64,000 nucleotides of DNA, from the NCBI GenBank assembly GCA_002104905.1, contig MCFE01000391.1:18821-82820 (forward strand), in the 5' to 3' direction. The notes beneath the pieces were generated by a model, which was not told the DNA's origin, made no database searches, and was given only the letters and a program-made list of their open reading frames with translations. The position numbers and the translations under genes are program-made. Of this stretch, positions 1 through 64,000 are shown in pieces; position 1 is the stretch's first letter; each line of letters opens with the position of its first letter. Source of the stretch: Basidiobolus meristosporus CBS 931.73. Its lineage: Eukaryota; Fungi; Basidiobolomycota.

Positions 1-284
1 AACTGAAGATATGCATCTGGTACTCAATACCCATGGCACTCTGTATCTAGCTCCTGTAGCTTGTATCATGTCACAAAAATGAATGGCACTATCTTGGTCC
101 ACTGGTACTATCTGGCACTATAAGTGCTTTGTATAGATCTTAATTTAGGCCTAATATTTAAATATAGTGCCAGATAGTACCAGTGGACCAAGATAGTGCC
201 ATTCATTTTTGTGACATGATACAAGCTACAGGAGCTAGATGCAGAGTGCCATGGGTATTGAGTACCAGATGCATATCTTCAGTT
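1..284. repeat. Long inverted repeat (fold-back palindrome): arms 1-122 and 163-284, 40-bp spacer; left arm runs off the window
   Basis: 163-284 is the reverse complement of 1-122 with one mismatch (T44 vs G241). The arms carry several GGCACTA/TAGTGCC motifs also found in the Harbinger ends. Confidence 0.97.
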
Positions 285-509
285 CTCCTGTGCTCTTACA
301 CATCCTGAGTTACATTGATCCACAAAAAAAGTTCAAAAAATGGATTTTCTCCTGCGCAATGGGTGAAACACAGGGGCTGCTTTACATGAAGATGCAGAGC
401 TATGTTTCACACTCTGTGGCCAAGTATAGGCTCACTTTACCTCTCTGGCACACTATGGCATCATTTGGCACTCATGGCTCAATGTGGCACTATCCAACGG
501 AACAAGTCT
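275..509 (+). mobile_element. PIF/Harbinger-family right-end (subterminal plus TIR) segment
   Basis: Aligns by eye with 11843-12075. It ends in ...TGTGGCACTATCCAACGGAACAAGTCT followed by ATT, the same terminus as at 3281, 8532, 12075 and 12151. Confidence 0.75.
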
Positions 510-1263
510 ATTGCTTATTTCAAGAATTTAGTGATCACTGATTTGCAATGGCTCAATGTGGATTGCAAAAACAAATGCGTTGTTTGGATCATTACAATTA
601 ATAGCAATTCAATGCAATTGCATCATCTTCTCCTAGGCTTTTTTCTCACAGGGATTACTACTGAAGCATTTGGTAGTGATTCACTTTGCACACTTAAACT
701 ACTTTCTTGTTGACTATCCTCTTGGCTACTTGTGTATTTGTAGTCAGTATTCTGCCTCCTAGTTGATAAGTGCAATGCTGCAGCTTGGCCGTGCTCAATT
801 GCTCCAGATGCTGCAACTGAGCTGGCCTGCAGTGCTATGTGCTGACACATTCTTTTACTTGCCAAAGGCTCTGGTAGTGGAGGCACTTCATGTGGGTCAT
901 CATCTGTCAGTTCACAAGAAGAAATTTGCTGATGGTCAGGTGTAATGGCACACAAAGATGCAACTTGATGCGCTGGCCTGGCCCTTGGCTGAGGTCAATG
1001 TGATGCCGCTTGTTGATGCAACTTGGCCTGCTCCAATGGGCATGTGTCTTTTTGAGCAATTTGGGGGTTCTGGTGGTTTTGCTCTAAAGCATGCGCATTG
1101 ACCCAATATGAGTTGTATCAATGCGGGGCACTCTTGTGAAGAGTGTTGGTGTAGTTTGGACTGACGTGCACTGGTGCACTGAAATTGCAAGGGATGGTAA
1201 GGAATCCAGCAAGGCGTGCTGGCACAATCTAGACAATGTTGCTTGCGGTCTTTATTCCTCCTC

Positions 1264-1911
1264 TTAAAGCTCACCTTCTGATTCCTCAAGGTATTCACTT
1301 ACCCTCTGTCTAATACTTTGCAACTGTTGCCTGGATGAGTCCTGTGTATATTGCTTTTGGAAGCCACTTAGTTCTACTAATATGTCATGTAATACATTGG
1401 TCATTTGAGGCAAAAACTCATTCAAAATCTCTTTGGTTCCCAAAGTTAAGGCACAAACGGACACATCAAGCCCATACTGTGCAAATTGCACGCAAAATTG
1501 TTCCCGCACGGCTTCCTCATCAAATCCCCTCACTCTCAGCTCATTCTTGATTTCAATACTTGTCTTGTTATATATCTTCTTACATACATCTGCTGGCATC
1601 TTGATGTAGAACTTGTGCCACAGCTTTCTACTCAGGTTCTTCCATTTCTGTTGACTCTTCAAGGTATCTAGTTCTGCTAGATTAATGAGTAGTGCCCAAA
1701 TATCTGTATGAAGGCTCATTATAGACACCTGGGCCATACTGAAATTATTTGGCAAGAACTCAAACAGATCCAACATTGCCTTTTCTGGTCCAGACTGTGC
1801 TTGTGAGCAGGGAATGGGTTTTGTCTGGGTTGAGCTAAAGAGGAGGTGAGACTTGGTATAGGGAGCATAGTGATGGATTTGGATACTTATACAGTGGTGT
1901 ATTGGCATCAA
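1264..1911 (-). pseudogene. TE-associated helical ORF divergent from the transposase; possible Harbinger accessory (Myb/SANT-like) gene, possibly continuing in broken frames to 623
   Basis: 215-codon ORF in CpG-free DNA containing a KWKNL motif reminiscent of trihelix/MADF helix 3. A downstream fragment (623-955) ends in the NLS-like RKKPRRR. Confidence 0.35.
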
Positions 1912-2046
1912 CCTGGTCTTATATGATATATATGAAAACTAATGAGATTGTTGAATTTTTCATACATTATGCATGATGCATCTTGGATCACATTTACACA
2001 GATCAGATCACATCAATTGCAGATTTCCTATTTGATTTTAGACATG

Positions 2047-3281
2047 TGAGTAAAACATCAATAAAAATACCCAATCATTATTTGAGGATGATTTTTGCAA
2101 CATAATGATGGGATACATGGCAATTTATAGAGATTTAATCATAATTGATGGAAAATGAGATAAATAAAGCTGATTGCGCCAAATTGAATCAAATCATATC
2201 AGCGCAATCCTCCCAACTCTGATATGACTTACTCTTCTGAATGGTCTTTTCTCATCAATCCTGTTGCTACCACTGGATTTCCTTTTGACACACTACAGGA
2301 GATCTATACCAAGTACTGTGGACCATCTACTCCAATCTACTCAAGGAGATCCCTTGTTAAGCTACTCTGCTATTACAAGAACTATTACCCTTCAAGGTTT
2401 CATCCCACCATCCATGGCAACAAAAGTCCTAGAAGCTTGCATTCCCAGCTGACAGCAATGGAGAACCACCTTGCAGAGGGTATGAATGACTTAGAGCAAG
2501 CTTGGAGTACTAGGCTTAGAGGCTCCAATAGACTTCCATATCCCAGAGTGTTCAGCAACAGGCTCCATATAAGAAGTATTTTGGATGCCTTCCCAGTCAG
2601 GATTAACAGACCTTCTAGAGGGCAGAGGCACTTTTATTCTGGCAAGTACTAGGCACACTGTGTGATGTTTCAAGCACAGTCTGACATTGAGGGTAACATC
2701 ATCTGGTTTAGTGGGTCATTTGCTGGAAGTAGGCATGACAAAGCACTCTGGGTGGAGGATTATCCAGAATTCAGTAGAGGGGAGAAACGTATGGCAGACT
2801 TAGCTTATATAGGAGAGGATTGTCAGATATTAGGATGTATTACAGCTTATAGAAAGCCAAGGAATGGTGTGCTTAGCAGGAAGCAGAAGCTCTACAATGA
2901 GATACTTAATTGTTTCAGAGTGAGGGTAGAGCATACATTTGGATATGTGAAGAGATTCAGCATATTGGCAGGTAAATACAGAGGAAAGTTATATATAGGA
3001 GAAAACAGCAGAATAGGTAAAATAGTTAAGATACTTATCAATGCACAGTATACTCATTCAAGAAGACACCCACTGAGAGAAATATGTCTGGAGCATTATG
3101 AAGAGTAAATAAAGCAAGGAAAGCGCTACTCTGAGCAACATAAGTAAAATTGAGTAAAATTATCACTAACTATAACCTACCACTGGCATGATGGTAGAAA
3201 TTATAGTGCCAGATAGTGCCAGATTGATCCGGCACCATAAACAGGCTGGCACTATGTGGCACTATCCAACAGAATAAGTCT
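2047..3281 (+). mobile_element. PIF/Harbinger (IS5/ISL2EU-like) DNA transposon copy 1; left end not found
   Basis: Transposase plus 5' and 3' flanks shared with 7276-8532; right TIR ends at 3281 followed by ATT. Confidence 0.85.
2224..3108 (+). pseudogene. DDE_Tnp_4-type (Harbinger/IS5-like) transposase, 294 codons, one in-frame stop
   Basis: ORFs 2224-2652 and 2662-3108 are in one frame, split only by TAG at 2650 (AAG in copy 2). Motifs: LDAFPVRINRP, YSGKY-HCV-FQ, GSRHDK, ADLAYIG, YN...RVRVEHTFGYVKRFSIL. Confidence 0.9.
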
Positions 3282-3598
3282 ATTCACCAAACTTGGTCAC
3301 TTTGACCAATACCTCCAAATCCTAGAGAATGCTTACCAAAATCCTTGCTGGGTTTTACTTGAACACTTTCACCAAAATATTGGGTAGCCAGAACATGAAA
3401 ATTCTCAAAGTTATTCAAACTGCCCCAATCTTTGCACACATGCTTTTAGGACATTCCTAAGCCTATCCTACATGTTTTGTATGCCAAGACCTTCTAAATT
3501 TATAAATATTAATTTTACATTGAATAAATAAAGAAGTGAAAACCACATAATCTACTTGTTTTCCCAATCTCTTCCAATATCTCCAAGACTCTACAACA
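3282..3598 (+). mobile_element. Ty1/copia 5' LTR (5'-truncated by the Harbinger insertion) followed by a PBS-like site
   Basis: Homologous to the reverse complement of 6927-7245. Ends in CAACA (3598). Followed by GAATATGAGCCC (3599-3610), resembling the copia-type GGTTATGRGCCC primer site, and then gag. Confidence 0.8.
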
Positions 3599-3695
3599 GA
3601 ATATGAGCCCCATTCTGTCACTCTTTGCAATGTCTACTACTGCTATTACTGGAATTTTTCCTTCTGCTGAAAAACTGAATTGATATTAAAACCAA

Positions 3696-5010
3696 GTGAG
3701 GAAGATGAAGATGAATAAGCTGCTACAAGAAAGAGGCCTTTGGGATATTTTCATGGGAGAGGGATACCCTCCTAAAAACATGGGAGAGGAAGCCTTAAAA
3801 TACCAGAAGAAAGAACAAAGTGCCTTTAACTGCATTTGCCTTAATCTCAAATACAAATTGCTGATTCAATGCTCAAGAGCAAAAACAGTAAGGAATGCCT
3901 GAAGGCATTAGAAGACACCTGCCAGTCATGTTTAGCTGTAAAGGAAATGTATCTGAGACAAAAATTCTCTACTACAAAAATGGGGCCAGGAGTAGAAATG
4001 CATAATCCAACCAACTGAATTACCCTGATGGTGCATGAGGTAGAATCTGTGGGAGTACCAGCTACTAATGAGGGTGTAATAGCAATCACCCTGAATAGCC
4101 TGATAGACAAGTTCCAGGGCCTTGTATCAGCCCTAGAGTCCAGAACTCAATGTTTGACCTAATATTATGTATATGGAAGGCTCCTAGATGAAGAATTAAG
4201 AAAATCAAGCGTCAATAAGCAGGAAGAAGTAAATGCTTTAATAAGCAAGTATAACCAATAAAGAAGATACCCAAGACCTTTCAAATGCAATAACAACCTC
4301 TTTTGCACCTACTGCAAAAGGAAAGGACACATGTTGGACTGGTGCTTCAAAAAGAAAGATATTCACTAAAAAAAGCCTGAATATGGAAAAGCTGCAACAA
4401 CTGAAGACAGCCTATTCATATCTTCACTAGATATGACCACAAACAAGGACTCTCAGAAGTGGTGTGTTGACTCTGGAGCATCTCAACACTTTATACACCA
4501 AAAAGAACTTTTTACCCAATATCAACAAATTCCAATCAAGAAGGGTTTCATTTGTGACAAAAGTATACCTGAAACTGTGGGAGAAGGAACTATCTGAGTA
4601 AACCCTGGACACAGTGAAGGAAGCCATAAGCTGACCTTTAAAGAAGTACTCTTTGTATCAGAAATAGCCAAGAACCTACTATCTGTAAGCAAGGGCACAG
4701 TAGAAGGATGGAGCTTCAGCTTTAACAATTATGGATGCAGGATCTCTGATCAAGATGGTGCTCATATTGCTTTAGGTATCAGGAATCAGTGTCTGTATGA
4801 GTTGGCTAATATTCCATCATATCTGGAAGCCAATATAAGTAACTTGAATGAAGAAATACCAATACATTGGCATAAGAGATTTGGACACATCAATCTTGAT
4901 CATTTCAAAAATGATATAAGATCAGCTAATTTCTGGAGTAAAAATTGACCACTCCACTAATTTGGAGCACTGTGAAACCTGCAAATATGAGAAACCTGCC
5001 AGACAACTGT
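3696..5010 (+). pseudogene. Degenerate Ty1/copia gag-protease-GAG-pre-integrase, truncated before the integrase core
   Basis: UBN2-like gag, zinc knuckle CTYCKRKGHMLDWC (~4300), WCVDSGASQH protease (~4460), HWHKRFGHIN (~4865). Multiple stops and frameshifts. Same family as 8735-11839. Confidence 0.9.
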
Positions 5011-6926
5011 TCAAGACCTCTGAGTTTGTAACAGGACTTAAGCAGCTATACCACAAGCATAAAGCTAAATACGTAGGTCTCTGCTGCTACTGTATCCATT
5101 CTCCACTATATCTTGCATGGTGAATGGAAGATATTGAGCCTTGCTTCACCTTTAGGGAGGTTCCCATGGAGTGGATGTGTGGGGAGATAGGAAGACAAGT
5201 CAAGTTTCATGTACTATTATAATCCAATTGCATCAAGAGTATTACCTTCAAGTTTGTCATGGATGTGATGAGTTGGCATATGGAGGACAGCCAGGAAGAG
5301 TTGAAAACGCTGAGGAAAGATGTGCACATAGAGGCACCTATGCCTATGGCATTAAGAAGCTAAGCCACCCCAATAAGTGGGTAATCAGTCAAGTAATTCA
5401 AAGTTGGATTGGGTGCAACAAGCAACTAATTCTTATTGAGAAAACTCTACCACAGTATGCCAGATTTCTCTTGGTCTCATGCCAATTTCCACATTATTCA
5501 ATACAGAATTCACACAAACAAGAGCCAGAGTGCACCTATAAAGGCAACTAGAATCCAGCAGGGAGAAGGAATATATTGGCTGAGTACCATAAAGTTCCTT
5601 GCAGATTTTCAGGAAGTATTCATGACAGAAGTAGCGGCAACCAAGCATATGTTTGCAAGATGTGTATGTTACCAGCAATACAAGGTATATGGCAACTTTG
5701 CAAGTATCACACTAGAAAGCTGTAAAGTTGAGGTTGTAGAAGTATGTCAATTGTGGCAGGTGTGCATATTTGTAACGGTTAGTAAGCAGGAGGCCATAGT
5801 AGTTTTTGACTCAAACTGTATGTGGAATACCCAGGGTAGTATTGGGTGAGTAAATAAGGAAGGGTGATTCTAGAGTGTAAATTTTGAAATGTGCAAGGGG
5901 AGGTAGCAAAAGGAAATACAGTTTGGTAAGTTGGTATGTTAGAGTTATACAGAACTAACTGCAGGCTCCCATACTGCAGTGATAGTGCCATCAGAAGCCT
6001 GCAATGAGGCCATCAAGACACAGTGAATTTTTTTGCCATAAGTGCAATTAGATGTACTGGCCAGTTAGATCTGCACAAATAGTTGTAGAATGCACTAAGA
6101 CTGCAACTATACTATGCCACTCTTGGCAAAACACCATCATGTTTTTTAATTTTATTGAGCTGTAAATTAGCCAAATGCAGTTGTGATCCTGTCATAAGAT
6201 CAATTGATGGTCAATAATTCTAAGCTATTATACTGGCTGCCTTATGGGATCACGATGGCTGTTTCAGATTGGATTCCCCTGTGGGACTAAATTATCTCAC
6301 ATAAGATTTGTCAAGGGAAAACCATAGAGTGATAATCCCCAGCTGAGTTGGCATCTTAACAGAAGTATGTGCTGGGCTTAGCATCCTTTGAGATGACAAT
6401 GTCCTAAAGCTTCTAAAGTCAAAGCAACTCTAAACTACACCAGCAGCAACTTGACAAGAATGCAGCTGTGGTCAATAGTTAAAAAGACAAAAAAGTATCT
6501 TTGCCTGTGCAAGAACAAGCTTGGGAAAGAATAAAGATAATGAACAATACATACTCTGCGTATTCCACTTAAGTAGTGCATCCAGAGTCAGTTGGCTGTC
6601 AGCATGGTTTCCTGGAGGTGCCCTGTGGTTGGGGATTGGATGTACTGGTAGCAGTAGTTAGCAGTGATTGCACTACTAAACGAGTTGGTATATTGATAAA
6701 AGGGATGATGCTTTATTGCTGAGGGATTGCCTCCCAAATATACTTTTCTCACTGGCTGAGTGATTACTAATCATGGTGTTCCAGAAAGTTGTGGAGATCA
6801 AGAGAAACTGTAATGATAGCAGAATGAGCTAAGTATATTATAAGTAGATGCCAGAATGCTCCAAGAGGTACAGCACATCAAGCCAATCTTGGATCTGTAT
6901 TTTAGACCTGTGAAGCATAGGGACAT

Positions 6927-7275
6927 TGTTGTAAGAGTCTTGGAGATATTGGAAGTGATTGGGAGGTCAAGTAGATTATGTGGTTTTCACTTACCTATAT
7001 ATTGAATGTAAAGTAGTACTTATACTTTTATTTAGTCTTGGCATGACAGACATGTAGAATGGGCTAAGGAAGGTTCCAAGAACATGTGTGCAAAGTTTGG
7101 GGCTGTTTGGACTAATTTGAGAATTTTCATGTTCTGGGTACCTGGAATTTTGCTGAGAATATTCCAAGTGATTCCCAACAAGGAGTTTAGTCATTGTTGT
7201 CTAGGATTTGAAGGTAAGGATCTAAGTGATTAAGTTAGGTGAATATTTAGGCTGAAATTAAAAATTTTAACAACA
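6927..7275 (-). mobile_element. Ty1/copia solo LTR, 349 bp
   Basis: TGTTG...CAACA termini on the minus strand; homologous to 3282-3598. No PBS or PPT adjacent; flanks GACAT and AGTAA do not form a TSD. Confidence 0.8.
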
Positions 7276-8414
7276 AGTAAAACATCCATAAAATACCAAT
7301 TCATTGCTTGAGGATGATTTCTGCAACATAATGATGGGATACATGGGACTTTATGGAGATTTAATGATAATGCATTAAAATCAGATAAATAAAGCTGATT
7401 GTGCCAAATGAATTCAAATCACCTCAGCCCAATCATCTACTAATTTAAATATGACTTACTCATCTGAATGGTCTTTTCTCATCAATCTGTCACTACCACT
7501 GGATTTCCTTTTGACACACTACAGGGATCTATGCAAAGTACTGTGGACCATCTACCCAAATCTACTCAAGGAGATCCCTTGTTAAGCTTCTCTGCTATTA
7601 CAAGTTCTATTGCCCCACTAGGCTTCATCCCACCATCCATGGCAACAAAAGTCCTAGCTGCTTTCATTCCCAGCTGATAGCAATGGAGATCCACCATGCA
7701 GAGGGTATGAATGACTTAGAGCAAGCTTAGAATACTAGGCTAAGAAGCTCCAATAGAGTTCCATATCACAGAGTGTGCAGCAACAGGTTCCATATAAGGA
7801 GTATTTTGGATGCCTTCCCAGTCAGGATTAACAGACCTTCCAGAGGGCAGAGGCACTTTTATTCTGGCAAGTGCAAGACATGCTGTGTGAAGTTTCAGGC
7901 ACTGTCTGGCATTGAGTGTAACATCATCTGGTTTAGTGGATCATTTGCTGGAAGTAGGTATGACAAAGCACTCTGGGTAGAGAACTATCCGGAATTCAGT
8001 AGAGGGGAGAAATGTATGGAAGACTTAGCTTATATAGGAGAGTATTGTCTGAGATTAGGATGTGTTACGGTTTGTAGGAAGCCAAGGAATGGTGTGCTAA
8101 GCAGGAAGCAGAAGCTTTACAATCAGATATTAAATTATTTCAGAGTGAGGGTAGAGCATACATTTCAATATCTAAAGAGATTCAGCATATTGGCAGATGA
8201 ATACAGAGGAAAGTCATATATAGGTGAAAACAGTAGAATAGGTAAAATATTTAAGATACATTTCAATGCACAGTACATTTGTTCAAGCAAACATCCACTG
8301 AGAGAAATGTGTTTGTAGCATTATGAAGTGTAAATAAAGCAAGGAGAGTACTACGTTGAGCAACATAAGTAAGATTGAGTAGAATTACCACAACTATATC
8401 CTACCACTGGTACT

Positions 8415-8456
<42 letters not shown>

Positions 8457-8532
8457 TGGTGCCATAGAGTACCAGATCAACTTGCCACTATAAATGGCTG
8501 GCACTATGTGGCACTATCCAACAGAATAAGTC
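7276..8532 (+). mobile_element. PIF/Harbinger copy 2 with decayed transposase (7451-8318)
   Basis: Collinear with 2047-3281. Frameshifts and stops in the 5' part; ORF 7773-8318 matches copy 1 motifs. Right TIR at ~8506-8532. Confidence 0.88.
8418..8454. repeat. (AT)n microsatellite, 37 nt
   Basis: Perfect AT alternation, absent from the homologous position of copy 1. Confidence 0.98.
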
Positions 8533-8720
8533 AAGTAACTTCTGTTTCCAGTTACTTTAGAGTTGCTGCAGGGGCCAGTCCACTTGTTCTCAATCTTCCA
8601 ACTCTATTGTTTGTCCAAGATGAAGCAATACAGTAATACTGGGTCTTCCAGTCAAAGTAACTTTGACCTTGGTGAGTGTGCCTTGTCAAAGGGTGCTTTG
8701 TTCTTCAGTTGCATCTCCTC
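8533..8720 (-). mobile_element. Ty3/gypsy integrase C-terminal (GPY/F) fragment
   Basis: Minus-strand translation EDPVLLYCFILDKQ*SWKIENKWTGPCSNSKVTGNRSYL matches the GD-VLL...KL--KW-GP(Y/F) pattern. The TAG is plausibly a mutated TGG. Confidence 0.7.
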
Positions 8721-8734
8721 AGGTTATTCAGCAG

Positions 8735-11700
8735 CTCTGTTGATACTTAAATCATGGTGATCAAGTTGCTGCATATACATCAGACTGCCAACCATAGATT
8801 GATGAGGAAAGTCAGGGCTTTCAGATGGTACCAAGCTCTCTTGATTGGGTTGTGTTTTGACCAAGTTAAGGTTTGTTTCCACTGGGGTAGCTGCAGGTTT
8901 ACAGTCTTCCATTTAGTAATTCTTTAGTATATCTTGAATATACTTGGATAGACTTGAGTAATAGTCTGGGTACATCTGTCTATGGAGAAATTAATCCCTA
9001 AGTAGCAACTGAGTTCTCCTAGATGGGACATCTTGAACTCCTTAGATAGGCTGGTTTATTCTCTTCCAATTTTGCTAGGTTATTGGTGGCTATAATAAGA
9101 TCATCCACATGTAGAGCTAATAGAACTGGATTTGCTCTATCTGGCTTATAGTATATACTATAGTCAGCATTACTCATTTTGAAACTCAAAGACTCCAAAT
9201 AAGAATCTATCTTGCAATTCCAGGCTCACAGTGATTGTTTAAGACCATATAGAGACTTTTTAAGCTTGAAGACCAAATAGGGGTTATCTTGGTCAGCAAA
9301 CCCATCAGGCTGGTTCATATACACATTCTCATTAAGTTCTCCATTCAAAAATGCAGTTTTTATATCCATTGGATGCATGAAAAACTTATAGGTGGCTGCA
9401 ATAGCCAATATTAATCTGATGGAAATAAACTTGGCTACCAGTGCAAAGGTCTCAGTATAGTTAAGTCCTTTTGTTTGAGAGTATCCTTTGGCCACAAGTC
9501 TTGCTTTGTATCTTTCAATTGTACCATCAGCCTTGTATTTTGTCTTGAAGACCCATCTGCATCAAATTGATTTTTGGTTGATTAGTAATATGACTAAGTG
9601 GCAAGTTTGATTATCCATAAGGGCCTGATATTCCTCAGTCATTGCAGATCTCCAAAACTTCATCTGAGGGCTATTTAGGGCCTCTTTTTCAGTCTGGGGC
9701 TTGCCAATATGGACTGAATAGGCATAGGCTAAGTTTGTACCCTCATTGAAATAGTAATTTGGGCTATTTCTTGTCTGATTGGATCTCCGGGCATTTGGTA
9801 CAGGAATGATCACTTCTGGGATATTTCTGGGCACTGGTTCAAGTTGAACTACAGTTGTAGAGTCCTCTGGAGTGAAAAAATTATCATTGTTTTGCTCTGA
9901 TTTAATACTGACAATTGGTGGACTTGAGATCAGATTTTTGTTATCATCTGATATCATTTTTTGTGAAAACTTTGAATTTTCATCAAAAAACACATCCCTG
10001 GACTTAATTAGCTTCTTTGCTATGGTATTGTAGAGTCTCTATGCTTTACTCTTGTTGCGGCAGCCCAAAAATATGCATTTTACGCTTTTTGGCTCAAATT
10101 TTGACTGATTTCTGGGTAATTTCTTGGCATATGCTGTACACCCAAATATTCTTAGATGTTCTGCATGTGATCTATATCCATACCATGCTTCATATGGAGT
10201 AGAATCATAAAGTACTCTGCTATAGCTCCTATTTTTAAGATATACAGCAGTGGCAACTGACTCTGCCCAAAAATCATAGGATAATTTTTAATCATGGATC
10301 ATAGATCTTGCCATATCAATTATTATTCTGTTAGCACATTCTGCTGCTCCATTTTGCTGTGGGGAGTATGGTACAGTAGTCTCTTGCTTTATCCCATGAA
10401 CTTTGCAGAAGTGGATGAAGAATTTTGAGGTATATTCTCCACCATTGTCAGAGCATATTTTCTTGTTTTTTCACAGGTTTCTCTCTCCACCATGGCTTTG
10501 AACTCCCTGAACCTGGACAGAGCTTCTTCCTTTCTCTCCATGAAGTAGACCCATGTGTATCTTGTATAAGCATCAATAAAAGTGATTAAATACTTCATCC
10601 CCCCTAACAGTAAATTTACATAGGTTCACACAGATCTGAGTGAGTTAGATCTAATTTTTTCTTAGTTTTGAGTAACCCAGAGCTCTTGAATGGTTGCCTG
10701 GCTTGTTCCCCATATATGCAGGCCTTACAGTGCTCCAAACTAGCTGGGGGATTGGTTTTTACTCCAGAAATTAGCTGATCTTTGATCATTTTGCACAAAT
10801 AATCAAAATTGCTTTGCCCAAATCTCCTATGCCAAAGCATTGGTGTTTCTTCATTTAAGTTACTTATATTGGCTTCCAGATATGGTGGAATATAAGTCAA
10901 CTTGTATAGATTCTGATCTCTGATACCCAAAGCAATATGGGTACCATTTTGATCAGTGATCTTTCATCCAAATTTGTTGAAGCTGAGTCCTTCTGCTATG
11001 GCCTTGCTTACAGATAGTAGGTTCTTGGCTATTTCTGGTACATAGAGTACTTCTTTAAAGGTCAGTGTATGGCTTCCTGCACTGCTTCTAAGGTTTGCTT
11101 GGATAGTTCCTTCTCCCAATGCATCAAGTGTTATATTGTCACACATGAAAACCTTCTTAATTGGAATTTCTTGATATGAGGTAAAAAGTTCTTATTGGTA
11201 TGTAAAGTGTTGAGATGCTCCAGAGTCTATATACCATGTCTGAGAATCCTTGTTTGTGGTCATATTTAGTGCAGATATGAATAGTCTATTTTCAGTTGTT
11301 GCAACATTTCCATATTCAGGCTTTTTCTGCTGACTATCTTTCTTTTTGAAGCACTGGTCTGATGTGTGTCCTTTCTTTTTGCAGTAGTTACAAAACAGGT
11401 TGCTGCTGCCTTTGTAGAGTCTTGGGAACCTCCTTTGTTGGTTATTGTTGCTTATTAAAGCATTTTCTTCTTCCTTCTTATTTGCACTTGATTTTCTTAA
11501 TTCTTCATTTAGGAGCCTTCCATATACATAATCTAAGGTCAAATCTTCAGTTCTGGACTCTAGGGCTGATACAAGGCCCTTAAAATTGTCTGTCAGGCTA
11601 TTCAGGATGGTAACTATCACATCCTCATCAGTAGTTGGTACTCCTACAGATTTCATTTCATCTACCAGCAGGGTAATTCTGTTAATTAGATTTTTCATTT

Positions 11701-11839
11701 TTTCTCCTGGCAGCATCTTTGTAGTAAGGGATTTTTGTCTCAGATACATTTTCTTAGCAGCTGAACATGACTGGTAGGTGTCTTCTAATGCCTTCCAGGC
11801 ATTCTTTACCATTTTTGCTCTTGAGCATTGAATTAGCAT
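8735..11839 (-). mobile_element. Ty1/copia internal region (gag-PR-IN-RT), broken frames, no RNase H, no LTRs
   Basis: CNYCKKKGHTSDQC knuckle, WYIDSGASQH, LWHRRFG, HSDLC/FIDAYTRYTW integrase, and RT motifs KARLVAKGYSQ, MDIKTAFLNG, LKKSLYGLKQ. Copia domain order (IN before RT). Confidence 0.95.
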
Positions 11840-11842
11840 TTG

Positions 11843-12151
11843 TCTTCAGTTCTTCTATGCTCTTACAGATCATGCACAATATTGATCCCAAAAAAAGGTC
11901 AAAAAATGGATTTTTTCCAGCTCAGTGGGTGAAACACAGGGGCTGCTTTGCATGAAGACAAAGAGCTATGTTTCACACTCTGTGGCCAAGCATAGATATA
12001 CTTGACCTCTATGGCACACTATGGCACTATTTGGCACTCATGGCTCAATGCGGCACTGTCCAACAGAACAAGCCCATTATTGTACCATAGATTACCACAT
12101 CAGTCCTGCACTATAGATTACCTATGTGGCACTGTCCAATGGAACAGGTCT
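11843..12151 (+). mobile_element. Harbinger right-end segment (to 12075) plus an extra TIR copy (12124-12151)
   Basis: Homologous to 275-509; ends GCGGCACTGTCCAACAGAACAAGCCC|ATT. The second terminus is TGTGGCACTGTCCAATGGAACAGGTCT|ACT. Confidence 0.75.
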
Positions 12152-12564
12152 ACTATTCAAAAGGGCAATAATAAGGGTTGTATCACAATGTCTTTTAAGG
12201 CAGAATAATATGCAGAACATTGGGAACTATAGAGGAAGAATTGGCCTATATAGTGACACAGAGCAACATTATGAGGTAATCAGTGCAAAAAAATCCACAA
12301 TGAAATCTGGGAAGTTCACTGCACAAAGAACTGGAGGTTAATTGCTCAGCCCAACCAAAATGCTGCCAAGACAGTTACAACCCAGGGTACATGTAGAACT
12401 GAGGGAGGCACTGAAGTCAGGGGATACTGGAAAAATTTACTGAGTAGTCGCAGAAGAGACTATTGGAAAAATCGCTCTACAAGCGCCCTACACCAAGCAG
12501 TACTCAGTCTCTCCTGACAACAAATTTCAACCAAGACAACTTGATCCATTTCAAGGCGCGCTTT

Positions 12565-12575
12565 CTCTGATACCA
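12565..12575 (-). other. Possible LTR-retrotransposon primer-binding site (tRNA-iMet type)
   Basis: The minus strand reads ...ACACACAGT TGGTATCAGAG, an 11/12 match to TGGTATCAGAGC at the edge of the TE block. No partner LTR seen. Confidence 0.35.
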
Positions 12576-15500
12576 ACTGTGTGTATCACCCCCAGTGGTC
12601 ATATGGGGAACCACATAATAGAATGGGCAATCAATAGTATACAGCACCCATGAGTGATTCTGAATCATACCTGTGCTGTAAACAAGATGGCGAACCCCGC
12701 CGAAAATAATCATGAACAAACGATCATGAGCGTATACGGCATATGACTAGCATGCTTCCCATAGAACATCACAGGCAACCGGGCTCCATCTGATTTGGGT
12801 AAAAATCAGATAAAGAACCATGAAAATCAGTATGATCAGAGCAACTTTCGTGAGTTTGGATTGTTACAGAGGGTGAGGTCGGCTCTACGACAGATATATC
12901 CTTTGCAAGGTGTTACGATACCAGCCACAAACACGCCTACTGCTACTGTGGCCCCAGCATGGGTGAACTAGCATTGTGGCATTGATTACTCAAGAATGGC
13001 CCACCGGTCTAGTTTATTATAGCGGCCTTTCCGTAGGAAACATGTTACTTCCGGTGTATAACCACTCAGATCATACAAAATCGATAGTTTCGTGTTACAG
13101 CCAAATAATTCGTAACATACCCTCGGAAGACTTCGTATTCTACTAGATAAAGGCGCCGCTTGTGCTGATAACACGTATATCAAACGCCAACAACCAGTTA
13201 GTACTGATGACTTTCATATGCTAGTGATGGAGTTCATCCCAGGCTACATAAATGAATTAAGATCAGGTTGGTAATCAAGTTGACAATAGATTGCGGAACC
13301 AGTTTCTGTTGCAGCGGTGGTTATATTGGACGATGGGTTAGTATTCTTGGCTATTGATAATTCGGCATTCAGTTCGCCTTGGCTTAGGCCAGCGACAGGT
13401 ACGAAAGAGTGCCACTCGACTGCTCTGTACCACATGTATTCATAGATATTCCATATCTCGTATATGAATATTCATACCCGGCCGCTGCGAGCGTAGATAC
13501 ACTCTGGGCTTGACATATTTCACCATAAGCCACGAATCAAATCGACTTCGCCGGAGCACCCAAGCTTCCGCGAAAAGGGTTTCAAGTCGTGGGGTCTAAG
13601 AGATCCCTTGTCTTAGTTTGACTTCCAGCTAATCACCTCTACCACTGCAACGCAGACACTCCATGACGTCGCCAGAGCCCACGCATCTCATGCAGAACAT
13701 TTCTCTAGGTTCCAGAGTCAGATTCCAGATTTTAGACCAGGGTAGCTTTTCTAGGGCGGTAAACTCCTAACTGTTGGATAAAAATGGCGAGTATTTTGCT
13801 ACATATGTTAGTTCTATCACACTGCATCAATTTACCGAGGTCGACGTGCTACATTCCTAGAATCCGTGAATACTTCCCAACCAGCCTACGAGGAATCACA
13901 ATTAACGATAATCAGGATGACACCACCAATAAATCGCCCTGATCACACATATCGATGGAACTTTGGAATCTCAAGGCATTCCGGGTTTTAGCATTGAGAC
14001 AAGAACTATGCTCGATATGACGCAAGACAAATATGAGCCCACTTCCCCTGAAAGTGGTCAAGCTGTAATCTCCACTTTCTAGTAGGCATACCTGACTGTG
14101 GGATGCTACTCTCTGGTGGCTTTGAAAGGGGTCAAAGGGTTAATGCCTCAGGGTTAGGGCATGGGCATGGGCGTACTGTAGATGCCAACGAAAAACGAAT
14201 CAATCCTGCTCCATGTGTAACATTAATTAAGCGGCAGCATTGTTGTAACCTATGGTAGTCTCCTCTGGTAGATTAGCCATAGTAAAGAACCAGTTTTCCA
14301 TCCCTTCGCCCGTCTAGAACAGGACCCTATACAGGACACATAGTTCACCACGTTTGCTCAATTGTTTTCAAGGGGATACTGGTTTGATGCGTTCTGCCTC
14401 TAGTCTGGCTCAAGGATTGCACACTGATTCTGTGTCGAACCAAATGGTGGGAAAAGAAACGCAGCTTCGTCGATGATTACTCCGTTGGAGGCCGCCGAAA
14501 CTGGCGGCTTTCCGTCATGACTGCCTGATGCAGCACAATTCCCATGGGCATCCATCATCGGCATTTATCGGCTCCGAAAATCCTTTATCTCATCTAGCGC
14601 CGCGGGCTGCTTTCAGGTATGGGGTTCCGTTTCTGGGATTGTGGGCTGGAATGGTGTGGACATTGTGATTGAGAAATACCCAAGGTCGGAGAATTTCTAG
14701 GGATAAATTACGTAAAGCCATTGAGGCTCATGATTGTTTGTAACAGATCGGTTGATTTTGGTGGAATTGGCAACAAAGACAGATCATTGCCAAGCTCGCT
14801 CCTCTGGAATCGTCTTGACGTTGTGAGCCTGGGTCCACGACACCCAAGTTGGGCTGCTATGTTCTGGCAACGCGCAGGGCCTGACGGCTGCAAAGTGCTC
14901 CCGGTGAGCCTGCGGATGCCTCCATCGGCTCATGGAGCTCGAGGGCGCCGTTGACGTAGCGGGCGAACCTCCACACCTGGTTTGTAGCTACCATGGGGGA
15001 GTTCATTTGGACCGAAATAATTAGTGATGATTGTCGCGGGAAACAGACAGTGGTGGATCTCGACACATCCCATACCCGATAAGGTTGTGAAGTCACCAGT
15101 TTCGAAATATCGACATTTCGAGAGGCAGCCCATCCCATCCAATGCCATAGATTCAGATATTGGTGTTTATTGAGACATGGGCCATTTGGGTCAACCCACG
15201 AAAGAATCAGCCGCATTGGCTTATTCATGGGCAAAACATCGCGATTTCGGAAACAATGTGTGAATCTGTGTGGGAAGCCTGGTCAACCCTGTCCGCCATT
15301 GGGTGGGGCTCGAAACACTGCCCTCTTGGGCTTTAATACATCTCCACCGATTTACCTTAGTTGATTCCTATATCATCAGGCAATCGAGTTCAGTTACTGA
15401 CTCCTCACGCTCGAGGCCAGGTAGCAGAACTCGGGAGCCACAAAGCATGGGTCTACGGGCTTGGGAATATTTGCAGCGAGTGCGTATGCCCACTCTATGG

Positions 15501-18500
15501 TTACTATCCAAGGTGGGTCAACATGTGCGTACGACAGAAACGCAATCCTCCATCTTGAGAGTTGGAAATCGGCTTGACCGGACTCATGGTTGGACCATCC
15601 AATACAATGGCTTAAGGTTTATTTTAGTCCATTGACTACTCTACCGCATCATGCACAAATGGATGAGTGGCATTCCGAGCTAAACAGGGGATGTTCAAGT
15701 TGGTCATGATGGTTACGCAACGAATATATTTGCTCGGAGGCCATATAATTCACCAGACGGAGGCTCTGATTTGTTTCGACTTGAAACACCTCGTTGATTC
15801 ACCCAATTCTTTGAAATGGATGAGTACGATCAACGCAAGATGCTTTTACCCTAGCACTCCGCTATCTAACCGTAGAGATTGCATGCAGATCAAACAGATG
15901 GGAATCGATTTTCGGATGGTTACCTAAGCTAACGTAGATGGTACGTAACCACGTTATCGTGTAAGGGGATTGGCTCTTGGATTGTCCAGGATCGACATTC
16001 ATCTCTGTGAGCTACCCAGACGAACCTCGTTATTGGAGAGTGGGGTTGCTCGAACTCAGCGTCCTGTCCACAGCCAGCCAGTCCCAAGGATAGCGGCAGC
16101 CCGTATTTAGCGCTACCCGATGCACTCGACACCAAGCTGCACTGCTATGCCCCTACACTCGTACCTTCCCTCCATCCTCTGAGTGTTCGGATTTGGACCA
16201 AAATGGGCAAAATATGCATCACTGTAATGTGTGTCAGTATGTCATCAAGGCTGGATGATTCTTCCTAAAATATACTTTGTGCGTAACTTGGACAGACACA
16301 GCAAATTCCTCACTAAAAGGATGGAACTTTCGCTTAGGTCATCAAGTATGAATGTGGTCCCTCCTTGACTGGAAAGACGATGATGATGACGTTCTCCATT
16401 ACATATTCCAGAGTTAAGTCCATTGAAACATTTGACCTGTATCCCATGCCGCTAGATCGCACCACTGTACTCTGATTCATTACTGTGCCCGCAGAATCCG
16501 GACGTACAGGCTATTGCGCTATTTCTTCCAGCCTGCGTAACTCGCAGCTCCATCTGGTAAGCAAGGTATATGGATTCAGAGTGGTGATGAAATCACCCAG
16601 AGAGCAGTTCCTAGCTGTGTGGCAAATGTCTATGGTTTTGTATGGCGTTGTAGCAGCAGAAACCGATGGATATCTGCCGGAGATGGCTTTGCTAGGGCGA
16701 GAGGGGATCTTGCTCACCTCTTCCTACGAAACAGGTTTGATGGCAAACTTGTTTGTCTAGGGGGCTCGGGCAGACTTATGGCGGTTTATGAGAGTGCAGT
16801 GGTGTAGAAAATGTGAGCGAAACATCGCCTGTCATGGCCGGAGCAGCGCAAAATACCCTGTGCCTATCCCCTATTCCTTTTGATGATATCGGGATAGAAA
16901 CATTGGGTGGTTTCTTGTGAATCAGCAGTTGGCATGGGGGGATTCCACTCTAAAGATGGCTGGTATGCAAGTGCTTTGGCTCCAAATACTCCAATCCTGA
17001 ATATAGGCCCAGCATCTCAAATCGTTCTGGTTCGGTCGCCTTAAAGGGAAACGATTTCTCATTTTGTCTACATTACAGGTTCTATGCCTACACAAACTTT
17101 AAATTCAACAAATAAACCATTCGGTAGGGGTAGATGAAGCCCCAGTTACTCAATGGCCTTCTCTTTAGAAACGCTTTGTGCACATAGTAACTGCCACCCA
17201 TTGTGACAACGGATAGTCAGCTGCAGCATTACCTAAGCCAACGCCGACAAATTGACTAATCAACCGGATCCTGGTGGATTGGTAGGACTGAGCCAACTTA
17301 CCGAATCCATTAGTTAACCCGGATTATGTGAAGGGGCGGTTACCTAATCAGTCTGGAGTTACCGAGATGGCCGTCCTTTCCAGCCGGGAATGAAGTACCT
17401 TGCTAACGTGCCCGCGCGGCCCGTATCTTAAGCCGCCCCTCCGAAGGACGCCCTGCCGAGGCCGCTTCTCGTAGTGGCCTGAGGTGGCTGACAGAAGTGA
17501 GATCTTGGAAGTTAGATCGAACTCTGCCAGATGCGATCATGCTTACCCACTGCACTTTGGGAAATCAGTTAATTTGAGCCATATTGAGATTGATTATCAG
17601 ATGCTACAAGCAGATGGAATCCCTAAAAATCCGTGGGTGCTAACCACAAGCATAAATCAATCCATCGACTATTTGTTGATTTTCAAACCCCACATCGTGC
17701 GGGCGGTGAAATCACATGTTGATTTCAGGAAGAACCAAATGATGGGAATTATCATGTCGGACAAGGAGTCCGATTTTCTGAGAGAGGCTAGAGTAGCCAA
17801 CAGATTGCAGCCCAGTGCCGACCAGCAGTAGAAGTACCTAGCCAGAAAACACCATCACGAACGCACCCCACTGATTGCGACTTTTGTGGCGGTAAACAGC
17901 CGAATAGTCAAGTCGTTCATCGTATTCAGCATTCGATCTCTTCATACACGAATCCTTGCTGCCATCATTACCCAATCCTACGTCTGCCGCTTTAGGCTGG
18001 GAGGGTCAAGGTGATGGGCATCCAAATATACAAATCTACTATGTCTTGAACCGCTTGACGGCTCTCATTGGTTTGATTTGCGCTCACACTCCCCAATGGA
18101 TTCAGTTTCCTCCTTTGATAATCAAATCTTGGTTTACCTTGCATCGTCAGAGACGTGCTTCTTGCGGTGCGAGTGGCAGCCAAGGGGAAATCCCATAGGC
18201 TGGAAGCGGTGGGATGTAGCCCAGCTCTTGAGAACATCTCATATCATAGAGGCCGGCCAATTGTGGAAGTCGTCAGGAAACGGATTACTCAGTGTGGTAG
18301 AACCGCTTTTACAGACTGCACTTGGGGTATCCAGATGATCACTCTGTTCGATGTGACGCAACGTTGGTTTGGAAAACTCCAGCGGGATCCTATTTGACGA
18401 GGACAGTCTCTGGTTTAGGAGTGATAAATAATTGATGGGGTGTTTGAATTGAATCAATGTGCGTTTATTTGATAAAACATTTAGAAACCGGGGTTTCACC

Positions 18501-19415
18501 AACCTTCGTGCTAATCGATATCTAATTTCTACTGTCATCGGCACCTTTGGATCGAACGATGCTAACACATGAGCAGCCCAACCGGCGGCATACCCAACGA
18601 AGCCTTCGGTTTGGAAGACATGATTCAGCGCAGCAGCCCACCCACTACGTCAACCACGACCCGCTGCCAGGAGGCTGGCCCCTCCCGCTCTCTCCACCAA
18701 GCTCCACGTAGCTGGGCAAGAGCCCGGTGGCGAGCAGTGTCCCGCCCTGCACGATCCAACAGCTCGTACAGGTGATTCAGTTTGGCACAATTAGGCCCAC
18801 CGCGATGTCCGAAGAGCATGGAAATCATTGTTTTGTGAGCTTTATCTGCACCAATCGACCATCCAGTAGAACCACACATATCATTCATGTCTCCAGAATA
18901 ATGAGATCATTAGGCCTGTATACTGTCACTAAGAATCAATTGTATACTTGACCCTAATAGCTTTGATCTTCAGTGTATAATCCATGCCAATTGTTCGATT
19001 ATTCAAAATCCATTGTTTTCAGGTGGATTCCTGGTGTTATATCCACAAACCTGCATGTCTTATGTTGTGCAACCTCAAGAGTTGATCAGTAAAAGGAAAA
19101 TAGGTGATTGATCTGAGCAAAGCGCTCTAAAAATAAGCGTTACAATTAGGCTGCTGTTTTAAGATCTATAGACTCAGTAATTTAGCTAAAACTGTTTAGA
19201 AATGCAAAAGGCTGATTTTATTTTGGCATAATATGATCCAATCGGTGATCGTTTCATCATTTCGGTTCAATTCAAATGCGACCTCATGTCGTGGCTTGCT
19301 TATAAAAGGCCCGATAAGCAATCGTTTAGTATTACACATTTTGTTGTGATTCGCTTCTTCCTCACCTGCTAGCAATTCACGCCTACCTAGTCCTTCCTGT
19401 ACACCGATACTCAAG

Positions 19416-20458
19416 ATGTCCTGCCCTTTTGATTCCCAACCTTCTCATTACGAAGGTAGCTTGGACTTCGCCAATTTTTGTTCGGACATTGAGCCTCTGC
19501 TGTTCTCAGGGGTGAACCTTTCTGATTTTAGGGAATCACACATCTCCTCTAGTGATAATTTTGATTCTGCCTCCCATTTGCCTACGCCATCCCCCCAATC
19601 TCCAACCAAATACATGCCGGACAGTACGATGGTTAACCGAAATGAGTATCACACTGACCCAGTCAGCGGTGAATACAATCACCTGTGGAGAAGCTCCCCT
19701 CTCCCCTCTCCCCCAGAAAGCACCTACGGCCTGGATGGGGATTCATTCGTCTATGTAGCTTATGGCGACAAAGTGACACCATTTTCGGTAGAAGACTCAT
19801 TGATCCTTGAAAACATCCCATCCATACCGTACATGGACGCCATTCAGATGTGTTCGGCCCCATCGAGTGAGAGTTTCTGCTATGGCGAGCGCTTGCCCGA
19901 CAAGGGAAATCACACCCAAGCACATTCATGCATCTCGCCCAATGACCTTGAGTCTCTACCCCCTACAAACGCCAGCTCCGCCGAGAGCGGGTCCCGGAAG
20001 TCCTCTCTTGTTGTCGAGCAATTCACCTTGGATCAACCAGTGGTGCTTGAGAGCCCGAAGAGGTCCAGAGGTCGCAAGGCCTCAACCAAGCAAGAGTCTC
20101 AAGGAAGCAGCAAAACCTTTTTCTGCGAATACAACGGGTGCGGTAAGGTGTTCAAACGGGCCGAACACCTGAAGCGTCACATCCGCTCCATTCACACGCT
20201 TGAGAAACGTAAGTGGGCAGAATAACCAGGCCAATGAGTAATGCCAATGCTTACCTCTCCTCTTCATCCACCTTAGCGTTCCCCTGCCCACATCCAAGCT
20301 GCACAAAACGCTTCTCACGCTCGGACAACTTGAACCAGCACGTCCGGGTGCACCGAAACTCAAGGGAGAGAGCCACCAACCCAAGCTTCAACCACTTCAC
20401 ACCGTACGTCCCATCGTCGGCGGGCCAAGAGCCATTCCAAACGGTTTTCTTGAACTAG
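19416..20458 (+). CDS. Msn2/Msn4/Seb1-type C2H2 zinc-finger stress transcription factor, 324 aa, 2 exons
   Basis: Intron 20209-20276 (GTAAGT...TTAG) restores [54 protein letters not shown], matching the Msn2-family finger pair. Confidence 0.92.
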
Positions 20459-23400
20459 ATCCCTGCAAAGGAACTGCGCCTCCGCCCCTCACCACCATCA
20501 GTCTCTGAAGCCGCTTCTTCACGAACTACCACACAGCAAACGATCGCTACTTTACCAAGTCAACCCTTGTACTTCCTGACAAAGTATCCAATAACCGTTT
20601 AGTTGCTAATACTCTCGCTATGCCTTTCACTTTGCTTAGTATTGTGACTCGTCGATATGCTTCGGTTCATATCCCTTCCCCGATGAGATGCTCCAAAACC
20701 CTGCCACCTATTTTTTGATATGTATTGTATATAGGCCAATTCGAATAGGTAGACATGTTTCTTCCCTGTATACGTTGTTTCAATACCGGTTCCCTCCCAA
20801 AATGCATCGTTTTATTGGCACCCCCAACATCCTCGCTCTTCATAACTGACCAATAAATTAAGTTTGAGCCTGGCACCTCCCAACGGATCCGGATTCCCCA
20901 GCTACAGAGCGAAGCGATAAACTCAATACCCAGCGTTCCTCGTGACACCCTGCACCCTCTTAGTTCTCAGTGACCTTTTTGGCATGGACGCTGGAGCAGT
21001 CACGATGCGCTACTAAATATATCCGTTTAGTTTAGTTCAAGTGACTTCCATATTTATCCACTCACTCCTACTCTGATTCTGACGATCAGACACCGCTGTG
21101 ATCCTGGGTGGTTGACGATGCCATGGTCATTCGCACCAGATTCGTAGATAGAAACCTAGAATGATTGTATCTCCAGCCTCCGGCCGGCAGGCGTCTTGAA
21201 AAGCCTGGTTGGACCTTGAGCCAATGAAGAACCCATGCATTCTTCCTAGAGCACCTCGTCGCCAGCCAGTGTCGGACCTTGACGACAATCCTCCCGATGA
21301 GACAGAGTTGACGACGGGGGTTGCCAATCACTCTGCCAGGGTACTCCGGTATCTTTGTCGTGGAGAAACACTGGATAAGTGCCTTGTTCCATGCGTATAT
21401 AGAACAAGCCGGTTTTGCCTGGCGCAGCAAGGTTTTAGAGAGGGCCAATTCCCACTGCATCACCAGCCCAATTGATCTAATTGCCCGACCATTCAGCCAT
21501 TTTCCTGGAGTGCCTTCCCTGAGCACTTCCCTAAATCCTGATCGGGTGGGCTGTTCCCTGCCGCAAGTGGTGCTCGCCATCCAGTTTGCCAAGGCAAGCG
21601 AACATCTCACGACACCTGAAACGTGCCGAATGATATGTCCTAGCACCGCCCCTTTACTCGATGGGAAATCCCCGCACGATGCGGGGATTTGGATGGTTGA
21701 GTGGGTGAGCTCCTACCCACACCTTGCTCGTTGCGCTCACGAGCCACCATTTGGTCAGTATGCCGGTTGCTGAGGCAACAGGATGGCGTACACACCGCCA
21801 ATCTCCCAAGGGATATTGCCGAGATGCGGCCCGGACGCAGGTAACCGCATAGTAGGCCGGCATGCACAAAGGACCAGATTGCCCAACCCACCGTGCCCAG
21901 CAGTAGCCTACAATAGTTGTGACACATTGGCCTGCACGCAGGTTAATAAGGGGTGAACAAACTCTCTCTGATATCATTAGCACGGATCAGCGGAACCAAT
22001 GATGGCAGTGGGTCGAGGGTGTTTCATCAGGTCGTCTGACCTACGCAAATATGCTGGAAGGGAAGATCTCCAAAAAGACAACCTGGTCCATTGCTCACCG
22101 CCGCTCGATGGATCACGAAGGCTTGGCCCTCAGCTGATCAACGGTAGCATATGTTGATGACTTGCTTGCTGATGGGACTATGAGACTCCAAATCGAGTGT
22201 CTCAAGATTGGAGTTTTGATGACTATTTCTTCGCACTCGATTGAATACCGAGCCGTGGTTGAGCTTGATGGATTTCGCGCGATACACAAACGCTGTAATC
22301 GGTCACCAAGATCAGTCACGTTGATCGTAAACATGCCACTATCAAAAAGGAAATGGTTGAGATAAATATGTGAGCCTACAGCATCGTTGTTTTACTCTAA
22401 AATTGGCTTGGCTTGAAACTGACAAATCAGGACACCCTGTTCTAATATCTGATGATGGATGGGGCATTTCGGGATTACAAAACTTAACTCGGTAGACCTC
22501 TGTTGGAGTAAGAGTCATACATGTGTCTCGCATTCATACTGATCCAAAGGGTGGTTTTGGTGTATCATATCAGGTCATTGGCTTGCGAGGCAGCCTCCAC
22601 TAGCTCCTTTGGGAGAAATTGTGACATGACTAAGCAGAGGTTTATACAGATTCCGTGACTTGCATTTCTTAATCAAAAGATTGGATGATGTCTCGTGAGC
22701 ACCAGTGAGGTCCTATACTGATCAAGTGCAAATACGGCACATCGTTCTTCCTGCGGGAGACTAGTTAGGGAGCTTCGACTTTCGGTCACGTCTTCGATGC
22801 CACCATGCCCTCGCTATTTGCGCATACTGTCTGTCGAGTAAACGGCTACCGGGCAGAGTTGCGTGGGCCTGCCATCAACTGATCGCCTGGCCTCACATGC
22901 GCCCGCCGCGAGGCTGACGTAACAATACTCTGGCCCGGCAAATCCCTGCTGGGTGGTAGAATCCTAGATGTTGCGCAACAGAGCTAGCAAGTCCGGCTAT
23001 AGATAATCACCAGATAGTCCTGCATCTCAATCCGGTCAGGCTGCACAGCTGTGCTACATCATGTAATCTAATGGTGTCTGCTCGTGATATTCGGTGGATC
23101 GGTGCCGCGGAGTCTAAGTGCACGATGGTTGGTGCAACTTCATGTATCTCGCCTCCTGCCGCGAGGCTGCATACCAGCGATCACCATACTGCAAGGTGAT
23201 CTGCTAGCTTCCGCCTGCATACTCTTGTTGTGGGGACTTCGTTTGAGGCGGGGCTGAGAGGGATCCGTGAGTGCCATCTCTGCGAACTTCCAGAGGAGCC
23301 CACAAGCAAGCCCGATCAACACCAGCTTTACGGCATGTGTTTTGCTATCTCGGCCGCTCTTCGATCCACGGTCGCCCAGCACTTGCTTAGGAACGAGCCA

Positions 23401-25145
23401 GGGAAATTCAGACCTCTGAGAATATTTTGAGACTTGATTGTGTGCCACCAGCAATGAAATTGCAATCTCCCGAATATCTGATTTCGCCCACACAAGGAGG
23501 GGAGGTCGAATCCAACTCATCCCTCACATGGTTCGACGGCGACAGAGTTACGGATCCACGTCTCTCAGATACGTCTCGTGATCAAGGCTGATCCCCCATC
23601 GCAGTCGAGAGGATCCTGAGAATCAACCCAATCCTCCCATTGCGTGTTATCAGTAGAAACGTACGGGGTCACGAGCAGATCGAGATCGCAGCAAGTACGT
23701 ATAACTCTGCCCAAAGTGGAATATCTTATGCACGTTAATGAAATTTAATAAATGACCATCGGGCGTGTCACTTGAAACAGTGTTGGCTCTCATCAGCCAA
23801 CCGCTACCAGCTGCCGGTTTCAGTATGGAGCACTCACCTCAGACTAGAAGATAACGCCAAAATAGAAAGGTAAATTCCGAATTGCCCGCTTTTAAACATC
23901 CATTTTGATCCATGAAATGCCCTATTGTGGAAAGACCAATGATGGTGCCGCCACACTTGATATTGTCAATATTGAATCATTTCCTGTGATTCCTATGATC
24001 TGATCGCACTCATTCAGTAGGTGGGTGTTGTGCCTCTATCTTGGATACAGGATACAGTTTCATGCTCTATCTATGTTTCTCAAATATTCCGTGCACCAAT
24101 CAACGGCACAGGGACTGGCAACCGAATCGCTCATGTTGCTCAACACCAATGCTATCTATCCCAAGCTCTAGATGGTTGCGTATTAAACCTAAATGGCGAA
24201 ACCGCTGGAGTCACGGTGAGTAGTTTGGTACACACGCTATATGGAAATGAAATGTTGTGGCATTATTGGCTCGCACTCTCGTCCAGGCGTACTCAATCCC
24301 AGCAAACAGGTTTTGGGATGATGTCCAAGAGATACACAAAGTGTCAAAATAATAATCCATCCAAGCCAAACCTCTAGTATTCATCACCCATTTTCCTTGG
24401 GCGCCTCCCTCTCTTTGTCCATACATGAGCACATAAGTGAGCTCGTTGGCAACACCATTGCTATCGTCATCAGGCAGCCCCACTTCGGGGGTCTTAGGTA
24501 AGCTCCCAAGCGGGTTGATGGGAGACAGCCCCATGTAAATATAGATTCACTTTACTAACCATTCAGTATCCAATTTACGGACATTAAATTGCCTGATCTA
24601 TCGAATGACAGGCTTTCGGTAATTCACTCATTTATGAATGACATCCTTGAACCTGGATGCTGTGATGTTTAAGCACAGATGCATATGCAACACCGTTGTC
24701 TAACTAGGTCAAATATAGAAGGTTCAGTCACCAGAAGTTCCTTCGATATACCTTATTTGGGCGGCTACGTTTTCCCCAAGTGCAAGCCTCGCAAATATCG
24801 TTGAGCAAGCATTATGGAATGATGACAATCGCTGTTACCTGTCGCAGTAGTTCACTATCACTTGCAAAGTCCATCAGGAGCCATTTCTAGTCGGCCCAGC
24901 CTCTCGCAGGCGAGCGTCAAATCCAAGTATGTAGATTCCTCGTTTGTAAACTGGTGATGATGTAGATGGAAATCTCCTGCACTGCCCACATACTGCCTAC
25001 CATTACGGTACGGTGGGATTGGCCTAATGCTCAACTTTCGGCCGTGCAGGCACAAATCTATTTGCGCTCTACCAAACGAAACTTGAGTCTACATTCCTAA
25101 TTGCACCTTAGGGAAGATCTATATCCTTTATTGTCCAATACAACA

Positions 25146-28100
25146 TTACAGGAACGGCGACCACCCAGGATAAAGCTGACAGAGCAACTCTGGGTTGGAA
25201 GCACTTGAAATCAGATATGCTACTTGGCCACTTAAGCTCAGAGAGGTTCCCTCCTCCACACCAGTCAGCTTCTCTTTGACGCGGAAGATGGCTCGTTCGG
25301 CCTCTTTATTGCCCTCCTCTTCGTTTTTGCGGAAGGTGAAGGCACCGATGCCTGGATCGCTGTCTTGGCTTTGTGTGGAGTCGCGATGCTCGATTTTCTT
25401 GGCCTTCAGCGGGCTGAGCGACCAGTTGTACAATGGATCGTACTTCAACACCTCGAGGATGGTTAGCAGAGCGGTGCTCTCGTTTCGTAGGACATTCAGT
25501 GTTTCCTCGCAACAACGTCGGAACACCCCTTCGATCCCTGTGCATCCCATAGCATCCACAATATCTCGCGTCAGCCGGAAGGGAACCAGCTCGGGGTATT
25601 TCAACATCTTCCCTTGATCAAACGCGATCCCTAAATCAATATGGATCAACTCGGCGGTGTTTTTATCGATCAGTATGTTCTGCGCGTGGCGATCTCCTAA
25701 TCCAAGGATGTATCCAGTCATCGAGGTAGAGGCCACACTACGTGTGTACGCCAATCTCCGTTCAAACCAAATTTTGGCATCGTGGAAGTTCTCATGGAAG
25801 AAATGTCGAAAGACTGGCCGGAATCTGGGAATGATTTTCTTCGAGAAGACCTGATATTTGGACTTGGCATCGGCTCCTAAAAAAGACCCATCATCAGTAT
25901 ACAGTCAATAGGGTGGTGTGCGTGAGAAATACCTTTACGCTCCAGCTCTTCCATCATCACTTTGCGACATACATTGTACTTCAAATCCTCTGGGTGATAT
26001 GCTGCATGCGCCGGCTGCAAGTAGTTCCCGATGGGGATTGTGTCTTTGACCCACTCTAGAAGGCCCGAAACTGGGCTTAAAGGAATTACGATGTAGGTAC
26101 GAACCCCAAGGTTGCGCTTTCTGGTCGATTTGTTTTTCCTTAGCATATGATCCACTATGGTGAACACTTGCTCCATCACAGCGTCCTGGCGCAGATCGTC
26201 ATTCCCTTTGACCAATTGTTTATAAAGCTGGCCATCGCTGCCTCGACATTCGATTACCTTTGGCATGTTGATGCCGCCCACAACACTATACTTTGGAAGG
26301 AACTCCGATATATACACAAAGTCGCTGTAGACGCAGTCGGGGTTGACAGGCAAGTTCCGAGTAGGAACTGGCACATGCACCAAGTTCTTCAAGGCGCTTA
26401 TCTTCGAATTTCGGTCGAAGGAGATTTGGGAGTTGTAGATCTTCTTTTTGTCCAGGCTTGAAAGGTCTATCCCTGCTAGTTCGATATAACCGTAGCAGAG
26501 CTTCTCGGTGGAAACGTATTTCTCGCGGACGGACGGGATGGTTTTGAGTTTTTCCAGTATCCGCGTCGCCGCATTGATCTTCTTCTCATCGATGGTGGAG
26601 GCGTCCAACTTTCGGTACCGCTTGGAATGGCTGAGGCCCACGTTTCCGTGCCTCAGTGCAAACAGCTGATAGCATGTGTGATGAGGATGATCGATGGCCA
26701 TTCGCTCTATCAATTTGTTTAAGGCAATCTGGAAAGGATCCTGTTCGATATACCGCAGCTCCCGAGAGTCACAACTTATACGAGCAGCAAGCTGATATAT
26801 AAGCGGTATAAACTTGCGAGTTTGCAGACGAGGAGTGTATTTAGCAATCAGAGAGTTGGCATCGATCTGGGCAGCATTTTGGAACCAAAGTGAACAGAGT
26901 CGGAATATCGACATGTCAAATTGGTCATCGTATACTAAGCATTTTAGATAGTGCTCTATAGCAAGAAGTAGATACTCGAGACGATCGTTGAGGGCACGCT
27001 GTATCTTCTGTCGGTCCATGTCCACTTGCACTTGTAACTTTCGCATCTGGACTAGGTACATGGGCTGAGAGGATTTTTCCTTGGAGCTCATTTTGGATAG
27101 TGCAGCCTGGCAGGCCTCGAGCTCTTTCTCCTTGTGCTTAAATAAGGCCTGCGAGGTAGCAAACGCTTGCGAGTTCAACATTGCCTGGTACTGCTCGTCC
27201 ACATATTTAGCCAGGTCAAAAAATGCCCTGCCGCCAACAGAGTCATAAAGAGACTGCACTTCAATGTAATCTACTGCTTTCTTCAGATACTTGTCCATGA
27301 TATTCTGCGGTTGGTCTACCCTGAGGGAAGCCATCCACTTACCAGCTCGACGAAGCATATCCACGATCTCTTGATTCATCACCTCTTTTGCTAGGTTCAA
27401 GGAATTCGTGGATACACTATCTATCAGTTCCTGCAAGGAATCAATGGCTGTGCTGTGTTCCTTCTGTGCCCATAACAATTTGCACTCCTCCAGAGAGATT
27501 TTAACATGGCATCGATCGGCGAAGTCATCTTTTCTATCTCTTAGAATAAACTTGTGCTGGGCAATGGCGTTCGCGGCAAGCTGAAATTGCTTTGCTTTTC
27601 GGGCCATCGATGCGTAGCTAAGAATATGATCTGACAAGTGGTGGTTCAAGGTTTGCAGTGTAGCTGAGCCAGTCGACTTGGAAGTGCCAAGGGATTGGAT
27701 AACATTATCGAGGGTTACGGTACGAAGCGCCAGTAGTTGTTCGACATCAGAGAATTCTGAGTTTGCTAATAAGCCTTCAAGTCGTGACTTCCAAGTGGCA
27801 AGTATGCTGGAAGAGTTGTTCGGGCTTGCGAGCATGAAGCTGCCTTCCTCTATCTCTAGAAATTGAATGATCGACAACAACCCAGAGTGAACGCCCTGTG
27901 CATGTGTTCCATGTTGGACCGCGGCTGAGGTTTCTAACAAGGCTGTGGATACTACTTGGTGTACTTTGGATTTGACACCGTTGCGAATTGCATGTAGTCC
28001 GTGATAAAGTAGCTGATGCGAGGCGGTCCGTTGAGTGGGTTGTTCAAGCGATATGGTCTCGATTTCCCAATTGTTGCTTCGCCAAGCATTCTCGTAACGT

Positions 28101-31100
28101 AGATCAAGTATCTTGCTATCCAACTGATCAGTCTCAAGACTCAACCCCCTCAGATAGACATTCATCAGATGGTTGTATCCTAGATGTTTCAAGGACCCAA
28201 GTATTCCCATATGAATATGAGTGTTGGACTCTGGGTTTTCAATGAACATCTCCTCGCGTACGCTCAAACTCTTCAACCATTGCCCTTCATGCTCATACCT
28301 TTTTATAAACGAGGTGGCTTGCGAAGGCAATTTCACCCCATAAAATCCGTCTGGCTCATCCTGATACTTGTAAGCGCTGAGCAAGAGTTGGTTGACTTTA
28401 GAGAAGTCGAAGTTGCTGGGGAGTTCGTGGGCTTTCTGCACATCATACCAAACCTCCACAAAGATCAAGGAGATCGAGAAATCCCCGCATTTCTGAGCAA
28501 TCTCGGCCATGACCAGATAATCCAAATCAAGCCAAAAATTGTCTTCAAAAGGGTTTCGGCCGTTTGGGATCTTTTGCTTACGCAGGAATACCACAATATC
28601 GAGGATCGTTACAAGCGTTGGCGTCATGTATTTATCAGGCTGACGGGCAATGTCCATGATCTTGTCTGAGAGTAAGGTCCGTACGCGCCCAGGCCCTTCC
28701 TTGAGCTCATCTTCTAAAATGTTGAAGATCAAGTATGGAATGATATTCTCCGAGAAATCGTGGTTATTCTCACACACTGAACCAAGCTGCACCAAAAACT
28801 CGTCTTGAACTTCATGGGATATCAAAGAGCACGCTAAATGCTTCACCCACTTCTGGTGATTTCCAAGTGCTAGCTCCCAGAGCTTGGAGTCCTCTAAGCC
28901 AGGGTAGATGCCCGCGATTTGTCGGAACAGTTTAGATTTTCGATTGCTCCTCGGATAGAAGCTCTCTAACATCCGACGGTTATATTCGCTTACCAATGGG
29001 AAGCAGCTGATACCGGAAGAGGTGGCTAGAATATGCTTTAACGTTTTTGCCGTTATTTGGACCGTTACTATATCCACGTTGGTCAGGAAATCCGAGAGGC
29101 AGGAGAGGATAGCTGCTTTGATTCGAAGTTGAATGTCAGAGTCTTCTTTAGCCATAATCTGCTTTGCAAGATATCGGATACGATTCATGTTTGTCTGAAG
29201 GGCATAGCCTTGCACATTATATGAGGCCAACTGCCCGATACACCTACAACTTTCCAGGAGTATCTGGTTTTGATATACAGAGGGGAACGCACTAGAGCAG
29301 ACCTTAAACAGGGCCGATATCAAGGATTGTATGATGTTCGTATATTCAGGGCGTCTCAGGGTTGTGGGAGCCGTCTTCTGGAGAATCCGATGAATGTGTT
29401 TCAAACCAGCGATAAGTGGAGCTGGATAGGCACATTGCCAGATATTCTGGTACATTTGGAGCAACTGCAAGTTGCTGAAATCAAGGTAGTATCCCTCAGA
29501 GAGCTTCGATAAATCCTTGAATATTTCCTCCTCCGGAAAAGGATAGAGGGTGTTTTCTGAGCTTTCGGTATAAGCAAGGCCACATTGAACATTTGACACC
29601 ATGCAGCGATGCAAGAAAGCGACTAGTGACTCGACACGACTCGATATATCATAGCGGTCTTGGCACTCAGAGCATCTTGGTTCAGAAGTGCTATGGTACA
29701 TATCGTAGCAGCATTGCGTCAACGAGTTAATAAGCGTGAATAGGTTCAGTGTTAATTCTGGTGACTTGAACGCAAGGACCTGATCTCGAACAAAGACCAG
29801 TATCTCAAACGAGTCGTCATACAACTCCGGTGTTCTGATAAGATTGGAGAAAGTTAGAGTCAGCTCTCGCAGAATGAGCGGTTGCTGGATATGCTCGGGA
29901 GTAAGAGATATTAAAAGGCGATAGGCGCCCAAAAGCCTTTTCTTCTCCAGAACCATCCTAGTGGATTCCACAAATCGACGCAACCCCAGTAAAATTTTAT
30001 ACATACGCGCAGGCGTGAGTATTGCTTGGACCTCAACCTTGAGCAAATCTGCGATATAGGAGATGCAGTAATATATCGTGACCTCGTCACGATTGAGGAA
30101 ACACGGCTCCAACTGGCAATGGGGCCCTTTAGGCTTGAGTTTCTTGCATCGCATCAAAATCTCGTTGGACTTCAGGATGCTGGATGCCGGTAGATCATCG
30201 TTCACAGTGGATAGCAGGTTCAGTATCATCGCCTCGATATTGCGACGGAACTCGAAATTAAATTGCTCAGGCTCAAATACCTGTCGTAGATAACCATCTA
30301 GCACATTCGTGAACGACTCTGGATTTTCAGAATACAAAAGTGGGAGGATGTATCCGAATATTCTATCAAAGCAGCTTCTCAAAAGATCGGGTATCTCAAC
30401 CGCCAACGTAGTTGCAATAAGTGAGATGGCATCTCGATCATTCACAAGAACAAGTTGAGCCGTAAGTTCATCGCGGACATCGCTGCAGAAATCTCTGAAT
30501 GATTCGTACCCAAAGATGTTGAAGGGAAATTCGAGGATGTCATTGGATTTAACCCACTTCGAAAGGATAAAGGGTAGGAACTCGAAAAGCACGTTCCTTG
30601 CTTTCGGGCCATAGTTTAGTTCGCATGCGATAGAGCTTAGCGTCCGAGCTATTACTTGGCAATATTGACTATTGTGAGCCCCAGCACCACCTTCAATCAG
30701 ATGATGGATCCCAGTTTTGCGTATTTCTGGGCAAATCGTACACACGTTGGACACCGTAATAAGTCTGGTAAGGCCATGCTCATACAACTTGGGGTGAGAG
30801 AGAACATGCGATTTGACGGTCTCGAAAAGCTTTGAAGAATTTTGTTGGCGGCTTCTTTCTAAGGTGGCAGCGTGATCAGTATACTGTGGCGATAGCTCTT
30901 TGCCCTGGAAGAACCAAGTAATCTTCCGAGAAATGTAAACTCGAACGGTAAAGTCTTGATCCTCAAGCATTTGGAAAACTAAACCTCGAGGCGTGTATCC
31001 ATCTTGGATGAGCAATTCGTTGCTTCCGTTTGATTCTAGGTAACTCATGGCAAACCCACATAATTCTAATCGCACTTTCCACCAGAGCATACTCTTTCTC

Positions 31101-34100
31101 CACTGACGAACAAACCATCCGAAGAACTTTTCTACGCTTCTAACTATCGTCTCATCCTCCAACTGCGGATTCTCTTCCACAAGACTCATACTGACGACCA
31201 TAGCTGGCGTCAAAAGTCGTAAGCATCTTAAAACAGCTATGTAGGCGAGTTGATCTTTCTGGTATCGTAGGTCAACCAAAACTTTGCTGCATAATTCGCA
31301 CAGATCGCAAACAAGACTCTTGCTTATCGCTCTGGAAATAGTGGACGGCTTCAAGCGTTCTAGCCAGTCGCATACCAAAGAGATGATCTCTACTGGATCT
31401 TTGTCGTCTGAATCCGTCACAACAATATGCTGCAAGTGTTTAAGAATCATATCGTGAACTGGCTGCCACGGGCTAGCATGCTGGGAGAACAAAGGGGGGT
31501 CACTTTGAATACGTACGAAGAGCGACTCTTGAATATGCAATAATATCTGGAAAGCATCCAGAAGTAGCCTTCTCCCAAGAGGGATTGGACGTGTACCATA
31601 ATATTCAAGTGATGGGTTTGTAGTCACCAAGGTAGGGCCAGACTTAGTGGAGCTACTAGTGGAGTTCACAAACTCATCCTCAAAATCCATGGTGTTTGAT
31701 TTCTTTGTGAATCCCTTGTGAGACTTGGCATGGCCGGCAGTTTCCTCAAGTAAAGAGATTTCAACAAGACAATTACAAATAAACTGTAGCAGGGTGGGAT
31801 TCATCAACTGCAATTTCCACAGGGATCCATCAGCCCTGAGAGTTGAGGGCGGCATTAATTCAGGTATCACCACTTGTTGCCAAACTTGTCGTTCAGCGTA
31901 GGCCTCGATGTTTTTAACTTCGAAATGGGTCTTAAGAGTCTGAGTGATTGCCGTTAGATAGTGTGGCTGGCTGGATAACTGTCGAACTGCTTGATGAAGC
32001 AGGCTCCACAACGCATTCATCTCATCCATCAAGGGATCCTGTAACAGCAGCTCATACGTCGTTACCTCCATGTTGACTAGGATCTTCGCGATCCGATTGA
32101 AAAGAGTCGAAATTTGAATGCTAAACATAAGGCTTTGGCACAACTGAGCGAGCAAAGTGGCTTCGAAGGTTTCCGGATCTCTGATCAAGCGAGAGAATCG
32201 TCTGATCCGGCTATGGGTGGTAGAGAAAGTCTTAGCAAACAATGCACAGAGTTCGTGACATAACTTCGGCCCGAATTCTGAGCGATGGCTACTGGCATCT
32301 TTATCGCTTACGTCAGAGGTGTTTTTAGATCTTTGCGTGCCAGTCACGTTCAACGGCCCACTATCGAGAAGCTCCCGCAGAGCAGTAACGTCTCGTAAAC
32401 GTTTCTCAAACAAGATATCGGTAGATGCTATCTCTTGTAGTTGGCCAATTCTATAGTAACCCTGGATCTTGATGCGATTCTCAATCAGAATTTCTTGGTT
32501 TATGTCCCGGTCCGACTCGTGCTCTTCGGGAACTTCGCGGTCGGAAAGATATCCTTGTCGTTCAGCATGAGCCTGCAAAAACGGCACTATCAAGGCCTCC
32601 ACGCACATCTCGATATCATTGATTGGCGCGGCCTGGAACGATTGAGTACTATCCTCTGAAGATTGGACGTCAGATACGAATCTACGTTGTTGCACCATGT
32701 GAGTAAAGATCCACTTAAGCCAGTCGGCATCTCTAGTTTGCTTCGAAGATGAAGCATCTAGGCTATGAGAAAATATATCAAACGAAACTATAGCGGAATA
32801 ATTGGTCAATAGAACTATGAGATTATCCGTGAAGTTCCGCTGCTTCGTTGGTCGCTGATCTTCGATTTCAAGCCCACCTTCTGCCAGGTTCTGACTCAGA
32901 AGCAGAGACACGAGTTTAGATATCTCCTTCCGCGAAGAAGTCATTTCCACGCTGGGTACAAGCTGACTGATCATCAAGGTATTCAAGATTAAGACTGCGG
33001 CTCCACCGACATACAACGAGGTGACCTTTTGTAATGCCTGATGCCACACTCGAATCCACATTGATGAGGAGCTTGATGAGGCTTCGTATAGTTCGAGTAC
33101 GTTACATGGCTTTTGAGTTGTTTCCTGAGATGATGCCGGCAGTTTTCGGCATACCCACTTGGAGAATGCCATAGAAGATTCGGCGAAGGTCTTTAGGCAG
33201 AGTAAGCTCCAGAATAAGGTAGTGTGATCTTCGCTAGACAGCAACTCAATCACAAGCTCCGGAATGGAATGTATATTCCGACTTGAGCAAGCATTTGCGA
33301 GATGTCCCAAAAGAGACGATGGGATGGAGATGATTCTATGAGGATACTTTTCGTTAATTGACATGAAAACCTGAAGTAGTGAGACTAATAGCCCGCTATT
33401 ATGTGACGATGTATGCGACAGAGTCTTGATGACTTCGTACAACACGGGAAATGTGTCTGATACAGGTGCATCACTTTTGGCCCGCTTATTTGATGAAAAC
33501 TCTTCATGCAGAGCCCGTTTTCCGCTGGACGTTGGGACAGTTGTTGAGAATATTGAGGCAGAATGTAGCTTTTGCTGTGTCTTGCTATCAGACCCCCGGT
33601 CAGAGAGCCATCTCCATTGCTCCACCAAGATGAGCTGATTGAAGACATCTGCGATAAAATCCATGCACACCCAACGCCAGCCTACCTGGTCGTCAGTGCT
33701 CTTCATAGCCCAGGTATATACTTGAGGCTCGCTAGGGCGACTCCTAAATGGAGTATGAGTACCGAAAGTTAACCCCAAACTCTCATTGGTCTGAGCAACA
33801 GGATGGGATTTATTCCCGGTGGATGGCGCTGTCGAGAGTAAAGAAGTGAAGTTGAAAGAGTACGCGCGGCCAAGCAGCGGGTTGACCGATTCGTTTCTGC
33901 TTTTCGCGAGATCGTCTTGAATGCATCTATAAACATCATACAGTCTATCGAGTGTCTCCTCGTTTAACGAATCAACACTCAAATGCTCTCCGCCTAGGGT
34001 GTGAGGGTCCACGCAGGTGTAGATTTGATTAAACTGGAGACGAGTGAAGCATATAAGCTCCATCTTGACAGCAAGGGTCTTCGTACTCCACAGCGAAACA

Positions 34101-35161
34101 ATAATGTTGTGGAAGAGCAAAGAGAATTCACGAGACACATCGTTGTCGTTTAGGGTTAACTCGCATATCACGCTGTTTACGGCCGAAAGAATCAATGGCG
34201 TGGTATTGGTTTCACGTGGATAACAATAGAAGTAAGTTAAGAACAGGCACAAGATGTTAAACCCATAATCCCGGACCCAATCATACGTGGATGCGACCAG
34301 CAAACAAATGATCTTTGCAACCTCAACCTCGGCTAGATTGGTGCCTAATTGCTGTGTGCGAGCTTTGGTTCGATACCTCGACTGAGGCTTCTTCGGAGAA
34401 ATATTAGAATACGCGCTAAACATGCCTTTCAAAGCGGTGTTCGGCTTTGAGTAATCAGAAGAATGGGGCGATTCTATATCTGATTCAACGTCGGTTTCGT
34501 CCGAGCTGAAATCAATGGGCTCCGATCTTAGAGGTCGAGAATGGTTTGCTTTCGCTGTCTGTGTTGAAGTAAGGTCTTTTTCGCCAATAAGGGTACTGCC
34601 AAACAAATAAATGAGGTTGTCCCACAATGTTCTAGAGAGTTTGTCGCGATATGGTCTATGCACGAGGATATAATTAGCCAATGCTTTTGAGTAATCTAAT
34701 AAAAATGGAGTAAAAATATCCAGATTTTGTCTGGTTGCATCGGGAGCAAACGAAGAGTTTTTGAATGGTTGCTCATCCGAAAAGCTCTCTCTGTTAAGCC
34801 ACAGCGTGGCGATTATATGCGAATATACGTCACGAATGATTCGGTAGAGTGGCTGAGCAGAATTACTATGACAAACTTTTAAAATCCACCGGAAATCCGC
34901 GCCTAATTGTTTGAATCTAGTGGGTACCGAAGCAGTACTTAACGGGGCTGAGCCGAGTTTTTTTAGAAAATCACGCTGCTCCAGCTCGACTAAACCCATG
35001 TACTCCAGAACCACATGTTCCCAAGTCTCTTGGTCTATATGAGGTAGATTCGATTCGATGGAAAGGAGCTCCTTCAATTGATTAACGCTTTCGGTTCGCT
35101 TTTTGATGACTCGGGAGCCAAAACCAGTACAGCAATGAGAAATGCTACTTGCCAAGGACAT
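25146..35161 (-). CDS. TEL1: ATM/Tel1 PIKK serine/threonine kinase, 3319 aa, 2 exons
   Basis: N-terminal TAN-like motif, FAT region, kinase motifs KGNDDLRQDAVMEQVF and GLGDRHAQNILID...HIDLG, FATC ending LYPGWSPFL. One intron 25877-25932 restores the frame (9960 nt CDS). Confidence 0.97.
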
Positions 35162-35753
35162 TGTTGTACCGACGCATATATATCAGTATCTTGCGACACG
35201 GACGTTGAGAAAGCAGATTCTCTAATGGAATACAACTTTAAGTGTGCAATCGAAGTCGACAGAGCTCACAAGGAAAACGCTGCCGCAATAAAGGTAAATA
35301 TTTACAAGTGTATTGCTGTATAGTTAGAAATCAAGCAAAACGGCACCGGCTACTGAGGATATTCACAACCACATCAAGTGTTTACTTTTCGAAGACAATT
35401 GACCCAATCAATATTTGGGGTGTGAAAAAAACGCGCACCAATATCAACTTCTGGTTAGTTAACACAGGGGCCTGACTCTACTATTCAACCAGATACGATT
35501 GAGAGTCACAAAGCTAGGGTTTGTACTCTTTCGGGAATATTCACATGTTTATTCGATATGTACATAGTATTAACAGAAGACAAACAATCAAGGCCAAACA
35601 GATATCTCAAACATCGGTTGACAATTATAGAGGCCTATTAAGATTACATGTGCAATAAGACATCGGCTTACAACGATACGAGATTCATAATTGAGCAATG
35701 AAAACTGATCCACTATTGAAGTACGATTTTACCAGCTACTATTAAGGGCAGAA

Positions 35754-37209
35754 TTATCCAAGGATCGGCAAGAACTGTATATCAACCAAGAGTTAGTTCA
35801 GAAGCAAGGTGCATGCGAATGACAAAGATTACTTACATTGCCGACAATGGCGAGAGGAATGTCGAATATGTCCCTTTTGAATGTAAAGCAAAAAGCGCAC
35901 GGGACTATCCGACCAGTGGGGGTGATGAGATTGCACTTTGTTTTGACTGATTGTTCGGAATTGTCAAATGCATGTGTAGCAAAATGTTCCCAATAGTTGA
36001 TTGCTGACACGTTATCCATGAGCTGAGGAGGCGGGTTAGTATTTGCGCTAACGAATAGCAGGGCTCAGGTCCGTACCTCATAAATGTATGTCGGCTTACT
36101 AAATAAGTCCTCTTTAGACCACTGGGTTAGTAATGAGAACTCTTTTCCTGCCAAGGCTATTTGACCTGTACGACGCCATACAACCGTAGGGGTTCCCGAA
36201 AAGCTGATCAATTTCTCGAACTCCTGGTACCGTAAAATAATTGATTAGCTTGTCGGCTGATCTACAGAGAACCGATGGCAATACTAACCAGTAGAATTCT
36301 CTGGAAACTTTTCTCCATGTAAATCATGTCCTCTTCGGTTAGGTTTCTGATAAGCGCGATGAATGAAGGACGAAAGGAGGTGAACGCTTTACAGACGCGA
36401 ATGATTTCTTCTTTCGTCATTCTAAGCAAGTCGTCAGGATCCGGTATAAAATTATGTTTGGTTAAGTTGGTCACTCACCTTTCCTTGATATAGCGAAACA
36501 AATAATGATATCCCTCAATGTAGTTGAAGGGGGCAGTTGGGTTGTGATATATAGCACTCACGGCCGGCACGACGTTCATCAGATTGGGGCTTCTTTGCAT
36601 TATATTTCCGATAGCTAGTAAATCGCTGTTCGCATCTGCGCCAAGGGCAGTGTTCCAGGCGGCATCCGACACACTCTCACTAGGATTGGCCAGCATGTTG
36701 CTCAAGACAGAATATTCAAGATTGAGTGCCTCAGATCCAAAACCGCAGCTTTGTGTGGGTGATAGGCTGTAAGGTGAGGAGTTTATGATAGGGGTAGCTA
36801 AAGCAAAGAATTACCAGTCAGATGAAAAAGCCTAGGATGGGCTGGATAATCATGGAAACATACCCCCGCCACCAATATCTTGCAAATATTTCGCTTTTTT
36901 TCGATGCCCGTCTCGACAGGTAGCAGCCAAGTTGCGTTTTATACAACGTTGACAAGGTCGGGCTTTAAGAGCTCCATTAGTAACTGGGTGCTTTGAAAGG
37001 AGAACAAAGAGCTTACAATCATCACAGGTTAAATGGGCCTTTTGACAGTGGAAGCAAGCACGAGCGGTTTTCCTTCTCTTGGCGAGTTTTGTTTGATCGG
37101 TGTCAGGACTGTGGGTGATTGGTTGTTGATTGGGAGAGGAGCTGGTAGAAGTTGTCGATATCGGCGAGTTAGCGGTTTCGTAAATAGGGTTTGAAGCCAC
37201 CTGTGCCAT
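35754..37209 (-). CDS. ERT1: Zn2Cys6 plus PAS-like gluconeogenesis regulator (Ert1/AcuK family), multi-exon
   Basis: [15 protein letters not shown]|[27 protein letters not shown]; [14 protein letters not shown]; [14 protein letters not shown]; [22 protein letters not shown]|FLPILG*. Introns include 36963-37016, 36798-36863 and 36424-36478. Confidence 0.88.
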
Positions 37210-38908
37210 ACTGAATAGTTAGAACACTTTCTATATCAAAGATGATTCTTCGGGAAGACACGGAGTGTTGAGAAAATAATAAAATATTGATAAGAAAGCA
37301 CAGCTAAAAAAAACTCATCAGAAAAAAAGAGCCTATGGGATTTTAAACAACACTGAATAGGCTAATAATACCCAAGCCATGTGATCATATCACCGGAGGG
37401 ATCCTAGATCATGGTCACGCCTGAGCCAAGAGCGCACACTATATTCAATCCACAGCACTTACCTGATTCAGGTAATTGTACACCGGTGTTGTATGGAGGG
37501 GTTAGTCACGAATGTGTAACTCAGGATTCGAATCACTGAGTACTCTGCTCGAGACCCTTAATAATTCCCTGTGCTGATGGATAAGGAGTGGTGATGATTA
37601 CGATATATTTCACTGTAATCTTCGCACATATTCCATTGTGATGAGAGCTGAGGCAGTCTTACCTTTTGAATTGCCGGTTGCACATGTAGCATGACTCATG
37701 TACATATGACCATCACCGCCAAAACCCCTTCTAACTACTGTGCTCCAACAACTGGCAAGCGATGCTACCACAAGGGCACTCAGGGTACATAGGGGATTCG
37801 TCAGCTTCGATCGATGATAAAGAAGCTCGCAGGCATTCTCCCCAGCACCGGGGAAGTGACCGAGATTGCTGAATCGATTTCTGGTAGATGGCCGCTGGTA
37901 CTGCGCTCACATGTGAGGCGGCATTGGAGAGTGACCATTCATTTTAGTGCAGTTTCACTCTTCGACATCAATCTCTCAAGTAATACCGCAATCAGCTCCT
38001 GCTCCAAACGTTTGTCTAGTAATTCGCAACTGACAGCTTCGATGCTGCTGATGGTGGCTGATACGGTCGCACTAAATCAGGTCTAACTTTGACACCTGAT
38101 GATCACACGCATTGCTTGTGTTTAAGTAGATCTTGATTGGCTTGAAGATGGTCTTACCGTGTGAGCGATCAGGTTGCGAGGATAAGAATCTTTGCACCAG
38201 CAGTTACCCAAGTAGACTCCCTCTCAACAATCTCTGTGCCTACCAACGCCACTGCAGCAAGTATAGAAATCTGAGCCACGCCCAAGGTTTACAGCCGCAG
38301 CGGGATGGTATCGGTGAAGGCATTCTTGACACTATTTCAAGACTGGGATAGGCCGCTCACTGGCTTCTGATAGCTTGGATACATGCAGATGCAGAAACAA
38401 TTCAAAATGGACAACCATTAGCCTGATTGACTCTGAAACACTAGGTTACTTGATGATCTGGTTAGGCAGGGGTTGGGACACTGGCACTCTATCATGATCC
38501 TTCGATGGGTAAGCCCCCAAGAATTAATTGCGATTTGAAGAATGGGTGAGAACCCGCAATGGAAACTGATGATCTAGTCTAGATGTTTAGTTTTGCTCAA
38601 TCCAGGATAGTGCGCCAATGAAGTAGACATTGGTATTTTGATTCCTATTCCAGCTCACAATAGCCGTGTATGTGTACTATTCTGGAATTGCAAATAAAGC
38701 TTCACCCACATCTTTCCAGAATCACATATGCCTCCAATATACTCGGATACCGCACTAACGGCAAAGGCCAGCTTTTATTTTATGTGTTCGTCTCATTTTG
38801 CTAAGAATGACGGCCAATAATGTGCTGTCGGAATCATCACTCTATAGGATTGCAATGATGCAGAAAGTTATGGGTACAGGTAAGGGGCAATCCTATCGGC
38901 TGTTCGTG

Positions 38909-39352
38909 TTATAATAACAGAGCAGCAACTCCGCTGGAGATCAAGGCCACATACTCGATAGCTAGCCATGTCCTACTACCGGCATCGGTAAGAATATTAA
39001 CGTTGGAGCTCTTGGTTGGCTTGGGGGCAGTTGTCGAGTATGTTTGAGACTCAAGTGGCACATCTTTGCATTGTTTTTCTTGTTCGGCTGCTTGGCAAGT
39101 GTTTAGTGCTGCGGTTACATTGGCGTCTTGGCGACAGTATTGTGTGCAAAAGACAAACTCTTTAGCCTGCATACAGTTACACTGCAAGTCACTCACACTA
39201 CATAATTTATTCAGGGCATTGCTTCGACAAAGGTTGTAGGTAGCAGGATCCTCACAGGCGCTAGTCTGAGACAGAGCTGGTAAACAGGAGGTGGCTGCTA
39301 GACTTGTTCCAACAAAGGTAGCAAGAGGAAGGAGAACGTATGTTAGCCTCAT
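38909..39352 (-). CDS. Small secreted Cys-rich, probably GPI-anchored protein (CFEM-like), 147 aa
   Basis: Signal peptide MRLTYVLLPLATFVGTSLA, 10 Cys including CxxxDxxCxC, Ser/Thr linker, hydrophobic C-terminal tail. Confidence 0.85.
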   Translation of the reverse strand: MRLTYVLLPLATFVGTSLAATSCLPALSQTSACEDPATYNLCRSNALNKLCSVSDLQCNCMQAKEFVFCTQYCRQDANVTAALNTCQAAEQEKQCKDVPLESQTYSTTAPKPTKSSNVNILTDAGSRTWLAIEYVALISSGVAALLL

Positions 39353-40903
39353 GGCAGAATGTGTGATAACGAAAATCCTGGAGAAAACGACCAGTGTCCA
39401 GGAGTATTTATACCAAATCAACAGGAACTGGAGCTATACACATGTCACTAATCAGGATTATAACGTAACAGAGGTGCCATTATTCTTCGTAACACCATAG
39501 CGTCTGTGGAACGTACGATAGTGTGCATCCTCTTGTTCTGGATAGAAATTCTTTTGACTATCGACTTCGACCAAACTAGAATCACCGTAGGCGGAAACCT
39601 TGTATTTGCTGAATAGGTAGTAACCGATTCGCCCTATATCCCCAAAAAGCAATCGCATGGAACGAGGAATCTTCGAACCTTTCAAGCGCCGTCTCCAGCA
39701 CTCAGCATCAACACAATCAACCCATATGTGGAATCTATAAATATACCCGATCGATCACTAAGTCTTCGCTGGTTACCACGACTTGAGGAGGTACAAAGAT
39801 CCTCAGCACTGGGCAATGCAAGTACGCCTCTGGGTGGAATCTCCCGCCCACACTTCTAAGGATCCCTATTTTAGATGGAATCATACGGAAAGTCTAATTG
39901 TATTCCAAATCCATCAACACCACGCCACTTTCCTTAAATGTACCGGAGAATTTAGAAGCGGATGAAATTCGAACCATAGTGACAATGCCTGAAAGGAATG
40001 GCCCGTGGGTGTTGGCTATGCTGGCCACACCCTCATAGTGATTACTCGGGGCATCGGCAAATGGCAGTATTGCAATCCATTTCAGGGCAATATGCTTCCT
40101 AGCATTGATCAAACCAGGTCAGAGCACCCTCTGGCTGTACGAATAATGTGTTGTGTGTCATCCATATGCAGCTAATCACAGCAACACCCAAGCTCACCGC
40201 GACGTTTGTAATATCAGGTGCCAGCAGCTGGTGAGTACCAGTGCTGGAAAGTAGGGGCACCAACACCTTCGAGGACACACATCTTGTGCTCCTGTGGCAT
40301 GAGGTATCTGCCCCACTTGCACAGTTGATCGATGTTGATTTCTGTTTCATGAGTAGACCCGATTTCAAATCCAAAATTAATCGAAAGCCCGTCAGTTGCC
40401 CCTCAATTTGGCCAAATATTGGCTGATTGCAGGATGCAGTCCTCATTAAGAAAATGCGTCTGCGTTAAACGTGGAAATGACCTAGATCTAATGTTCGTCT
40501 TCGATGGCCAAACTGGCTATTCTATTGATATATACTAGTGAGAGAGCTGCCTCTCATCTGCAGACTGCCGGTCTAGTTGCTGGGATCGCAGCATGATGCC
40601 AGTAATGTAGATTGTTTTCAAATAGATCAAAGTTGGTCTTCACGGTGTTGCCATGGCCACTTTTAGGTTTTCAGTTGGCTTATTACTCCCCGGTTTCAAT
40701 GATGGTTTTTTCGGCATTAAGCTGCTTGTGTAGTATCAACATCAGAATCTGCCAGACTTCTTACATATATAAGACTGGCAATGGCTTGCTATCAAAAGTC
40801 CCCATCCCGAAAGCTTTATTCCCATTGTTGTTATTCTCACTTTTCAAGAGATCCTCATTTCACATATAGTCATTCAAGTTCGAAGTATCGCGTACGGGAT
40901 TAC

Positions 40904-41582
40904 ATGTCGGTTGCGTCTTGGGTGAAAATCACGTTTCCTGGTCAAGAAGGGACCCAGAAAATACGATTTCATATTCAGTTCTTGAGCGCATCAAAAGGTA
41001 AGAATAGTTTATGTCTAGAGTCCGCTCTCCGCATTCGTAACTTCAGCTTGATATCTAGTGATATGTGGCCGTTGTAGCCAGCATATGTTGGTTGGTCCGC
41101 AGCCGTACAAATACCTACGCTGTGCCAGCTGTGGATCGCAACTCACCACGCCCCTTCATTCCTCCTACTGTTGCTCTATCTTGGATCCAACCATTGCCGA
41201 AGATTTCAAGTTTGATAAACCAATTGATCTCGGACTTTTCCTACAAAACCATGGTATTGCTTTGTCTGCGTACTCAGCACGCTTTGGATTCGTCTACTTC
41301 AAGGACAAATCGAGCTCTTCATCGATACTCGTCAGACCAATGAGAAAGATTCGGAATGACTTGAGATTTCTAGGAAGCAATTGGGGAAGGGCATTAGCTG
41401 TCATTTCTGGCCCTTGGTTCAAACTATACGATATCCAGAGCGAGTTTAATATGGAGATTCAGCACAAGGTTGATTTCAAAGATTTAGGGCACATGAGATC
41501 GCCAAATCGAACTAACCAAGTTCAAGCTGATTGGCGAATTAGAGCTGAGGGATCTCCGGCTCGACTATTTGGCGGAATATAA
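40904..41582 (+). CDS. Hypothetical 205-aa protein with a CxxC-x17-CxxC zinc ribbon, 2 exons
   Basis: A GT-AG intron at 40998-41058 (AAG|GTAAGA...CTAG) joins MSVASWVKITF...LSASK in frame to VICGRC...CASCG. No family recognised. Confidence 0.45.
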
Positions 41583-42668
41583 AGGACGCCGCTTTGTGCT
41601 TGCGCTCTCCAGGGGCAAGTCATATGTATATGTCCAAGTTGGCTCTAATATACTTCAGAATTGGTACTGATTAGCCAATTGATTGTGAGCTTGAGTATTT
41701 CTGCTAAAATGATTTTACAGGTGGGGTGAGTGTATCGAGTACTACGTTCGAAAATACCATTCTCCCAAGCAGCACAAATCAAGCAGCAACCTAACCTATG
41801 AGAGGTATCAGACTAACGCAGTAAACCCACTGAATAGACCACCATCACTTAATGGGAGCTTGCCTAGATCATTCCTCGAATCGGAACGAAGTAATATAGT
41901 AAAACATCTAAGAAAGCATTCCAGCGCTCTTCATATTGGTGGCTTCGAAGCAACCCCCTCAATTGGAGACTGCGAATGTAAGCCATGCACAGACCATATC
42001 AGTATTCCAGAGCTAATTTCAAGGGATTTCCTATTAGTAAGGGGGACTTCCAACACACATCCATCAGGTAACCCGATACTCTTTAGAAAGCAACTCGAAG
42101 CTGATCTTCATTTTGGTAGAAGCGGTGGAAGGAGCTGGCTTGGCTACCACCTCTCGCATCACCGAGACTTCCAATAGCTCATTTAACGTTGCTAAGAGCC
42201 AAGGAACTAGCGACCACTGGTCAACTATCTCTGCCCCAGAATCAGGAGTATTCCGACTAAATAATTTTCGAGTAGTAAGTAATTGGGACCACCTGTTAGA
42301 TGCATTTCCTCTACCCCCCAGTGTAATATGAAGACCTACACACATAAACGCAACCTTACCGATTTTGAGCCTTTAATACTGCGCAAGATCAGAAATAATT
42401 TTGCATCCTTTCCTTCAATGTGTGTGTTAATTGGAGACGGTTTAATTTGTTGGATTTTAGACTATAAACGCAGATATCCCAAGCACTGCCCAATGTATTA
42501 AGGCAATAATTTGTCGCACCATGTTCCTATTGAAATCCAATATTGATGATACGAGTCATCAAAAGATCATACCCACAAAAAATGTAAAATTTCTCATTAA
42601 CCACTCCACTACAGACGAAATCCCATTTTCCACCTTCCTGGTGAACTTGCAATACGTTACTTGGTAAA

Positions 42669-43022
42669 ATGTTCTTTTTTCCAAACAGAAAGCTGAATCC
42701 AACCGGAAAGAGGTAGCTCACGTTGTAACCCATGATAAGCTCGGACAAAAACTCAGCTTCTAAACTTTATAAGATTGCTCACTGTGATTGTCTCCTTTCC
42801 GATCTTGGTTGTAACCTCTTACGTTCAATACAAGCGCTGTTAGTACCCCTGCTCCACCTTAGTCATTTAGCTTATACTAACACCGCTTTCATAGTCGTCC
42901 TAGGAGAGCCTATCAAGAGTAGACCCACAAAAACTCCAGAACAAATCTTGCTCGAAGATGCCCAACGTATGCTTGACGAAGAGGATCGTCAGGCTGCTAG
43001 AGAGTCTTATAATAGCCAATAG
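42669..43022 (+). CDS. 78-aa single-pass membrane microprotein, 3 exons, missed by the ORF track
   Basis: Exons 42669-42712, 42774-42838 and 42895-43022 (237 nt). Intron 2 has a TACTAAC branch point. Translation: MFFFPNRKLNPTGKRLLTVIVSFPILVVTSYVQYKRFVLGEPIK...YNSQ*. Confidence 0.72.
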
Positions 43023-43457
43023 AAGTAGCTTTCGAATAGCTGAGCCTACGTACCAACCATTTCATTCTTGCATCGCACCACCAAGGCCTAACCTGAGTTT
43101 GACTTGGTGTTCCTATAAAATATTTCCAGTATCCATAAATTTCAAAGTCACACACATTTTCATAATACGCATATGGGCTGCAATCAAGATTAGTGTACCA
43201 GCTGCAGTGCATACACTCTAGCAAAACAGATTTGGTAGTGTTCATATTGAATATTCACGCCTTGGTGAACAAATAGCATGTGATGCGCGTATATAGGAGA
43301 CCATCATCTCATAGTTCGCCCAACCCAATATTTGTATTCAAATCATCGAAACCACTATTGGTTACTACGAGGAATGCTCGACCGTTTAGTGAAAGGCTCG
43401 TCCGATTGACCTTTATTTGAATTAGATGTTTGAATGTTAGGATCTAGCTTGGGCAGC

Positions 43458-44225
43458 TTATTTGTCAGCAATCTTCTTGGTACCGCGAAGCAAACCGGTA
43501 CGACGAGCGGCGATAAGACCGACCTTTTGACCAGCAGACGAGTCACGGGCAACAGTAGAAGCATGACCGATGTGTTGGTGATTACCACCACCGTGGGGAT
43601 GGTCAACGGGGTTCATAGCAACACCACGAGTCTTAGGCCAGCAGTTACGCTTGACTCTGTACTTGTGGTAGGCACGACCAGCCTTAAGCAAAGGTTTATC
43701 GATACGACCACCACCAGCGACGATACCAATAGTAGCACGGCAGGTAGATTGGATGACCTTCTTGGAGCCAGAAGGAAGCTTCACTCTAGTCTTTCCGTCA
43801 TCGTGGTTGTGGGAAATGATGGTGGCATAGTTACCAGAGGCACGAGCAATAGCACCACGATCACCAACAGACTCTTCGATGTTACAGATGATGGTACCCT
43901 CGGGCATGGCAGAAAGGGGAAGAACGTTGCCAATAGTCAAAGCGGCCTTCTTACCACAGTAAACAAATTGACCGGTGTACATGCCTTCAGTAGCAATGAA
44001 GGTTTGTGTGTGGGTCTTGTATCTATAAGGATCACGGAATTGAACTTTGGCAAGAGGGGCGCCACGTCCGGGATCGTGAATGATTTCCTTGACGATACCG
44101 CGAATGTAACCATTGCGTTCAGCAAAATCTAAGGGACGGAGCTGTGCGGCGCCTTTTCTAAGTCTGGTGTGGGACTTGAAAATGCCACCAGGACCCTTTC
44201 TCTGAGCACGAATAACACGACCCAT
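43458..44225 (-). CDS. RPL2: 60S ribosomal protein uL2 (L2/L8), 255 aa
   Basis: [48 protein letters not shown]. Confidence 0.99.
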
Positions 44226-45364
44226 TTATGAATTATCTAGTTTCCTAACATCATAAAACATAATCGCGATGAGAACGATGTTTTGAGCCAAGTACGGTGA
44301 TTTAGAAGTGCTAGGGGTTGAAGGTGGAGCTGAACATATGGCTTCTCTCACCGTCTCGTATGATAACGAATGGATGCAATAGATGATGCGATGGATAATG
44401 GCTGGAAAATTTTACTCACCAATTGAATATGCACCCAACGGCAGACAAGGAATTAGATGGACGGAGGAAGAGGAGGGGATGCTCCACGCATTTGATCATT
44501 TTGTGCTTGGATGCCGTTACGGATTGTGATTGGGTGACTGTGCCAAAAGAGATGGAAATTTTTTCGCCATCATTTCTAGCATCGTGAGCCTTCCAGCTGC
44601 AGATCTGTAATTTGTCAAACTGATGTGGACCAGATTTGCCAATGTGCATCGTTTAGATCGCTCGGCGAGTAAGCGGGATAAATCCTCAGGCTTGCTCAGA
44701 CCAGACTCGATATATTCATCACATTTCAACTTATGTTGACATACTAACAGAGCTCAATGGGTTGAAAGTAGTGTGAACAAGGGCGATTGGTCTGAAGCCC
44801 GTATTTCCATAGTGTTTGTTTGTAGAGTGGCACTATGACAACAAGGATTGCATGATGGCGATACTACTTCAACGTTTGGATAGGTAATAATCGCATTAAA
44901 GAGACTGCGGTAACGAAGATTGTAAACCGTCTGCCAGACACCCAGCATCACCACTTTGATCTGCCAAACGGCCTTATTTAATCTTTCCCTTTTGCTGCTG
45001 CGTGGCGAAAATACTGGTGGTATTGTGTTTTTCGAGCCAAATATTCAACACCGGCATATATTTTGACTTGCACACCCAACGAAGTTACATTTATCAACTC
45101 GTCAGCCACCAGCGCATATTATCGATAATTATTATAGATGGATTGCATATGGATGCCACAATGCTCGATGATGACGTATTGTGAAGTGCGATGTATCCAC
45201 CATCGGGAACGTAAGAGTGATTTGCTGAGAAAAATCGGTCTTTCGCTGCATGTGACCAAACTCGTATACAGTTCCCAGTAAACCCCAATTATAGGACTGC
45301 TTTTCCCCTTCAAATCTTGAGCCCGTCGAAAAATCGCAAGATCATTTCTTTTCCTGTTAAAATC

Positions 45365-46582
45365 ATGACAAACAAACTAGTATGCGTAACTGGCGGTACT
45401 GGCTATTTAGCAAGGTACGCTATGTCAAAGAAACACGCTTCTCAAGATTTGTTTAATAATCCAATTCCTTAGTAAGCTCATTGAGGCATTGCTGGAGCAA
45501 GGTTACAGAGTTCGCACCACTGTACGCTCTCTTAACAACTATAATAAGGTCGCTCCTTTACAGGGACTCACCTCAAAAGGAGATTTATCTCTTTTTGAAG
45601 CTGATCTCCTATCAGAGGGAAGTTTCAAAGAGGCAATTGACGGTAACTTGAATATTCGCATCGCCAATTTTTCCACCTCCGTTTCTGACAGCCGCCTCTT
45701 AGGTTGCGAATGCGTCTTTCATACAGCCTCTCCAGTCATCACCTACAACCTGGAGGATCCTGTAAAACAGCTAATTGAGCCGGCTATTAAAGGAACCCGT
45801 AACATCATCCAAGAAGCCATCGCTTGCGCTAGTGTATCCACCGTTATCCTTACTAGCTCTGTAGCTGCTGTAAAAAGCAATGCCAAGCCGGAGGACTATG
45901 TATTCACTGAAGAAGTAGGTTTCTATCTAGAATTTGGCGTTATCATTGCCATTCTAAACCCATTGTACAGGATTGGAACGATAGTACCTCGACGCAAATT
46001 AGTCCATATGCGCTTAGTAAGACTCTAGCAGAACTAGAAGCCTGGAAATTGGTTGAAGGCTCTTCAGTGCGTTTGGTTTCTATCAATCCATCATACATTC
46101 TTGGTAAGCTCATATTTCAGCCATCACTATCGATTACAAAAGCTCACAATATGAGTTCTCTAGGCCCCTCAGTCGGCATACACCCCGAGTCCGAAAGTAT
46201 CACGCGTATAATAAGTACATTTGATGGCAGCTACCTAGAGAAGGGCGCTCCACCAATTAGTATGTGCACAGTCGATCTCCGAAATGTTGTCGAGGCACAC
46301 ATCCGGGCTTTTGAGAATCACGATGCATCTGGTCGCTACATTGTTTCCAGTGAGGAATCAACCACAGTGCTGGATTGGGTTAAGATTCTTTCAGAAGATC
46401 CCGAGTTTGAAAAGCATCCGTTCCCCACCAAACTTGCCGATGGCAAGCCAACCAAACTTCGCCTTGATCCTAGCAAGGCTCAAAAGGAACTTGGGATCGA
46501 ATTGATCCCTTTGCAGGAGTCTTTGTTGAGCCTAGCAAGGTTTCTAAAGAAATCTGGTGTGATAAAGAATTCGAAGAAATGA
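45365..46582 (+). CDS. NAD(P)-dependent epimerase/dehydratase (extended SDR; Gre2/dihydroflavonol-reductase-like)
   Basis: VCVTGGTGYLAS Rossmann motif, VFHTASP, TSSVAA, YALSK catalytic YxxxK, VDLRNVVEAH. Introns ~45415-45472, 45643-45702, ~45916-45970, ~46103-46162. Confidence 0.93.
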
Positions 46583-47822
46583 CAATTTTAGTCAAGGTTT
46601 GAGGTGTAGGGTTAGTTAAATCTTGCAACGAATGTTGTATATATTGATTAGATTCCATCTCTTGTGCAACATTTGTGCTATGTTGAGAATAAACTGTGGC
46701 TCGGTATTACGGAGTCCGTGTTTTGGCAAATCACATAAATAGCACTAAACTGAAAGAACCTCGTTTGGCCAGTATTAATCTTGGTCACGCTTGCTCTCAA
46801 AAGCGATTTTTCCAGCATTCCAAGCCTACCACCATTTCCCTACTTAAGCCAAGTGTTCTCCCTAGCTCTAATAGGTCGATTTTTGTATTGCAGCCAAGTC
46901 ACTGAATGGCGAGTGGTCACTTAGTTGCGGATCATATCCTTGGTGAATACTCGTGTTGCCACACTGGAGGAGCGATTGATTCTTGGAGTATCTCTATGAC
47001 ATACCACCCTCAATAATGGAAATTCGTCAATCAGTAATATTAGATCCCATATTAGGGCATCTAACAAGGGTGAAAGTGCCTTGAATATTACCCAGAGAAT
47101 CACATGAGGCGCACAGCCCGTATATTGCTCTCTCAACATGAACAGATTGGTCGGTGATTTGGCGCCTAGATGTTGTTTTCGAAAGTGCTTACATTTAGGG
47201 AGAAATGGTGGCACGAGGATTCAGTCTCGAATCGTATATAGTGATTCTTACAGTTGAAAACGACTCGGATCATGTGCCTAGCCAATGAGGTCACTGATCA
47301 GTCACAGAGGGGTCAGAAGTCACAGTTCTCCACATTTTCGAGAAAACTCGGGATTTTGGTGTCGATAAGTAGAGCAAGCTACGAGACGCATTCAGTCGAG
47401 AGGTATCAGCGTTGCAGCCTTCCTTATGCTTGATGGGAGAATTCATTGTCTCATGAGGCCAAGATAATAAAGCTGCTGGCGTGACGGCAGTCAACAATCA
47501 AAATGCTGCACAGTGTATCGAGTTGGTGTTTTGACAAAATCGCGGAAAATTCTGATTTTGTTTATTACTTCATGTTCCAGTTGATGATACTTATTGGGTA
47601 TTTCTTTAATTTAACTTAAAGTTAAACCTCCTAATATATACCACAGGCTAATTTGATACCCAATCTTCCTTCAAATCGGGGTTTTCTGTTCTCCAGATGC
47701 CATGGACCAAGTGTATAATGGGGTAGCACACAATACGTCGTTAATAAAAATTATTAATGTCATCATACAGATGTATTTCTTAAAATCAATGAACTTCAAA
47801 ATATCTAATTGACTCGTAAAAT

Positions 47823-50800
47823 TTGCGTACGCCTGAGTTGCGGCTTCTTCTCTCTAGTACTTCTCGAAATCCTCCCCCGTGCTCACACGTAAATTTAGAC
47901 AAACTGTCCCTAAATTGTGACTCCCAATCAGTGCTCTGCTCCATAGCAGAGGCACTGAAGAAAATCTTCCCAGCCCTAGGAAATAGCCTTCCTGATGTGC
48001 CTGGTAGTCCCAAGGATCAGGCAAGCAGTACACCCGCCTTAGAAACTCAGTTGCTAATTACTGCTTGCTTTGGGGTTCCTTTGTTTTTGATCTTCTGCTT
48101 TTTACGAAGAACGTGGCATTCCATGTATACGCCAAGGTCTCGATTAAGAAGGTATGTCATTTCGATATATACTGCAATGAAATCTCTGGTTAACCCTTCA
48201 AATTCAGAAATGCGCCTCCACCAATACCCAACACCTTTTTCGGTTGGATTATACCTGTGTTGCGTTACCCACAGAATGATATGCTTGAGCGAGTTGGTCT
48301 AGATGCAGTCATTGTAAAATCTCGTTGACTATAGCTTCGATAATGAGCATTCCTAACTAAACTACTTTTTATCACGAACAGCTTCTCAAATTCTTCAAGA
48401 TGTCCATTTTATTATTCGCCTCCTGCAGCCTTTTCGGTATCACTATCCTATTGCCCATAAACTATACCAATGCGATCGACAGCCAGAACGACAGCCTCCC
48501 ATTCTCCGCAGCCTTGACAAAGCTTTCAATCCCCCCGGGATCTAAAGTTTTTGCGGCGCATTCAGTATTTACCTGGCTATTTTCGCTCTTGACCTTCTAC
48601 TTTCTTTATCGGTCATACGAGCAGTATATCTACCTCCGGTGGACATACCTGATTGGGGTGTCCAAGTCAGTAGGGGGAAGATCGGTGATTGTCACGGCCA
48701 TTCCAGAAAAATTAAGATCCAACGCCGCATTGCAAGAGTTCTTCGAGAAATTGAATGTTGGCCCGGTTGAAACTGCCCATGTTTGCCCGCATCTGCAAGA
48801 GCTTCCGAGGATTCTTGAAAAGCGCGAAGAGTACCTACGGAAGTTGGAGGATGCATATGTCAGATACATCGGTAACCCTTGTAAGCTGAAAGACCTGGAT
48901 CCTGACCAACTAGTGGACCCAGCCTGGGATTCAGAAGGAGCATCTGAGAATGCCAAGCTGATTGAGAAATTGAAACGACCTTTGATGAGATCAGGGGTTT
49001 TTGGACTGTTTGGTACTAAAGTAGACATGATAGAACACTATCACAAGCTGTTAAAGAATTACGATTTCCTGGTCACGAAGGCTAGATCCTTAAGTTACCC
49101 TCCGACAACCGTTGGCTTTGTCACTTTTACCAACCAAAACAGTGCCGTAAGTGGAGTACCGTTGAGATGATGAGCCATCGAGGGACCTACTAACGCACCC
49201 TCCTCAGAACATTGTAGCCCAGACATTGACGCACACACGTGCCTTCACTTGCATCACAAAGCTTGCGCCGGATCCTCGTGATATATCTTGGAAAAACCTG
49301 TATCGCACTAAGCGTGAGATTCTGATTCGCAAATCGATCATCGAAGTGGCAATTTTCTTCTTAATGTTTTTCTGGGCTTATCCAGTAGCCACATTGGCGA
49401 GTTGGCTCAGTGCGGACACGCTGCAGAAACTTTTCCCAAACATCAAAGAATGGACGAACCAGAGCAATTTCGCCAAAGGAGTTATCCTGAAGTTTTTGCC
49501 ATCGATCTTCATGTTGATCTTCATGGCCATCCTGCCGTTTATCCTTGAGTGTAGGTTTGACTTGGTTCTAGAGAGCTTAGACAGAGGCTGATCTGATTTC
49601 CACCCAATTCTAGCGTTGATAAAATTCCAGAAGAAGCCATCCCGCAGTCTGATCGAGTTGGCGGTCTTGAAGAAATATTTCCTTTTTCAGTTGATCAACG
49701 TGCTCCTAATCTTTACGGTGGCTAGCACGTTTTTCACTTCATTCTATGCCATTCTTGACAAGCCCACTGAAATCGCCACCATTCTTGGGAAGCAGTTGCC
49801 TCTGGTAAGTACACAAGCCCCCGGAGACAAGCGGAGCACGCTAAACCTCTTTTTACGTTTGTAGTTTGCGCCGTTTTTCATCAATTATGTCACCATCCTT
49901 GGTCTGGGCTATCTTCCGCTGAAATTGGTCCAACTGGGGCCGATGATTCTACTCATATTCCGAAGACTGTTTTGCTCCTCACCGCGGGATTATGCTGAGC
50001 TGCTGACGCCCGTCAATATCGATTATGGCTGGGTATACCCCATCCCAATGCTCGTGTTTGTGATTGTGCTTACCTATTCCGTAATGACTCCCCTCATCCT
50101 CGTGTTTGGAGTGGCGTACTTCTCGATCGCATATCTGTTTCATAAATACAATTTTCTGTATGGTAAGCCCTTGAGAAGCCCTAACACTCAGCAAGAAGCG
50201 AGAACTAAGCCACAATTCTCCTTTCATATTAGTTTACTTTCGGCGCTTTGAAACAGGCGGCAAGTTCTGGCCCGTTGTAGTGAGAAGGCTGGTCATCGGA
50301 ATTTTTATCTTTCAGTTGACCATGCTTGGTGTTTTGCTGCTGAATAATGCGTTCGCTCCCGGTATATCAATCGCCCCGTTATTTATCATCACGATATATT
50401 TTTACCACTATGTCATACGAAACTTTGAGAAACGAAGTCGCTATCTTCCGTTGGAACTGAGTGAGCTGGTTACCCCCGGCCTACCAGGTGAGACTGTTCA
50501 CCGAGACATGCAGCCAATCAAGGACCTCGACTTACTGGATGATGATCAATATGAAGCAAAGCCAACTCGCAGAACTGACTTCCGTGAGAGTCCTATGAGT
50601 CGATGCCCAGGGGTTCTGGATGCTAGTGAGCGTGCTTATAGCCACCCAGCCATTGTTGGAACGCTGCCGCAATTGTGGCTGCCACGCAAGGTAGATTCCG
50701 ACACTGGAACACAAGTGTCCAACTCGGAAAAGATAAACGACAACAACTCTGATGAAGATTCGCCTACCAAGGAGAGGGGCTCTGATCAGCCCGACGAGAT

Positions 50801-51014
50801 TGATGGCCACGACGATAATCAGCTGGACGATAACTCGTCCAACACACGTCCCACCACCTCAACCGGCACAAGCCAAGGGCCCAACAAGAATCCCGATGGG
50901 CGGCAAATGGGAGTGTTAAAGTCGGAGGACCCGCTACTGCAAATTGGGTATAGAGTGAAGAGAGCTCTCAGAGACGGAACGCGCACAATAGCAAAGTTAA
51001 ATATGATAGACTGA
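47823..51014 (+). CDS. CSC1/OSCA/TMEM63 (Rsn1/Phm7-type) calcium-permeable stress-gated channel; true start unresolved
   Basis: FCFLRRTWHSMYTPR, FFGWIIP..VGLDAVI, APDPRDISWKNL, YGWVYP, FETGGKFWP. Introns 48152-48207, 48314-48381, 49147-49207, 49551-49613, 49805-49864 and 50163-50232 keep the frame. Confidence 0.93.
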
Positions 51015-51711
51015 CAGTAGTAATGCAGTTTGATGTTTTGTCTATTCACCACAATACGAAATTCCTAATACCATTTTGACCCATGTAGTTTTAATGTAGA
51101 CACAATCTCTCAACCCTAAAAGGATTCTTTCAATGAATTCTCCCCTATTTTATTTTTCCTTCGGCAATTCCAATGACGCAAATGTAAATAAATCCAATTT
51201 AGCTAATGACCAGTCTGCGTGTTCATCAGGGTTACCGTTCCACCACAAGATCGGTTCTTGACCCTCCGTCGCTATCTGGCATTCAGATTGCTTTCTCGTG
51301 GCATCACGCGCTGAATATGGGTGTTGCATTTAGGACAAACGAGGTATGATTGGCCAAGGCTGACTCCTTGCTTGGTGTACAGTGTTGCTGTCTGAAAGAT
51401 CATGGTCAGGACTAGTAAGTTAGGAAGCGAGATCAAACAGCATCAAAGAATGGGAAGCAATAAGGCTTGGTGCAGGCGAAAACAGGCTCTGGCATGTATT
51501 GATATTGTGTATGGTTCCGAAGCGAAAGGTATGTACATAAGACTCATTGAACATAACGTAACAGCGGGTGAAATAGCTGGCTAAGATAGCAAAAGAGCGG
51601 TGGTGGGAATTCCCGAAACTCAGAGAGCTTTTGTGGGTCATTTAAAAAAGGATGTTCACAGACGATTGATGGGCAAATTACGATAATACAAGAATAGTGG
51701 GCATAAAATGT

Positions 51712-52692
51712 TCAACACTCAGCTGCCATGCGGTAATGCTTTCCTACATAAATAAATTCATGTCGGCCAATAGTAAAGGACTGGGGTGGTGTACAAACCA
51801 TCTCCTCAAGAGGGTATGACCCATCGTCCACAGATAGACGTTGCAGGCAAAGACTAGCAGAAACTGCTTGGCTCAATTGATGTGGGTTCTCTTTGAATTC
51901 ACGGTTGGACTCTTCGTATCTTCTTTTGGTTGCTTTTTTCAGATATGATTGATATATTGGTGGAAGCAGTGGTTGGTTGGAGCGGTGCGTGGAGGGGAGG
52001 ATCACGGGGTCTAGTACATCATCCACACCAGTAAATTCACGCTCACCAACTTCGGGGTTCCCATCCTTTTCAAGTCTTTGTACCGCGGTCCCCAAACTGC
52101 GCTTGCGCTTATTTGATTTGACCGGGCTGGGGGTACCATCGTCGTAAAGTTTGGGAGTGGCTGGCGGGCTGACCATTCCATTTTTCAGGATTTTGGTTCG
52201 CTGCCGAGACAAGGCGTTTTCCATCGCCTTGCTTTTACGCTCCTCAAGAGGTACGGGAACGCGAGAGATGGAGTCCGGGTGGGAAGGGTTCAAGACATCA
52301 TCCAAGAACTGGGAGCCGAATATGGGCTCTAAATCTTCCCGAATATACCAGCAAGTTTTTCTTGCCAATTCGTATGCACGCTCGTATCGAAGCCACGTCC
52401 CCTGAATTTTCAGGAAACCGCCTCGAATCTTTTTGACTTCGCCAGATAACTCCACATTGGAGTCAATTAATTTGGCTATCTCACTTTTTTCTCGACCCAT
52501 GGCTTTCCATATCCCTGTCCAGTAAACATAGCCCGTCTCACGATCCCATAATACGGGTTGCTCACAGACAGTGTACTCAAATACCGGAATATATCCTCGA
52601 GGGTCGAGAGACGTTGAGTATTTGGCACAGTGGACTTGGTGCTTGACCGTGATGGACGGGTGGTAGGATTTCTGCATTTCGGTTGAGATCAT
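51712..52692 (-). CDS. APSES/KilA-N domain transcription factor (Xbp1-like), 326 aa
   Basis: YSTSLDPRGYIPVFEY...VLWDRETGYVYWTGIWK...IRGGFLKIQGTWL...TCWYIREDLEPIFG. Confidence 0.9.
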   Translation of the reverse strand: MISTEMQKSYHPSITVKHQVHCAKYSTSLDPRGYIPVFEYTVCEQPVLWDRETGYVYWTGIWKAMGREKSEIAKLIDSNVELSGEVKKIRGGFLKIQGTWLRYERAYELARKTCWYIREDLEPIFGSQFLDDVLNPSHPDSISRVPVPLEERKSKAMENALSRQRTKILKNGMVSPPATPKLYDDGTPSPVKSNKRKRSLGTAVQRLEKDGNPEVGEREFTGVDDVLDPVILPSTHRSNQPLLPPIYQSYLKKATKRRYEESNREFKENPHQLSQAVSASLCLQRLSVDDGSYPLEEMVCTPPQSFTIGRHEFIYVGKHYRMAAEC

Positions 52693-55600
52693 GATATCTT
52701 CACGAGAGAGCCGATATCGCGAGCCAGGCAGGGTGTGGTGAGGATCTGAAGAGAGGGGTACGAGTAGGAGTACAGTTGAATGCTCAGAGTCGAGGCGAGA
52801 ATTGCAACGCTTGGCAATTCGGAGTCAAATGTGGTTGGTTGAAAGAATATCCGATCTTTACGAAGAGTTTAGGTAGGTGTATACGATAGACGAGAAAATA
52901 CTGAGGCATGTTGAGGGGAGCACGCCGATATTTATATTGGATCTCCGCAGAAATCCTCGATTGCTGGTCGTGGTCACGATGCTGGAAAGTGGGTGACGAG
53001 CAGAGAAGATTACGTTGGTGATTGCGGGGTTGCGGACACCAGCCTGAGCCCACCCCGATATGTTGTCACTCCGTCCCGAGGATCTTTGTCTTGATTGTTC
53101 ACATCCAGAAATAGATGAATGATCCGAAACAGTATCCAATCCTACCAATGATCGGAAGCACCAATGGGGGCCGAGGAAGGTGTGGTATAAGGTTTCAGTC
53201 ATGTGCGAGGAGCTGCCTGTTGGCGGGCTCATCGCGCCGGGCTCCCTCGCACTCACGGAAGATGCATGGCTTTGTTTCTTTCCAAACACCATTTGATGTT
53301 TCTAAGACGCATCTACTTCCTGGTAGCAACCACCTACAAGGGGGCGTCGATGAGTTCAAAACTGAGCGAATCGATGTGCCGCCAGCCTATCTGTGGTTCG
53401 CGCCCAGTCGGTGGGCAGCCCCTTGGGAATTATTTACCCACCCCCTTCACCTCAGTGATGGCCGTGGAGTCATGAGAATGTTCCCATGTATTATGATGCA
53501 TCGTGGTGCTGTGATAAACTTGAAAGGATGCCGATTCCTTTCGGGAGGTTTTACTCCCCAACGGATTGCCAAATCAGATATTGCCTGGCTGGCCAGTCCC
53601 AAAGACAGAGTTTGTGCACCATGCTTACTCCACCAAAGAAATCGGAGTCAATTCACCGAGGCGAATGCTTCCTCTTTGATAGGCTGGAATACTGCCCCAA
53701 CTGGGTCAGGGAGAAACGGGGATGGCCGCCTGGTCTGATTGATGGTGTGTTCAACTGATGGTTGTATATTCCAAAAAATCGACACAACTCATAACAATGG
53801 GACAAGAAATGTCACAATTACCACCATTCTTCAGTCATCATTGGCGCCTCCTTAAACTCTTCTGGGCACGATTGCATCTGACCCTGTGTTTCGCCTAGAT
53901 CGCCCGTTTCCATCGGTGCTCGATAGACTTTCGATTTGAGTAATGCATTAGCCAAGAGTCAGCTGCTGAACCCGGTTCATCTAATGCGCAGCCAGAAGTG
54001 TGATTCCAGCAAGGATGTGAGCGAATCATCGTGTCTCTTGATGTGGTTGCGGCAGCAGCATCGATTTGTACCATAGACCTGCTTTGTTCAATGTGTACCA
54101 GGATTGCCATGTCGTCTCAAGGCCATGGACCGCAGCCACCACAAAGAGTGACTGCTTTCCACTGCCGGTTGAGCTGTGTTCATTCAAAATAGAGATTGAT
54201 GGTTGGTTAGAGGGGTGGGGTTTACTAGACAGGATGATTTAACCTACAGAGATTTAAACTGAACGCGGGAATCGATAACACCACATCTGCATGTTGCCTA
54301 GTAATCTGTGGCCTTAAATCTCTGAATTCCATATAGAGTGACTGCGTCATGTCAGGCAACCTTGTTCACTTTGCTAAATCTACATGAAGCTTGAATGGGG
54401 ATGCAAATATTTGGGCTACTCATTCATCGCCCAGTTTAGTAAAGCATCTACAGCAATAGCTCTCGGCTTCCGCCTAGGAAACTATGCTTGTGGTGATGGG
54501 GAATTTAATGATATGTTGGTGTTTAATAATATTATTTATATATATGAACTGTCAATGTCAGTACCTTGCTTTGAAGTACTCTCAGGTATAACCGATAAAC
54601 TTTCACAAAGTAATTTAACCTTGTATATCTTGTAAATGCCTTGTTTAACATCTAGTTCTTCATGTATTTGGATTTCATATTAGGCCATATCTTTGATGTT
54701 GACTTGGATTTGATGCCTTCATATCCTCCGAGTAATCTTAAGGAAGTTTAGAAACGTCGAGTATATGATGCTCGAAGGTATCCTGAACTTCTCATATATC
54801 TTACTGCACCCTTCAAAAGTACACTTGCCTATTTATTTTGTAAGATTCGACAAATTCTATACCAACAAGTTCTTTTTTACTACTGGAAAACAAACCAAGT
54901 CAACATGTCGGATAAGGCCTTCAGATGAATCGCAAAAAGCCTTAAGCTTCTTGATGGCTTGTTAAATTTGCCGAATACGCAAACTTCTACAAATCTCTAA
55001 AATAAGTGTATTTACACTGCTTCAACTCAATAAGGGAACAAGTAAAAGTTACACTTTGATCTTATAAATCCCATTCACTTCGCATAACGTCTAGAGTTTT
55101 TTAGTGATAATGTATAAATCTGCGTTAATTAATATTGCGTTTACTCACATAATTCACCAAGTAGCCGGTATGCGGCCATACCTTTAATCGTAATGGCACA
55201 CCATACGAATTAACATATATTTGTGAGGCGGTAGAAAGACTTCCGTGCCACCACTTTCATGCAAAGAAGCCATTAGCATTGCGGCCATCTCATATTCGGC
55301 ATCCGATATATAGACCATCTAGCCATCCCCATTCTAATGGAGTAAGCCTCGATTAGCCTTCATTAGTCCACATTGATACATGCCTTCCAGATGTCATCCT
55401 TAATATGTATATATATATATATCCATCGATTAATGTAACCACACTGGACAAACCCAACATAAATCCCAAGTGTATTGTTAGAAAGAGGAGAGTTGAGTGA
55501 TGCATGATAGATGTATATCATGGTTGATTTTTATATCTATCTTCAGAAACAGAGACGTTTGCTTTGGTTTAGTAGAGGAGTAGCTAAGGGATATACAGAG

Positions 55601-56508
55601 AAGCAAGGTATTGAGTTGCGGAAGTTCTCACAAAAGTGCTGTTTCAAAGTCTCATGGTTTTGGTGGATATATTCCATACTATTCCCAATGTATATCAAAT
55701 TACGCGGCGAACTAAGCATGAATATAAAGCTAATCTCTCCAGCTGTCACAATATGCGTAGCCATTAAGCATCATTCACGTGATGGACTAGGAGTCACAAA
55801 TTCGAACTAGTTGAAACGTAGCACTCACAAAGAAAATGCCGTGTAATCGGCATCTCTTATAAAGAGTTGACTGACAACCACCTATTGCTCCTTTGAAAGC
55901 AGAGAACAATCCCCGATAGCAATATAGGAAACTTGAAGGCTGCAATTGGGAAGCATTCCTATTAGTGTCATGCAGTAAGATGATATCCCTTCCGTAGAAA
56001 ACAAGGGAATGGAGTGAACGTCATATATAAAACAACCCTCCATCGGTAAGATATTTTCAGAAAACGTAAGTATTCTATAGCTTAGTGCATAATCAAATTC
56101 AAACTCAACGAAGCATTCAGAATTTTGGTGATTGATGTCTATTAGCTCAGGGTTCCTTGCTGCGTTGATAATTTGCTTCTCTATCCTAGCCATAGCATTA
56201 TTTTGTTGGGCGGTAATTCCTTTACGTAAATTCTTGTATTGCTTTATTGATTAATAATGTGGCCTCATCCTAAAAGAAAGGTGAAGAGCTCTTCTTTTAA
56301 TCTGAATTAGTGACAACCTCCTGATCATTGTGCCTAAATGTTTAGGCTCTCCATTGACAACATAAATACTCCCTTAATCTTTGGTATAATTATGTGGTGC
56401 TTCTGCCCTTATTTTCATTTGCTCACTGTGTTGTATGGCAAATGGTAGGTATCCTATGCTAATTTAGGGTGTAGGTGTTATAGTAAGGGCTAGGAAAAGG
56501 TTAGAAGA

Positions 56509-56577
56509 GCAGGGGGTCTGGGGGACGCAGTCCCCTAGAGAATAAAAAAGCAGGGGGTTTGGGGGATGCAATCCCCC
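56509..56577 (+). repeat. Duplicated GC-rich hairpin motif (possible Helitron/rolling-circle terminus relic)
   Basis: GCAGGGGGTCTGGGGGACGCAGTCCCC and GCAGGGGGTTTGGGGGATGCAATCCCC, 41 bp apart. The first is followed by CTAG. Confidence 0.55.
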
Positions 56578-57093
56578 ATACTGCTCCCATACTCTTTAAA
56601 TTCCTGTTGGATTACTTTTCTCTCATTCTTGGTTCTGGTCCCTTAGGGTTGGAATTCCTCCTCCTAACCCTTATCACCCTAACCATAAATATTTTTACCC
56701 TACAACTGGCACATTGTCTGCTCTTATAGTGGGCATGTCTAGGCTGATATTTGTCTCCCTACACATTCTCTATGCTCTGTATAGGTCTTGATGATTATTT
56801 ATTTAATAAAATGTTACTTTTGATGCTATAAATAATAATATATGGGAATCATCCCAATCTGGCCAGAATCTCATATTTTAATAAGCTTTGGGCAACATAA
56901 ATTGCGCGGCCCTAATATGATAAAAAAATTTATGGCCATTGCAAATTTTCTGTAACCCGAGTGCTTTTACTAAATTCAAAGTGTATCCCAAGTTCAATAC
57001 ATTTTATAGCTATAATAGACACATCATTTGACACCATCGCAACTACTACATGTGTTCCATGTGCACATGTATCCTGCGGGAATTGTAAAAACC

Positions 57094-57736
57094 TAGCCGT
57101 GCAGTACAAAAGTGCTTTTATTTTTCATCATGCTAGTTTTCATGAGTTCCTAACGCACTTCCAAAGTACGCAGTAACCATACCCCAACAGGTTTTAAGAA
57201 TGCCCACTGGCTATGCTTACTTGTGTCTAGCGGGAGCCATCAGTCATCAGCCGCGCGGTACTGAAATGCTTTTATTTTTCATCATGCTAGTTTTGCATGA
57301 ATTCATAGCACACTTTTATAGTGCGCGGTAACCATACCCCAACAGGTTTTAATGATACTCACTTGCTATGTTTACTTGTGTCTAGCAGGAGTCATCAATT
57401 ATAAGCCGTGCGGTAATAAAGTGCTTTTATTCTTCATCATGCTAGTTTTACATGAGTCCCTAACACAATTTTATAGTGCGTGGTAACTATACCCCAACAG
57501 GTTTTAATGATACCCACTTGCTATGTTTACTTGTGTCTAGCGGGAGTCATCAATCATTAGCCGCGCGGTAGTAAAGTGCTTTTATTTTTCATCACAATAG
57601 TTTTACATGAGTCCCTAACACACTTTTATAATGCGCGGTAACCATTCCCCAACAGGTTTTAATGATACCCACTTGCTATGTTTACTTGTGTCTAGCGGGA
57701 GTCATCAATCATCAGCCACGCAGTAATAAAATGCTT
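57094..57736. repeat. Tandem satellite, ~155-bp unit, ~4.2 copies
   Basis: The anchor GCCRYGCRGTA recurs at 57096, 57250, 57405, 57560 and 57715 (spacing 154, 155, 155, 155). Confidence 0.97.
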
Positions 57737-58550
57737 AGACTACTTTGGGGAACGGTTCTAAGCAAACATTAAGCGCTGCTTATGGTGATACAGAAAACAA
57801 CACTCTGGCACCTCAGTTGGCGCATTGGTTGTCAAGATTACCAAGAAAAATTGGAAGAAACGTTTCAAGGAACATGGGTTGGCAAGGAGTGCACCAAGGA
57901 ATCAGGTGGTGGATGCGGAGGTGGAAGTAGTGGTAGGGATTTAATGCAAACTCAAATAAACTGGTATATACATACCATTTGGCTGGATAACCCCCCCCTT
58001 GGCTATATCTGACACAATGTTCTTGGCTCCTGGAGGGAAAACAAACACTAGTTAGCAGTATTTCAACAATCCTGCCCTGCCTCTACCATTCTGCGGTGTA
58101 TTTTCTTCCTGATTTCTTTAGTAGGTAATTTCAGCAGCAATGAGGGGGGGGAAGATTTGCATTGTATTTGCCATCAGCGTACATGATGTAATGCCCATGT
58201 CAGCAGGGTGTATTCAAGCTTTGCAATGTGAAGCTAATTTTGCAAGACCATCTGCATTGGTTCTACTGTGAAGTTGGCGCTCCATTTCTGATTTGCCATT
58301 TGCTTAATTTCATGCTTATGGCACTATGGCACTGAATTAGCTGTCATATTGCCAATAAAATTGCATCCCTACCCCTGCTGAAACATGTTACGTGACTGCA
58401 TGACTATGTGACTACGTGCTAAATCTACCCTTTGGCCTTCCACATGGATTATGAGAACCTTTCCAGCAAAAGCTCTGAGAGATGGTTACTTTGCGGTGTG
58501 TGCATACTACTTTCAAGTACGTGGACTAGCACTGAGGTCTACACAATTAT

Positions 58551-58885
58551 TTGTCAGCACTGTGTTTGCACATGTGCGATAACAAGCACATTTTATTGAA
58601 CTTGGACGCTTTTGCTCTAACAATTGTCAGCACTGTGTTTGCACATGTGCAACAGCAAGCACTTACATTGGGCTTGTCTTGGACGCAATTTGCTCTAATT
58701 GTTGTGGACTTTGGTGAGGCCTACGTTTAGAAGGGGTGCGGAGCACCACTTTGGCTAGTTTACGCTTTGTCAGCACTGTGTTAGCACATGTGCAACAGCA
58801 AGCACCAGTTCTTGGGCTTGTAAGCGTTTCTCTTAAGGAGAGGCTGGTCATTGTGTGTAGCCTGCTGTTAGCATACGTGCAAAAT
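58551..58885. repeat. Local ~40-bp repeat, 3 copies plus a partial
   Basis: TTGTCAGCACTGTGTTWGCACATGTGC..CAAGCAC at ~58551, ~58624 and ~58767; partial at ~58866. Confidence 0.88.
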
Positions 58886-59106
58886 ACGGCCTTGACTCGC
58901 TTTGTGTAATCACTATTCTTCCTGGTCCTATGTCCAGGAAAGGTAGCAAGCATTCTCCACAGCAGCAGTGCTTGGAACAGTAGTTCTGGTTGTTGTTTGA
59001 GTTGGTGTGTTTCAGCCGCAAAGCCAAATGGCTGCTAATCTGACAGAAGGGTAATCTTCGAAGAAGTACTTTGGTGCCAAGTGCTCTCTTTTTTTGTTGA
59101 TGTGAT

Positions 59107-59124
59107 TTAGGGTTAGGGTTAGGG
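59107..59124 (+). repeat. (TTAGGG)3 telomeric repeat fused to the LINE 3' end
   Basis: TTAGGGTTAGGGTTAGGG directly followed by GGGGAGACAGTCACC, the LINE terminus. Confidence 0.9.
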
Positions 59125-62100
59125 GGGGAGACAGTCACCAACAAGTGAAATCTTTATTTCAGTTGAAACAAAGAAGCCAGCGCTACTGTTGTAGCTTTGA
59201 TACAAGAGTGTGTAGCTGAGGGGAATTTGTAGGTAAGTTAATAAGAAGTGATGATAGTTCTTCAGTGCGCAAGACACTGTTCAGTGGGAAGGGGGGTAGC
59301 AAGAGAGGTAAGTATGACTTGTGAACAACATTAATGAGGGGAATGTGATAAGGATTGATATTCATCATAAAGGGAGTGTGCTGCTGCAGATATTGCTGCC
59401 AAAGGTCTGTCAAGTACTTCAGGTAGGCCAGCTTGGGTTTTTCTGACTGCAGAATAAATTGAGCAAACTTCTTGACTTCAGGATCTCCAAGTATAGCTCT
59501 CCAGCAGGAGCCAGGTGTTGTGTGGTGTGTTCTCTTCCAGGCCTTAATCAGTGGGTTGTTGCAGTTGTGAAGTCTGAGGTATAATCTGGTTCTAAGGTAG
59601 AGAAGTCTGATCTTATAGGGCATAAAGCCCAAAAGCACCAAGAATAGCATGTCTGTAGGGGCATTCAGGCAAATGAGGCACCAAGGAGGTAATGCACCAT
59701 ACTGCAAACTTGTCAAGCTTCAGTGCAGTCTCTAGAAGTAAGAGAGAGAAGTGGTAAGCCAAATTCCAGGACAGGGAAGACAAACTGCTTGAGTAGAAGG
59801 AGGCAGCTGGGAGCTGAAGTTGTAGGAGGAGTAACAGCCAGTAGCTTGTGGAGTGCCTGTCTTGCCAGGATAATTCTCTTCTTCAGGTGTGCTCCAGAGT
59901 CTAGTCCAGTAGGAAGGAAAGGAAAGCCAAGATATGTAGCAGAAACCTGAGCAGGTAGAGTGGTGTTCTCCAAGTTGATGGGAGAGCCCAAAGGTACTGT
60001 CTTTGCAATGGAAAGCTGGAGATTATTCTTCTGCAGATACTGGTGGATGGTGCTGGGAGTCTTGTTCGCACATTGGAGGAGGATATTCTGATGTCATCAG
60101 CAAAGAGAGTAACCAGGCAGTCAGCTGAGAGTCTTGGGAAATCATTCAGGAAGATGGCAAACAGTATAGGACCAAGCACAGAGCCTTGAACCACTCCATT
60201 AGGAACTGAGAACACAGCTGATTGCTCACTTGGGTGCAGAATTCTTGCTTGTGGATCCAGAAACAGAGACCTGACAAGGAGGGTGAGAGAGGTACTGGAG
60301 AAGCATTGCAACTTGGACCAAAGCAGATTTCTGTCAACTGAATCAAAGGCCTTGGTAATATCAAACAGAACTGAGGGATACTTGCACTGGAGAGAGTGAT
60401 CTTGGCTAAGTATGAATGCATATTCCAAGGAGAGGCCAGGAACAAAGCCAAACTGTGCAGGATGAAACTTGAGGGAGTCAGAGTAGAGCTCCTGAGCAAG
60501 CAGAAGCTCAAACACCTTTCTGCAGGTGGGCAGCAGAGATATTGGCCTATAGGAGCTAGGATCCAGGTGCTTTCCTTTACCCTTGTACAGTGGCAGAACA
60601 TTTGCAAAGGACCATTCCTCAGGAGTAGAAAGCTGGGCTGAGCATTGCTGAAACAGTGGAAGCAGAAGTGCAGACATGGCCTTGGTACTAGTCTTCAGAA
60701 GCTCATAGGAGATTGTGTCCACACCTGGAGCAGTAGAGTTGGGAAGCCTCTTGAGCACATTATGGATTCTCCCTTGATCAAGTGCAAGTGGGATGGGCAG
60801 AGTCTTGAAGTCAGGATGAAAGCCAGGAGTTGAGTACTGCTTTGTAGAGAAGAAGATGTTAGCCAGCTGTTCTGTTGAAGGTAACTTCCTGAAAGAGGGC
60901 CTCATTGCCCTGTAGAGTCTTGATACTGTTCTTGTTATAGAGTTGGCAGATTGCAGAGGCAAGGAACTCATAATATGATCCCAGAGCTGAGTATGTAGAG
61001 TGTGGTGAATTGCCTTGGAGTGGTGTATTGCTGTCAGGAGGAGTTTCTCTGTTTTTGGGTTAGGGAAACTCAGGTAGCTTTGTTGCAGGGCTGAAACAAT
61101 GGATTCCCATTTTCTTGAGGTAACAGCAGTAGTCTTGCATGGCAGTGAGAAGGAGGCAGACACCTGAATCAGGTGCTTCACAAAGAGCCAGGCATAGTTG
61201 AGATCATCTGGCAGAGAAAGTAGCAAACTGGCAAGCTTCAAGAAGTTCCCAAAGTCTTTCTTCTGATTCTTGGTAGCTTTGTGGGTGAGCACAGTAAGTT
61301 TTGGCAGCTTCTTCTTCACAACTGGTTGCATAGAAAGGGACCAGGCTGGGTGGTCAGAGGCTCTCAAGGATCCTAGCTCAGCTCCAGAGAATTGCTTAAC
61401 TTCATTCACAAAGTAGAGGGCAGCAGCAGAAGGGCAGATCCAGTCAACACATCTTTTCTCAGATTGAGCACCTAGTGCTAGCAGATGGCTTTCTCTCAGG
61501 AAGTTCAGTAGGAATGTAGACCTTGGCTTCATTCTTGCAGTCAGAGTAGTCTTGTTCTCAGGATGGGGAATGTTGAGATCTCCAAGCAAGATAACAGGTG
61601 TTGATATAGATTGCTGGTATTGCTGAGCTTTCTGGCATATAACTTGCACTTCCTGAAGGGCAAGACTTGGAGGCAGATAGCAGAGCACCAGACTGATAGT
61701 TGGCAACTGGACAGCAGCACAGTAAGGGGAGTAAAGAGGAACACAGAGCTGAGGAGTATTGATGGTAGAAGAGATGAAGCAGATAGAGGAGGTATTCTTT
61801 GTTCTAGGAGTAGAAAAGCAATATAGATTAGTCAAAAGTATAGAGGGTAGCTGGACATCAATCAAACACAGGAGGGAAAATCTTGAAAGAAGTCTCTTTA
61901 GAGTTGGTCTTGATGGCTGTATGCTGTTGCAGTTAAGCAACAGAACTTCAGGTAGTCAGGCAGAGGTTGTAGCTTCTTCAGAGGCAGCATTGACAATGTG
62001 ACCTGCAGAGTCCCAGAGCTCTTCAAATGGTGCATCACTTAAGTCAGCAAGGAGGGAAATGGCATGGTTCTTGAGGAAGTATGCCACATCATAGGAGGGG

Positions 62101-62446
62101 GCTTGTCTCTTGATGGCAGCAAAGAAAGACAGAATGGCAACATGGGCTGGAGGCTTGTTGAACAGTAGAGAGTCAGAGGATTCAGATTCTTCAGGCACTA
62201 TCTTGAAGTCAGTTTTCAGCCAGTTAAGGTTCTTCTCCACAAAGGCAACAAATGGGTCAGCAATGTTTTGGTCTAGGATAACCTCCAGAATCTTCCTTTT
62301 CTCCAGGCCAGGTTGACAATTCTTGAGAGCTGAATATTGCATGCCTTGAGTGCTCTCCTGATGTTGGAAATGGAGTCCAGGAACTTGCTTCAAGTACACC
62401 ACAATCCAGGTAGAAGCTGTGTAGTTGCTGGGCTTGTAAGTCCTTC
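59125..62446 (-). mobile_element. Non-LTR retrotransposon (APE endonuclease + RT) copy A, 5'-truncated in the upstream ORF, with frameshifts
   Basis: APE motifs LNCNS, CYLPP, GDLN, VDWI, SDH. RT motifs APGVD, YRPISLL, QFGF, FDITKAFDSVDR, GVVQGSVLGP, FADD. No RNase H or CCHC seen. Upstream ORF at 61956-62402. Confidence 0.97.
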
Positions 62447-62470
62447 TTAGGGGAGGAAGTCACCTTAGGG

Positions 62471-64000
62471 GGGAGACAGTCACCAACAGGTGAAATCTTT
62501 ATTTCAGTTGAAACAAAGAAGCCAGCGCTACTGTTGTAGCTTTGATACAAGAGTGTGGAGCTGAGGGGAATTTGTAGGTAAGTTAATAAGAAGTGATGAT
62601 AGTTCTTCAGTGCTCAAGACACTGTTCAGTGGGAAGGGGGGTAGCAAGAGAGGTAAGAATGACTTGTGAACAACATTAATAAGGGGAATGTGATAAGGAT
62701 TGATATTCATCATAAAGGGAGTGTGCTGCTGCAGATATTGCTGCCAAAGGTCTGTCAAGTACTTCAGGTAGGCCAGCTTGGGTTTTTCTGACTGCAGAAT
62801 ATAGTGAGCAAACTTCTTGACTTCAGGATCTCCAAGTATAGTTCTCCAGCAGGAGCTAGGTGTTGTGTGGTGTGTTCTCTTCCAGGCCTTAATCAGTGGG
62901 TTGTTGCAGTTGTGAAGTCTGAGGTATAATCTGGTTCTAAGGTAGAGAAGTCTGATCTTATAGGGCATAAACCCAAAAGCACCAAGAATAGCATGTCTGT
63001 AGGGGACATTCAGGCAAATGAGGCACCAAGGAGGTAATGCACCATACTGCAAACTTGTCAAGCTTAGTGCAGTCTCTAGAAGTAAGAGAGAGAAGTGGTA
63101 AGCCAAATTCCAGGACAGGGAAGACAAACTGCTTGAGTAGAAGGAGGCAGCTGGGAGCTGAAGTTGTAGGAGGAGTAACAGCCAGTAGCTTGTGGAGTGC
63201 CTGTCTTGCCAGGATAATTCTCTTCTTCAGGTGTGCTCCAGAGTCTAGTCCAGTAGGAAGGAAAGGAAAGCCAAGATATGTAGCAGAAACCTGAGCAGGT
63301 AGAGTGGAGTTCTCCAAGTTGATGGGAGAGCCCAAAGGTACTGTCTTTGCAATGGAAAGCTGGAGATTATTCTTCTGCAGATACTGGTGGATGGTCTGGG
63401 AGTCTTGTCGCACATTGGAGGAGGATATTCTGATGTCATCAGCAAAGAGAGTGACCAGGCAGTCAGCTGAGAGTCTTGGGAAATCATTCAGGAAGATGGC
63501 AAACAGTATAGGACCAAGCACAGAGCCTTGAACCACTCCATTAGGAACTGAGAACACAGCTGATTGCTCACTTGGGTGCAGAATTCTTGCTTGTGGATCC
63601 AGAAACAGAGACCTGACAAGGAGGGTGAGAGAGGTACTGGAGAAGCATTGCAACTTGGACCAAAGCAGATTTCTGTCAACTGAATCAAAGGCCTTAGTAA
63701 TATCAAACAGAACAGAGGGATACTTGCACTGGAGAGAGTGATCTTGGCTAAGTATGACTGCATATTCCAAGGAGAGGCCAGGAACAAAGCCAAACTGTGC
63801 AGGATGAAACTTGAGGGAGTCAGAGTAGAGCTCCTGAGCAAGCAGAAGCTCAAACACCTTTCTGCAGGTGGGCAGCAGAGATATTGGCCTGTAGGAGCTA
63901 GGATCCAGGTGCTTTCCTTTACCCTTGTACAGTGGCAGAACATTTGCAAAGGACCATTCCTCAGGAGTAGAAAGCTGGGCTGAGCATTGCTGAAACAGTG
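62471..64000 (-). mobile_element. Same LINE, copy B (3' 1.5 kb), head-to-tail with copy A, continues beyond the window
   Basis: 62474-64000 is near-identical to 59129-60658; RT ORF 62958-63857. Confidence 0.97.

What the first reader, a model, noticed from the sequence alone, without database searches (positions are those of the whole stretch)
59101..64000. Candidate telomere-primed LINE array: APE-RT elements stacked head-to-tail, each 3' end fused to TTAGGG
Seen: both copies begin on the plus strand as TTAGGG-G(3-4)-AGACAGTCACC; copy A has three perfect repeats and copy B has one. The period is ~3345 bp, the copies are near-identical, and they lie just distal of a satellite at the end of the gene-rich zone. 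Established: the G-strand runs 5'->3' toward a chromosome end, so the end would lie to the right and the elements would point 3'-end inward. That is the polarity of Drosophila HeT-A/TART, Bombyx TRAS and endonuclease-less Athena/Coprina Penelope-like elements. Inference: the RNA's 3' CCCCCC(UAA) anneals to an exposed TTAGGG 3'-OH, which primes reverse transcription, so the element extends or caps chromosome ends. The fungal telomeric retroelements I know are RLE-type (Magnaporthe MoTeR) or Penelope-like (Coprina). An APE-type, tail-less one may be undescribed, but I cannot verify novelty.
Basis: partly seen in the sequence, partly recalled or inferred. Interest (0 to 1): 0.92.

Follow-up and report, generated by a model that had tools for sequence, protein, structure and literature searches.

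The report
Telomere-targeting LINE stack at chromosome end
The last 5 kb of this Basidiobolus contig is a one-way stack of broken copies of a jumping gene that joins only to the chromosome-cap repeat TTAGGG. This habit is known from insects, a lizard and some other fungi, but I found no report of it for this enzyme type in a fungus.

Summary
On the + strand, (TTAGGG)3+GGGG at 59107-59128 and TTAGGG+GGG at 62465-62473 each abut the 3' end of a minus-strand LINE. A 15-nt stub of a third copy lies between them.

The elements are APE+RT LINEs. The endonuclease folds as APE1/TRAS1-EN/L1-EN, keeps its catalytic residues and is under purifying selection.

One correction: the 3345-bp "period" is not the unit length. 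Copy A is cut short inside ORF1, and full-length elements are about 4.5-5 kb. Both window copies carry frameshifts.

The window is the terminal 64 kb of contig MCFE01000391.1 of Basidiobolus meristosporus CBS 931.73, so the stack sits at the contig end with the predicted polarity. Two other contig ends carry same-sense stacks, and one ends in a real (TTAGGG)33 telomere. Five related lineages from other samples show the same tail-less 3' end joined to CCCTAA units.

This is a telomere-targeted LINE at real chromosome ends, but priming without the endonuclease is not shown. I put an endonuclease nick (TRAS-like) at about 0.5 and end-priming at about 0.35.

It is a new variant of a known kind. 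This scan had already flagged the same arrays on many other pieces of this genome.

The parts
57059..57736 (.). 155-bp satellite. It is part of a subtelomeric repeat block that recurs inside LINE stacks on other contig ends.
   Evidence: families D1, D5. The same satellite and its neighbouring block appear in L011 6183-7060 and at the ctg243 junction, in the same orientation relative to the end.
59107..59124 (+). Basal telomere tract, (TTAGGG)3. It marks the boundary between subtelomeric DNA and the LINE stack.
59125..62446 (-). LINE copy A, 3322 bp. It is 5'-truncated inside ORF1, has two frameshifts and has no poly(A).
59125..59185 (-). 3' UTR of copy A: an A/U-rich hairpin, a CACC/GGUG hairpin, then an unpaired run of 7 C (4 of its own plus the 3 shared with the last telomere unit).
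   Evidence: The sequence is conserved in 8 element types, but covariation is weak.
61296..61955 (-). APE-type endonuclease domain of ORF2.
   Evidence: Invariant N8, D33, Y93, D126, N128, D171 and S200-D201-H202. dN/dS 0.13. AF2 pLDDT 83. Foldseek: APE1 2.8e-10, TRAS1 EN 2.4e-9, L1 EN 2.7e-9.
60057..60560 (-). Reverse transcriptase core (FADD motif). It is interrupted just downstream by a frameshift.
   Evidence: Pfam RVT_1 1.3e-21. The family profile hits L1 ORF2p at 4e-21 and R2 at 1e-7.
61956..62402 (-). C-terminal 148 aa of ORF1. It ends in a single in-frame UGA (61956-61958) directly before ORF2.
61057..61065 (+). Internal telomere-like 9-mer GGGTTAGGG (sense CCCTAACCC), inside the invariant FPNP codons of ORF2.
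62447..62464 (+). One telomere unit (TTAGGGG) plus an 11-nt stub. The stub matches the extreme 3' end of a sister subfamily.
62465..62473 (+). One telomere unit (TTAGGG) plus GGG, joined to the 3' end of copy B.
62474..64000 (-). LINE copy B, the 3' 1.53 kb. It runs off the end of the contig and has one frameshift.
   Evidence: Contig end established.

Best explanation
The region is the proximal part of a stack of telomere-targeted non-LTR retrotransposons at a chromosome end of Basidiobolus meristosporus.

The element. It is about 4.5-5 kb. It encodes a coiled-coil ORF1, a single in-frame UGA, then an ORF2 of about 920 aa with an N-terminal APE-type endonuclease, a reverse transcriptase and a C-terminal domain that matches no Pfam family. 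Its 3' UTR has two conserved hairpin-forming segments and ends in an unpaired run of 4-10 C instead of poly(A).

Proposed mechanism. The C-run pairs with the GGG-3' of the telomeric G strand, and that 3'-OH primes reverse transcription (target-primed reverse transcription). Every copy therefore lies with its sense strand continuous with the CCCTAA strand, its 3' end pointing inward and its 5' end toward the chromosome tip. Most copies are 5'-truncated.

What is shown: the anatomy, the polarity, the terminal position, the telomere-unit junctions, family-wide conservation of these features, and an endonuclease under purifying selection.

What is inferred: the pairing step and the source of the primer. 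My preferred version, at about 0.5, is that the element's own endonuclease nicks the G strand between TTAGGG units, as TRAS1 does in TTAGG repeats. Telomerase then maintains the terminal tract. The identity statement alone (a telomere-targeted APE LINE stack at a true chromosome end) I hold at about 0.9.
For: - APE+RT architecture.
- APE fold with TRAS1 EN and L1 EN among the structural matches.
- Catalytic residues invariant in six lineages, and dN/dS of 0.10-0.37 (0.13 for the closest pair).
- Window position: window coordinate + 18820 = MCFE01000391.1 coordinate, and window 64000 = contig end 82820.
- Contig 243 ends in (CCCTAA)33, followed by two same-sense blocks of elements within about 25 kb of the end (about 9 kb next to the telomere and about 5 kb further in), separated by about 11.5 kb of other DNA. 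Contig 90 has at least 6 same-sense elements in its last 9 kb. No 3' end of opposite sense is found.
- Junction phase: in 15 motif-detected junctions the C-run is always followed by TAA. In 12 of them the tract ends after TAA (3, 9 or 15 nt). This fits fixed cleavage positions on both strands.
- Assembled read contigs show at least 13 different internal positions of the element joined to the TTAGGG that precedes a 3' end. This means serial, independently truncated insertions across the genome.
- Five related lineages (48-83% aa identity) from other samples have the same 3' end joined to TAA(CCC)(TAA). One of them is a collapsed head-to-tail tandem of full-length copies joined by a single TAACCC.
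- Precedent: APE-type LINEs found in telomerase-made repeats (TRAS, SART, Tx1-1_ACar) insert into those repeats (PMC10088271, PMC7265360). That they act through sequence-specific endonucleases is from my own knowledge of TRAS1 and SART1.
Against: - No biochemical or expression data. No RNA run is available, and every copy I inspected is defective.
- The residue equivalent to the metal-binding Glu of APE enzymes is Asp in all six lineages, so activity is unproven.
- Internal telomere tracts are 0-2.5 units, but the terminal tract is 33 units. Random nicking within a 33-unit tract would be expected to leave many long internal tracts.
- Two junctions have no telomere unit at all (L011 7896, L013 8765). 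A TTAGGG-specific nick does not explain them.
- The bases of the stacks sit at different truncation points of one shared subtelomeric repeat, with at most 2.5 units. This looks like healing of eroded ends.
- The telomeric Drosophila elements TART and TAHRE also keep an APE domain (my own knowledge), so conservation alone does not prove use of a nick.
Confidence: 0.5

Rival explanations
1. End-primed addition without the endonuclease. When a telomere erodes to 0-3 units or a chromosome breaks, the exposed G-strand 3'-OH pairs with the RNA's terminal C-run and primes reverse transcription. Telomerase then re-caps the new end. The stack would be a record of successive healed ends.
For: - All internal tracts are 0-2.5 units against 33 at the tip.
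- Stack bases lie at three or more different truncation points of one shared subtelomeric repeat, with 0.5-2.5 units.
- Read contigs show a relative of the window's flank joined to TTAGGG plus a 3' end at 58897 instead of 59106.
- Two zero-unit junctions exist.
- Precedents are L1 insertions at dysfunctional telomeres (cited in PMC10088271), endonuclease-less Penelope-like elements, and HeT-A/TART.
Against: - The endonuclease is under purifying selection with intact catalytic residues. Obligate end-adders such as Athena and Coprina lack an endonuclease.
- Short interstitial tracts are also the rule in MoTeR/FoTeR arrays. There they are attributed to breakage and healing at long interstitial tracts, which is a survivorship effect (PMC8381367, PMC12857005).
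- Zero-unit junctions can arise by template switching within a single reverse-transcription event.
Confidence: 0.35
2. The stacks grow mainly by recombination rather than by serial retrotransposition. An eroded end invades an interstitial telomere unit between copies and copies the distal units (telomere attrition-induced replication or break-induced replication), or unequal crossing-over occurs.
For: - This mechanism is documented for MoTeR arrays in TERT knock-outs (PMC8381367).
- A subtelomeric block is embedded between LINE copies on contigs 90 and 243, which shows that ends exchange sequence.
- Copies A and B are 98.7% identical.
Against: - Neighbouring copies have different 5' truncation points, and at least 13 distinct truncation joints are seen in read contigs. 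Replicative amplification would give identical units.
- Different subfamilies and very short stubs are interleaved.
Confidence: 0.08
3. An ordinary dispersed LINE whose RNA simply ends in a fixed CCCTAA-like tail. The telomere-like units would come with the element and say nothing about the target.
For: A minimal TAA follows the C-run in 15 of 17 junctions. Part of the tract could therefore be templated by the RNA.
Against: - The number of units varies from 0 to 2.5.
- Downstream neighbours are almost always another element of the same community, or the subtelomere boundary.
- All copies share one orientation.
- All three loci are at contig ends, one with a real telomere.
Confidence: 0.03
4. 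Assembly artefact: mis-joined repeat reads at a contig end.
For: The contig ends inside copy B, and repeats are hard to assemble.
Against: - The same junction types appear in independent read-derived contigs of this organism.
- They also appear on two other contigs.
- They also appear in contigs from at least 7 unrelated samples.
Confidence: 0.01

Closest known systems
TRAS1 / SART1 (R1-clade LINEs of Bombyx and other insects)
   Same: They are APE-type LINEs found only in telomerase-made repeats, in a fixed orientation, and they stack proximal to a terminal repeat tract in a host with telomeric repeats. TRAS has the same polarity as here, with its sense strand continuous with the C-rich strand. 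The TRAS1 endonuclease (1wdu) is among the structural matches.
   Different: They have poly(A) tails, while this element ends in a C-run. Their target is TTAGG in insects, here it is TTAGGG in a fungus. R1-clade membership was not tested here. The sequence is very distant, with no endonuclease hit by sequence in the PDB.
Tx1-1_ACar (Tx1-clade LINE in the telomeric repeats of the anole lizard)
   Same: It is listed among elements that insert into telomeric tandem repeats (PMC10088271). From my own knowledge it is APE-type and its host's repeat is TTAGGG.
   Different: It is a vertebrate element. I had no sequence to compare, so the clade relationship is untested.
MoTeR1/2, FoTeR, Cnl1 (fungal telomeric LINEs of the CRE clade)
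   Same: They have fungal hosts with telomerase. They form head-to-tail arrays at chromosome ends with very short interstitial TTAGGG tracts, frequent truncation and no poly(A) (PMC12857005, PMC8381367).
   Different: They carry a restriction-enzyme-like endonuclease, which is used in the FoTeR phylogeny (PMC12857005). This element has an N-terminal APE domain and no such domain.
HeT-A / TART / TAHRE (Drosophila)
   Same: They form one-way head-to-tail stacks at the extreme chromosome end, 3' end inward. They are a community of autonomous and ORF1-only partners, and an ORF1-only unit is present here at L013 3251-4215. From my own knowledge, TART and TAHRE retain APE domains.
   Different: Drosophila has lost telomerase and has no short repeats between elements. 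Here a 33-unit telomerase-type cap and inter-element units are present. The Drosophila elements have poly(A) tails.
Athena / Coprina (endonuclease-less Penelope-like elements)
   Same: They are telomere-associated, their 3' ends abut telomere repeats, and they are thought to prime on exposed G-strand ends.
   Different: They have no endonuclease and a Penelope-type RT. Here the endonuclease is present and conserved, and the RT is LINE-type.

Membership tests
APE-type non-LTR retrotransposon (LINE) | An endonuclease with the APE/exonuclease III fold lies N-terminal to the RT in one ORF. | tested here: met
   Pfam matches are weak (1e-3 to 3e-6). AF2 pLDDT 83 and pTM 0.84. Foldseek: APE1 2.8e-10, TRAS1 EN 2.4e-9, L1 EN 2.7e-9. 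N, D, Y, D-x-N, D and S-D-H positions are invariant in six lineages.
APE-type non-LTR retrotransposon (LINE) | LINE-type reverse transcriptase with a YxDD/FADD motif. | tested here: met
   RVT_1 1.3e-21 to 3.7e-27. The family profile hits L1 ORF2p at 4e-21 and R2 at 1e-7. A-D-D is invariant.
APE-type non-LTR retrotransposon (LINE) | Variable 5' truncation of copies. | tested here: met
   At least 13 different truncation joints in read contigs. Truncated copies of 37 nt to 3.3 kb on three contig ends.
Telomeric-repeat-specific LINE (TRAS/SART kind) | Copies lie in telomeric repeats in one fixed orientation. | tested here: met
   17 junctions on three contig ends are all same-sense and none is antisense. 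Relatives from other samples behave the same way.
Telomeric-repeat-specific LINE (TRAS/SART kind) | The endonuclease cleaves the telomeric repeat at a defined position. | not testable with these tools
   Only indirect evidence: the junction phase is fixed (C-run then TAA in 15 of 15 motif-detected junctions, and the tract ends after TAA in 12 of 15).
Telomeric-repeat-specific LINE (TRAS/SART kind) | Membership of the R1 clade, with a poly(A) tail. | tested here: not met
   No poly(A). The 3' end is a C-run. The clade was not resolved because no named reference sequences were available. The family is isolated: only about 6 clusters score above 280 bits, and the next tier is generic LINE ORF2 at 273 bits or less.
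MoTeR/FoTeR/Cnl1 (CRE clade) | A restriction-enzyme-like endonuclease domain, and a CRE-clade RT. | tested here: not met
   The endonuclease is N-terminal and APE-type. The C-terminal 250 aa match no Pfam domain. The REL-domain nature of MoTeR/FoTeR/Cnl1 is from PMC12857005.
Endonuclease-less Penelope-like elements (Athena/Coprina) | No endonuclease, and a Penelope/TERT-like RT. | tested here: not met
   The endonuclease is present and under purifying selection. The RT is nearest to L1 ORF2p.
Drosophila-type telomeric retrotransposon array (HTT) | The elements themselves form the chromosome terminus in place of telomerase repeats. | tested here: not met
   Contig 243 ends in 33 perfect CCCTAA units distal to the stack.
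Drosophila-type telomeric retrotransposon array (HTT) | A one-way head-to-tail stack with 3' ends inward at the extreme chromosome end. | tested here: met

The most novel reading that the evidence does not exclude
The LINE, its ORF1-only partner and its SINE form a retroelement community that heals critically short or broken chromosome ends in a fungus that still has telomerase. The G-strand end would prime directly on the RNA's C-run, with the endonuclease serving only to trim or process the end. This would be a living intermediate between parasitic telomere-repeat targeting (TRAS/SART) and full takeover of end maintenance (Drosophila HeT-A/TART).
Probability: 0.3. Interest if true: 0.8.

Novelty: new variant of a known kind. 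Interest (0 to 1): 0.6.

Why it matters
Telomere-targeting retrotransposons have arisen several times. They are the main natural model for how a selfish element can come to share, or take over, chromosome-end maintenance.

The known fungal cases use a restriction-like endonuclease (MoTeR, FoTeR, Cnl1) or none (Coprina). The known APE-type cases are in insects and a lizard. An APE-type, tail-less family with a telomere-complementary 3' end, in an early-diverging fungus that keeps a normal telomerase-type cap, adds an independent origin.

It also offers a culturable system. Whether such elements need their endonuclease or use the natural chromosome end could be tested directly. The stacks also explain why many contigs of this assembly break at chromosome ends.

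Tried and rejected
I could not run the whole-genome census of 3' ends or search for TERT.
- No RNA runs are available, and only assembled read contigs could be laid. Expression, RNA 3' ends and copy number could not be measured.
- Cnl1 of Cryptococcus came to mind as a possible known APE-type fungal telomeric LINE. I rejected it because it groups with the REL-domain CRE clade (PMC12857005).
- Clade assignment failed. The PDB profile search gives only L1 ORF2p ahead of R2 and no endonuclease hit by sequence. The nearest outgroups carry only generic Exo_endo_phos/RVT_1 domains and uninformative names. The Atlas gives generic arthropod and chordate LINE clusters.
- L003 first looked like an insertion in non-telomeric DNA. 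Comparison with L010 showed its flanks are the element's own 5' UTR, so it is a collapsed head-to-tail tandem.
- The short 3' hairpin is invariant and shows almost no covariation: 1 of 5 pairs has a compensatory change and 2 sequences break that pair. Structure is therefore not demonstrated.
- The Tel1 ORF is not on record as a called gene. The ribosomal protein uL2 gene located the window instead.
- The search for homologous proteins did not return this species' own proteins. The representative search did.
- ARAGORN finds no tRNA in the SINE-bearing stretch L013 2300-9400. Rfam finds nothing in 54000-64000.
- Literature searches found no paper on Basidiobolus telomeric retroelements.

Full report
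**1. The observation.**
The + strand reads (TTAGGG)3 at 59107-59124, GGGG at 59125-59128, then AGACAGTCACC. Further on it reads TTAGGG at 62465-62470, GGG, then the same 11-mer. Perfect 12-mers of the repeat occur only at 59107-59124. The chance expectation for matches with up to one mismatch is 0.15 per window, and 0 of 100 shuffles reach the observed five. The two copies share 98.7% identity over 1535 nt at a spacing of 3342-3345 bp, and no other copy lies in the window. A 155-bp satellite lies at 57059-57736. Between the copies there is also TTAGGGG (62447-62453) followed by an 11-nt piece. With its C-run this piece reads as the last 15 nt of a sister subfamily's 3' end.

**2. What the elements are.**
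The coding strand is the minus strand. A 679-aa ORF (59901-61940) contains RVT_1 (1.3e-21) and weak Exo_endo_phos matches.

- *Relatives.* A protein search found five close relatives, P0001-P0005, at 47-83% BLAST identity. After them comes a wide gap to generic LINE ORF2 proteins at E of about 1e-24. An exhaustive profile search confirmed the isolation: only about six clusters score above 280 bits.
- *Architecture.* The relatives' contigs show a 5' UTR of up to about 700 nt. ORF1 is 437-500 aa with coiled-coil-like matches only. ORF2 is about 920 aa, made of APE, RT and a C-terminal 250 aa that match no Pfam domain.
- *ORF1-ORF2 junction.* In all six lineages ORF1 and ORF2 share one frame, separated by a single UGA in the conserved context GCC-UGA-CUN.
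- *Endonuclease.* Positions equivalent to the catalytic N, Y, D-x-N, D and S-D-H of APE enzymes are invariant. The metal-binding Glu position is an invariant Asp. dN/dS is 0.13 for window versus L008 and 0.10-0.37 for the other measurable pairs.
- *Endonuclease fold.* An AlphaFold model (pLDDT 83, pTM 0.84) matches human APE1 at 2.8e-10, the TRAS1 endonuclease at 2.4e-9 and the L1 endonuclease at 2.7e-9.
- *RT.* The profile matches L1 ORF2p at 4e-21 and R2 at 1e-7.

The element is therefore an APE-type LINE whose endonuclease is under selection. I could not assign a clade.

**3. The 3345-bp spacing is not the unit.**
Copy A aligns to its closest relative only from position 993 of L008, inside ORF1. 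It also aligns to a longer copy in the same genome, L013 5435-8763, which continues upstream to about 4216. This gives a full length of about 4.55 kb in this genome and about 5.06 kb in the P0003 lineage. The 148-aa "upstream ORF" is the C-terminus of ORF1. Copy A has two frameshifts and copy B has one. Contigs assembled from reads lack one base at the same places, so less damaged copies exist elsewhere.

**4. The 3' end.**
Fourteen 3' ends in the window and in contigs from other samples, representing at least seven element types, share one plan. The conserved sequence AAATAAAGATT comes first, then a CACC/4-5-nt loop/GGTG hairpin, then 7-9 nt, then a run of 4-9 C (up to 10 in a copy on contig 243). 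TAA, TAACCC, TAACCCTAA or longer follows directly, and then the next element. There is no poly(A). Folding predicts two adjacent hairpins and an unpaired C-run. The short stem is invariant, so covariation neither supports nor contradicts it.

**5. Where the locus is.**
Two family members are annotated proteins of Basidiobolus meristosporus CBS 931.73, assembly GCA_002104905.1. The window's ribosomal protein uL2 gene located the window. L017 (MCFE01000391.1, 52278-73045) is 100% identical to window 33458-54225. Window coordinate + 18820 therefore gives the record coordinate, and window 64000 is base 82820, the last base of the contig.

**6. Sister loci in the same assembly.**
- *Contig 90.* The last 9 kb of MCFE01000090.1 holds at least six same-sense elements with their 5' ends toward the contig end.
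- *Contig 243.* MCFE01000243.1 ends in 33 perfect CCCTAA units. Directly proximal lie a 37-nt 3'-UTR stub, TAACCCTAA, and a 2.1-kb copy 98.5% identical to copy A. Further in lie more LINE copies, an ORF1-only unit and a SINE-like unit. A second block lies 20.7-25.5 kb from the end. All are in the same sense.
- *Junction statistics.* Over the three ends, 15 motif-detected junctions have tracts of 3, 4, 6, 9, 12 or 15 nt. Two further junctions have no unit at all. No 3' end of opposite sense was found.
- *Read contigs.* Contigs from the organism's own runs show at least 13 different internal positions of the element joined to the TTAGGG that precedes a 3' end, with 2-7 extra telomere-like letters between. 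The element is covered far more deeply than the flank. That depth figure is not a copy number.

**7. Mechanism.**
The shown facts are the polarity, the terminal position, the unit-phase junctions and the conserved endonuclease. The step in which the RNA's C-run pairs with GGG-3' of the G strand is inferred. The source of the primer is not resolved.

For an endonuclease nick:
- The endonuclease is under purifying selection.
- The phase is fixed at both junctions.
- There is the precedent of TRAS, SART and Tx1-1_ACar (PMC10088271, PMC7265360).

For priming on eroded ends:
- Internal tracts are 0-2.5 units against 33 at the tip.
- Stack bases lie at three or more different truncation points of one shared subtelomeric block.
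- A read contig joins the flank to a unit at 58897 rather than 59106.
- Two junctions have no unit.

The short-tract argument is weakened by the MoTeR literature. There, long interstitial telomere tracts are rare because they break and heal (PMC8381367), and FoTeR arrays also show single-unit tracts (PMC12857005). I put the nick model at about 0.5, end-priming at about 0.35, recombination as the main driver at about 0.08, and the remaining explanations at about 0.04.

**8. Comparison and novelty.**
Elements that insert in telomerase-made repeats are known: TRAS/SART, Tx1-1_ACar, Zepp, GilM/GilT and MoTeR (PMC10088271). The fungal ones described use a restriction-like endonuclease (PMC12857005) or none. 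I found no paper on Basidiobolus telomeric retroelements. This is a new variant of a known kind. The new features are the APE-type enzyme in a fungus, a tail-less telomere-complementary 3' end, and partner elements.

The same arrays had already been flagged by this scan on dozens of other pieces of this genome. Two follow-ups reached a similar reading. Those notes gave me the organism lead, which I then confirmed independently.

**9. Limits.**
- I could not run a genome-wide census or a TERT search.
- I had no RNA data.
- I could not assign a clade.
- No intact copy was seen.

Noticed in passing
window 61956-61958 (minus strand); also L001 2112, L003 2198, L010 1666, L008 1449, L007 905: ORF1 and ORF2 are in one frame, separated by a single UGA in the context GCC-UGA-CU(A/C/T). 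This holds in all six lineages, which suggests programmed readthrough as the way ORF2 is expressed.
   Followed up: partly
window 61057-61065 (+ strand GGGTTAGGG): A telomere-like 9-mer sits in the invariant FPNP codons of ORF2. It is identical at synonymous positions in lineages only 48-65% alike in protein. In L002 (5636) a 5'-truncated copy begins exactly at this motif, merged with the preceding element's telomere unit.
   Followed up: partly
window 56300-57736; L011 6183-7060; contig 243 junction (L012 about 13102-13140): The 155-bp satellite and the block next to it form a subtelomeric repeat shared by several chromosome ends, in the same orientation relative to the tip. It is cut at different points and capped by 0.5-2.5 telomere units plus a LINE. 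On contigs 90 and 243 it has LINE copies on both sides.
   Followed up: partly
L011 7896-7899 and L013 8763-8768: Two junctions have the C-run joined directly to the next element with no telomere unit. This may reflect template switching between RNAs during one reverse-transcription event.
   Followed up: no
L013 3251-4215 and L013 8769-9289: An ORF1-only unit of about 960 nt and a SINE-like unit of about 520 nt share the LINE's 3'-end plan.
   Followed up: partly
L013 4335-4357: The 5' UTR of the longest copy in this genome carries a 20-nt insertion, relative to lineage L010, that contains two CCCTAA units.
   Followed up: no
window 25877-35161 (minus strand): An uninterrupted 3094-aa ORF for a Tel1/ATM kinase (TAN, FAT and PI3/4-kinase domains) lies 24 kb from the stack. 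The best named relatives are only 33-36% identical (chytrids, animals).
   Followed up: partly
window 43458-44225 (minus strand); L014-L017: The ribosomal protein uL2 gene encodes an identical 255-aa protein at five places in the assembly, at about 89% DNA identity and with different neighbours. L014 also carries seven tandem PEPCK genes. This indicates extensive paralogy in the genome.
   Followed up: no
L011 10790-18266: Five tandem genes with a CHAP domain, a peptidase domain that in my knowledge is mainly bacterial, lie directly proximal to the stack on contig 90.
   Followed up: no
window 11192-11839 (minus strand): A copia-type gag ORF (Retrotran_gag_2, 2.6e-26) shows an LTR retrotransposon in the gene-rich part of the window.
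   Followed up: no
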